A stretch of 64,000 nt of DNA from positions 27,592,001 through 27,656,000 of the forward strand of contig NC_087436.1 in assembly GCF_036321535.1 (NCBI RefSeq), read 5' to 3'. Numbering within the stretch: the first letter of the stretch is position 1; each line of letters starts with the position of its first letter. Of this stretch, positions 1 through 64,000 are shown piece after piece. The translations under genes and the position numbers were made by a program. The notes under the pieces are model-generated. The model had not been told where the DNA came from. It saw only the letters and a list, made by a program, of their open reading frames with translations, and ran no database searches. This stretch comes from Camelus dromedarius. Lineage: Eukaryota.

Positions 1-270
1 TTTTTTTTTATTGAAGTATAGTTAATTTACAGTGTTGTGTTAGTTTCTGGTATACATCATAGTGATTCAATTATACATATATATTCTTTTTTCATATTAT
101 TCACTATTATAAGTTATTACAATGTATTGAATATAGATCCCTGTGCTATACAGTAGGACCTTGTTGATTATCTATTCTGCATATAGTATTTTGTATCAGC
201 TAATCCCAAACTCCCATTTTATTCCCTCCCTGCCCCTTCCCTTTGGTAATCATAAGTTTGTTTTCTGTGA
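1..270 (-). mobile_element. LINE-1 3' UTR/poly(A) end, 5'-truncated
   Basis: Poly(T) followed by ATTGAAGTATAGTTAATTTACAGTGTTGTGTTAGTTTCTGG. This is close to the reverse complement of the L1 3' end at 18310-18368. Confidence 0.9.
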
Positions 271-1071
271 TATCCTTTTAATACAGTGATATAAATGAAC
301 ACCCAAACTTAGTCTAGTCAAATTGTTGTTTAATATTCTTAATTATATTTGTTTATAATGTGTTTCAATAAAGTATAAACAAAAGTAAGGGAAGATAGAT
401 ATTTTTAGAGAAAATAAAAAGACTGGAGAAAGATCTTTGGGTTATGAAACCAACTTTCTAAGCACAGGAGTCCATCAATGTTACCCTCCTCCAGATCACT
501 AGACATGTTACTCAGAGCCGTATCAGCTTACCCTATTTGACAGGAAGTTTGGATTTGAGAAATCTGGGTAAAAATCTAAGGTTAAAAAAAAAAAACAAAA
601 ACTAGTAAAAGTCTAAGAGGACTAATCATAAATGCCATGTAGACTCAAAAACCCCCAAATTTATAACACTTGAGGAACTGAAATGATGTCACAGTCGGAC
701 TTCAGTCACGTTCATAATCCATACTTCTTACTGCGTATCGACACAAGGAAAAAGATTTAGACTCCCTCATAAGTATATAAACTACCGTAGTGTCTGGTCC
801 GAGCCGTTTTGATGATGAAGCCACTGCCTATCAAATATTCTCTCTCTCTAATCAAGTGTACCCCAACACTGGCCTTTTCCTCTTCTCAACTATAAGAATA
901 AAACTTGGGGGGAAATACCCACACTCTTCTGAAAATAAAAATTTTGAAACACACCTATTAATTAGGATTCCTTTCCAAATAAAGAATTTTACAACACCCC
1001 TGAAAACCTGAAAGTGATAACCATTGACTTAAAGCCAGGTGAAAATGGCATCACATGGAAGATTGTATTCC

Positions 1072-2660
1072 CTCATTCATTCATATATTTACAAACATTT
1101 ATTGAATTTTTCCACATGTTAATAAGAATGTAGAAGACGTAAGGATATTATAGGAAGCAGGGTGTGTTTCCTGATCACATACATCTCAGAGCTGACTCAT
1201 AGAAACAGTAGATTGAATTCACTAAGATAGGTCAAGAAAGAAAATGTTAAGGGTTACTTTGGGGAGGAAATAAAATTTCATAAGTGATAATATCTAGGAC
1301 GAAATTTTAAGAAGAAGTAGGAGTAAATCATAGAAAGCATGGGAAGAATAAATCAGGCAGAGGGAGAAGAATGGGCAAAGGACAGCAACCAGAAAGATGA
1401 CAGCACTTAACAGAAGTGATGGAGGTGAGTGTGGAGGAAGTCCAGAGTGTGTAGGGAGAATTACATCATGGAGTTCAGGAGAACAGCAGAGACTGGATCC
1501 AGACAGACCTTCTAGCCCAGGTTAAGTGTGGGAGCCCATGATTGGGTTAACAAATTGTAACAGACACCAGCTGCTTATCTCCTTAAAGAAGAGCAAATGT
1601 GCTTAGTAGGTTTTAGATAGCACTCTGCTCATTGCAAAGTAATGACCAAGGCCGTAGGCTATAAACGATGGGCGTGCCTGCTGTTAGACAGTCTTCTATC
1701 CCCAAAACAGCCTTGGGTTGGAATGCTAAACAAGTTATAAAAAGCTGCAGACTCAGAGGTGAGAAGGCTGGTTAGCCAATGACGGGTAAGATCCCCTGAG
1801 GGGGCAACCTAAGACAGGCACAGCCGCCTGAGTCCAAGAAAAATCTTGTTAAGCAGCTGATTCTTGTATGTTCCGCCCTGATAAGCTGAAAGGCTCAACA
1901 GGAACATGATTTACCAAAACATGAAGGGTCCTCTGACCTTGAGCCAAATACCAACAATAAACAAAGCCTTTGTACTCCTTGTGATCCCGCCCTGTCCTTC
2001 CCTAAATTCCTGCATTCCATCACACAACTGCTAGTGATTCCTCCTTTAATTGTACAGAATAAATATGGGAGCATTTGAGAGGCTAGTGGAGTTAGCTCCT
2101 GCTCCCTCTCGCTCTCTTGACTTCTTCCACAGAGTCTCGGTGGGACTTCAGCTGGCCACAACCCACAGTTAAGTAACTTGTGTTTCATTTTCATAGAAAT
2201 GAGGAGCTACTGGAATATTTAAACAGAGTTTCAACATTATCAGATTTGAGTTTAAAAAAAATCTCTCTGAATATAGTTCCAGTTTGGTGAATTGATAATA
2301 ATAAGAGAAATCTAAATGCTGATACATCAGTTGGGAGGCTCTTTCAATAATCCAGGAGAAAACTTTTTTTGGCCTGTACAAATTTAGTCTTAGCAGCTAG
2401 ACTCATGAGAACAGAGTCACAAAGTACGAAAGATGTAAGACTTAAAGCAATAGTATTTTCAGCTCTTAGAATTGGCATGGACATAGGGAATTAAGAAAAA
2501 ATGATGAGTCCAGGATGGCTCCCACATTTCCGGCTTTGCAATATACTGGATGATTGGCTTTCTTTGAAATAAGGGAAACTGAAGGAATTCAGGATTTATT
2601 TATGTTGAATAGAACCCTTTTCAAATTTTCAAAGTATAAATGTCAAGTAGTCAATGTGGA
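1072..2660 (-). mobile_element. LINE-2 relic, split by the LTR at 1527-2167
   Basis: Starts with CATTCATTCAT...ACATTTATTGA (reverse L2 tail), followed by purine-rich L2-like text on both sides of the LTR. Confidence 0.6.
1527..2167 (+). mobile_element. Solo ERV LTR, 641 bp, probably class II (ERVK/betaretrovirus-like)
   Basis: Inverted termini TGTGGG...CCCACA and a perfect 6-bp TSD GTTAAG (1521-1526, 2168-2173). AATAAA motifs near 1956 and 2058. Confidence 0.85.
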
Positions 2661-2769
2661 ATATATGTAATTAGATGACGGTAACATTTTCTTCTCTATT
2701 CTATCTTGTTCTTACCAGTACAAGTTTTGATTTCAACCCTGGGATTACCACTAAACTAAATTTTCTACC

Positions 2770-3275
2770 CTCCTCTGGTTAAAATGGGCATGTTTTACTA
2801 CTTCTCACATTGAGATATGGAATCTACTCCCCTACCTGTCAAGTAAGGGCTGGCCTTAGTGAGTTGCTTGACAAATAGAAAGTGGTAGAAAGTGGTAGAA
2901 ACTTCTGAGACTGTATTAATCAGGGCCTTGCAACTTCTCTTTAGCCCCATGAAACATTTTTCCTGGAAGTCGGCCACCATCCTCTGAGGAATCCCAAGAA
3001 GCATCCTTGAAAGGACCAACAGGAGATGAAATGGAGTCCCTGTCCGACAGTGCAGCTGCCCTACCAGGAGACCATCAGTACCAATTTACCAGCTGCTGGG
3101 TGAGCTATCATGGAGGTGGATTCCCCTGTATCAGCTGATACTGTGTGGAGAACAACTAGAAAGACAGATTGTCCCTGTCCAAATTTTTGACACACAAAAT
3201 TATGAGGAAAACAAAATTATTTCTAATCACTAATTTTGGGGGTAGTTTGTTGCAAGTAATAGATAACAAGACCAC
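2770..3275 (+). mobile_element. MaLR LTR (MLT1-type)
   Basis: GGGCTGGCCTTAGTGAGTTGCTTGACAAATAGAA near the start and an MLT1-type end (TTTTGGGGGTAGTTTGTTGCAAGTAATAGATAAC). Confidence 0.65.
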
Positions 3276-3277
3276 CT

Positions 3278-3590
3278 CTGCAGTTAGCTGTGAATGTGTG
3301 GCTAAGTTTTGGTCAATGGTGTTGACATTGCTACTTCCATGATTGGATCACAGAATGTAAATCTCTCAGCCATCACTATCACTGCACCTCTTCATCCATT
3401 AGCTTAGGAGAGAGGACTTTGAAGAGGAATAAGACAGAATAAGCCTGAATTCTACATAACTGCATTGGGCAGAACCCCTCAACCAACTAACCCATATTGG
3501 ACTTTGACATGAGAAAACTAAAAAAAATTTTTTTTTCATGCTGTTATACTACTTAAGGTTTGGAAATAAATTGTTTCAGCACTATTCTGA
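3278..3590 (+). mobile_element. Older MaLR LTR fragment (MLT1J/K-like)
   Basis: TGTGGCTAAGTTTTGGTCAATGG and GGACTTTGACATGAGAAAA motifs typical of old MLT1. Confidence 0.4.
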
Positions 3591-6080
3591 AATATATAGA
3601 AATTATATTTAAATGAAATTATGTAACTCCAAAACAGAAGAAAAGAAGGAAGGTAGTGAAGTAAAGAACAGAAAGAAAAAACAGGAGGAAAGAAGGAAAG
3701 AAAGAGAATGAAGGAAGAGTGATTGGATTAACATTTGATAGCAGAAAGCAAAGAAATAGATAAATTCCTTTATTTCATAGTTCAATATTTGACAACACTG
3801 CTCCATAAGAACTTTAAGGGGATTAAAAAGAGTCAGATAATTGTAATAATTGCTTACTATTAGACATATAAAATATGATATAATAAGAAAGAGAGAAGTT
3901 TGGACAAAAATTGGCTGGTTTGCAAATAGAAATGAAACGCTGTGATAAGATTTAAGAAAATGGTGGTCTTTAAGGGTACGGACATATATATTTGAAAAAT
4001 CAGAAATTATTTTTTTACTGAGACCATGGAAGTTCCTGAAATCATCCAGAAACAGTATGCTGAGAAAGATAAGAAGTTCTGGATGGGGAGGTAGTGATGT
4101 CCCAGAAAGCCCTAAACTTTGATCCTGTAGCAATTGTATATCTAGAAGCTGTAGCCAGTTTTGGCCTGAGTTGAGTAACTTCAGCTTAGTGAATGTTGCA
4201 GCATTAATTTAGCATCATATGTGTTTGTAGCATTAGGAGAATTCTCAAAATAATTCAGTTAGATGCAGTGTTGTCTGATGCCAACTGAAATAGTTCTTGG
4301 GAAGCACCACTCTTAAATGCCACTCTTTAAGAATGTATTTTGTGTGACTTCCACTGACTTTTCTGGCCAGAACCCTAAACCATTCTGTCTAGAAACAAAA
4401 TCCATCTTTTCCTACTAGGAACAGCCTTCTCCCCTTCCCTCCATCCTTCCTTGAATGACCAGTCATTCCCCATCAGAAATGGTGACTGGATAAGAATACC
4501 TTTTCCTGAGAGACAGTTGTCGGTCCAGGACAAAGTACTGGAATTGACATATATCCTAAGACAGGTCATCTCTCTCATTCTACAATTACCACCAGCCATC
4601 CCTAAGAGCTTTCTAAGAGCATCCTTAAGAGCATTTAACACTTCTTTTCTATCGAACCTATCATCAGCTGAAACAGTGCATAAATTTACCCACTTATTTA
4701 TCGATTGTTGTTTGTTGTTCTTTGCTATAATTTAAGCTCATCTCTAGATAAGATACACCTGATACTCCTTAAGAACATTCTCTTCTGTGTAGAGAATCCC
4801 CACCCCCCACAAATATTTTATCACCACATGAGATGCTACATATTCTACATATTCATTTATAATTTCCCTGGAATTAAGCTCCTTTTGGGCATGCATTTTT
4901 GTCTTTCTAGTCACTTCCTAATCCTCAGTGCCTATCAGAGTGCTGCCACCTCACACAGTCCAAGGGTCAACACAGCCTTCTTATTCTGTGCATGAAAGTG
5001 TCTGGCATGGAACAATTGCTCATCTTAGTCACCAGGTGCAGAAAAGCTACCTCAAAACAAAGCCAACACATTCGTTGCAAAAACTGTTATGAGAGACAGA
5101 ATGAATTAGAGGTGTTTCCAGAAACAAGGGGGAGAGGAGAACCCTTGCAATTTCATGCTGTCCACTTAAAGATGCAAGAACAATTGACTTTTTTTGGCTT
5201 AAGTTAGTCATGAGTTTGGGTCATTCACACCTGAAGGAATCATGATCATTAGAAAAATGATGAAGCATTGGAGGTATTGTAAGTCAAAATTCCGAAACTG
5301 TAAGATTCATTAAATCAAGGTGGGAACACATGTAGGGATTATAATCCAATCCTTAGCTTGGAGCCCATCAGCCTGTATTTTAAAGTGGCGAAATACTTTG
5401 TTAAGAGGACTAATTTTCTATTTAGGGATTTAGACAATGAGCATATTGAGACTGGAATTAAAGGTGAATTGATAGAAATTTTAAGGCTGTTGGATTTTGT
5501 TGGCTCCCTCTTGTGGCCATCCTATAAACATGTTGCCAGTCTCAATACAAAAAGTGCAGCCTTCCTAGGCAAGGAAGGGAACAGCACACCTGAAAGTCAT
5601 CATCAGATAATCATGGAGCCTGATACTCTGTAAAAGCCACATTCTCCACTCAAATACAATCCTAGCCCAGGAGAGGCAGGGAGGTAGGAGATCTAGCTAA
5701 AGAAACTAGACCACCAAGCCATCCCTGACAAAGTTGATAACCCCTAGGGAAGCAGCTTGGGGCAGCAGGATGTTCCACACCATCATAGCCCACACTATTC
5801 TTCGCCTAGGCAGTAGATGCATAAAAGAGACTACCAAGTCCTGAAGCCCACTGCCCAGACCCACAACCTTTAAGTGCAAGGTCTACTTTCAAGAGCCATG
5901 ATATAAAATAAACATTTGGAGCTCCTAATTCAAAGAAATGCTAGTTGACCACAGCTCAGCTTGCAGGAGATATACTGTCAGCCAGACAACTAAACTAATT
6001 TATTAAGGTCAACATTTGCAAGTATCTGAGGCAATTCACAGGCTAAAGAAAACCCTCTTCAAGAACCATCAAACAATTGG

Positions 6081-6807
6081 TGTTAGAAAAAATAATTTCC
6101 CAGAAGCAAAGCTGAGAGCAGATAGATTGCCTTAGCAATTAACTCACTGTGTTAGAGCAGGCAGATAGCTAGATATGAGCAGAGAAAGGAGGCCACAGAC
6201 CAAATGACAGGAATTGGGCAGAAAGGAGGGGCAAGGGCCAAATACAGAAAACAATACATTAACTAAGCACCAGAGGTCCTTAGGCAAAGAAAAGCAGGAA
6301 CCTCTGGGCTCATAAGTGGTCACAGCTTTTGGGGTAATGAGGGCCTGGAGGCTGACAAAGAAAGGTGAGAAAAGGCAGGTATCTGCAGTGCCCAAATGTA
6401 ACCTTTTGTTCATTATGTCCTTATTACAATAAAACTAGCCTTGCAGATTAGAAGTATCCATCATGCACCGATGCCATGACACTTCTGATCCAGACTAAAT
6501 AAGGACAAAAGTCCCTCCTTCCCTCAGGAAGGTGGAATTGGGATGAAAAATCAAGGAATACAACCCCAAACCCTTCCCTCCGCCAGTGACTATTCCACCC
6601 ATTCATTTTTACACTCTATGTAACCAACTTGCAAAAAAAAAAAAACCCAGGGTTGCTGCTCACCTAAGCCTGCCCACTCTCCCCTTGAGAGTGTACTATC
6701 TAAGGCTTAATAAACCCTCACTTACTTTCTTAACCTCTGCATCTCTTTTATGAATTCTTTCTGGGAAGGGGCAGGAACCTAGATACCGATTACATCTATT
6801 GGCAACA
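6081..6807 (+). mobile_element. Solo ERV LTR (ERV1-like)
   Basis: TGTT...AACA termini. R/U5 text GAGTGTACT...AATAAA(~6709)...GAATTCTTTCT. Flanks ATTGG/ATTGC are an imperfect TSD. Confidence 0.8.
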
Positions 6808-7163
6808 ATTGCACTATCATACATAGGATTACTTGATTTTTTTTCTCTTTTTATGCAAATGGAGTATGTTGATTTTATTTCTCTATGAAAATTGATTTGG
6901 TAATTTTCAAGTAATTATATCCCGTATACCATTATAGGATATTGTTGATGGTCATATAATTTACCACTTAGGGTAAGTAGCAGAATAGCAAGGAGCTATA
7001 TTGATGACTGACCATTTCCTGGAACAAGTACTTATTGAGGGAAAGTTTTTTTCCGGTTAAATTATCATAATGGGCCTTATTGTGGAGACAGGAGTAGCTA
7101 CTATGGCAGACAGCTTCTTAGTACTGTACAAAAATCACTAAATGTCTCACTGTGCAGAAAGGC

Positions 7164-8340
7164 CATTCATTCACTCATTTATTCAATGAATTTTCTTTGA
7201 GCTACTATAATAGGTTATGTGTGTTCTTGGGAATATAGTAGTTGAAGAAATGTGTTTTCCCTCATAGAGTCACATGCCACCAGAACTGGAAGAACACACA
7301 ACAGAAACTAAGATAATTTTGAATGATGGTAACTGTTATATTAGGAAAGAGAAAGACTGGCGGGAAACCCTGTTTTTGAAAAGCTTTTTAAGAGCAGGGT
7401 TTTCTGAGGAAATGGCCTTTGAGCCAAAGCCAAGAATGTTATGAAGGAATGAATGGAATGTCAAGAATGAGCAATCCTTGGGAAGATTCAAAGAGAGAAT
7501 TTAAGGGCCAAGAAAACAGCTAACATAAAGCTCTTAACTGAAGAATAAGTTTGGAATTTGCAAAGGACACCACAGAGTTTCGTGTGGATTTTATCTAGTT
7601 AATGGGGAAGAGGGACAATTGTAGGGAATGAAGTGGAAAGACGTCAGCATCTGATCATGCAATGCCTTGTGGACCACTGGAAGGGGTCAAGATTTTATTT
7701 TAAATATAAACATGCATCCATTGAAATGTCATAAGGAAGGGCATATTGTTTTCCAAATTTTGTTTTTAAATATACCTTTAGCCACTCTGTGAAGAAAAAA
7801 ATATAAACAGGTAAGCGAGGATACAGAAGAAACAATAAAGAGTTCATCATGGTAGCACAGGCAGATGTTGGTGACTTGACTAGATGTGATAATGTTGAAG
7901 CTGGTGTGATATATTGTGTCAGAGAAATAAAATATATCCCAATATCTTGTATAAGTGATTGCGAGAGAGTTACTGGGAAAAGGAAAGAACATTGGGGTGG
8001 GACAGCATTTGGTACAGCTGTGACTGTGAGCTCTGTTTTCTACATGTTGGCTTTTAGATGTTTTAGATATCTAAGTAGGGTTGCTGAGTAGGCAGTCAGA
8101 TACAAAGTACGAGCTCAGAAGAAAGGATAAAGCCATGATAGAAAACTCAGTCATCATTATAAAATATTTGAATCACCGGATTGCCTACAGAAGGAGTAAA
8201 GTTAGAGAAAAGATATGAATGTTGAAAATCAAGCTGATATATGGATTATTTTGAGGAAAGAAGATTACTAACTAGATTTGGCAAGATGGAGGTTATCACA
8301 GACCTTAGAAAAAGCAATTTCAATGATAGGAAGAAAGACA
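7164..8340 (-). mobile_element. LINE-2 relic
   Basis: CATTCATTCACTCATTTATTCAA tail, then typical reverse L2 body (e.g. GGAGGTTATCACAGACCTTAGAAAAAGCAATTTCA). Confidence 0.7.
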
Positions 8341-8567
8341 TTTAAGGAAACTTAAATTTAAGAGCTCAGAATTGATTTAATAAAAGGGCTTCAAGAATAC
8401 TGAATTATAATGGAAAATGATACATTTGTGTATAATGTTTTCCTTTTAAATAAAAAATGATGCATTAGTTTCTGTAGATATAACAAGGTATAATCACAAT
8501 GCTTTAACTCTTTCATTCTTTAATATGCATATGCAAATTGCTGGTCATAGGTATAAAATTAAGTGGT

Positions 8568-9529
8568 GCTCACACAACTTAATAATAAAAAAACAAACAA
8601 CCCAATCCAAAAACGAGCAGAAGACCTAAACAAACAATTCTCCAATACAGACATACAAATGGCCAATAGGCACATGAAAAAATGCTCAATATCACTACTT
8701 ATCAGAGAAATGCAGATCAAACAAGGTATCACCTCACACTAGTTAGAATGGCCATCATTCTAAAGTTCACAAACAATAAATGCTGGAGAGGCTGTGGAGA
8801 AAGGGGAATCCTTCTACACTGTTGGGGGGAATGTAGTTTGGTGCAGTCATTATGGAAAACAATATGGAGACTCCTCAAAAGACTAAAAATAGACTTACCA
8901 TATGATCCAGCAATCCCACTCCTGGGCATGTATCCAGAGGGAACCTTAATTCAAAAAGATACCTGCACCCCAATGTTCACAGCAGACCTATTTACCATAG
9001 GCAAGACATGGAAACAACCTAAATGTCCATTGACAGATGACTGGATAAAGAAGCTGTGGTCTATTCATACAATGGAATACTGCTCAGCCACAAAAACATA
9101 ATAATGCTATTTGCAGCAACATGGATGGACCTTCAGATTGTCATTCTAAGAGAAGTAAGTCAGAAAGAGAAAAAAAAAAACCATATTATATCACTTATAT
9201 GTGGAATCTAAAAAAACAAAAGAAAAAGGAACTTATTTATAAAACAGAAACAGACTCACAGATATTGAAAATAAACTTATGGATACTAGAGAAGGAAGGA
9301 GGTGAAAAAGGATAAATTGGGAGTTTGAGATTTGCAGATACATATAATAAATAAACAACAAGTTCATTCTGATTAGCACAGGGAACTATATTCAATACGT
9401 TGTTTTCATCTACGGTGAAAACAAATATGAAAAGAAATATGTGTGTATATATATGACTGAAGTATTATGCTTTACACCAGAAATTGACACAACATTGTAA
9501 ACTGACTATACCTTAATTAAAAAAAAAAA
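8568..9529 (+). mobile_element. LINE-1, 5'-truncated (ORF2 C-terminus, 3' UTR, poly(A)); disrupted
   Basis: ORF 8682-9101 encodes [12 protein letters not shown]...CWRGCGE...LHCWGEC...[10 protein letters not shown]...CTPMF...WKQPKCP, the ORF2p cysteine-rich C-terminus. A-tail at ~9519-9529. Confidence 0.95.
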
Positions 9530-11255
9530 TAGCCCAAGGCAATCTACAGATTTAACGTAATCCCTATCAAATTCCTGAGGACATATTCCACAGAACTAAA
9601 ACAAATCATAATAAAATTTATTTGGAACCACAAAAGACCTAGAATTGCCAAAATATTACTGAAGAAAAAGAGAGGCTGGAGGAATAACTCTCCTAGACTT
9701 CAGACAATATTATAGAGCTACAGTAACCAAAACAGCATGGTATTGGTACAAAAACAGACATATGGACCAACGGAACAGAATAGAGAGCCCAGAAATGAAC
9801 CCACAAACTTTTGGTCAACTAATCTTCGACAAAGGAGGCAAGAATATACAATGGAATAAAGACAGTGTCTTCAGCAAATGCTGTTGGGAAAACTGGATAG
9901 CAGCATGTAAATAATGAAGTTAGAACACTCCCTTACATCATACAAAAAAAAAAAAAAACTCAAAATGGATCAAAGACTTAAACATAAGATATAATAAACC
10001 TCCTAGAAGAAAATATAGGCAAAACATTATCTCACATACATCTCAGAAATGTTCTCCTAGGGCAGTCTACCCAAGCAATAGAAATAAAAACAAGAATAAA
10101 CAAATGGGACGTAATTAAATTTACAAGCTTCTATGCAGCAAAGGAAACCATAAGTTAAACAAAACAACAATCTATGGAATGGGATAAAAATTTTGCAAAT
10201 GATGAAACAGACAAAGGCTTGATCTCCAGAATATATAAGCAGCTCATATGACTTAATAAGAAAAAAACAAACAACCCAATTCAAAAATGGGCCAAAGACC
10301 TAAGCAAGCAATTCTCCAAGGAAGAAGTACAATTGATCGATAGGCACATGAAAAAATGTTCAATATCACTAATTATCAGAGAAATGCAAATCAAAAATAC
10401 AACAAGGTATCACCTCACACCAGTCAGAATGGCCATCATTCAAAAGTTCACAAATGACAAATGCTGGAGAGGCTGTGGAGAAAAGGAAACCCTCCTTCAC
10501 TGCTGGTGGGAATGCAGTTTGGTGCAGCCACTGTGGAAAATAGTATGGAGATTCCTCAAAAGACTAGGAATAGACTTACCATATGACCTGGGAATCCTGC
10601 TCCTGGGCATATATCCAGAAGGAACCCTACTTCAAAAAGACACCTGCACCCCAATGTTCATAGCAGCACTATTTACAATAGTCAAGACATAGAAACAGCC
10701 TAAATATCCATCAACAGATGACTGGATAAAGAAGATGTGCTATATTTATACAATGGAATACTATTCAGCCATAAAAACCAACAACATAATGCCATTTGTA
10801 GCAACATGGATATTCCTGGAGAATGTCATTCTAAGTGAAGTAAGCCAGAAAGATTAAGAAAAATACATATGAGATCGCTCATATGTGGAATCTAAAAAAG
10901 AAAAAGAACATAAATACAAAACAGTAACAGACTTGCAGACATAGAATACAAACTTGTGGTTGCCAAGGCAGAAGAGGGTGGGAAGGCATAGACTAGGAGT
11001 TCAAAATTTGTAGATACTGACAGGCATATGTTGAATAGATTAACAAGATTATAGTGTATAGCACAGGGAAATACATTCAAGATATTGTGGTAGCTCACAG
11101 CAAAAAAAAAAAGTGACAATGAATATATGTATGTTCATCTATAACTGAAAAATTGTGCCCTACACTGGAATTTGACAACAGCATTCTAAAATGACTATAA
11201 TAAAAAAGTTTGAAAAAAATAATACGATAAGAAATATATATATAAAACTAAAAAC
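9530..11255 (+). mobile_element. LINE-1, 5'-truncated, different 3' UTR subfamily; ORF2 disrupted
   Basis: ORF2 text from CCCAAGGCAATCTACAGATTT. ORF 10333-10692 matches the ORF2p C-terminus. Its 3' UTR differs from those at 9200-9529 and 18030-18368. A-rich tail at ~11200-11255. Confidence 0.95.
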
Positions 11256-14200
11256 AAAATTAAATGGCCACTGTGTGATAGGCCTTTATGTATTTATTGT
11301 ATTTATCTGTGCATGCTTAAAATTAAGAAACTATTGATTTATTAAAGTCTTTTAAATAAAGTTGGGTAATTATAGCATGTGTCTGTGTATGAATGTCTTG
11401 GAGAGAGACAAGAAACTACAAATATTTATGTCTCACTCTTTGCACTCACAGCTCAAATATTATCCTTAAAACATCACATATAATTTCCCATTAAAACCTT
11501 TTCAGTTTTGTATTACAATGAGCTCAGATATTGGAACTGTAGCCTATCAATTAATATATGTATAATGTTTATTCCAGGAATCTATAAATTATATAAAAAT
11601 TTGAATGTGACACTTAAAAGTTAGATAAGTTTATATTTTTTCAATTTACACTATGAATTAAAGGGTTAAATTTACATAGACACCAAATTGAGTAACTTCA
11701 ATTTTCCAATTCACATTACAGTGGGGAAATAGGCTTATTGATATTTCCTTAAATGCAGCAATGGAGAGATGACCAATACTTTATTACTGACAAATAATGT
11801 CTTATATATGCAAAGTAAATTTTCTTTTCACGTTTTACCCAAGCAGGTATTTCAAAATTATAAGTGAATATGGACATTTTATTTCTGGTACTCAATATGC
11901 TTTCTCTGAAATGCTTTTTTCCTTGTCACCTCTGAAAAGGCAATCTTCTACCATTTACTTTTTTCCAGCTTTTTTTTTTTTCATAAATCAGCAAAAGGGA
12001 GGAAAATGTGGGATATGAAATGACTCTAGTTGATTTATAATTCTGGGAAAAAAATAAATGAACTGATTTTAAGGCTTACAATTTCCCATATTAGTTTTTG
12101 ATAGATGAGGTACTGTGTAAGCTTTCCAAAGCATGTGTGCCAATCAAACTCACTCCTGACCTACAACACATTTTGCCAGGGCCCAGACTGCCCATCATCT
12201 TAAACTGCTGCAAATACAGCGTGGTCTCTCCCTTGTATTACAATTATTTTGAATGTTGTCTCTATGCATTATTTCATATTTTTATTATTTGCTATTTAAC
12301 ATCAGTGGACACTTGAAGACTGAATACTACCAAATATTATATTTTCTCTGTGGAAAGGTGAAAATGTTAAATTATTCATTTCCTGTCGAATGCCTATTCC
12401 AGCTATTTTTAGAAACATAAGAGAATAATTAAATTCCAACACAGCCAAGCATTTAGTGGAGTAGATGCAACAGGTCAAAATGTCATAAGTGCCCTCTAGT
12501 CCACTATTTCTGACATGCTATTTTCACTCTCACAGGGGTCTCTTGGTTCTGTCACTATGTAAAGTACAGCTACAAGTAACTGGACAGTTTATTTTCCTGA
12601 AGATTTATTTGCCATTAGTTGAGCCTTTATGAGAGAATAAACTGATGTCACATTTGTGACAGGAAGAAAGTGACTGGTCATTGTTATGGATTACTTAATA
12701 ATAATTGGTAAGTAGAAAACAAATACAAATGATTGAAATTGTAATTTGTGTCTACACATGACATATAAATGTTCCTTGAGGTAATCTTATGAACCTCTTG
12801 TGAAATACATTAATCATATTTTCCTATAGCTCATTTGTAAGAGTCTCCAATGTGATTTAAAAAAAAAGTGTGGCTTGTGTTTTCTGAGCCAAGAAGAATT
12901 AATATTTTATTCTTACTCTTTTATGAGGAAAGAAAATAATTAAACAATATTTCCTCTGCAAAATTACAAGAGTTCTGTGTGCTATGAAGCACATTAGATT
13001 GAAATGATATTTCTACATTAAATGGGTATCCAAAAAGTCAAACAAAAATACACAGTATTTTATCAAAAGCAATTAATCTTTTTCATCCAGAGTATGACAT
13101 TTCACTATGTAATTGCACAGGAAATTAAAACTCTTTTCATAGATTTAATAATGGATGAGATACGGGTTTCGAAATAATTGTTTTTATTGCGCTTTGTCAT
13201 CCTAAGGCATGATATGCAAGCTGTGACTCGCAACTTGCACCTCTGTCAGCTCCAAGATGAATCACAGAAAAACAATAAGGGGCTTCATTTGGAGCCCACC
13301 AGGACATGAGCCGGCGCCAAAAATTCAAGCAAATGTCTAACACTTTCATTTTTACTTTCAAATAAATTTCTCTGCCTGGCATACTGTGCTAAGCCACTCT
13401 AACGCTACACATAAGTTTCCACGTTGACCCTCCTTCATAAACATGTATATAGCACGTATGACGGTTGTCACTTTCTACAAACATTTCTATGCTTTGGGTG
13501 TTTAAATATACCTAAAATTTTGGATTTCAATGTTGCCATGATGAAATATAAAGCGAAATTTAAAATTTTATTAAATAGTAAAATGGTGCTTTTATAAATG
13601 AGTACAGGTGTCAAAGATTTAAACATTACATATTTTAAAGGCTAAATTTTATAGACATATGTAACATACATGTATGCATAATTTGAACAACATGGAATCA
13701 GTGCTTCTTATTCGTCTTGGGATAACTATGTTTTCTTTCTCATCCTAACTACTTTGTAGTTATAAATCTGTTATATGGGAATATTTATGAACTGGGGAGA
13801 AAGAACGGCAGTTCCATTTTGAGAAAAAAATAAAAATTTAGCAAAACGGTGAGAGAGGACAGCAGTATTTGGTTTCAAAGCTGAATACTCAGTTTAAACT
13901 CACATATTGTGCTAGTAAGGAAATAAAGATTGCTTTTAAATTCACCTTGGTTAAAATACTATAGTGTTTGAGATCAAAAGATGAATAAAATCATGTATTC
14001 CAACTGCTATAGTTCTTTTGTATGTTTTAGCTGTTCAATTAATACTTCTGAATCAAATTAAAGTTGGAATAATTTTCTCTTAGAAAATTAGTGTATTTTC
14101 TAACAAACATATTGGCATACATACTTAATTTGGAAACTTCTCAGGTACATGGTGGAAGCTGATAAAAGAAATTTTCTCTGGAGTATATCTGGACAGAAAA

Positions 14201-14429
14201 TATATTTGTTTACTATAGAAAATACGCTGTCACGTTGCCCATTTGTGAGATAAGAGAACCAAAATGTTAATTTTTCTGCCCCTAATAAATGACACAGCTG
14301 CATTCCATGGTATGCTTTTAAAATTCTCAGTATTTCCATACTTAAGTGGTGTTTAGAAAATGTATTATGCAGAAACGTCTGCAGCTACTGATTCTGAGAG
14401 AGAGATGGACAGAATTTCAGTCTCATCTC

Positions 14430-14595
14430 AAGAAAGAAGAGGAAGAAAGGAATAAGATGGAGGAGGGTAAGATGATGAAATGAAATGTGAGGAAAAGGAA
14501 GTAGAGATGAGAAAAAAGAGGGAAAAACAAGGAAAAGGAAGAGGGGAAGAGGAAGGGGGAAGAGACAGAAGAGAGTTGAAAAGGTAAATGAAAAC
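14430..14595. repeat. GA-rich low-complexity polypurine tract
   Basis: Largely A/G over ~160 bp. Confidence 0.7.
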
Positions 14596-15717
14596 CAGTC
14601 ATTTTTAAAATGATATGTTTTTAGTATTAACTCAGAAGCCAATGGAAACCAACTGAGAAGACATCAATGACCTACTTACAATTCTCTTGTTAATGAAATA
14701 ATTTAAGAAGAGGCAATATAACATCACTACTGAAACCAAGGGCTTTGAAGTTTTAAATCTATTGGCCATGGGAAGGTTACTTATATTTATTGTAATTCAG
14801 TTTCTCTATCTTAATAATTGGGATGATAAGATTTGCTCTACTGTTACTGTGAAAAGGAATTGACAAAATTGACCATATAGTGTGGTAATCAGTACATAGT
14901 AAGTGCCTCGATATAAACAGGAAAAAAATTAGCAAGAATATCTACAAACATCTATGTTAAAATCAGACATAGTATACTAGAGAAAAAAAGCAAGTGGGAG
15001 TTGAAAAAGTATTAATTTTAGCACCAACTCTGTTACAATCTCAGTGTTTTTTTAAAACTATTCTGAGTCATTTAAGAAATCAGTTTAGATATCTGTAAGT
15101 GGATGGGATATTTTCATAATTTAAAACCATTATTTTAATTCTCATTTCATAAATAGCCATATTTACCACCAAAGTATAAAAATAGATAAATGCATTATTA
15201 ATATTCTGGGTACCATTCTTTCTAACTTAAAATTAATATGATTTTTTTATCTATCTTATATTCTATTTGTTTTTTCACTCTCAACTGATAGTCTTATTCC
15301 ATTATATTGAATTAGATGAACTCAAAGCCAGAATTATATTAAATCTGTTTTTGAATTTATTGATTAGGTAATCTAGGACAAATTAACTTTCCATGCATCA
15401 ATTTCTTTATTTCTAAATGATAGCATATACTCTGATTATATAAAAATTATATGTATTAGAATAGTAGCTGGACTATAGTAACTACAGGGTAAACATTTGC
15501 TTTTATACTTAGTTGTTACTGCTGTTGCTGAAGTCTGTACTGCTGCTAATTGGTGAAGATGATGAAAATAGTCATTGAGTAGAGTTAGAGAAGCTGGCAT
15601 TTTAAGAAATGGATTAAAATTTGAGCTATCTTCATTTGTAGCTTGGAGTTTTTAGAACAGAATGGCAAGTCAATAGTTAGAATATACAGTAATAAAAAGC
15701 AAATGGTAATAAAAAGC

Positions 15718-18368
15718 AAACTCTTCCAAAAGATTGAAGAGAATACTCCCAAACTCATCTATAAAGTCACAATCACCCTGATAACAAAGCCAGACAAATA
15801 CACAACCAAAAAAGAAAACTATAAGCCAATATCACTGATGAACATAGATGCAAAAATCCTCAACAAAATACCAGCAAACAGAATCCAACAACACATAAAA
15901 AAGATTATACACCATGACCAAATTGGATTCATCCCAGGGACTCAAGGATGGTTCAACACATGCAAATCAATCAATGTGATACAGCAAATCAACAAGAGAA
16001 AGGACAAAAACAACATGATCATCTCAATAGATGCAGAAAAAGTACTTGATAAAATTCAACAGTCATTTATGATAAAAACTCTAACCAAAGTGGGTACAAA
16101 GGGAACAGATCTCAACGTAACAAAAGCTCTTTACGACAAACCTACAGCCAGCACAATACTCAACAGTGAAAACTTGAAGGCCTTCCCACTAAAATCCAGA
16201 ACAAGACAAGGATTCCCACTCTCACATTTCTATTCAATATACTATTGGAAGTCCTAGCCATAAAAATTAGACAAGAAAAAGAAATGAAAGGGATCCAAAT
16301 TGGAAGAAAACATGCAAAATTGTCACTATATGTGGATGACATGATATTATACAGAAACCCCTAAAGGCTCCACACAAAAACTACTAGAGCTGATAAAATG
16401 ATTTGGCAAGGTAGCAGGATACAAGATTAACATACAGAAATCAGTGGCATTTCTTTATACTAACAATGAAATATCAGAAAAGGAAAGTAAATGAACAATT
16501 CCTTTTAAAATTGCATCAAAAAAAAAGTACTTAGGAATAAATCTGACCAAGAAAGTGAAAGGCTTATACACAGAGAACTAAAAAACACTGATTAAGGAAA
16601 TAAAAGATGATTTAAAGAAATGGAAAGATATCCCATGTTCTTCAATTGAAAGAATACTGTAAAAATGGCCATACTACCCAAAACAACCTACAGATTTAAT
16701 ATGATCCCTATCAAATTACCCAGGAAATTTTTCACAGAAATAGAACAAATAATCTTAAAAGTTATATGGAATTGGAAAAGACCCAGAATTGCTGAAGCAC
16801 TATTGAAGAAAAAGAATGAAGCTGGAGGAATAACCCTCCCAGACTTCAGACAATACTACAGAGCTACAGCAATCAAAACAGCATGGTACTGATACAAAAA
16901 CAGACATATGGATCAATGGAACAGAATAGAGAGCCCAGAAATAAGCCCACAAACTTTTGGTCAATTAATCTTTAACAAAGGAGGCAAAAACATACAATAG
17001 AGTAAAGACAGTCTCTTTAGCAAATAGTGCTGGGGAAACTGGACAGCTGCATGTAAATCAATGAAGCTAGAATTGATTTACACAATATACAAAATAAACT
17101 TAAAATGACTTAAAGACTTAAACATAAGACAAGACTCTATAAACCTCTTAAAAGAAAACATAGGCATAACATCATCTGACAAACTTTAGCAATGTTCTAG
17201 GGCAGTCTACCTAAGCAATAGAAATAGAAGTAAAAATAAACAAATGGGACCTAATTAAACTTATAAGATTTTGCACAGCAGAGGAAACCATAAACAAAAC
17301 AAAAAGAAAACCTATGGAATGGGAGAAAATATTTGCAAATGATGAGACTGGCAAGGGCTTAATTTCCAGAATATATAAACACCTTATACAACTTAAGAAA
17401 AAAAGCAAACAACCCAATCCAAAAATGGGCAGAAGACCTAAACAAACAATTCTCCAATACAGACATAAAAATAGCCAATAGGCATATGAAAAAATGCTCA
17501 ATATCACTAATTATCAGAGAAATGCAGATCAAAACTACAACGAAATTATCACCTCACACCAGTCAGAATGGCCATCATTCAAAAGTCCACTAATGATAAA
17601 TGCTGGAGAAGGTGTGGAGAAAAGGGAACCCTCCTACATTGTTGGTGGGAATGTAGTTGGTGCAGTCATTATGGAAAACAGTACGGAGATTCCTCAAAAG
17701 ACTAAAAATAGATTTACCATATGATCCAGCAATTCCACTTCTGGGCATGTATCTAGAGGGAACCTTAATTCAAAAAGATACCTGCACCCCAATGTTCACA
17801 GCAGTACTATTTACAATAGGCAAGACATGGAAACAACCTAAATGTCCATTGACAGATGACTGGATAAAGAAGCTATGGTATATTCATACAATGGAATACT
17901 ATTCAGCCATAATAAATAATAAACTAATGCCATTTGCAGCAACATGGATGGACCTGGAGATTGTCATTCTAAGTGAAGTAAGCCAGAAAGAGAAAGAAAA
18001 ATATCATATGATATCACTTATATGTGGAACCTAAAAAAAAAAAAAAAAAGACAAAAGAACTTATTTACAAAACAGAAACAGACTCACAGACATAGAAAAC
18101 AAACTTACGGTTACCAGAAGAGGAAGGGGTGGGAAGAGATAAATTGGGACTATGAGATTTGCAAATACTAACTAATATATATAAAATAGATAAACAACAA
18201 GTTTATACTGTATAGCACAGAGAACTCTACCCAATATCTTATAGTAACCGATAATGAAAAATACAAAAATGAATATATGTATGTATAAGTATGACTGAAA
18301 CATTATGCTGTACACCAGAAATTGACACAACATTGTAAACTGACTATACTTCAATTAAAAAAAAAAAA
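15718..18368 (+). mobile_element. LINE-1, 5'-truncated ~2.65 kb (RT domain to poly(A)); pseudogenised ORF2
   Basis: ORF 15643-16257 has [21 protein letters not shown]...[10 protein letters not shown]...ISIDAEK. RT YVDD motif at 16329-16340. C-terminal ORF at 17657-18034. Several stops and frameshifts, and a poly(A) tail. Confidence 0.97.
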
Positions 18369-18369
18369 C

Positions 18370-18530
18370 ACACGGATGCTGGAACTGTTCACATCTGGAT
18401 TCCAATTCTGACTCCACCCTCCTAAATGTGATTCCTGGATTTTACTTAACTTTTCTGAGCATATTCCATTTGTGTAAAATGAGCATAGTCTTACACATTT
18501 TTTGTGAAGTTTAAAGGACATCTAACAATT
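18370..18530 (+). mobile_element. MIR SINE fragment
   Basis: CTGGATTCCAATTCTGACTCCACC...TTACTTAACTTTTCTGAGC...TGTAAAATGAG resembles the MIR core. Confidence 0.6.
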
Positions 18531-18589
18531 CATCATTTCAATTTTCATTCTCAAAAAATTATTTCTTTCTGATTACACACTCATAAGGT

Positions 18590-19500
18590 CCTGATTCTGA
18601 TGCTGGAAACAATTATGAAGCTGGGAAATCTATGAAGCAATGAATTCCATGAATTGGAAATCTGACAGTGCAGGTCTATGGTTCTTGAGAAAATGGAAAT
18701 GCAGGTGAATTCCACATTCACTTTAGCCTTCTACCTAGAACAATTTCCAAATTCAGCAAAGGCAAATGGTGCCCAGAGAACAGGGTTCTTGCTGGGCAGA
18801 AGACACAGAAATTAGAGGTTGGGGCTGCTGAGATGGTAGAAATTTATAGTGCAGGAGACCAGAAATGAGAGAGCTGCTCAGAGAAGTAGAAACTGATAGG
18901 ATCTTCCTTAGTTGTTAAGCAAATACTACCCTGTGCATCCAAAGCACTAAACTCTGAAGGCTTTTTCTTTTTCTCTTTTTTTCCTTCTTTTCTCTATTCT
19001 CAAATAACAGCTCCTGGGAGCTGTGAAATGAACAGATTGTAAAGGTTGTGCAGTGTTGAAGTCATTAAAGTGGAGGAAACCTTGCCAAACACTCAGGCAT
19101 CCTCTTGAATCTCTGCAAAAGCCATGCTTTCAGAACAGGGCTATTTGAGTCTACAATTATGGACGACTCCAAACAAAGTCTAAACTCGTGTCCTGGCAGG
19201 ACAAAGCTGAGCTACCAGTAAATTAACTCTTGCCAGAACAAAACTCTACACTCTTTAAAGGAAAACAACATAATACAGACACTCAACAATCAGCCGTCTA
19301 CAATATCCAGCCTCTGATGAAATAAACATAGACATATGAGGAAGCATGTAAATGGATTCATTACCTGGATAAAATGTGTACACAGAAACTAACCCAGAGA
19401 TAACTCAGAAATTATCAGTATCAGGTAAAAACAGTAAAACAACTAGTCCTAATATAAAAGTAAACAGAATAAATTAACTGATGATGAAATCTCAGGTAAA
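18590..19500 (+). mobile_element. Ancient L1M 5' UTR/ORF1-start region
   Basis: AAATTAACTCTTGCCAGAACAAAACTCTACACTCTTTAAAGGAA...AGACATATGAGGAAGCA resembles L1MC/L1MD 5' ends. Confidence 0.5.
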
Positions 19501-22500
19501 CAAACTATAAAATACAGGACAGGAAAAAATCTGTAATGATTATACACTCAGAGATATTCTATAAAAGATGGAAAACTAGAGTACATAATAGAGTGACCAT
19601 AACTATGAAAGACTTTAATGGTATATTCTATTTCATGGTGACTTTGAAAAAATTAGAATTTTTAAAAAGTAGAGAATGCAAGGTTCTTGGAGGAATTTAC
19701 ATTACTTTAAACACTTGAAGGTTTACTAGCAATAAAAACAGAGACTTCATCAAAGCATGAATTCTAATGGTTATAAGATGTACCATTTTTTTTAAAGTCA
19801 TCTTTCATTTCACATTTAAGTATTTTATTTATATTTTGATACACCGATACATTAATAAATATAACTGAGATGCTCATCTTTGAAAATATGACTTTATTAC
19901 TTTAATGACTATTTATTGATGAAAAATGGTTCATTTTGATGGCAATTTCTTAGTTATTAGGATTTACCTATTTAGGATTCACTAATCTTTCCAGCTTAAT
20001 AGTTCTCAACTTCCAAAATTCAGCTGAACTATATGAACCCTGAACATATTTAATAATAAGTTATTTAAAAATGAAGATGGTCTTCCTTTCGATGACAAAA
20101 CCTTAATCTAGAATATTGATCAAAAAAAATGGAACCCTTTGGGTCACATGGGTAAACCCAAATTCTTTGTTTTATGCATAAAGTGAACAGATGTTTTTCT
20201 TGGTCCATGTCTCAAAACACATATTCTGAATCTTTCTTAATCTAAACCTGGTAACACTGCATCTCAATTCCAAAAATGACCTAAACTTTGTGTGGTCAGT
20301 TGTAGTAACCCTAATATTTCCCAAACACCTTGCCATAAGCTCATTCTGTGCTTACTCATAAATCCAAAGTCTCAACTAGATGCTCTGCTCTTTGATACTG
20401 TTAGGAGAAAATAAGTAAAAATAATACTTTATTTTCTTTGATTGGCATTACCTGTTTTCAACTACAAATGGAAATTTTGTAAGTTGTCACATCCAGGTAA
20501 CCTCATATATCTAAAAATGTTTAATGAATTATTTGATACCTAGAACACACTGACTTTAGAAAAATATGACATATTTCTGAATGTAATAGAAAATATAATA
20601 CTTGTAAAGGTGTACAATTCAAAGTCAGAGCAAGGCTGATTCAATCTATTATCAGTAGTTTGATGAAAAGTCATCTTTGTTACTGTTACTATTTTTTATC
20701 CAAAGCAAGAGGAACATCAGTATCCTTGTTTTTCCTGATGAAGTCTGGATTTTTTCCAGCAGGCTCATTACTTCATAAATCACAGTGAGTAGGAGAAGGT
20801 TACCCATTCACACTAGCAAGATGCTTCTTCAATATAAAGCCTTTTCATCAACCTTTTCCTTTACAAGTTTTATATAATACTCTTTTATTTCTGGAAGTGA
20901 TGAAAAGATTGATAAATGTTCAAAATACATTAATTAGATGTCAAAAATACATTTAAAATTTATAAGCATACCACTCATATCATTCTAGTTTTATTTTATA
21001 GCAAATTAGAATTATATTTCTCATTTGATTTAAAAATAAATTAGTTGTAGTGTTATCTTCTAAAATTTAGCCTAATAAATAATGACATTTTCTATGCTAA
21101 TAGATAAATTGAGGCATGATCTTTACAAATACGTTTGTATTATCCCATGAAGTTAAATATGACAAATGTCAACAATGTTTAATGGGCAAGTTTTACTCAA
21201 CATTAATCTTTGGTGCTTCTGCTGAATCATTTTACCAGTTCAAAGTCGGATGTGAGTATTTTTCCTTGCTAGAAGTTAATCATAAAATAAAGGATATTCT
21301 AGACAAATCTGTTTAACAAGCAAAGTAATGATAGCCAGAAGAAATGTAAACACTTACTCCATACTTCTTTATTGACTGTGTAATTTTTATGATTAAGTCA
21401 TAAAATACAGATATTAAAACAACTGTGAAACTGATCTTCCAAGTGCGGAATAGTTTCTGTGGTTTGAGTAGTCACCCAATTGATAGTTGTAGCTTATTTT
21501 CATCCATAAAATGTAAATGCTTATACTAATTTAGATGAGTTGCAAAACAAATATTAAAACTTGAAACAGTTTGCAAACCAAAATAGAAACTTACCCAGAA
21601 ATGTGTGCACACAGAAGTGTAATATTAGATGCATAAAATTCTACAAAATCCAGATTGATTAAGATTTATTTTAAATCTGGATGAGGAAACATACTTAATC
21701 ATACATTTAGCCTACTACAGAACTTTCATATACCCTACAGGATCAGTGAGCAGTAAAATGTCATCTCAGTGTCTCCTAAATGGTTGTACAAAAATATTTC
21801 CCCTTAGGATAGTTTGATCTTAAAAATCTTAGTAGAAATACAGAAACTAAAATTATAGATTTTATTACTAAGTAGTGATTGAGGGAAAAAGGTATAATCT
21901 TAAAACTTGTACATGCTTTACTCACTTAAGGTATATTTACTTTATTAATAAAATGGATTTGAAATCTACCTCATATAATCTTATAGCAGAAATACATGTC
22001 ATTTAAGGGGTTTTGTTTCACTTCTCAAGCAAGATAACCTCACAATCACAAACGTACGTCTTTACAATGCATAAGTTACATTTCAGCTCTACAGCTGGAA
22101 ATTTGAGAACATCCAGATTTATTTTACTCTCCAGGACAGTGAGGGTTGGGCTAAATAAACATTAAGTTTAAATGTTAAAAAAAGTCAAGAATGTTTTTCT
22201 TCATATTCTCTTAAACTACAAGAAATCTGTCTACATTCAAAGGAAGTAAAAATACAAACATAAAAGTCTTCCTAGACTCTAATAAATTTGACAAAAGTTA
22301 AAAATGTTTTAGATACTAGTAGTTGTTACAGAAAGCAGAATGTTTCACCTACATCATGAAAGTGTATGATAAAAAAAGTGTATGACAAGCAGTAATAACA
22401 TATATTAGAGAAAAAACTGAAAGTTTATATTTAAATAAATCCAAAGCCACAATTCCTCTGTGCCAGAACTATCTTAATCTATTTATTTATTTATTTATTT

Positions 22501-24619
22501 ATTTTTATTTAACTTCGATAATAGGACATTTTCATTTAACAGAAGATTCCTTTCTTAACAAGAGGACAGAGATCTCAGGTATTTGGAAATTAAAACAATT
22601 TTAACTCTTGAGAAGCAGAGAAAAAGAGAGAGATGGAACACCGAGCAACGTGGGCATTAGATGCAGCATAACTGCTATTTACACAAGGAACTATACAGAT
22701 AATTTGTTTTGCTTGATTAGCAATGACTGTAAAGGTCAAGCTCCTTCCCAGCTTATCGCAGAGAATTAATCCAGGATGCAGTATAACTGTCTGTGGTACT
22801 AGCTGTGCAGAAAGTTAAGGATCAAGATTTCCGAGGTGCTGAAGTTCAGGTCAGGTAATACCTATCCGAGCATGTAGCAAAACAAAACCTCCTAGACTGG
22901 CTGAGATTCAATAAGTACATATGAAAATAAAGAAGATTAAAAGAAAGGGGGCTTGTGCTCTTTCTATACCAGAACAATATACTGACATTAAAAGGATGTG
23001 GGGAGGAGAACTCTAGAGAAAGGAATTGCTGACGGAGGATATGGTTGAGCTAAAGGTTCTAAATGATCTTCCAGTTCACACAATAGACAGAAATGGAACT
23101 ATAATAATAGTCGCTTTTAAGATAAAATCAGAGTCGTTTTGGTGGGGATCTGGTAATAATAGATTATGCCATCTGCTCAGAACGAATATTTTAAAGTGGA
23201 AAGTTCTAAAAGTGGTGAAAGGGCAACAGACTGGGACCATGTCAGGAACTAAAGGCAAGCGATCAACCAAAGTACACACTGATAGGCGAGTTTCTGTGAG
23301 ACAAGTGGAGAAGGAAATACATGCTTTGTTGGGTATGAAGTAATACTGAGAACTTGTAATAAATCATATTTATAAGTTAATCAGAAAAATCAATAAACAT
23401 GTAACAGAATATGCTATTATTATATTTAATTAATGAATTCTATGATATTTATCAGTTTTGTGCCAATGTTTCTGTCTGGGTATTAAGCAAGAGATTAGCT
23501 CACCTGAGATTTCGCTCTCAAAAGACTTCACAATTAAGGAACATAAAGTAAATGAACTTTGGTTGACTATTTGTCTCACGGAATCTTTATTAACAAGAGT
23601 TACTGAGGAAGACAAAACACCATCAGAGGTTTTATGTAAACAGTGGTAACCAAACTATGTCTTACCTAAGACTTGAACAGAGAAGAACTTCACAAAACGT
23701 TCTTAGCTGGAAGTATTTCTGGTGTTACTTAAGCAAGACTTTCAAGCCATATGGTCCTAAGAGATAGAAAGCTTAATGGTAGGACTTGTAGGGCTTTGTT
23801 AACTAAGTGTTGAAGGTAAGTGATAATCATTAAGATGTAATTCAGCAAAGTATTTATCTCAGTAGCAGGATTTTTTTTTTTTTAATCTTGAGACCCATGG
23901 GACAAACTTCAGGCAGTCCACAATATTATGAAATGGTGTAAGGAAAAAATGAGTGAATAAGTGTGGAGTTAAGTTTCTTAGCTGTCATCAGATAGATACT
24001 CAACAGGATGTGCAACCTAAAATAGTTAAGATTCCTTGTTCTCTAGGAGAATTGTAGCTATTGGTAGGCATAGATTCCTCAGGGAATAGCAAGCCTTACC
24101 CAGTAATACTATCATACGTCCCATGGATCTGTGTACTCAGTTGAGGCACTCAGACTTTACAAAACTCCTCTCAAAGTTCAAAACTAAAAGTATACAGAGC
24201 ATTACGTGACAATCCAAAAATGTAGTTGAGATAGATCTAACATGTGAACAATCTTTGTTAACTGAGATAAAGTAAAACACCTAACCAAATGTCTAGTGCA
24301 TAGAAGTTACTAAATACATGTTTATTAAATCTACTTTTTCTCCCCAGTCAACATCATCTTTTTCTTGTACACTGAGATAAACAGGAGCATTTTATAGAAT
24401 TTTATATTCATGGCATATATAGTTTAATAATTATTCTCCTTAATAGACTAGATAATTCAACTATTACAGAATAACACAACCAAATATCTGACTTTAAGGA
24501 AGTTTTTGATCATGTGGATAATTTTCCAAGATTTACTCATTCAAAAGATTAGTTTAATAGATGAAAGCATGACACTGAATGAATCATGGTTCAAATCTAG
24601 AATTATAAAGTGGGGAGAA

Positions 24620-25230
24620 AAAAGAAACCTGACATGTTCTGACTAAAGAAAAAAGACAGTACGGATATAGAGAACACAGGAGTGTGGAGGGAAATAAAGT
24701 TACAGCAGTGAGCGGACTCCATATCATTTAGGGGTTTTCAGGCTGAAATATAATTATATTTTTCTACCTGTCATGGAAAATCATTGGTAGGTTTCAAGCA
24801 GAATGGCACATGTGTAATTTACATTTAAAAAGGTACTCTGTTTACCTTAAGAAGAGTAAACTATAGGGGACAGGAGAGAAAGCACAGAGACTAGATTGTT
24901 GTAAGGCTTCATGTAATTGTGCAGATAATTTGGGCAAGTAGATGGCAGTGGAAATAAACAAAGGACACGTTTGAAATGAATTTAGAAATAGAGCCAACAA
25001 GTATAGCACATTAACTGAAGGTAGAAGGTACAGGATATCTGCTGTGAGCAATTTAGTATACGATGATGCCAAGTACTCGTATGGGGACAACTAAGGGAGA
25101 ATACCTCGTCAGGGGAAAATCAGGACTTATCATCAGACCTGTTAAGTTTTAAAAGTCTGGTAGATGTCTAGATGAAGATGTCAAGTACTCAGTTAAGTAT
25201 ATGAGTCTAGAATTCAGTGGAGAGAAGAGT
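24620..25230 (-). mobile_element. LINE-2 relic
   Basis: Reverse L2 body, e.g. GGAAAATCATTGGTAGGTTTCAAGCAGAA and GAGTCTAGAATTCAGTGGAGAG. Confidence 0.6.
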
Positions 25231-27589
25231 ATTCGAATGTATCTTTTAGCACTGGGGTTGGGTGGAGGATTAGAGAGAAATCTATTTTTTGCAGAGGAAA
25301 CATTTCCAAAGACAAGAAGGTGAAGGTCTGCATTTCATCCTTTTAAATGAGGAAGAGAATCAATAACTAGAATAGCTGGAAATTACTTGAAAGAATGTAG
25401 TCATGTATATATCTACATATAAAATAGAGACATTTGAGGAAGAGGTGGTATTTATATTATTATTATAATTATGTACATAAAAATCAGAATTTTAAAATAA
25501 TATCTTCACGTTTAGTTATATTCCTAACATTCAAATCTCTCCGCACAAGCACAGGGTTCAACTGAATTTGTAGACATATCAATACATATTTATATATTTG
25601 TATATAATAAATAGACTAAGAGAACATTTTAAATGTGTATTAATTTTATGGCCTCTATCGATGCCACATCAGTGTCTTAAGATGTAAGATAGATATCGTA
25701 TTTCACCAAATCTGTTTATTATTATTTTGATGTAAAGTGTTAGTCCTAAAAAAGGTTACATATTCACATAAAGCATGCATTTTTCTAATTCTTAATCTAA
25801 ATTATCTTCTGGCTACAAGCACTGAAAACTTATTATCCTTCATCACAATAATTCTCAAGTATCTAATACACATTAGCTAAACACAATTTCAGTGGCATTA
25901 GCAAACAATTTAGACACCAATTTCCTTTTTATGTGATTCCCTCTAGGTTGCAATTAGCACTGAGTCTAGAAAAAAGATAAAGTTTATCCTCAAAGAAAGG
26001 TCCACCTACCCCACCATGGCAGCTTCGTGACCTGAGTTAGTGAGCCGCAAAATGAGAAGGCTTCAAAGAACCACAAAAGATTGGGGTACAAAAAAGGTTC
26101 TACAGATGTGGAGGGAAAAACAGCATGAGGGACTCCGGAGGTGACCCTCACATTAGCTACAGATGGTGCCACACAGAGCATTTAATTGATCAGGGATAGA
26201 GAGTAGAACTGGAACAATGCAAAGAAAATACCTGCTAAGAAAACTAGAGAGAAAAGCAAAATGAAGTATCTCAGGAAAGGCTCTACTACTATTGGCCGAC
26301 AAAGTAAATTGAGAGCACTTTTTTACATTGCATATGATCATAATGCAGAGGGGAAAAAAAAGATGAAAAAGAAAAGTTGTATAACTGGCAACGTTAACAG
26401 CCATCTTGTCCAAGGAGAGAATATAAAGAGATCATAAATGTAGAGTGATATTTAGCTCTATTCTTTCCTACCTTTTAAATTATTTTTTATTTTGAGTTCT
26501 GCATCTTCTGGAGATAACTATGATGGCTGAGGATATCAATTCTATGGTTAGCTGATTAGAAAGCATAACAAAGTCAATTTTCAATGGAAGTTAAAGGATA
26601 CTGTTAGTTCTCAAAAAAAAAAATCATCTGTCAAAATTTGATAACAAAGATCAAATGCCACTCATTTGTAATAAAAAAGCAGGGAAAACAAGATTAAAAA
26701 AAGGAATCCTAATAAAGTGAGGACTCTACTGAGGGAAAAATGTTATGAATAGATCAGCACAATTTTTAAAAAAAGGTAGGTAAGATACAGTGAAATATAA
26801 TGTAAAACAATACATTTTAAAAGTCTTTAAAGGGCAAGTATCTTAATATATTACAGACATATGATGATGGTGAGATTCCCATGTACACTTGGCCTCTGAT
26901 TTTGTTATTGATGGCTAAATATATTTTGGGGATCAGCATTTTATAGCTGCCTGTAGTTATTGTGGTATTGATATTTATAAATCTTGAAAATACTGACAGT
27001 ACTGTCAGTGAACTACATCTGAGAAGAGTGGTGACTAGGAAATTAGAGTTATGGTAATAAACTTGAGATTAATAATTTGTATTAATTTATATACCCAAAA
27101 TTGAGCAAAATACTGGCTCAATGTGAACACAATGTAAATATTTTAAATGATTTAATGAATGGAATAAGTTACTTCACTATCTTCACATTTGAATCCTAAA
27201 GAGATACCACAGATATAAAGTAATTAATATGCATACAAACTGCACTTTGCACTTATATGCTGTCAGTAATTATGAGAGCTTGAGTTCACAAAACTGCTTT
27301 TTTTTGCACTGCAGAGGTTCACCTTGTAACCACCACCACTTAGCCCATTCCAATTTTCTTGTGAAATTAGACATAAAGTAAGTACATGTAAAATTAGCCT
27401 AAATACATCATAATAATCCTGAAAGATCTTTTTTTTTTTTTAATAATACTGGCAATTTGAGGATAAAATGCCAATGAACTGATTACAACTTTAGGGTATC
27501 TTTGCAAAAAAATGAAAGATATAAAGGAAATAGTCTGATTTTTCTCATTCCAGTCTCTTTGTATGATATCTTTAACTTTATGAAGCTTT

Positions 27590-30500
27590 TCCCCTTCCAT
27601 TCACTCCAGGTAACTTAAATGACTGAGTACTGAATTGTGTTGTTTGGGCAGTGAATTCTATGGGCGTGAGTATACTGCTATACTTCTTTTGCTATGAAAT
27701 CTGTTCCTTGTTTGGAAACATGTTCAGAACATCAGGACAATGAACAAGGCAATCAACAGGTCTTAGATGGCAATGCTGGCAGAATCACGGCCATCAGGGC
27801 ATAGAAATGGTGGTTACTAGAATAGATGCCTATAGAGAGGCCAAGTTGTTGCCTCTTGCATGACAGAAGACATCCAATGGAAAGAGTTCAACATAATCAA
27901 CTTGCCACCAGTGGGGTGAACGATCCCCCCGGGAGAATGGTGCCATAGCAGAGCATAGACTTGACTTCTGCTTTTTCCACGTCTGGCCTTCAGCCATGTC
28001 AGTAAACCAGATTTTGATGAGGACAAATTTTGTTTGTCGAGCTCATGCTTAACCTCAAACTCTGCTACCATGGCCACTTTGCACATAGATTCATCCCGTA
28101 AGCACCAGGATGGCTGATGATAAAAGCAGGCTAATACCCCAAAGATGAACCACATGGCCCACCTGAACATTGAGGGATCCCTCTGCAATGCAGCGATGTA
28201 TGTAAACTTTCATAAGGGCCACAAACATCTGCAAACTTGGTGCTCATTATGAGAAACCCAACCATATATTCCTTCAACATATCCTTTTGTCAAATCTCAC
28301 AATTTCTTTCTAGTCGCTTACTAACTAGCCAAACCAAGAGGCCTTGCAAATTATTTAGTTATGTCTTTTCTCCTTCCATGTGAAATGCATAACTGGATGT
28401 CCTGCTAAAATCCTGCCTCCAGAAGTATTTTCCTTTACCGTTGTCCTTTAGGGCCAGCCGTGCAAGGGGCTGAAGTGCTGTAAGAGCCTACGTCTACCTG
28501 ATGGCAGGATTTCATACCTGCCCAAGAAATACTTCTTCCCTCAACTCTTGACAGTTTATCGTTCCTGAGGTGGTAGTGCGGGAAAAGGCCAGAGCAGCTA
28601 TGCGCTGTGGGAGGTGTTGTGAGAGTCTGAGTCGTCCACTGAAAACTTGTTTCAGCCCTATTTGTGCACAGTCTCACCTCCATTTCATACTGCAGAGATG
28701 CTATTCACACCGAGTTTTGTGGGAGAAAAATAAATCAGTGCATAAGATGCTGCTTTGATCAAATACCACTTGGAGTCCCGAATAAATCATAAAATCACTA
28801 ACGAGGCCCAGGAATGAGACCTAAGAGGATTATTTATCAGCTAAGGAATAAATTATATGAAAACTCCTATGCTGTGATTCTCCTCTTAGGAATTGACTGC
28901 TACTTTGTACCCACCAGAAACGTGTGGGACACCATTGGATATGTTGTGCATAAGGTCTGCCAAGAAACTTGCACTGCAACCTGGACTTGACATACTTCTT
29001 TGGTTTTTCACACTCTTAGAAGCTAGAAATCTCTCAAATTACTGGAGGAATAGTTTGACGAAGCTCACCCAGATATGATACATTTTACTTCTAAAATCTT
29101 GAGAGGCTTACTTAACATTGTATCTCCTTCTAATTGGCAAGTGGTACAAGATGCAGTAAGTTATTTTCAAATTTAGAAGCTAGCCCCTTCCTCCTTAAAG
29201 GAGGGTTCACCAAAAGCAGCACCAGCATTACCCAGTAGCTTGTGAAGAATGCAGCATCTCAAGCTTTATCACAGACCTACTCTATCACAATATGCACATT
29301 TACAAAATCCTCCATGATTTGTGTGTATGCACATTTGAGCTTGAAAAGCATAGTACTTGACCACTAAATGGAATTTCACTATCATAGAAAACTCCTAAAT
29401 TTTGAGGTTTTACCTTTCACCCTTAGGCATATATGTTTTGCTAAAATATCTCAGTTATTTACTACCCCTACTCACCACATCAAAATATCATGACATTATT
29501 CATGGAGTTGGCAAGAGTGATGTTAAATGGCTTGTCTGGACAATCAATAACTCCATGCACCATATTTTGACAGACTAGAATAGAGGCATGGTCCTAAATT
29601 CGTATCATGAAGATCTACTGCTCTCCCTTTTCGTGAATGTAAGCTACTTCTGGAAGTCCTTGCTAATGTATGCGAAGAGTGATATAATTGCCAAGCCAAT
29701 AGCCCAAACTCATTTGCTCCAAGGTACCAAAACTAGAATGGTAGCTGCAACTGGATTCACCATTTCATTAAATTTAAGATGATGAAAAGCTATTTTCCTG
29801 CTAACCATCAATGTAGTAGATAGTATCACCCTCAAATATTGGATAGTTTTGTCTTTGCTTTACTCCTTTGATAGGAAGGGTCAGGTCCAGGGGTTCTTAA
29901 GTGACTCTTCCTAACAATAATTAAAACACTCAGTGTCCTGGGGATTATATTCATTGTTGTGTATAATCCCTTTTAAGAACTAGGGGAAAGCAGAAGATTG
30001 ACAGGTAAATCTAATTGGCCTACTCTTAATATAAAAACTCTAAAACCTCTCTGATCACCAGAGAACTCTGATGTTCATTGGGCCATACGCTGAAAGATGG
30101 ACCACCCAGTGTCAACCCAGAGAGATAGTATCTAACAATCCTCCCAAAGTATGAATATTTACATTTCCTCAGAACAAAGTCAACTGGTATCATCTGCTAA
30201 GTCCCTCTGAGGAAGGCTTAAAAAGAGATCTACAATACACATTTATGTCAATAGAGCCAGATTCTTCTTCAATTGAAACTAGGCTATTTCGCAAAGCATT
30301 TTGGGCCTATGAATTCGTTTGAATTTGGAAAGTTTTGCAAGACCTTCATTTTCGATTGCAATCATTCAAATTTGATGCCTACTCATCCACTTCAGGAAAA
30401 AAAATATATTTCTAATTATACAGGCCAAATTATGTTTTATTACTCTACACAACTATTTCTCTACATTCCTGATATAGGTTGTTAAGGCCCTGATATAAAT

Positions 30501-30770
30501 TGTTAAGATCATGGAACACATTTACTTAACTCACTATGTCTCCCTGGGAAGACCTTTTAATTCTTCTCTTCCCTCCAGGTACACAGGAATCTGACCTCTA
30601 GTTATAAGCCTGGTGGCGATGAGGAGATGAAGTGAATCTTGGGGAGACTGGGTGGTCCATTGGAAGGCAAAGTCCCCAGGAGAGGGGCTCCAGAGTTTTC
30701 AGGCAGAGAAAGGCCAGTTTCCTTCCAAGTGGAGGGAGAACTGAGCCAGAAGAAGGAAAGGAAATAAACC
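27590..30770 (-). mobile_element. Decayed ERVL/MaLR internal region (gag-pol remnants)
   Basis: Minus strand 27910-27878 translates WWQVDYVELFP, preceded by a frameshifted YGTI, matching ERVL integrase YGTIP...WWQVDYIGPLP. RNase H-like LQPL...KDNGKGK text near 28420-28480. The right extent is less certain. Confidence 0.7.
29195..29355. mobile_element. MER5-type hAT-Charlie DNA transposon relic
   Basis: CAGCATTACCCAGTAGCTTGTGAAGAATGCAGCATCTC...AGACCTACT...ATGCACATTTGAGCTTGAAAAGCA. Confidence 0.7.
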
Positions 30771-31180
30771 TCAATACTTTCACTGTGCATGTATTGAATT
30801 ATAACTTGAGACTAATTTATTCATAGCTTAAATGATTTTGTGGAATAAATAGGAATGTGTCAGAAAAATGCATTTATTTTTCTCCTTGGAAATAGTCAGA
30901 AATTTAGAGAGAATTAAAAAAAACACAGGTATCTTCTTGACACTTTCAAGATTTCTATTTATAATAAAGATTAATATGTCTGCAGAAATAATAAACAGAC
31001 TTGATTATGATATGCTGTATTAGTTATATTTACTAATAAAGAGAGGAGCTATATTCTGAAATCTTTCTCTTCTAAATGTTCTTGTTGCATTTTTAGGAAT
31101 AAGAAAATGCTTATTTCCTTTTTCAAGTAAATAAATTGTAACCGGCCCATTACCTGAAGCAGCCATAAGACTAAACTCCC

Positions 31181-31310
31181 ATCCCCTCCTCCTGTCACAG
31201 CCCAGGGTCTATGCATCCCCTCCTTACTGTCATAGATCAAGTTCTGAGGGTCCCTTCCCTGTTGTCACAGCCCGGGGCCTGAGTGTTCCCTCCTTCCTCT
31301 CACAGGCTGA
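31181..31310. repeat. Degenerate 35-bp minisatellite, ~4 copies
   Basis: Core TGTCACAG variants at 31193, 31228, 31263 and 31298 (exact 35-bp period), each preceded by CCCCTCCT-like text. Confidence 0.85.
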
Positions 31311-32279
31311 GGGCCCTTGGTGGTAGGCTAGGGTTAAGGCACTGGACTTACTGGGTACCGAGGACCCATCACCCCAACAGAAAGGAGAACCCACTTTAAC
31401 CACAATCAACCACTTCTAAGGAGATACAAATGAAGATTGGGGGGTCAGAACTGTGTCCCGTACTGGAAAGCTTGGTGATGTAGAAGCCCCCTCTCCACTG
31501 CAAATCCTGGGTCTTCACCTGTCCATCCACCTGAACTCCCTCTTGAGCCTCTGTGCCTCAGTTTCCCCGGCTGTGAGGTGAACTAAGGCCCTCTCAATGA
31601 TGCTGAAGGTGACCTGAAAGTCCAGAAATCTCCTCACCCTCTGTGTCTAGGAAATGGCTTCCTGCAAAGACCTTTCCCCACAAAGACTCAGCCGAAACTC
31701 ATGGTCCCCCGTTTTCTGACCTGGCCACACAGACGCAGTCCCTCCCAGCCAGGAGTTGACCTGCTCTTTCCCAGGATCAGCCAGAACAGGGGCTGGTTAC
31801 ACACAAGTTCCCTCCTCGCCAGCCAGAACTGCAGCCCCTGCCCTCTGCCTGAGCAGACGCGCTGCTCAGGGCACCTCCTGAGTCAGGGCCTCTGGTCCAC
31901 GTGCTGTCAAGCCACCTTTCACGCCAACTCCAGGCCTGGGCCTTTATATTTGTGTTGACTTCTCTCCACTGAGAAACCTCCTTGCCCCCAACTCTCCAGA
32001 TGCTTGCAGACCTTGTCACCTGACCACTGAGTGTCCTGTCCCCAGACCTGTTTCTTCAGAATTTGGGTCATTTTGTATAAAGTCCCTCCTCCTCCCATTT
32101 TCCCCAGCCTGAGGTGGTGGTGAGTTCACCAACTGTGGGAGGAAAACCATTCAGTCCTCTCAGACACCAGTCCTGTAGTTGCCAGGCACACACCTCCTCC
32201 CAGGTGCACAGGTGTGGGTCAGCTGTCCTCTCCCTTGACTGCAGACCCTAGCTCTCTGGTTTCCAAGTACAGACTCAGG

Positions 32280-33400
32280 AGTGCTCGGCACTAGTGCAAA
32301 CCCAGGACGGCCCAGGCAATTCCAATTCCCACTGCAGCTCCAACCCCGAGCACTGGGACAGCACACCTGAGCGCAAGCCGGGGCAGGTGCACACCCTGAC
32401 GCCTCCCCCACGGAGCGCGCGCCCTGCCTCAGCTGGATCCACTCAACTTCTCGCTTTCTCAATCAACATGGGACTCGGGAGCACTAGGGGCGAATTTCAC
32501 AAAACGCAGAGGGTGCAGGGTGAGTTAAGTGTCCAGACCCACTGACCCATCCTGGCCAGGTAAGCCACCTGAACCGCCCACGTATGACTCCAGAGGGACG
32601 CCCCTTCTGTCCCCACACACAATTGCAGGTGGTGACTGGCACGCAGTAAACACTCAGGGAATAGTTCTCAGGTGAGTGAATGGATGGAAGTGCACATAGC
32701 TGGCAAACCCACGGGCCATGTTCACATCCACCTCACCTGGGCCCGGAACGCGCACCTATCTCCTCAAAAGCTCGGTGCTGACAACAGCCAGTCCCCTGAA
32801 CCCTCAGTGGGCCCCCAAACGCTTGCTGGGCCCACAAACGCTGACCCACACAAACCCGCCGCAAAGGCCCTCTGCGCGGGGACACTAGCCTGTGAGGGAC
32901 GCTTACCCCTCCTCCCTACCCCACCCTCGCCGTGGGCCCCGGCCCTCAGCCCCTCCTGCTGCTCCTCCAGCCTCTGGGTCCTGGGGAGCAAGGAGGGTAC
33001 AGGACCTGCGGGACCCGGACGCGGACCACCCTTGACGCCCCCCCCCCACCTCCGCCCCCACCCAGGAAGGCGCCTGCCGCATCTCGCCGGGGACTCTGGA
33101 TTCAGACAGACTTGGCACTCACCGCAGCCGCGGCTCCCACCTCCTCTCCGGGCCTCTCCCGCCGCCGGCGCCTGAGGCGCGTCCTAAATCACTCTCGGCC
33201 ACGTGACTGCAGGCCACGCCCACTCCCGAGGAGCCGGAGGGGAGGAGGAAGTGGCGGAGCGCCTCCCAGAGCTGACTTGCCCCAACCCCAGGACTGGAGG
33301 CAACCCTCCAACTCCAGAGGGGACTTGACTGTGGCGACTACACTGCCTGGCTGGGAGCCACACGTCCTCACAGCCAACGGTCTGCAGGGACCTGACCCTC
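32280..33400 (-). promoter_or_regulatory. CpG island/promoter with candidate minus-strand first exon (~33200-33123)
   Basis: Dense CpG and high GC. E-box CACGTG at 33200-33205, SP/KLF box GGCCACGCCC at 33212-33221, ETS GGAAGT at 33247-33252. Consensus donor GCG|GTGAGT at 33122-33117 on the minus strand. Confidence 0.75.
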
Positions 33401-33401
33401 A

Positions 33402-33582
33402 CAGGGTACATGAGGATGTTCTGATTGTGACCATGGCATCTAGAGGTCAGATTCAGATGATAGGGTGTGAGAATGCACTAAGTGTGACCACAGGGTCCAA
33501 GGGTCAGAGGATGGGGACATCAGGACGTCCTGAGTGTGTCCACGGTGCCCAGCGGTCAGAGGACAGGTATGTGAGGATGACC
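33402..33582. repeat. Degenerate ~52-57 bp tandem repeat, ~3.3 copies
   Basis: GGTCAG anchors at 33445, 33502 and 33554, each preceded by GAGGATG...TGTGACCA-like text. Confidence 0.75.
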
Positions 33583-35659
33583 GTGCTCTGGCCACCGTCC
33601 ATCATTGCAGTCACTGGACCCCAAGGCCAGAGCAAACAAGACTGTCACCCCAGGGCTGGGCTGCACCATCCCTTAGACGTCCATGCCTGTGACCTCTGAG
33701 CATGTTGGCCAGCAAGAGCCCAGGTCCTCCACCAAAGTGCTAGCCCTTCTGTCCTGAGTGCCCCTCGTCCCGGCACTGACCACACAGCCCAGGAGGGTCG
33801 GTCCCTAGCATCGGTCATCTACTCAGAGAAGGGCCTGGTACACCTGTGTCCCCCATACTGGCTGGAGGCCAACGGAAGAGTGGACAAATGTTGGGGCAGC
33901 TCAGAGGGCTGACTGGGTTGAGTTCTCCAGGTGGTCTCTCTCCTCCTCTGACCAGCATCCTCAGCCCTCAGTCACCACTGCAGATGGGCTTGGGGCAAGC
34001 TGTCCTCTTACGAGGACAGAGGCTCAGCCTCCCAACAGCACCAGTTGGCTCCTCACTTCCTTCCCCCATCCAAACTCAGACCCCATCGGCTCCCTCCCTC
34101 CTTCCCCCCAATTCCCACCCCTCACATTTCCTGCCCCTCCTCCCTCTGTTTCCTTCCCTCCCTCCCACCCTCACTGCCCCGCCCTCACTGCCCCGGGCTC
34201 TCCTCTCTGCCCCTCTTCACAGCTCAGGGCCCCAGGTGGAGACCCCTCCCCTGTTTCCCGCTGATTGCAGAATAGTCTCTACCACCCTCCCTCCCATCTG
34301 AGCAAAGCTTCCTGACAGCTGGCTTCCTATGTGAGTTCTCCTCCTGCCCTTCCCCCTCCTACCTCCAGCGGGCAGAATTGTGGCCCAAAGTTGTTCAAAT
34401 CTCCAGAGGTGGGCTCTGCACCCAGGCAGCCCCAGCCATGTCCCCAGGCATGAAGAACTTGGTGCTCTCACTAGCCAGCTTTCATTTACTCTCTGTCGAC
34501 GTTTATCTGTTTCTGTCTTCAGGTTTGGGGTTTGGGGGCCGACTGACTTCGACAGGAGACAGTCTTTGTAAAGTGGTGAAAGGTTTACAAAGCAGACCAG
34601 AGCAGGAGCTCCTCCAGATCTGGAATTCCAGCTGACTGGGAGGTGCACACACAGTCCTGGCTACAGTGTCTGGGGGCATGAGTTTGCCTCCACCCTGGAG
34701 CAGCTCCTGGATGCCCGATTTAGGTGTCCTCCACCCCAGTGCCCAGCTAACCATTCCACTTCATGCTCAAATTTCCAGTGGAGCCCCACTGTCACCAACT
34801 GTCCTCTGGTAACACCCAGGCACACAGGTGACTGGGGCTGCATTAAAATGCTTAACACTGATAGAAACAAATGATAAAAGCACTCACATTCAAATAAGTA
34901 GGTTACCATTTTTCCCGGACCAAGTAAATGAAAGTGAAACTACAAGGCAGCACTGGTGGTGGGTAGAGGGACGGGAACCACAGACAAGGCTGCAGGACAA
35001 ACTCCCCAGCGGGGATGGGGGTGGGGGTTGTCCAAATGGATCTTACATTCTGGAAGTTCTTAAAATGTTTTCCCGGAGAGAACTCATCCAAGGAGACCAA
35101 TAAAAATGCAGATAGAGGCTGCATGTAGAGGCGTTTACTGCAGCATCAGGAAAAACAGATGATATCACTTTGGGCAGATTTAAGTCCTGACAGATGAGGC
35201 CAGCAGAGACCCACAGCCACTACGTGGAGTTTTTTAAAGATATGGGGGAAATTCTGGCATGCGATTCATTTCACGTTTATTATTTTTAAATGCACTAGTG
35301 GTATTTTGGATAACTGGCCACTGCGCTAAACTATTATTAGTTGCAATAAGGTTTAAGTTTCATTCTCCTAGATTTTCCAGGCAGGTAGTCATCTGACCTG
35401 TGAAATAATGATAAATTTGCCTCCTTTTTTCTGATATGACAGTGACACGTCCATGTGCCCTGTCCAGTAGTTTCCAGGTAAAGAGGAATATGACAGCTGC
35501 TACCTTTGACTGCCCTGTTCCTGAATTTCACCACAAGGCTGTGATTTCATACTAATAATGGAAAGACTTGCTACATCATGTGGAGGAAGTATAGTTCTCT
35601 TTGAAAGACAGTAGAATCCCCGTCTTTAATTTAGTTTTCCATTAAACATTGACATTCTC

Positions 35660-35848
35660 TTTTGGAGAATGGGGAGTTAATGTTTAATGGAATTGAGTTT
35701 CTGTTTGGGATGATGGAAAAGTCCTAGGGATGGACAGTGGAGATGCTTCCATAACATCATGAATGCACTTAATGCTGCCAAACTGTACATTTAAAAATCG
35801 TGAAGTGGTAAATTTTGTTATGTGTATTTTACCACAATTATAAAACTA
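35660..35848 (+). mobile_element. L1MB-type 3' UTR end
   Basis: GGGAGTTAATGTTTAATGG...TGGGATGATGGAAAAGT...TTATGTGTATTTTACCACAAT. Confidence 0.8.
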
Positions 35849-37316
35849 TCAAGAGTTGATGTAGAGTTTTAGCAATTGTCTTTCACCATCTGTTGACATG
35901 AATGTGAGGTGATTCTTGCTTTTGCTCAGTTGATGTAACAGTATTTTAGTAAGTGCCCTAACACAGGGCCCCCTTGCTTTCTGCGGTGACCTTGTGTGGC
36001 TGAGTGTCAGGACTGTGACCTGCTGTGGACCCCACCTCCATGCCTTCTACTTAGGACTTGGCAAAGATATTCATAATGACATGGGTTTGGAGTTGCCTTT
36101 TCCTGTTTCGCCATCTTTTAGTATCGATATTACCTTTGAAAGTGGAAATAGGGGGCATTTCATCTCCATGCTCTGCAAGAGATTGAATAGACAGCAGTAG
36201 TCTGCTCCTCCCCCTCATCTGGGTGCCAAGCACACTGCCCAAGGGCAGCTGTTTGATGTGAATCTTCCAAGCTATTCTCTGTTTAGATGTGCACTTGTTC
36301 TTGGGGAAATTACTGTAATTCCCACTTTCCTTAAATTTTTCCTATTTTTTTAAGAGATTCAAACATATTGGCACAAGATCCCACATAGTCTTAATCAGTT
36401 CATGATTTTAAAGAATCTCCTCTATGAATGTGGTTATATTTCCTTCTCTTTCTCCCCCAAATTGTGTAATTGTGTTTCTCAATTAGCTTTGCTAAAGATT
36501 TGTGTGTGTCTACATACGTATGTAAATTTCAGGATATACCAGCTTATGTATTCTATTACTTTATGTTGTGTGATCCATTTTGCATTATCTGTTGTTAACC
36601 TATTAGACAACAGCATGTACATAAGATGCTGTTATTAATCTTTTGCTTTCTTTAGGTTTTGCTTTTTCTACATTTCTGGGTTGGCATTCTATAAGTGCTG
36701 AAATATTTTAGCCTCATTTACCTTGATTTCTGTAAGTTGGTTAGTATGAGTGATTTCCTTTCTCATGCAGCCCTCAGTCGGGCTCCCAGACAGAAGGGCC
36801 AGAGGCCCGGCCTCACCTGCAGCTTCCTCATTAAGCTGTGACCACTGGGAAGCAGGAGGAAGGCTGGACACATCTCCAGGCTGCTGTGTCCAGGGACCAG
36901 GCCCTGAAACACCTCCTGAGATGCTCTGTGGAGGGTTGTGACGGGGCAGACAAGCAGGAATTGTCCATCAACTGTCCTTCCTGCTGGCCTAGGGGACCCT
37001 CTGGCTGCCTACCAAGCCAGCCACTGAACAGTGTGGGTGCCTGTGGGTATGAGGCATCCCAGTGTCCACAGGGTTCAGGAGACAAATCTGAGCAGAGATG
37101 AACAAGAGCTGAAGGGGAGAGGGCAGATTTGAGTCAGAAATGTGCTTGCAGTAAAAGGGGGCCCAGCATGAAGGGACAACCATGGATTTGTGCAGAGGTG
37201 GCCGGTGCTTTAAAGGGAGGGTGAGGGAGAGGCGGGCAGGCAGTCAGAGACTAAAAACTCACACAGGATCAGTGAGTATAAGTGGGAGGAAGCAGTGGTG
37301 TCCAGTGGCAGTTACT

Positions 37317-37370
37317 GGGTAGGGGTTGGGGTTAGGCTTAGGGTTGGGGGTTAGGCTTAGGGTTAGTGTT
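37317..37370 (+). repeat. Interstitial telomere-like repeat, degenerate (TTAGGG)n
   Basis: TAGGGG TTGGGG TTAGGC TTAGGG TTGGGGG TTAGGC TTAGGG TTAGTG. Confidence 0.8.
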
Positions 37371-37559
37371 AAAGACAAGTAATAACATAAGGTAATGTAA
37401 ACTGTATAAGTTCCATAGTAACAAATAACAAAACTAATACAAACAGAAGGGAAAGAGAAGCACTCAAACTCACTAATTAATACATAAGTAATAAATGGAC
37501 AGAGAAGATAACATTTTAGATGAGAAAAAAAAGCTTATGTTGAGATAAATTCACAGGTG

Positions 37560-40500
37560 GATGCAAAACAGGCTTTCTTCCTGTGAAGAGAGATGTCAGT
37601 TGAAGCCCCACTGGACAGAATTTATTTTCATGTGCATAACCAAGAAGAATTTTGTATTACTATTGGTTATCTACAACTCACAGGGTTGTAAAATATCTCA
37701 AAGGCAACTGACTGATCAGATAGCTCCAGTAGGATGTGTTCTATCACTGCATTTTTTCATTAGAGATGCCCAGTAATCTTTTTGTTTATTCTGACTTTCC
37801 TAACAGTATTTCCTCCTTTTTATCAGAATAATTCCAAACAAATATTATTCTTGATTGCAAAATAAGGAGGGATTTATTATGCATGGATTGAGTATTTAAA
37901 TAGGTGCAGCAAGAGCATTAATTTCCCTACTTGCCTTCTTATATTTGCTATGCTGAATGCTTTCATAAGGACTCTCTGATTTGACTTTTAAAAACCTCTA
38001 TTATTTGCTATCACAAAACTAGGAAGCCAAGCTCAATAAACTCCTCCAGATTTCACCTGCGGTTTTTATAATTTGTGTGAATCTCTACTTCTTGAAATCT
38101 CTAAAATGTCCTAAAGATCCTTGACTTGCCAAGTGATCTCTCTTATCATCTGCAAGGCTGAGAATTGTATGCCAGGCCGCAGTCCAGTTTTCTTGTTGGG
38201 GCTTTGTCAGCTTTTGTTCCACAAGGTAAACCATACTTTTAAAAAAATTATTCATCATATCTGATTAAATAATTAGCATCGTCAAATAATTTTGAAGGCA
38301 GGGCTTTTGTTGCTTTATCTTTCTAATTTATCCTCTTGGTAAGACAGGATAATCTATCACTGAACATTACTGTTATTGTATAATCATTACTAAAAAAGCA
38401 TAAGAAAATTCAGTAAGAATTTTCTGAGTTGTTGAAAGAAATTTTTCAAGCAATTTTAGGATTACAATAAAAGTGTAGAATAGAGATTTCCCATATAACC
38501 CCTGCCTCCACATATGCATAAGTTTCCCCAAAATCAAAATCACTCACCAGACTGGTACAATTTTTTGAAAAGGATGAACCTACACTGACACATCATAATC
38601 ACCCAAAGTTCATAGCTTACCTTAGGGGTCACTCTTGGTATTGTACATCCTATGAATCTGGACAAATATATATCCATTATTATAATATCATACAGAGTAT
38701 TTTCACTACAATATAAATCCTCTGTGCTCTGTGGGAAAGCTTAAAGTTACTCACAATTAAGTATGATGCTAGCTGTAGGGTTTCAGTAGTCAGATACATA
38801 TTTTAAATGTTTCATTTCAGTTTTCAAATGCAGAGATTATTAAATAGTTATGGGTTGGAGACAGCTTAAGAAGAAAAAGAATCTCATATATTCATAAAAT
38901 AGAATGTTGAAATAATGCCAACAATATTCTCAAAAAATGACATAATCAAGTTTCCTTCATCAGTTCATTAGGCCTTATGTAATTAATTCTTGTTCTTCTG
39001 GATCTTGGGTTAACATTAACACCAGAGTTGGAAATCCTGACATCACAATGGTATGATCTGAATGTTGTCTAAGCAGTAACATCAGAAGCCTAACCCAAAA
39101 TCTATTCTTTGAAGTGCTATTAATTTAAGATACCTAATAAGGTCCTTTACACACAGCTTTGAGATGGCCTTCCTTTGATGAAGAAAGAAACTCTGGCCTG
39201 TAGCTGACTACAGGACCTTTAGCCAGCACCAGAGTAAAATAAAATCTATGTGTAAAAGACAGTTACTAAATATAGTCATTGTTAGTTTATTACTGATTTA
39301 TTTGTATGTGTGAAATTTATGATAAAATAAACAACAAAAATAATACAAGTGACAAAGAAATGGATGTTTCTGTAGCATGGAAAATAAGGTAAAATACATA
39401 TTTGCAAAAAAGTCAGTGAGTAGTACAACTGATTTATAAAAATTTATTTTTTTATATTTATAGAGGAAAACTTTAAAACATAAAATAATCCTGAGGCATG
39501 GCATACATAATATACCAAGAACATACCAAAAAAAAAAAAATCTAAGAATAGATCAAGAATATCAGTTGAAATGATCAGTAAGTCTGGAGTAGAATCTTAA
39601 CACCTGAATTTGTATAAAATATTACAGATAATTTAGATATGCATCCCTATTTAAAAAGGACTAATTTATATGATGCTAAATTTAAATTAGGGAAATAAGA
39701 TTGAGGCTGAGTAAGCATTTTAAATAATAATTGATGTTATGTCTGGTAACATTTGACTCATTATCTACTATCAGACAACGAATTACCAAGACTCTAGGAC
39801 CCAGAAAGATTATGAACACTGACAGTTTCTGGGAAATTCCTTGTTTTGTCAAGAACACTAAAGGGTGTGGGGTGTCACCTCACTTACATAGCTATAGCCA
39901 GGGAAATAAGTTATTTATGGACACAACCAGATCAACAGCCTGAGTGACATCGTAGCATCTGTCCCCCATCTCTTAGTTCGAAAGATAATGTATGAGAAGA
40001 TCACACCCTGAAGATGAGGGACCAAAAACATCCTCTTTATATACCAGAGAGCAATTGCTGCCCCTCTCTACTCCCAAAATGAGATGGAAAAAACAAAAAC
40101 AAAAACAGAACTTCTGCTGTTTTGAGGACTGAAGAAAAGGATTTTCACTCTCATCTTTTTAGATATGAAAATAAATCATTCTAAGATCCAAATGAACAGG
40201 AGTATCACTGGCTTTTATAAGCTAGAGATGTCTCCTAATTCTGGGCTTCATCCTTTCTGACATGTAACCATCTGTGGGGTGTGTTTCAGTCCTTTTGGGG
40301 CCTTAACTGAGGACCCAGTACAGGCTGTAATCACAGAGCTGTCTAGGGGAGATAATAGAAGTTTATTATCCTTTTTTATCAGAGCATAGACAGATTATAA
40401 ATAACAGATCAGAGACAGAGCATAAATGACAATTCAGAGATAAATGACTACAGATCTAATCTCTCATGGTATATGAATACTAAAATATTTCTGGGAGAAG

Positions 40501-42400
40501 TGAAAGCAAGCATTTTCTAGCTTCACTTCATACATAAATACAACTTTTCAAAGTGGCAAAAATGAATTTTTTAATTAACATGGACCAAAGGCGTAGCCTT
40601 TTTTAGCCATATATAAATAAGAAACAAATTATGCAAACTGAAAATTACCTAGTAGTCAAAGTTTCTATGTTCTATTTTAGAAATTATCTGGATAGTCAAG
40701 GAGCATCCATTAGATAACTCAATTAAATCAGTCCAAGGTTTTAAGTTACCGAAAGAGCTTGAACATCATCTTTGAATTGAGATACTACATAACTTAATTA
40801 TTGTTGAATTTGTCATGATAATGGTTCAGTTTAGTTTAATACACATTTACATTTTTCATAACCTTACACATTTATAGGAATAATGTTATTTATTTGACCA
40901 GTAAACCTGTGTAAATTTAGTAAAATTACACCCAAGTAGAATAATCATACTGAGTATAAAAAAAAAAGCCATTCTACTTAAATTAATTAATAAGAGAAGG
41001 CAGTTATTTTTGTTAAACCAAAATTAGTGAATTATATTTTGCCAGTTTTACCTAATTTATGTGAATTTGAATTCTTTAAGTTTTGAGTTAGTTTATATAA
41101 AAACACTGTTTTTGTCTTTTAATTATAGTATACTTAAATTGCTAGAAGTACAATTTCCCTATTATCTCTGAATTTTAGAAATGTAATATTTTTATAAGTG
41201 CTTATTTTTCTCTTTTAAGTCCATTAGAACAGCACTCCTTTACTTTAAGAGTCTATATATGGGCTTATTTCTTAAAACCCTTTGAAGGCAATAAAACATT
41301 ACATATTTATACTATAAGATGTAAAAACCTTTCTGAATTACAGACATACTTACAGACAGATAACATAGCTATAATTTTATACTTTCAGCCTTGAGCCAAT
41401 AGCAAGCATAAATACAAGAGTTCACTAAGACATAAAGGAATTGTTCTTAACAATTCTTAATTGTTCTTAAATCAAAAGTATCTGATAGATTTGAGCTTAA
41501 GCTAGACAAGCAGACCAACAAAGAGGGCTAATAATTCAATTCTCTACCACTTTTCTCAAGCAGTTAATAAATCTCTATAAACTATTAACACATTTACAGA
41601 GATCATAAAACGAGTAAGCTATAAATTCAAATTCCTAATCACTGCTTGTGACTTATTGGCCATTAAAAAAAGAGAAGCTACATAGAAAAGAAAACCGAAA
41701 TTGGAAAAAGAGAGCAAAATTCTGTCGCTATTTGAATTCACTTCAAGGAGTTAAGAAAAGCTGTACCTGGGGCCTGAGTGTCCCATAAGAGATGCATGTA
41801 TCAGGGAACAGTATTGGTCTAGTTTTACCAGGTAGATGAATCCAGTGGGAATCTCAGTGGAAGACTTCCAAAATTGTTAAAGAATAATTTTCCAAAAAAA
41901 AAAAAATAAATAAAATAAAATTACAAGTCTCATACAGGTATATAAGATGAACTTTTGAACTCTCCTTAAAGATTTATTTAACTCAGTATTAATGAAGGAG
42001 CCAGGAGACTTTGCGGCCAAGTCAAAAGGGAATGGAAAGAAACAAATTTATTTTGAATAAATAAATATTGAAATAAATTTACAAACAAATAACTGATTTT
42101 TTCCAAGAGTAGCATGAAGAGAAGAGAAGAAAGTTAATTAACTCTCCACTGAATAGAATTTATTTGCATGGTCAGAGGTAAGAGTTACTTTGCATAACTT
42201 TCAGCTACCTACAGTTTATAAAGTTGTAAATTAGTTTAAAGGCAATCAAAGTCTAGAATCGGTGAATCTGGAAGGATAGTCTCAAATCAATGCATAATAT
42301 TCCATTGGAGACAGTAATTTTTTTTGCTTATTCAAAAATGTCTTTATGAGATACATAAATAAACAAAAATTGTGTTCTTGTATGTACCTTGCAATGCTGT
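37560..42400 (-). mobile_element. Probable decayed ERV1 (MER4-group) non-autonomous internal sequence with nested repeats
   Basis: Segments such as CCAAGTGATCTCTCTTATCATCTGCAAGGCTG and CTGGATAGTCAAGGAGCATCCATTAGATAACTCAAT resemble MER4-group internals. Recognition only, with no protein motif. Confidence 0.45.
38440..38732 (-). mobile_element. L1MC1-type 3' end
   Basis: GATGAACCTACACTGACACATCATAATCACCCAAAGTTCATAG...AAATCCTCTGTGCTCT. Confidence 0.8.
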
Positions 42401-43019
42401 TGAGTAGCCTAATGTCAATTTGATTCTTAACTTTTTAAATGATGAGCTTTTTTTCCCTAGGGAGTTTGGTTTGCTTTTTTATTTTATTTTAAGGAGTGTA
42501 CTTCTTGTGTTTGTTGTTCTTAGATTTCAATACAGTGGGATAAGTTCTAGGGTTTTGCTTCTCTCTCCCACTCGGTTCTCTTTGAAGTCTTTCAATCTGA
42601 GGTTTTTATTTATTATCTTTTGTCTTCATTTTTGTGTAAATCCTTTTCTTCTTTGGTTATTCACTTTATAGTATCATGCTATAAAGGTATTTATTATTTG
42701 ATTTCTATTTTCTATATCTTTCAACTTTTGTATTTACCATTTCTTTTTCTTTGTTGTGGATATTTTGGTGAGTTTCTTACTCTCTTTCATTCAGTCATTT
42801 CTTCAGCTTTATCTATTCAGTGATTTATTCCATCCATTTATCCCATTATTTATTTCCATTATTATATTTTGCATACTAAATATTTCCTTTGGTTCCTTTT
42901 TAGTGATTTTTGCAATTTTCTTCAAATGGCAAATATCTCTATTTATTTCCTTAATTGAATTTATTTTAAAATCATGGACCATCTATTTCTCTTGGTCTCT
43001 TCCAATAATACGTCAGGTC

Positions 43020-44403
43020 TCTAACTCCCTACTTCATATAAACTTGTTTTAACAATCATCTTCCCCGTTTCTAATCCTGACAATTCCAGCCTTCTGTTTC
43101 CTAAGACAACAACACTGTGGTTATCCTTGACTTCTCTTGTCTTATAGTAACTCTTATTTTTTTTTTTTCAGAGAATTCAGTTGTATCTTTCTTCAAAAAT
43201 ATCCAGAATCTAACCATTTTCTATTATTTCTACTACTTTCTCTGAATCAAGACACTGCCATTTATCCTCAAGACTATTGCAGTAGACTCCAAACTGGTCC
43301 TTGTTTTTACCATATCCTCTATTAGTTTCTTCCCAACATAACAGCTTAAGGGATCCTGTGAAATAATAGAAATTGGAATCTTTTAGTCCTCTGCTCAAAT
43401 TCAGACATCCTCTATTTCTTTCAGAGAAAACCCTCAAATTCTTATGGATTGTCCATAAGGCCATACAAAACATTCCATATTTTTATGAACTTGTCTTCTG
43501 TTCTTTACTTTGCTCAGACAGGCTTAGCCACACTGACTTATTAGCTACCCCCTGTAGTGGGTTGAATGATACTCTCCCCAAAAGATGGATCCAGATCCTG
43601 GAACATGTGAAAGTGACCTTATTTAGAAAAAGCATCTTTGCAGATGTAGTTAAGGATCTCCATATATGATCATCCTGGATTATCCAGTTGAGTCCTAAAG
43701 CCAATGACAAGTGTCCTTACAACAGAAGAGTAGAGGAGAAAGCCAGGAGAAGAGGGAGGCAGAAATTGGAGTGATGCAGCCAGAAGCCAAGGAACTCCTG
43801 GTTTCACCAGAATCTGGAACAGGAAAGAATCAGAATATCCCCTAGAGCCTCTGGAGGAAGTTTGTTCTGCCAATACCTTGATTTCGAACTTCAACCCTCC
43901 AGAACTGTGAAAGAATGACTTTGTGTTGTTTTAAGGTACCCAGTTTGTCATCAACGAACACACTCCCCAATCAAAGGAGACATGATTTCTCCTTGGCAGT
44001 GGTACTGGCTTTCTCTAAAGCCTCAAATTGCTTTTATCCATATAACTGTATTGCTCACACATTCTCCTTATTTAAATCTTTTCGAAAAAATCTCCCTCAC
44101 AGTGTGGCATACAGCAACCAATCCATTAGACATTGCAATCTCCGTCCTGTTCAGCCTCCTAACCTCCCTATTACTGTTTTATTTTCCCATCGTACCTATT
44201 GTCTCCTAAAAGAAATTACTTATTTTTATATTTATTGCCTGCTTCAACCTCCTTGAATGTATGTTATACAAAGATGGAAATCTTTTCCTTTTTAAACACA
44301 CTGATGCATTTAACTCACGTATTTCTTTCCACCTAGAATAGTTTCTGGCATGTAGCTTGCTCTAAATGGGTATTTGTTGAATGAACGAATGAATCAATGA
44401 ATG
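43020..44403 (+). mobile_element. LINE-2 3' part, split by an MLT1 LTR
   Basis: AAAATATCCAGAATCTAACCA...GACTATTGCAGTAGACTCCAAACTGGTC, ending in TATTTGTTGAATGAACGAATGAATCAATGAATG. Confidence 0.8.
43553..43962 (+). mobile_element. MaLR LTR (MLT1B/C/D-type)
   Basis: TGTAGTGGGTTGAATG...GTGACCTTATTTAGAAAAAG..TCTTTGCAGATGTAGTTAAG...CCTCCAGAACTGTGA...TGTTGTTTTAAG. Confidence 0.9.
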
Positions 44404-44871
44404 GTTCATTGTGTCATCTTTCTTTTGTAGTGGCCGTGTTCCTCTGGTGCCAAGTTTATATGGATGTGAATGTGTTCCAATGGGGTATTATTGGAGTCAC
44501 TGTCTCCATAGATGAATTCAATGAATGGGAAGGAAAGGAATATGGTCGTTCATTCCCACTCTGCCTGAACTCCAGCAGAAAACTTCTCTCACCTGAATTT
44601 TGCTTTTCAATTCTTGAGAAGCAGCAGTGCTTTTCAAGGAGGCGCCCCCTCTCCTCTCAACCAGTTACAATCAGCCTTTGAGGCTGGAAGAGTGGTGGCT
44701 TCCCAGCCCAATCTTACATTAGGAGGATTTGTGTGCTAACCTAATATTATCACCACTTTGGAAGAAGACTAGAACTGTTGCTCCTGGATTTTAGTGCTAA
44801 GGAGCAGAAAATTATTTCCCCAAGGTTACAGGGGAAAGACTGGGATGAGACCTAAACACTTTACTGCCATA

Positions 44872-45415
44872 TGAAAGAGAAAAGCCTCTGAAGTCCAGGG
44901 GCTGGCCTGGTAATATAACTATGCCTTGCTCTTCTCCTGTTGAACATCAATCATTTCATAGAACATTAACTTTAAATAAGGCCACTCAACTCTGATGGAT
45001 CAAGACAAAATGACCATAATCGTGTCTGAACACAGACAAAAGAAGAACACTGCCCAGACCACAAAATGCCAAACATGCCCCTCTCCCAGGTAGTATGAGT
45101 GACTGTTACTTCTTTACCAAATCCAGCTTTAACCTCAATCAAATTTCTCTCCTTTTAGGTATGACTTATTAAGGCATCGATCATATAATAAAGTCCATCT
45201 CCTCACAGCATCCAATCCAGAGAAAAGCACCTCTCCCTACACCCAGCCCCAAATCATCTAATGCAGAAGCAAATCTTTCACTATCGCCTTTCCGATGCTC
45301 TTGTGCTGAGATGCCCTGCAGTGCCCCATGGTGCACATTCTTCACGGAGGGAAGCTGTCTGACTCGAACAACTACAGTGTTGCTCTTAATGATTTTTGGC
45401 TGGAAGGCATTGACA
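44872..45415 (+). mobile_element. ERV1 LTR (MER67-like)
   Basis: GATGGATCAAGACAAAA...TCTGAACACAGACAAAA, ending TTTGGCTGGAAGGCATTGACA. Start is approximate. Confidence 0.7.
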
Positions 45416-45459
45416 CCCACCTCTTTTCATTCTGAAGCTTCAGGGAGACAGTTCGCAAG

Positions 45460-45662
45460 TCAGTAAAATACTGGAAAATATTTTAAAATGGGTTCTCAAA
45501 AAAAAAAAAAAAGCTCCTTATTTGCAATGTTTGCTGATTTCCACAGTGTAATTATTTCTACCATTGGCAATTTAAAGATATCAGAGATTGGGTTCTTAAA
45601 ATCCTTGGAATTCCAATAATCAGCTCTTGCTGGCTGGTGTAAATGACTACAAGACACTATGG
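45460..45662. mobile_element. MER63-type hAT DNA transposon relic
   Basis: TTTGCAATGTTTGCTGATTTCCACAGTGTAA...CAGCTCTTGCTGGCTGGTGTAAA. Confidence 0.6.
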
Positions 45663-46284
45663 CTTTTAGCCATCATGTGCTCACAGATAGTATTTTTCAC
45701 TTCCTAAAATCCAAGCATCCCTGGCAAGTCTACAGTCTCCCCAGGGAAACTCGAGAGGCAAGGAAGCAGCATCCTTCAAATGCTCACACTCCCAAAACTA
45801 ACCAGAGAGCCTGGAATTTACTTTGTATTCAAGTGGCCATGCGTTTAGGCATTTGTAAAATGAAAATCAGTCATTGACTTAAAATATGTATTGACAATTA
45901 CTTTAAGAATAGGAAAGTCTTTTGAACTTAATGGAAAATAACTTCTGCAGATAGATCTCACTTTCCATTTAAGCATCATCATACAAGGCACAAATCATTA
46001 TGTATGAGACTGAAGGTAAATATTTTAAATCTGTTTTGGCATTGTCTTTTATTAATACTACTTGAAGCTGTCTTTAAAGGGAAAATAATTTTCTCTTAAG
46101 GCACAGACATAATGATGCTTAAATGTCACATGTGAAAGAAAAAGTGAATATTACCTGAATCATTTATAATTTTAGTATTCAAACACACCATAAACCACAA
46201 GAACTGAGCTGAAATGTAAAATTTGCTTTCAAAAACTGCTTGCCTTTAGTGTTTCTAAAGCATCTATATTGCAAGATTTTAAAG

Positions 46285-46495
46285 GCAGACTGTTTCTGAA
46301 CCTTGGAGAGCGTACAAATTGGGTAAACTTAGTAAGTTACATAAGCTCTGTGTTCCTCAGTTTACTGTAAAATGAGTGTGAAATGAATAGAGTCTAGCTC
46401 ATAGAGTGGTGGTGAGGGTTAAAGGACTTAACATATGCAAACTGTTTCCAAAATGCCTAGCACATAATAGGAGGTATAAACATGTGACTACGGTT
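46285..46495 (+). mobile_element. MIR SINE
   Basis: AAGTTACATAAGCTCTGTGTTCCTCAGTTT..CTGTAAAATGAG...GTGAGGGTTAAA...TGCCTAGCACATAATAGG. Confidence 0.8.
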
Positions 46496-48409
46496 TTCTT
46501 ATTCTATGACTCGAACTCACAGCAAAATTATACATTCAAATACGCAAATTTATGTAATTAGGCATTGTACAATAACAACAATAATTTTTAGGGGAAAACT
46601 TATATGCATAGTGTTGAAAATGTGCTCCTAGATGTGCACATTTTCAACACAGAAAATCCTGGAAACAAAGAGTTACAAGATAATATTCACAGAACTGTAT
46701 GGATGCTAGTTATTTGGGAAGAGAAAGTTATATTATTCAATATGTTTTAAAATAGAAGTCATAAAAATAATAAAACAATCATTATAACTGTGTTTCAATA
46801 TTGACATATTTTGTTTAAGTTGAAATAAAAGCTACTTAAAACTTTAAAATTGTGAAATTACCCTTGCCCTTTGAAGTGGTAGTTTAATGTAAATGTAAGA
46901 ATTAAAAGGTGACTAACCATGTATTACTTTTTCATATTTGTCAGCTTAATCCAGTTGGGTAGTTTAGAAATTCTGTCACAGATGTCTGAAATTGTTAAAA
47001 TTAGCATGTTTTATCTGTAGAATGCAGAATGTTCATTTGCATAAAATTGGTTCATTTCTAACACAATGTAGCTATAAAAATATGTTTTTATAAAATATAT
47101 TTAAAGTAGTTGAAACACTTTCTGGGAAAATTATTTGAGGGGAAAACTCAAAACACTTCTAATACATTCACCCTGGTTTATCCCAGCAGGGCCAAATCCG
47201 TACACTCACCAGTTGATGATAGTTATTGAACCCTGTTTTAAAGGAAAATATTATTATGGCTATGAAAAAGAGGGTGAAGTGTTAAGATTTATCAGCAATG
47301 TAAGTAAGTGGGTTGGGCTGCTTTCACTGAACACTTCTCAATCTATCCATTTTCTAGACTCTCCATTTCAAAAGCAACCATAGGCTCTTTTTATCTGAGA
47401 CACTATTAAGTTTTTTGAGCAATGGGAGTGAGTAATTTTGTAAACTTATCTCTTTTTAGTAAAAAATTTTAAAAATAAAAGTGATCAAGAAGGAAAAATA
47501 TGTAATAGATTAATAAAGATCAAAGAGAAAGAGAGAAAGACAGAGAGAGGAATAGGAAAAGAGCAAAGAAAAAGGTGAAATTAATTTCAGTTTAAACAGT
47601 TTACAAGTGGAAATATAGTTTTAAAATTAACATAAAATTAACTCTATGTAGGGAATCTCTTAATTAAAAACTTCAGGTATTATTTTCAGCAATGGTTTGA
47701 TTTTACTTTTTGAAACCAAAAATTAGTACCAGAGTAAGATAAAGACATAAACTCATCTCTCTATTAATGCCCAGGTTATATTCCAAACGTAAGATTGTCT
47801 GCTTTCGATGAATTTACTTTTAAGACTCCATTTGAGTATCATACCACTGGACAGACTTCTTCTAAGTAATCCTCCTTACCTATGAGCCCTGTCGAGGTAG
47901 TCTTATTAATAACATGTTACACAAGTGCCACAGCCACAGCTGATTAGCTTGTGGATGGACATTTGACTCAAGGGCAGGCAGTCCACAGAGTATGAAATTA
48001 TCTTTGAAAAGAGATCTGGCTTGAATGCCTTTGCTAGAACAATGACCATTAGGGCCATTTTGAATCTTACTTTTTAAAAATGTGAATGGGTAAATATGGG
48101 TAATTATCTGCAGAGACAGTAATGAAAATTAAACCACAAAGGTCATGAAGTAGAAAATGGCATGAGGAACACATAAGAGCCAAAGCATTGACTAAATCAG
48201 ATTTGAAGAAGCAGAAGCAATTATGTAAATGGAATGCACAGTAAAGGATGGCCGCTTTAGTCATCATAAAATACGTGTGCAGACAGACATATGCTATACA
48301 GCAGTAGGTGCAATGTCATGTTAATGTTAGAAACTACTACGCAAAATCACAAACTTCTTGACTGTAGCCTCTGAGCACACCTTATTGCCCAGCCCTGCTT
48401 TGTCCCACA

Positions 48410-48605
48410 GCACCCTCCTTCAATTAACTTAGTTAAAATACAATGTATTTTACTAATGTATATATTGTTTGTCTTCTTACACTGAAATTTAAATCTTATG
48501 AAGGCAAGTTTGTTAGTTGGTTGTTTCCACAAAATCCAAAATAGCATCTGGACTGTAGTAAATGCTCAATAAATAATATAAAGTTATGAAGTAGATGAAT
48601 GAATA
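48410..48605 (+). mobile_element. LINE-2 3' tail
   Basis: GTAGTAAATGCTCAATAAATA...GATGAATGAAT. Confidence 0.6.
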
Positions 48606-48709
48606 CCATTTTGATATTAACAGTTCTAAACCTACTTGTATTTATTTATTTGTAGGGGATCTATTTTTAAGAATGTTCCTAAATTACATTAACTAATTCT
48701 ACATGGCTT

Positions 48710-48752
48710 TTTTTTTTTTTAACATTTTTTATTGATTTATAATCATTTTACA
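48710..48752 (-). mobile_element. Ultra-short LINE-1 3' tail insertion with TSD
   Basis: Poly(T)-AACATTTTTTATTGATTTATAATCATTTTACA, flanked by ACATGGCTT at 48701-48709 and 48753-48761. Confidence 0.85.
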
Positions 48753-51519
48753 ACATGGCTTCTTAATTACACATACACATACATTTCTGGACCAAATCCA
48801 CTTACCTAGAGGAAATTATTTCAAATTTTTTTTTAATCAGACTTGTCTGTTGTTTATACTCTCTTATCTAAATAATACTAAATAATAGTTTTCTATTCTA
48901 CCTTTTTGAGTTTTGCAATTTTAGGTAGTATTTATTGACTTCCAACCATGGACACTCTTTTTAGAACCACCTATTTATTTAGCTTCTTTTTATGGAGTGA
49001 ATAATAATATATTTTAGTTCTTCTATTAATGTCTGTTGTATTTTTTTCCCATGAGTTATTTCTGTTCTCTGAATAGTTCTTTAAAAATCACTTTGTTCAA
49101 AATATGGAGAAATAAGCAGATTACAAATTAAAATTCAAAATTAACAACTGCAAATCAGTGGTTTTTAAGCTGTGTTCTGGTTGGTATGGGGCTAGGGATA
49201 TGGGACTCACTCTGCTCAGACTTCCCCCTTATTATCAGTGCCCTATTGTCTCCAAACTATCAAAGAAATCCCAGCTTTCATATCTTGACCTTCCGTAGTA
49301 GAAAGACCTTAAAGAAAGATTTGAATTAACATGTGTGGAGATGGTAACAGAGCATTTCATATAAGTGGAAAGATTTCAGTTCCAAGCCCCTATAAACTCA
49401 TCCCAGTTATCTAAGTCTATTTCCTGAATTACTCCTTGTCACAAACCATGAATAAAGACAGATCCCGATGGACAGATGCGCCTCTGATTCTCTTTTAAAA
49501 GGTATTCTTGTGCAGACACATCTAATCGGCTTCCTACTAATCTCTTTTCTTTCACCCCTCTGGCCCTCATTTGTTTTTTGAAATAATAACTTGGGAACTA
49601 TGCTTAATGGAGATTTCTGGAGTGTCTTGTAAAATCAGAGATTCTGGCTACATTGGATTTCCCTAAGTGAATGACTGACTGGGCCTGCCGGCCAGTTTTC
49701 TCCTTTATCCCAGGAAAAGGCAGAGCTGTTGAGTCCTTGCCACTAGCCGGACACGTGTTTACGTGTATCTCCCTGCCGTGGCTCCGTGGCGCGCGCTTCC
49801 CAGCTGTGCCGGCAGGCTTCTGAAACACTTAGGATTTTAACCATTCTTTTTCTAGTCGTGTTTCTCCCTTTCTCAACTGATATGATTTCTCCATACATTT
49901 AAATCCTCAGATTTCTACATATTTGTATACATTTTTCATACAGTTCTTTGTCCTTTCTCTCATTCTCATTGGTAGTTATGAAGCAGAATAAGTATTTTTA
50001 TTCAGTAGTTATGAAGAATACAATGAGAATTACATAAAAAATAGTTTCCTCTTCTTTTTATCAATCTTCTTATTTTACCAACGAGGTCTTATAGTGAGAT
50101 TTTTTAATTGAAATTAAGTAAAGGTTAGCAAACGTATTTTTACATGAATTTTTTTCTCTTCACATAAAGGTCAAATTACACTAAACTCTTTATGTGTGAC
50201 TTTCATACTATATTTCATTGCAAAGTCTAAATTCTTTATTTTTTAGTAAACTTTAAAATATCAAATATATCCTCATAAATAAATCTATAACAGCCATTTT
50301 ATAATTTATTCTAATGGTAATCAAGGGTATTTTACCTCCATTATCCCTGCACTACAATTGACTTGGCAGGAGTACCTTACTGAGATGCTAATGGAAATAC
50401 AGCTTTCTCTCTTAAGGCTGATGCAGGCTTCAATATGCTCAGATACAGACAAGTGAAAAAAGAGCTACTGTGTAAATTCAAGTAACTTGATTGAAAACAG
50501 GCTAAGCAAACAGTTTTTATTGTTTTCAGCTCAGTAACTGAGTGGTACTTACAATTTGGAGTGAGAGAATATTAATTTCAAGGGAAAAATAAAACTTTTT
50601 ATAGAGTATTTCCTTCCAGTTTTTATTTAAAATATTTGATATAATATTTGATGAGTTTTTAAAATTTACTCAAATCTCTATAATCTTTAGGAAACCTCTA
50701 AATCTTTATGGAAGTGGTATATACTCAATATCTATCCTACTCACCATAACAGGCTCTGAATCAGCCTCACAAGTCTATCGATGCTAAATGCTTTCAGATG
50801 GAGAATTTTATGATTTAATCTGAATAAATCTAGATTAATAGATTAAGTAAAAGTCCAAGAACTTTTAATGGTAATACACTCCTAATGTTCTCAGTTGAAA
50901 TATATTTGGAAAAGTAAAATTCACATTTGACCCCCTTCTCCTTCATTATTTATACAACTTTGCTTTAGTAACTCCCTCCTTTCTTAAATAACCAAACCAG
51001 AGCATTATAAGGAAAGCATAAGAAATGTAACTTAAATCATCAATTGTCTTCAAAGAAGGATGGACACTGCTAAGCAGTGTATCAAAGGATGCTGTATCCT
51101 ACCAAAAACGTGCCCTCTTTTGTTCGCCTGAACATCTGCAAAGCTTTTGCTAACAGAAATATGGCCCTGGTCCTTAATTAGGGATAAAAGTCTAAAGAGA
51201 TATGATTTATTCATTGTAATCATGGGAGCTCTTAAGAGGAAAGGATACTAGGTTGCAAATCCTTATAAATATCCTTTACTTTCAACATCATATTTTAGGA
51301 CTTACTATAGGGTTCCTGAGTACAAATACCTGGAATGCCCTAAATAATATAGGATTGTCTTATGGCACACCTATTACTGCCTTACCTCATTGCTATTTAC
51401 ATATGCCAATTGACAGATTTGCATATAAGAAAATGATGTTCACATTCTTTAATTATTATCTTTCTCATAATTAGATAACAAAATATTCATCATTTAAAAT
51501 GTGAATGAACGAAAGTATA

Positions 51520-52330
51520 GTAGTAACAGACGTGTCAGGCAGGGTTCTAGGCAGGGCAGAGACAGTAGTCAACAGAATAAACAAAAATTCCTGCCCTGTG
51601 GAGCTGACATTCTAATGAAAAGGGAAATAATAAAGGTACATAAATATCAAATATGCTAAATGGTGACACATGTACAGATCACAGTAAAGCAGGGCAGGGG
51701 ACAGGGAATGCAGGGGGTGGGGGAGACTGCAATTTTGTAAAGAGTAGTCCAGAAAGAGTGACAGGAGTCAAGTTCTGAAGGGTGTGAGGGAGCAGGCACA
51801 GAAGCCCACAGAGTCTGGGGAGGAGAGGGGAGGGCGGTCTTCCAGGTGTAAACAACAAAAACCCGAAGTTCCCTGTAGTAAAAATACGCCTGAAGGATTA
51901 AAAGGACAGATAGCCAGGGGGCCACTGAGGCTGAAACGGGGTGATGGCGGAGAGAAAGATAAAGTGGAGAAGGGCTCTGGTTTTCTTTTTTCCTTTTTTT
52001 CTTCTTTCTTTCCTCCCTTCCTTCCTCCCTTCCTCCCTTCCTTTTTTTTTTTTTTTTTTTCTTTTCTTTTTTCATAGGCTGTGAATCTACTGGAGGGTGT
52101 TAAGCAGAGAGATGATATGCTCAGTTGAGTTAAAAATAATTTGTCTGGCTACTAGCCTCAGATTAAGGAGCAAAGGCCAAACTGGGGAGATCAGTTAGGA
52201 GGCCACAGCAGTTATTTAGGTAAGAAATGTTGGTGCCTTTGCTTCCGATGATACCAGTGAAGGTGGTGAGGGCTGGCAGGAATGGACACACAAGTGGAAG
52301 GTTCAAAGGAAAAGGATGCATTGACAAGTT
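51520..52330 (-). mobile_element. LINE-2 relic with an embedded pyrimidine simple repeat (51981-52073)
   Basis: GTGTCAGGCAGGGTTCTAGGC...CCTGCCCTGTGGAGCTGACATTCTA and GGAGGGTGTTAAGCAGAG. Confidence 0.8.
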
Positions 52331-53500
52331 GAGTATTTAAAATGTTAATTCACATATATAATACACTGAAGTATATTTTTCAATTGTGAGATATAGTTAT
52401 TTAGTAAAATGTTGCAACTTGAAATCTGGGGCTGCCTCACTGATGAACACTGTCAGCTAATTTCATTCCTTGATTTATATAATAAATGATTCCTGAGCAC
52501 TTAGCCCACATTGGACATTTTTGTAGGAGAAAACTGCATAGCATAAATAAGATACATTAAAAAAGCAGGTGTTCATGTGTTTTTATTCTCCTGGAAGAGA
52601 AAACAAGGTAAAAACTCAGTGGATTTAAGAGGAATCAGGAAGAGTTCTAGAATTTTCATAAATTCTCATAAATTTACTTAAAAATTACAGAGAAAGTATG
52701 ACATGCTGATGGGTATAAATCATCTTCAGCTTCCTCTTTAAAATGAGAGACACCAAAAGGGCAGAAAATGGATAACTTAGAGTTATCCTAAGTCTGACTT
52801 AAAAGAAAGTCACATAACTTTAAACAGGATCCAGTTAAAAATATCATGGAAATCTTTTGAAAAATGACTTTATTTCAACTGGAAAGCTTTACAAGTCTCT
52901 CAAACTTGTGAGTTCATTGATCTCAGGGTCCTTTATCAATGAGGAAAGATTGCAGTGTTATCTGTCAAGAGTGAATCTATAAACACTTGTAAATCCTTGA
53001 AAAAAAAAAAAGAAGTCTGTTTTTCTTTTTTCTCTATAGTTTCAAGGTCAGAATATTTTGATGTCCCTGAATCAAGTTTATGGCTTAGTGAGCTATGAGA
53101 GCTCTGAGTTGGTTTTCTCAAGTGTCTTTAAACACAAATACAGTCATCCATTCATTCAATATTCTTGAGCCAACTTTATGCCAGGCGCCAACTATATGCT
53201 AGATCAAGAGGAAAGACAATTTTAAAATGTGTTCCATAATCTATCATCAGATTGCATTCAGCTAAATTCCATATCCTGATTCAGATCCTTCCATACCATT
53301 AAAGCTCACAAATTAAATGTTAGCAATGTGTTCCAGAGGCATATTGTCACACCGTATCCACAAATTGCTATCTGGTGAAAGAAACACACAATACTTCTCA
53401 TATGTAGAAATTATGAAAGAATTACTTTTAAATAGTTTTCCAATCTTAAAACTATTATAGAAAACAAAACATACATTTCTTCTGCAAGACTAGCATTGTG

Positions 53501-53647
53501 GTGGGGGGTGGGGTATGTATAATCCAGTGGTAGAGTGCATGCTTAGCATACACAGGGTCCAGGGTTCCATTCCTGGTACCTCCATTAAAACAAACAAACC
53601 TAATTGCCTCTCACCGCCCCCCTCCAGAAAAATTTAAAAACAACCCA
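53501..53647 (+). mobile_element. tRNA-derived SINE (camelid Vic-1 type)
   Basis: A-box-like CAGTGGTAGAG and B-box-like GGTTCCATTCC, then GTACCTCCATTAAAA...CCTAATTGCCTC and an A-rich tail. Perfect 15-bp TSD AAGACTAGCATTGTG at 53486-53500 and 53648-53662. Confidence 0.92.
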
Positions 53648-54203
53648 AAGACTAGCATTGTGAGAGAATACATGACTCAAATAGTAAAAGTCACTGGTAC
53701 CTTTCAGCAGCCAGTGCTTTAGCAGGCTGGCATGTGTTTTCTAGATTGTATGAAGAGAATTTTGGGGAGAACTTCTGTTTTTTTGTCACTCACAGACCAC
53801 AGGGGGAAAAATGCTCATGTTACTTGTTCTGTATAGTACAGATTAGATAGGCGTAAGACTGAATGAGGTGCAATGACAGGGCTGAAATTAACTTTTATAT
53901 GGGCTGTTCTCAATGGAATATTCATTTAATACTGCCTAAGCTATTTAACTCTTTCTTTAAACATATTTAATTTATTCTTTCCTGTTTTTAGTTGGACTCT
54001 GATAACCCTTTAGTATTCAACAATGTGTAACAGCACCCCACACAGGATAATTAAATTTCATTTATATATACACATACATGCAAAAACTGTGATAGAAAAT
54101 ATAAATTGGCATAAAACTTTCAGAGAACAATTTGGCATTATATAATACAATTAGTAAGAAATTTATGATGACTTGACTCAAAAAAATTACTTGAAAGAAC
54201 ATA

Positions 54204-54636
54204 TGTATTAGTTTGCCAGGGCTGCTGGAAAAAAGTACACAGAGTGGCTTAAAAACCAGAAATGTATCATCTCACAGTTCTGGGGGCTAGAAGTCGGTTA
54301 AATCAAGGTGTCTGCAGGTTTGTTTCCTTCTGAGGGCTGTGATGAAACAGCATGTTCCAGGCCTCCCTCCTGAGCCTGTAGATGACCATTTTCTCCTCGT
54401 TGTCTCTTCATGTTCTTTACATCCTCTTGCCTCTGAGCACGTGTTTGTGTCCAAATTCCTCTTTTTCTAAGAACACCAGTCATAATGGACTAGGGCTCAC
54501 CCTAATCACCTCACTCTAACTTGCATACCTCCATCAGGTTCAATCTTATTTCCAAATAAGGTTACGTCTGAGGTATGGAGGGTTAGGGCTTCAACATATG
54601 GATTGGGGAGGGAGGGACACAATTCAACCTATAATA
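54204..54636 (-). mobile_element. MaLR LTR (MLT1A/B/C-type), nested in an old L1M 3' relic
   Basis: TGTATTAGTTTGCCAGGGCTGCT...TCTCACAGTTCTGGGGGCTAGAAGTC...GGACACAATTCAACCTATAATA. Confidence 0.9.
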
Positions 54637-57600
54637 AGGCATAAATATATATGCCTAAATATTATTAATTTAGTATCTTTTGTGTAGCAAAATCTTGTAG
54701 GTAAAAAAGGCAAAAAAAAAAAAAAACCACCCCAAAACAACACTTACATAGTGTTAAAAACAGATGGTTATAGTGTGATATATTTATGCAAAGCATTGCT
54801 GTCAATTCATTAAAAAGACTTAGGTAAATGTGCATATAAATATAGATAGTTATGCCAATTAAAAATTAAAAAGCAAATTGCAAAAGGATTTTACAAAAGA
54901 GGTATATATATTACACATATGTGTATACTATCTGTGTGTGTGTATATATACATATATTTTTATAATGACACACAAAATAGTATTAGTTGTAACTGCCTCT
55001 AAGGGGTAGCATTAGGAATTTAAAGGATCATGGAAACTTTACATCAATAACATCAACATATTTAAAACAAATAAGTAAATAATTTGTGAAGTACTATGAA
55101 GGGGAAAACCAATGCCTAAAGAAAGACATCAAATAAAATTTAACTTCTCCAGTTAATCAATATGTGAATATGCGGAAAGCATTCTCTCTCTGCTGGGATT
55201 TCTTTATATATCACAGGACAATAATAATGTTTCTTTCATAAAGTTGTTTATGAATGAGATGCAATGGCTTGTGCGCACACACACTCACACTTAAGTTGTG
55301 TTGAGCTTCCGGGAGTCAAGGTGGTCGATTTGGACAATGAGCCAAACTGAAAGAACAATCAAGCCTTTGCGCACTTCCCATGCTAGTGCAGGTAAAAGGC
55401 AAAAGTAAATGGCACCAGCAACACATTTTTCTGTTTTTCTCCACATTATGACCCAAAATGAGGGTCAGACATCATGAGACAGGCAGAACTCTCAGTCCCT
55501 GGGAGCGCCAGAAAAAAGGCTCCTGACTTTTTGAGGACCTGGGGGCCAGGGAGCAGGATATGTGGAAGGGCTAGGAGTGGTAGGACTGAGCCAGAGCCAG
55601 GAAAAGTGCCTTGGGCCCTGCTAGGAGGTCTCGGAATGGAGGTAGCTGGGCTAGGACTGTAGGACTGTGCACAAGCAGGCTGGCCCCAGGGCCTGATCCA
55701 TGTCAGAAACTCTCCCTGAAAAACTAGTCTGCACCAGCTGTGCACGGCATCTGATACAGGAATGGCAGACTTCTGCCATGGGGCCTGCCAGGTATAGGCT
55801 TGGAATTGCCTGTGGTTGGGCCTGAAAAAACACACACAAGATTTTAGCCTGAAGTTGTATTTCTTGTAAGATAATTAAAAGAGGGATTGGTGCAAATATA
55901 GTGCACAAATGCAGAGGTTTATGTGCATTAGCAGGAAAATGGCTAGAAAAGATGGGAATCTCAAAGCTCACCTTGCATTCATAAAAGTTGCTTTATAAAA
56001 AGGAGAGGGTCAAACTTGGGGAACAGTTACTTGAGGATCATAGATGAAGGAAGAGGATACTTGAGGGGGTTATAGCAGTTTTGAATATATTTTCAAACTA
56101 CAAATCTTAACCTAAATCTTTGACTTAAATACTTGTAAATTGAGATCTTGGAGAGTAAGATTACTTTGTGTCTACTTTAGAGAGCAAGACAATGCATTCG
56201 AAATTAGAGCTCCTGAAGCCTAAACTTAATATTTATCTGATAGAATTTCACTTTGTTGAAATATGAGTTGCACCTTATTAAAATTATACTTTATTTGAAT
56301 CATAAATGATTTTTTAATATTCCTAGAAAGTAACTCAAAACATATCTGTAAGTAAGCAATGCACCTTTGTGTAAGTAGTGTGATCTCTCAAAATTCTCTT
56401 TAGACCAGTAAATGGAATGCACTAGTTTTCATATACACAGTAATTCTCTGCTAAATTTTGCACGTTTCCCCACTAGATTCAGAGTAATCTAGAATAAAAA
56501 AGTCAATGAATAGACAAGTATGTATGATTGGTGTGAGTTGAGTCCAAAAATAAACTTTAAGTCAATAATATATTAATTATAACAAAGAGGAAAATATCCA
56601 TGAAAATACAGCTTTTTTTTTTATTCTACAGTGTTGTTCAAATCCAATTACATACTGAATCAGATCATTTTGAATCTTCTAATTTTCTTTCCATCAAAAG
56701 TTTTTCTGGTATTTTTCCAATAGGAAAATCTACTGTCTGTCTAAAGTCATGGTTCTCCCACTATGTTCTTTGCAACTTTTTTAATGTGTTTCCTCAGTCT
56801 ACTTCATTAAAGTACAGGAGATGAGCCTCAGTGAATAACAGGGTGATATAGCTTGAGGCAATATTAATTTAGGATGACTAAAGACGGTTGTGGTTTATTT
56901 GAGATCCATGAAATTGAACATAGGATAGAGCAATGTATATTTTACAGTAAAAAGTGTAAGACGAAAACATCAAGGAGTGTTGTTTATAGAAATATTTCAG
57001 TAATGACTTTAAGCATATAAAGTTTTCCAAAGATCTTTGAGGAATTTGTCATTTAGTCAATTTTTAATAGAGTTTATATAATACCAATGGTTTTAATGAT
57101 CTTAAGAGAAGACAGATAGGATGAATATGAACTGATACACCAATTTCAAAAGATCTGTCACTAGAAATGTGATTAGCATCATTAGAATATTTTGCAACTG
57201 ACATTGTAGGGAATTGGTGGCAAATATACATGGCATCTTTTCCATATTTTAATTTTTTTTAATATGCTAAAAAACTCTCTTACATAGACAAAGATAGTTA
57301 ATAGTCTATGTTGAACAAAGATGTAAAATCGCATTTGATGGATATTAATTAAACATTACTCTGTGTTTCATTTTGAACAGGTTTTGAAATGAAGATATTT
57401 GCATTTTTACTTTTCAAACACACTTTATCTTTTCAAATGTAGTGAATAACTGGGTTTTATTAGCATGAAATAAGAAGTTATTTTAAGAAGGCATAGTAGT
57501 AATTGACTTGCATTTTAGTAACATCAGAGGGTTTAAAAGATTACATTTTGCTTCTGTACTAAAAGCACAATTTCATAGACAGTAAAGAATCAGATTTTTC

Positions 57601-58703
57601 CTAACAATCATACTGAATTGTTTGAAAACATTATTGTTATGAAAATTAGTTCTACATTATGTACAAAGAATTTGAATCTCTGATTTTCACAAATGTATAC
57701 TTATCTAGATCTTGGATAATATCTACAAAAGCAGAACAAAAAACAGGGAAAAGTCCTGTGTGGTTGAGCATCGATGTTTACATATATCCAGCAAATTATG
57801 GGGAACATATTGTTTTGTGTTTTGTGTTCAAAACTTCAGTCAAAATAGTTTCTTATTCCTAATGTTATTGTAGAAGTGTCTCTAGAATTGAGTGTGATGA
57901 CTGCAGATAATTTCATTACATGAAACTCATAGTATAAGTAACACGTAGTTGCTGATGTTACTTCCAAGCATTATACAGTTTTCTACATCATGGGGTCTAT
58001 TTTGGGGGGAAGAGTTGCCCATGAGTAATAATGTGTTATACCATTAGATAATATTCTTTGTGTTAAATAGATCAAGGTTCACATTTCAGCAAAGTCCCTT
58101 GCTAACTTTGTGACTGTCCTCTGAAAATCATTATGTTATTTGTGAAATTAGAATAATAATATCTACTTAACAACTTATTTGAGGACCACTTAAAAGTATT
58201 TTTAAGAAAAGTATGAAAATGGAATGGACACATAATAAATAATATCCATAACATAGAGTAATTGTCACATCCTTCCCAGATGGCAAATATCATATTTCCT
58301 GCTTTCTAGAAAATAGTCTTAACTAATTAAATGCAGAGATAAGTGGCATATATATGTATCAGCTCAAAAGTTTGCTTTTGAATCCTCATGCTTGTTCAAT
58401 GATTATAAAAGAGGTAGGACATCTTAGCTGTAAGGAAGCGTTCAGAGAATTACTTCATTATTTCATTTGACGTAAACATTTCCTTCTAAATGTATGAGAT
58501 ATAACGAAGGCAGGTAGCATCAGGCCACTTTTTTTTTCACCTGTTGGAACCGTATTTTACATTTTAAAATATTTATATTCGCTTTCACATAGTATTTCTT
58601 TTCTGTAATCTGAGAAAATACATTATGATTATTTTTAATTTGGGGTCATGGAACTAAAAAGAGAGAAATTTTCCTCATTTGAGATAGAAATCAATACAGT
58701 GTA

Positions 58704-58734
<31 letters not shown>

Positions 58735-59910
58735 GAATTTAGTCTTGCTTTCCGTTCTCAAAATCTACCAAATTCAGCTGAGGATGGGCACCTATACTAT
58801 GCCATCATTATCAAAGACTGCTCTTGAGCAGTTGGACTAGAGGACATTTTCAAGGCAGCAAATTGATCAAAGCAGTTATTTTCTCCGGATTCTAACACAA
58901 AGCAACATCAAATAACTTTGCTTTGCAGGTTTGGTTTTCTTGCATGCTTTGAACTAGAAGTATAATATACTGACTAAGGCTTTGTGTCCTCGAGTAAAAT
59001 TATGAGTCTTTCCTCCAGAATCCACTTGAAGAAACTCATGAATAGTTGAAGGAAACATAGATGAAAGTATTTTTCTTGCTTCTCTACTTAGTGACATTTT
59101 TGTAATCTTGAATTTTTATAGCTCTAGCCAGATAATCAAAATATCTCTGGCCTATACCTGTATGGCTGGGCTATAATTTATATATTTATTCACACAATGT
59201 GAGTTTCACATAAGATAAACTTAAATGCTCATTAGTTTAGTTCATTATAGCAAAAGGCTCAACCAATAAAGAGCATGTAGATTTAAAAATATATCAGAAA
59301 TATTCCAGAGATCATCTGAGTTTTTCACTTAGCTGTTCATATGTAGAGACATAACTTCTTAGGATTTTATTTTTCTTTGTGCAAAGTATTGTCAGTTATC
59401 TGATTTAAGAAATGTTATGACTATGAGTGGCTATTATTAAAATTACGAACCTATTAACACAAAATGGTTAATATCATTACTTATAGTGTTAAAATCCAAT
59501 TTTTTCATGAAAGAGACAGCAGAATTTTACTTCTCTAATAATAATGAAGGGAAGTGTCATGGACTCATTGGATTGATTATTATTATTTTCCATGCAATTT
59601 TAAGTACTGTGATAATGAAAATCAGCAATTAAATTTGCTTTTTTACTGTGACTCTTCTAAAATAGCCTGAATATATCTTCTTACACTGGTTGTGGGTGTT
59701 GCATGTGTTGAATTCTAGGCAACAGGTTGTGTGGGGACAACAGAATACAGAGGAGTATGTACATTTACTCTCTTCATTCCCAATTGCAGTCACTTACTTA
59801 GGGATTGTTGTGGTGACAACAGAAAGAGCTAAAATGATGTGTGAGACGGGCATTGCCTTATGGGTGTCAGGAGCTTGTCCTCATGTATGCAGTTGTGGCA
59901 AGCATGGTTT

Positions 59911-60461
59911 TGTTAGGTAGTTAGAAAAGCAGGGGCTCGGGGCAGAGAGGTGGAGGAGAGGGAGGATGATCTGGAAGATGGCGCTGCGCCCACCTCCAGC
60001 ATAAAGGGACTTTACTTCTAAATGAGTGTCAGCAAGAAACTGGTTAGAACCCGACAGCTGCAACTGCGCGGTAGCAGAAAGGATTTAACTGGACATGATC
60101 CAATGCTCATTGTAATATAATTAACATTGCAATTTAGGCCCCCTCGCCATAGGTTTTTCTGTGTATATCATGGGTAAGGGTATGTGCAAAGGAAACAAAC
60201 GTGACTAGGCATTCCAAGGGCAAGAGCCATCAATCAATCAAAAGACACCTCTAAGCAAGGGTATAACAGAAAGGGCAGACAAAGACCACTGCTTCTTCCC
60301 TGTTGGATTAACCTGCCTCCCATTCTTGGAGGTGTACTTTTCTTTTCCTAAATAAATCCTTTAAAATCTTTCACTACACAATGCACTCTGTCTCCCGTCT
60401 GTAATCTTGCCTTTCGGGCGAGACAAGGACTGGGGTCTTTTCCCTTTTTTGGGGGTTAACA
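59911..60461 (+). mobile_element. Solo ERV1-like LTR
   Basis: TGTTA...TAACA termini, TATA-like GTATAA (~60261), GGTGTACTTT...AATAAA (~60351) and U5 GAGACAAGGAC. CpGs are retained. No clear TSD. Confidence 0.8.
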
Positions 60462-61029
60462 TCTTTTTTTGCTAGAACATATGCTCAGCCATCTTGTGCC
60501 CCTAAAAATATTTCTTCAACTGTATTTATAGTCTTTCTAAGAAAAATTCAACATATCTCATGAATATATAATATCATCATTTACATGCTATGTTTTAGGA
60601 GAAAAATTAAGTGTCTTGGTGCATAATAAATCTGATAATGTCTAGATTAAATAAAATGATCAGAATCTCTCATGAAGTCAGTAATTGGATAAAAACATGA
60701 ATCAATTTTCAAACTGATAATCTACATCATTAAATAGCACTGACCAATGTCTTATGACTTGGGTGAAAATCACACTCTCAGTGAACTTTGTTATGAGATT
60801 GTATTGAATTCCCATGTATTTTTCATTTAACATTTTATTTGCATACAAATTATTTATGATTCCAAGTAAGTTACTAATGTTTAAAAACCATTGACCAATA
60901 ACAATGTCTACTTAATTATTACAGTGACATAATTTTTCAGTTTTTAAAAAGAGATAGAACTAGAAATTTTTACTTTTATTTATTATTTCTGACAGACTAA
61001 CATGCAGATACTGAAAAAATAATGTTAGA

Positions 61030-62640
61030 TCAAGCTACCTATTCCTTCATTACTTGTTCCACAATGAAATGGTGATTTTAAGTGCCTAGAATGAGCAATG
61101 AATAGAATACAAAAATCCATCCCAATATAGAACCTACATTCTAGAATGAGGAAACAGGCAATAAAAGAGGAAGTGAGTAATTATACATGAAGTAAATGGT
61201 AATAAGAGGCTTGGGAGTAAAGAGTTTGGAGACTGCCTGGAAAGGGTGGAAAAAGTTATACTTTTTCTAGTGACCATTGAAAGCAGGATATTTGAGGAAA
61301 GAACTAGAAGTGAGGGAGTTATCCAGGAAGGCAGCCAGAGTAAAGACATTACAAAAGATAAAAGCAGACTCCAAGTCTCAGGCCCAAAGCATTAGAAGAA
61401 TAATGAACCTGTAATAGAAAGGAACAAATATGACTCCACATTAGATCCATTCCTTTGGCTTTAACACTGCACCCGGTTTTCTAGGCTTAGTCTTCACGTA
61501 AAGGTAACAAGTTGCAGAATAGAAAATAACATTTGTTTTGTTGGAGGTTTTGCAGGAGCACCATGAGCTGGCCCACGTGGACAGCTGCAAGAACAAAGAA
61601 TTCCCACACCAAGAAGTTTGCAACAACCAACCACACCCCCTCCCCTTTTTCATTATAAAAGGAGCCTGTATTCTGACTAGGGGAGGATGGTTCTCTAAGA
61701 CATTAGTCTGCCCTCCTCTCGGTCTGCCAGCTTTCTGAATCAAGTCGCTATTCCTTGTCCCAGTAACTCATCTCCCCATTTACTGGCCTGTTGTGCGGCG
61801 AGCAGAATGAGTCTGGACTCGGTAACAAAGCCAGTGTCCGAAGCTGAGTAAGCTTAGTCAATAAGGGTAGGAGATGGAAGTGATGGGCAGATCCTTTGGG
61901 TTTAATTGCCTTTGTAAGGACAATGGTTTTTATTTGGAAAGTGTTGTGAAGTTAGTGGAAGCTAGTGGTGAGTTTTAAACTGTTGAGTAATAAGATTTTG
62001 TTATATTTTTAAAATATTGCCTTGTCTGCTGTATTGTCTATAGACTGATCACTGGCAAGGCAGGTTTAGAAACAGGAAGTGCAGTTAGACAGTTCTTTTG
62101 AAATTCTATGCAAGATATGATGGCAACTAGAATGTGAACTAGGTGGGTTCTGGCTGTGTGTTCAGGGTTTGATGTACATTAGATGTAGAGACGTGCAATA
62201 ACACTGAAGACAAAAACAACTTCAAGATTTGGGCAGAACAACTAAAAAATAGAAGGTTGGTTGAGTTCAGATTTGAAAGAAGAGAAGAAATTAGCTGCTT
62301 GGTTTTGGGCATGTTAAGTGTGGGATGCCTGTTATATATTTTGCAAGTGGAGTGTCAAGACTGCATTTGGGATTCAGTCTGAAGTTCAAAAGAGAGGTAC
62401 AAGCTGAGGATGTAATTTACTTTTCATCAAGGCATTGATGCTGTTTAAAGCATGTGACCAAATGAGATCATCTGGACAGTTAGTGGAACCACAAAAGAAA
62501 AGAGATCCAAGGACACCTTTGGGATCAGGGGATGAAAATGACTGGCCATATAACTGTAACTGCAACAAATATAGAGACTGAGAAAAATTACTAGAGAGAC
62601 TGTAGGAGAATCAGAATGAACCAGGGTAACTGAGCCACAT
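61030..62640 (-). mobile_element. LINE-2 relic, split by the LTR at 61410-61827
   Basis: Reverse L2 body, e.g. GGTTTTGGGCATGTTAAGTGTGGGATGCCTGTTA. Confidence 0.7.
61410..61827 (+). mobile_element. Solo ERV1 LTR (MER41-like)
   Basis: TGTAA...GGTAACA termini, ACAAATATGACTCCA start, TATAAAAGG and TTTACTGGCCTGTTGTGCGGCGAGCAG end. 4-bp flanks AACC/AAGC. Confidence 0.85.
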
Positions 62641-64000
62641 TTTACTTTAATGGAAAGATTAAATCCATTAATCTGAGTAATCATTTCTTTCGACATAAAG
62701 TAGCTCAACTTAAAATACAGTCTGAGAAAACACTGCAAAAACCAATGTTTCCATGAAAATGAGACTTTTTTTGGTCTTTATTAGAATACACATAGTTCCA
62801 TTTCAAATATTTTTGAGGAAAATTCTCTAAAGATTTTCTCAAGTTAAGTAATGGTAAGTGCTAAACTTACTCAAAAAGAAAAACAAAACAGTAACTGGGG
62901 ACACTTAGCAACTCACAGGGTATGCAGGAAGGCTTAAAAATTGACATACTTAAAAACAGGAGAAATATTTAATTAGTTTTTCTTGAATCACACGCCTAAC
63001 CCTAACCTAGGGTGAAGGGGCATGTCATCATGATTAATAGTCACAATAGACTCTTGCAAAGGAAAATCAGGTCGCCATGACCAAAAAGAAAAAAACTACC
63101 AATTGGGCATTGAGATTATTCTTAATTATATCCTTGATAATTTCCTCCCTTGAATTGTGCTTATCCTCTAGTTCTAGCACAGTTATAAATTGAAAATCAT
63201 CACCTTCTAAACTAGAATCCAATTTTTCTCAAATAGTTTCCATCTCACTCATTTTTGGGCTCTACAATAAAAAATTAATCAATTTTACCTTCTTATAAAA
63301 TCCTAAGTCTATAGCCAATTTCAATTCCTAATATAATATTTTAAATTTCCAATAAAAATGTTAAGTTTTCTGATTATTTCATTTTCATAGCAAGCGTGTT
63401 CTGTGCTAAGAACTGAAATCTCCGCTGCAAACTCTCTGAGCGTAACCACGGGATGTTTCCACATTGTCAGATTTTTTTTTCCTCATCTGTTTTTCTCTTT
63501 AATGCTATTATCTCTTTCATGCTGTTATCCTTAAACATCTCCTGATGCTTAGTAGTTTGATCACAATTTTAAAATATAGGACTAGTTGGAAGCATCAGTT
63601 GAATGTTTCTTCTAAATTTGTATAGTTTGCATCAGACCTTTGTCTTGAATGTAGAGATCTGAGTATATTTACACATTAATTTCCATTCATATGCAGGTGT
63701 GATGAGCAGGGAAAAAGGACTCAAGTAGTCCAACCATTTATAAATATCTGGTTTCAAACTACAGTATCTCTGGTATTTATCTATCAATCATTTTTCACTC
63801 ACATTTATATAAACATTAAGCTAAACATTAAATGCATACAAACTATTTATAAAATGTCTATATATTGTTTTTACTGTATAAAAAACATGCACACCTATGT
63901 ACTGAAAATATAACCTTACAAAAGGAACATTTCCAATGATGTAAGCATCTTTCAGGTGCCACTTGTGAATATAACTGCTTTCCCCTCTTCAGAGGTAAGC

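Follow-up and report, generated by a model that had tools for sequence, protein, structure and literature searches.

A GC-rich block of 6.2 kb in AT-rich DNA, with a CpG island and a telomere-like tract at its right edge, is probably a DNA-level copy

The misplaced copy of GC-rich DNA is a known kind of rearrangement, and several described systems come close to the locus reported here; what is said of them is taken mostly from excerpts of the cited articles. In human subtelomeres, internal telomere-like tracts (mostly 150 to 200 bp) mark the boundaries of duplicons, and subterminal duplicons occur in further copies away from the subtelomeres (Ambrosini et al., 2007, PMC2323237). Repaired breaks receive telomeric repeats, sometimes together with other sequence, and such interstitial telomeric insertions are often accompanied by deletions, added sequence or complex rearrangement (Nergadze, 2007, PMC2246262; Santagostino, 2020, PMC7215372). 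The alpaca genome contains dispersed partial-gene duplications, among them NEK10-, ATF5- and FMN2-like blocks (PMC13751797). The MSR1 minisatellite, to which a repeat of this locus is compared below, has a unit of 36 to 38 bp (Rose, 2016, PMC4725990; Rose, 2018, PMC6112826). No description of the present locus was found in the literature surveyed by title and start of the abstract; the supplements of papers on interstitial telomeric sequences could hold larger co-inserted pieces. We read the locus, with a probability of about 0.6, as a DNA-level copy whose donor was GC-rich and perhaps subtelomeric and which entered by end-joining.

The preliminary description had reported an abrupt switch from AT-rich to GC-rich DNA at about 31140 and back at about 37370. 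This 6.2-kb block is real. In the window (the whole stretch of 64,000 nucleotides that was analysed, in which no N occurs) the GC content is 34.8% at positions 1-31139, 52.9% at 31140-37370 and 34.3% at 37371-64000. The maximum-likelihood change points lie at 31141 for the left edge (2-log-unit range 31134-31177) and at 37362 for the right edge (37348-37371), and replacing the step by a 300-bp ramp worsens the fit by 5.2 and 3.3 log units, respectively. Within 200 bp on either side, the GC content changes from 24% to 57% at the left edge and from 56% to 28% at the right edge. Outside the block, only one of 565 windows of 600 bp has at least 50% GC. The edges are 0.28 and 0.23 high. Steps of 0.20 to 0.24 also delimit short GC-richer patches in other parts of the window (e.g., 55255-55857), so that sharpness of the edges alone is not peculiar to the block; what sets it apart within the window is the length of the GC-rich run.

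Two further change points, at 34841 (34828-35033) and 36766 (36746-36778), divide the block into a main GC-rich segment (31141-34841, about 58% GC), an AT-richer interior (34842-36766, 39.3% GC) and a second GC-rich segment (36767-37322, 56% GC). A less GC-rich interior had been placed earlier at 35250-36700; it is present and slightly wider than that. One dinucleotide signature is common to the two GC-rich segments. Outside the CpG island, CpG rho is 0.19 to 0.25 and TpA rho 0.39 to 0.46 in the main segment, CpG rho is 0.10 in the second segment, and the GC-rich parts together span 0.10 to 0.25 for CpG and 0.39 to 0.55 for TpA, compared with a TpA rho of about 0.8 in the flanks. The CpG depletion of these parts fits the pattern of long-methylated GC-rich DNA. 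Two minisatellites that had been noted in the block were both found in decayed form, one of four 35-bp units at about 31178-31317 (plus strand; lag 35, z up to 6.7; repeat family D13 with three copies at a spacing of 35) and one of about 52 bp at about 33385-33700 (plus strand; lag 52, z 4.8), the z scores of the periodicity being computed without a shuffle control. TRF at a score of 30 reported neither repeat, and no kinship between the two was detectable (shuffle fractions 0.22 and 0.17). The 35-bp units may resemble MSR1.

The AT-richer interior bears on whether the block has one history. The GC-rich stretch 31141-34841 could be an insertion or promoter, 36767-37371 an unrelated repeat or small insertion, and the DNA between them native to the flanks. 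The interior at 39% GC is matched or exceeded by 33 of 269 flank windows of equal size, its Markov score is mostly inside the flank range, and other parts of the window hold sharp-edged GC-richer patches of about 600 bp, all of which would suit such separate events. The common dinucleotide signature argues against them, as does an old L1 ORF2 remnant from the reverse-transcriptase region at 35860-36185 on the minus strand (63% identity over 317 columns to the young L1 of the window, E 1.4e-4), which tblastn did not detect. With this remnant the block does carry old-repeat DNA, as had been claimed. Its GC content is 44%, compared with 34% in the young L1, and it differs from the latter by 59 weak-to-strong and 27 strong-to-weak changes. 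Two L1 controls from the flanks gave ratios of 20:18 and 3:8 (pooled 23:26; Fisher p=0.017 against 59:27). The test is only suggestive, because the reference is the young L1 of the window and not the ancestor of the remnant, the 3:8 control aligns only weakly (E 0.16) and the 20:18 control is a younger 3' end. Since the remnant is shifted towards GC, unlike the flank controls, the interior probably shares the history of the rest of the block, and we consider separate events improbable. A repeat shared between 36209-36365 and the right flank was tried as a candidate (E 0.35) and disappeared with a two-copy profile. The SINE of the window (53500-53644) has no copy inside the block.

The CpG island described earlier is present at 32701-33240 (540 bp, 69% GC, observed/expected ratio 0.66, with a core at 33001-33200 of 0.86). 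CpG islands are defined by a length of at least 500 bp, at least 55% GC and an observed/expected ratio of at least 0.65. The segment is the only one in the window above these limits, but it is marginal, 0.66 against the limit of 0.65. Promoter-type motifs are found at 33194-33262: CACGTG, an E-box of the USF/TFE type, at 33200, and GGAAGT, of the ETS type, at 33247. On the minus strand, a candidate non-coding first exon (33123-33190, its start guessed) ends at a GTGAGT donor with the GT at 33122-33121; it is absent from the list of the scoring scan. A candidate second exon at 31352-31415 (minus strand), chosen by eye, has a CTGAC branch-like site, a pyrimidine tract, an AG and a GTAAGT donor, and scores below the cut-offs of that scan. 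Both are putative exons, recognised by consensus matches. The shares of the block's words in six RNA or RNA-like data sets were 0.08 to 0.33, whereas random coverage of the genome by contigs would give 0.05 to 0.46; four fell below the random expectation and two slightly above it. These shares are uninformative about expression and habitat. A bacterial promoter scan was empty, and this type of scan does not apply to such DNA.

Searches for coding content gave little. A Pfam search with the 59 ORFs of at least 90 aa in the whole window yielded matches to L1 reverse transcriptase and a single weak match of bacterial type (E 0.008). No cellular-gene family appeared among these long ORFs, so that the window shows no obvious host gene for the promoter; short host-gene exons in the flanks could be missed, since the flanks were scanned only for ORFs of at least 90 aa. 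The 118 block ORFs of 30 to 89 aa had no Pfam match. Over these searches and a third one, with ten ORFs and E values up to 10, the only match in the block was a weak one (E 0.067). Pfam results for the block ORFs of at least 30 aa, taken from all but one short stretch of the interior, contained no gag-, pol- or env-like remnants. Homologue searches were blank for 32896-33696 and 32636-33172 (both plus strand) and, against longer proteins, for 34572-34871 (plus strand). HMMER with 32767-33183 (minus strand) returned one weak match to a repetitive protein (E 5.9e-4, 29% identity), which was rejected. A KRAB-like look of 36835-37098 (plus strand) was supported by none of Pfam, PDB and Atlas, and a presumed likeness of the block to KRAB-ZNF or MAGE 5' regions was dropped. 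Rfam and ARAGORN had no match in the window. A metagenome scan with a 20-base pattern hit nine loci, all in CpG-rich non-vertebrate DNA and without extended likeness. No coding exon was detected in the block. Given the promoter-type island, the possible non-coding 5' exons and this lack of a detectable coding exon, we regard the block as most likely an orphaned promoter or a fragment of a gene.

The same island could instead have evolved in place, as the old promoter of a long non-coding RNA or a distant gene, with a halo raised by GC-biased gene conversion and a telomere-like tract that arose separately. As the only CpG island of at least 500 bp in the window, accompanied by E-box and GGAAGT motifs, it would suit that history; long local GC-biased conversion would likewise leave a GC-shifted old L1, and short interstitial telomeric tracts are common, numbering 229 in the human genome and 142 in that of the horse under a strict rule (PMC7215372). 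Against a native promoter, the block is bounded by steps and not by slopes, and a second GC-rich segment, 3.5 to 4 kb from the island, stops exactly at the tract. The island is marginal (0.66), and no host gene was detected within the 64 kb. We rate local evolution as unlikely.

A trivial explanation, that the assembler joined GC-rich sequence from another place into this contig, was weighed with the word shares of sequence data sets. Among the 24 listed, best holders first, 14 contain the words of the block at a share of 1.00, including six that do not come from possible source samples; these six (four samples, three studies) reach a share of 1.00 over 855 words, a result that falls short of proof for the joints. 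A share of 1.00 tolerates four missing words and each joint is covered by about 3.2 of the sampled words, giving a probability of 0.245 that both joints are absent despite such a share and of 0.79 that one is. Four small runs of one organism had shares of 0.00 to 0.01, which is no proof of absence. Together with the lack of N in the window and the return to the same composition in both flanks, the shares make an assembly chimera very improbable.

The joints bear on how the block arrived. A weak similarity between its flanks, 31124-31134 at the left and 37376-37385 at the right (plus strand, a CAAGTA(A)ATAA match), exists as it had been described, but as a target-site duplication it is rejected, for an equal or better score was obtained with 18% of 5000 random and 46% of 5000 AT-matched flank pairs. 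Templated or microhomology matches between the junction regions scored 7 and 9, inside the control range of 7 to 14. The earlier statement that neither a poly(A) tail nor an LTR pair bounds the block holds. No poly(A) or poly(T) is present near either edge, where the longest run of A or T is at most 5, and neither the listed repeat families nor a self-BLAST gave a family of at least 30 bp linking the ends. The sole end-to-end likeness is a 33-bp G-rich match. Intron-like and old-repeat DNA, including the L1 remnant, is retained without poly(A), in agreement with the claim that intron-like sequence is kept.

These observations also concern a mobile or RNA-derived origin, either as an unrecognised LTR element or as unspliced RNA captured by L1 machinery. 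The left edge starts with TGTAAC, a type of start that resembles those of many LTRs, and the G-rich stretch at 31304-31336 is faintly like the tract at the right edge. Against an element stand the lack of a terminal repeat pair, of poly(A) and of a significant target-site duplication, the last two being marks of an L1-mediated retrocopy or class 1 templated insertion, and the absence of Pfam matches in the 118 short block ORFs or longer ones. Class 2 templated insertions can derive from RNA without poly(A) or target-site duplications (PMC5110952); the experimental ones are only 73 to 414 bp in the excerpts of that source. Since the block extends to both sides of the promoter, which is unlikely for one RNA, a DNA template is favoured over RNA. 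A mobile element or retrocopy is accordingly judged highly improbable.

The right edge is formed by a degenerate telomere-like tract at 37323-37371 (plus strand), which overlaps the right change-point range 37348-37371. TRF reports 8.0 hexamers with 77% matches. Counted by eye, the tract has eight units with six differences from GGGTTA, only two perfect TTAGGG and a duplicated higher-order unit of 18/19 bp, and by its repeats it ranks as a short interstitial telomeric sequence. Its score of 18 exceeds those of 100 local shuffles, none of which rises above 12, and those of the flanks, where none is above 13. The G-rich strand is directed out of the block, the orientation of a chromosome end. 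Near the left edge, the stretch at 31304-31336 (plus strand) resembles this tract faintly, although the significance depends on the scoring scheme: under three schemes the likeness is equalled or surpassed by 4, 58 and 72 of the 210 control pairs. A viral scan with the telomere-like motif gave 11 loci, and the six aligned matched over the tract only. The tract may be the edge of a subtelomere-type donor segment, or may have been added by telomerase at the break and then decayed; the former is slightly preferred because of the variant repeats inside and the outward direction.

In the reading that we prefer, the block would have resided for long in a GC-rich, methylated chromosomal region before a duplication or translocation carried it, as DNA, into AT-rich, gene-poor surroundings, where end-joining at a break sealed it in. 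The steps, the CpG and TpA depletion, the GC-shifted L1, the lack of retrotransposition marks and the tract are consistent with the foreign, DNA-level origin proposed in the preliminary description; the flank similarity, being at chance level, drops out. We infer capture at a double-strand break from the lack of retrotransposition marks. Against this reading, steps of similar height occur elsewhere, the interior is mostly flank-like by Markov score, and the joints show neither target-site duplication nor templated sequence. A bolder version, in which a chromosome-end fragment or a telomerase-healed piece was re-inserted in the germ line and fixed, with its promoter firing lineage-specific transcripts into the flanks, is quite unlikely. 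It would be a kilobase-scale telomere-capped patch, far larger than the interstitial telomeric inserts in the excerpted descriptions. If a DNA-level copy is the right reading, the block adds one more dispersed gene-fragment copy in a camelid-type genome, may be useful as a phylogenetic marker and offers a small natural experiment on the rate at which a CpG island and GC-rich DNA decay after a move to AT-rich surroundings. The finding would carry greater weight if the promoter were active at the new site or the donor were a chromosome end with the tract, because in the latter case a telomere-capped fragment would have been captured in the germ line.

Comparison with the known systems, as far as the excerpts describe them, shows partial likeness to each. 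The block would share with class 2 templated insertions a distant origin and the lack of poly(A), of a target-site duplication and of an L1 target preference (Onozawa and Aplan, 2016, PMC5110952); unlike the experimental ones of 73 to 414 bp, it is far longer and spans the promoter on both sides. The 35-bp tandem unit is similar in length to that of MSR1 (36 to 38 bp) and likewise lies near a promoter in GC-rich DNA; a likeness in sequence is possible. The tract is close in length to the primate mean of interstitial telomeric sequences (46 nt) and is likewise at a possible joint (PMC2246262, PMC7215372); co-inserted pieces of stated size are tens to hundreds of bases there, and 6.2 kb would be involved here. 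Like subterminal duplicons, the block ends at a degenerate, outward-pointing telomere-like tract that holds a TTGGGG variant (PMC2323237); unlike them, it has a tract of 49 bp and is alone in AT-rich DNA and not in a duplicon mosaic. The camelid partial-gene duplications are of identified genes and mostly large or of many copies, unlike this block without a coding exon; it would resemble them as a promoter-bearing gene fragment copied as DNA to a new place (PMC13751797).

The window is mammalian, AT-rich (34–35% GC) and CpG-depleted, and only one of 565 600-bp windows outside the GC-rich block at 31140–37370 (52.9% GC) reaches at least 50% GC. The abrupt switches that the preliminary description had placed at ~31140 and ~37370 were recovered as change points at 31141 (range 31134–31177) and 37362 (range 37348–37371), where a step was ahead of a 300-bp ramp by 5.2 (left) and 3.3 (right) log units; inner change points at 34841 and 36766 delimit the less GC-rich interior it had also reported. 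Edge sharpness alone should not be over-read, since similar steps bound short patches elsewhere in the window (0.28 and 0.23 in height at the block edges vs 0.20–0.24 around patches such as 55255–55857). This last patch, a GC-richer stretch of ~600 bp whose edges come close to the block's in sharpness, is possibly an old LTR-type repeat. The unusual feature is 3.7 kb of unbroken GC-rich DNA and then a second, 0.6-kb segment alike. The GC-rich parts outside the CpG island have a CpG rho of 0.10–0.25 and a TpA rho of 0.39–0.55 (about 0.8 in the flanks). Low CpG and low TpA rho in GC-rich DNA are a mark of long methylation.

Three related young L1 pieces lie on the + strand within 8567–18366: two 3′ pieces head to tail at 8567–11217, the second beginning right behind the poly(A) of the first, and a longer one at about 15700–18366. 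The L1 tails, together with a SINE at 53500–53644, would fit a camelid genome. Pfam analysis of 59 window ORFs of at least 90 aa gave L1 reverse transcriptase (15625–16254) as the sole convincing match, and Rfam and ARAGORN found no match across the window. We therefore call the region around the block a gene desert, on scans that short exons would escape. The segment 27700–30250, with a single ORF of at least 90 aa and no Pfam match, presumably represents the internal region of an ERVL-type element, decayed and lying on the minus strand. Two patches with poly(A)-signal-like ends (59682–60504 and about 61500–61830) are taken to be LTR-like, and a small CpG-rich patch amid AT-rich DNA at 49601–49890 (o/e 0.64, 49% GC) is assumed probably to lie inside an LTR-like repeat. 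An old repeat has two diverged copies in the right flank (37593–37791 and 42131–42333, E 1.6e-10); a third copy was not found in the block.

The block is probably (roughly 0.6) a fragment of a GC-rich region that would have been copied or moved as DNA and inserted into a break via end-joining. As the preliminary description had stated, it is bounded by neither a poly(A) tail nor an LTR pair, and no templated match was detected between the junction regions. The weak flank similarity it had pointed out did not hold up as a target-site duplication, being equalled or bettered by 18% of random and 46% of AT-matched flank pairs. An L1 retrocopy (no poly(A), no significant target-site duplication) and an LTR element (no LTR pair) were rejected, and a mobile element is highly improbable. 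The two ends resemble each other only in a 33-bp G-rich stretch, which 4, 58 or 72 of 210 control pairs match depending on scoring. Just right of the telomere-like tract at the block's right edge, 200 bp (37363–37562) show a strong A skew (46–51% A) and may derive from an old L1 piece truncated there; the left flank lacks this skew.

The right block edge is an 8-unit telomere-like tract (37323–37371, +), which bears out the earlier observation at ~37370 with a score of 18 vs at most 12 in 100 shuffles. It has six differences over eight units (two perfect TTAGGG units, two TTGGGG and two TTAGGC) and contains a duplicated 18/19-bp unit, with GTAGGG immediately ahead. TTGGGG and GTAGGG are proximal-telomere variants in the available text of PMC2323237 and PMC11293586; TTAGGC has 0 occurrences in that of the latter and is absent among the variants named in that of the former. 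A viral-collection contig has two telomere-like tracts of mixed TTAGGG/TTAGGC units (L017:490-537, L018:227-274), whose likeness to the window's tract is confined to the repeat. The G-strand is directed outward from the block, the orientation found at chromosome ends. A telomere-capped chromosome-end fragment caught in the germ line, its promoter still active, is distinctly unlikely. Under the end-joining reading, the tract may have formed the border of a subtelomere-type segment and arrived with it, or may have been added at the break. Given the decay of the tract and the marginal CpG island, a recent event seems unlikely.

The interior (34842–36766) could split the block into separate events: its 39.3% GC is reached by 33 of 269 flank windows, and its Markov score falls mostly inside the flank range. 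It also holds an old L1 ORF2 remnant (about 35860–36185, minus strand, E 1.4e-4; score 107.5 vs at most 88.5 in 300 shuffles), in agreement with the claim that the block carries old repeats of its own. This remnant has 44% GC vs 34% in young L1 and, relative to young L1 (a reference that is not its ancestor), 59 weak-to-strong and 27 strong-to-weak differences (p=7e-4). Two flank L1 matches as controls, one younger and from a different L1 part and the other weak (E 0.16), gave 20:18 and 3:8, respectively (Fisher p=0.017, pooled). The interior therefore appears AT-rich by ancestry yet shifted to GC, unlike the flank controls. Separate events are very unlikely. Long local GC-biased conversion would be expected to give the same shift; a native promoter surrounded by a GC halo is rather unlikely.

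The CpG island (32701–33240; 69% GC, o/e 0.66) lies just above the usual strict criteria, with an E-box at 33200 and a GGAAGT motif at 33247. Two minus-strand exons were picked by eye: a GTGAGT donor at 33122 closes the candidate first exon, and the candidate second exon spans 31352–31415. Both fell below the cut-offs of a simple scoring scan, which listed 16 other sites over both strands and had no chance control, and all exons in the block are thus unverified candidates. None of the block ORFs searched has a recognisable relative. The two minisatellites described earlier are present, decayed, with periods of 35 and about 52 and no detectable relatedness. The 35-bp unit may resemble MSR1, to which it is close in length. 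MSR1 is a 36–38 bp repeat with its highest density on human 19q (PMC4725990, in the part available; PMC6112826).

When 855 words sampled from 30300–38450 were compared with sequencing runs, the share present was 1.00 in 14 of the 24 runs listed. These 14 came from 10 samples in 6 studies and carried a single organism label; setting aside eight possible-source rows left six rows (4 samples, 3 studies) at 1.00 among the runs listed. The block sequence is therefore present in the species. The shares are no proof of the joints, because ~3.2 sampled words span each and a share of 1.00 would be expected with probability 0.245 were both absent. Word shares of RNA rows are uninformative. An assembly chimera is highly improbable.

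A literature search at the level of titles and abstract openings listed no description of this locus. Class 2 templated insertions, in the accessible portion of PMC5110952, likewise come without poly(A) or target-site duplication, but the inserts tested were far shorter than the block. Telomeric repeats added at breaks are described for short interstitial telomeric sequences (available text of PMC2246262 and PMC7215372). Human subtelomeric duplicons, in the sections available of PMC2323237, have telomere-like tracts at their boundaries, a possible parallel to the right block edge. The block would fit a dispersed duplication that has an internal telomere-like tract at its boundary. Dispersed copies of gene fragments have been reported for alpaca in the accessible part of PMC13751797.
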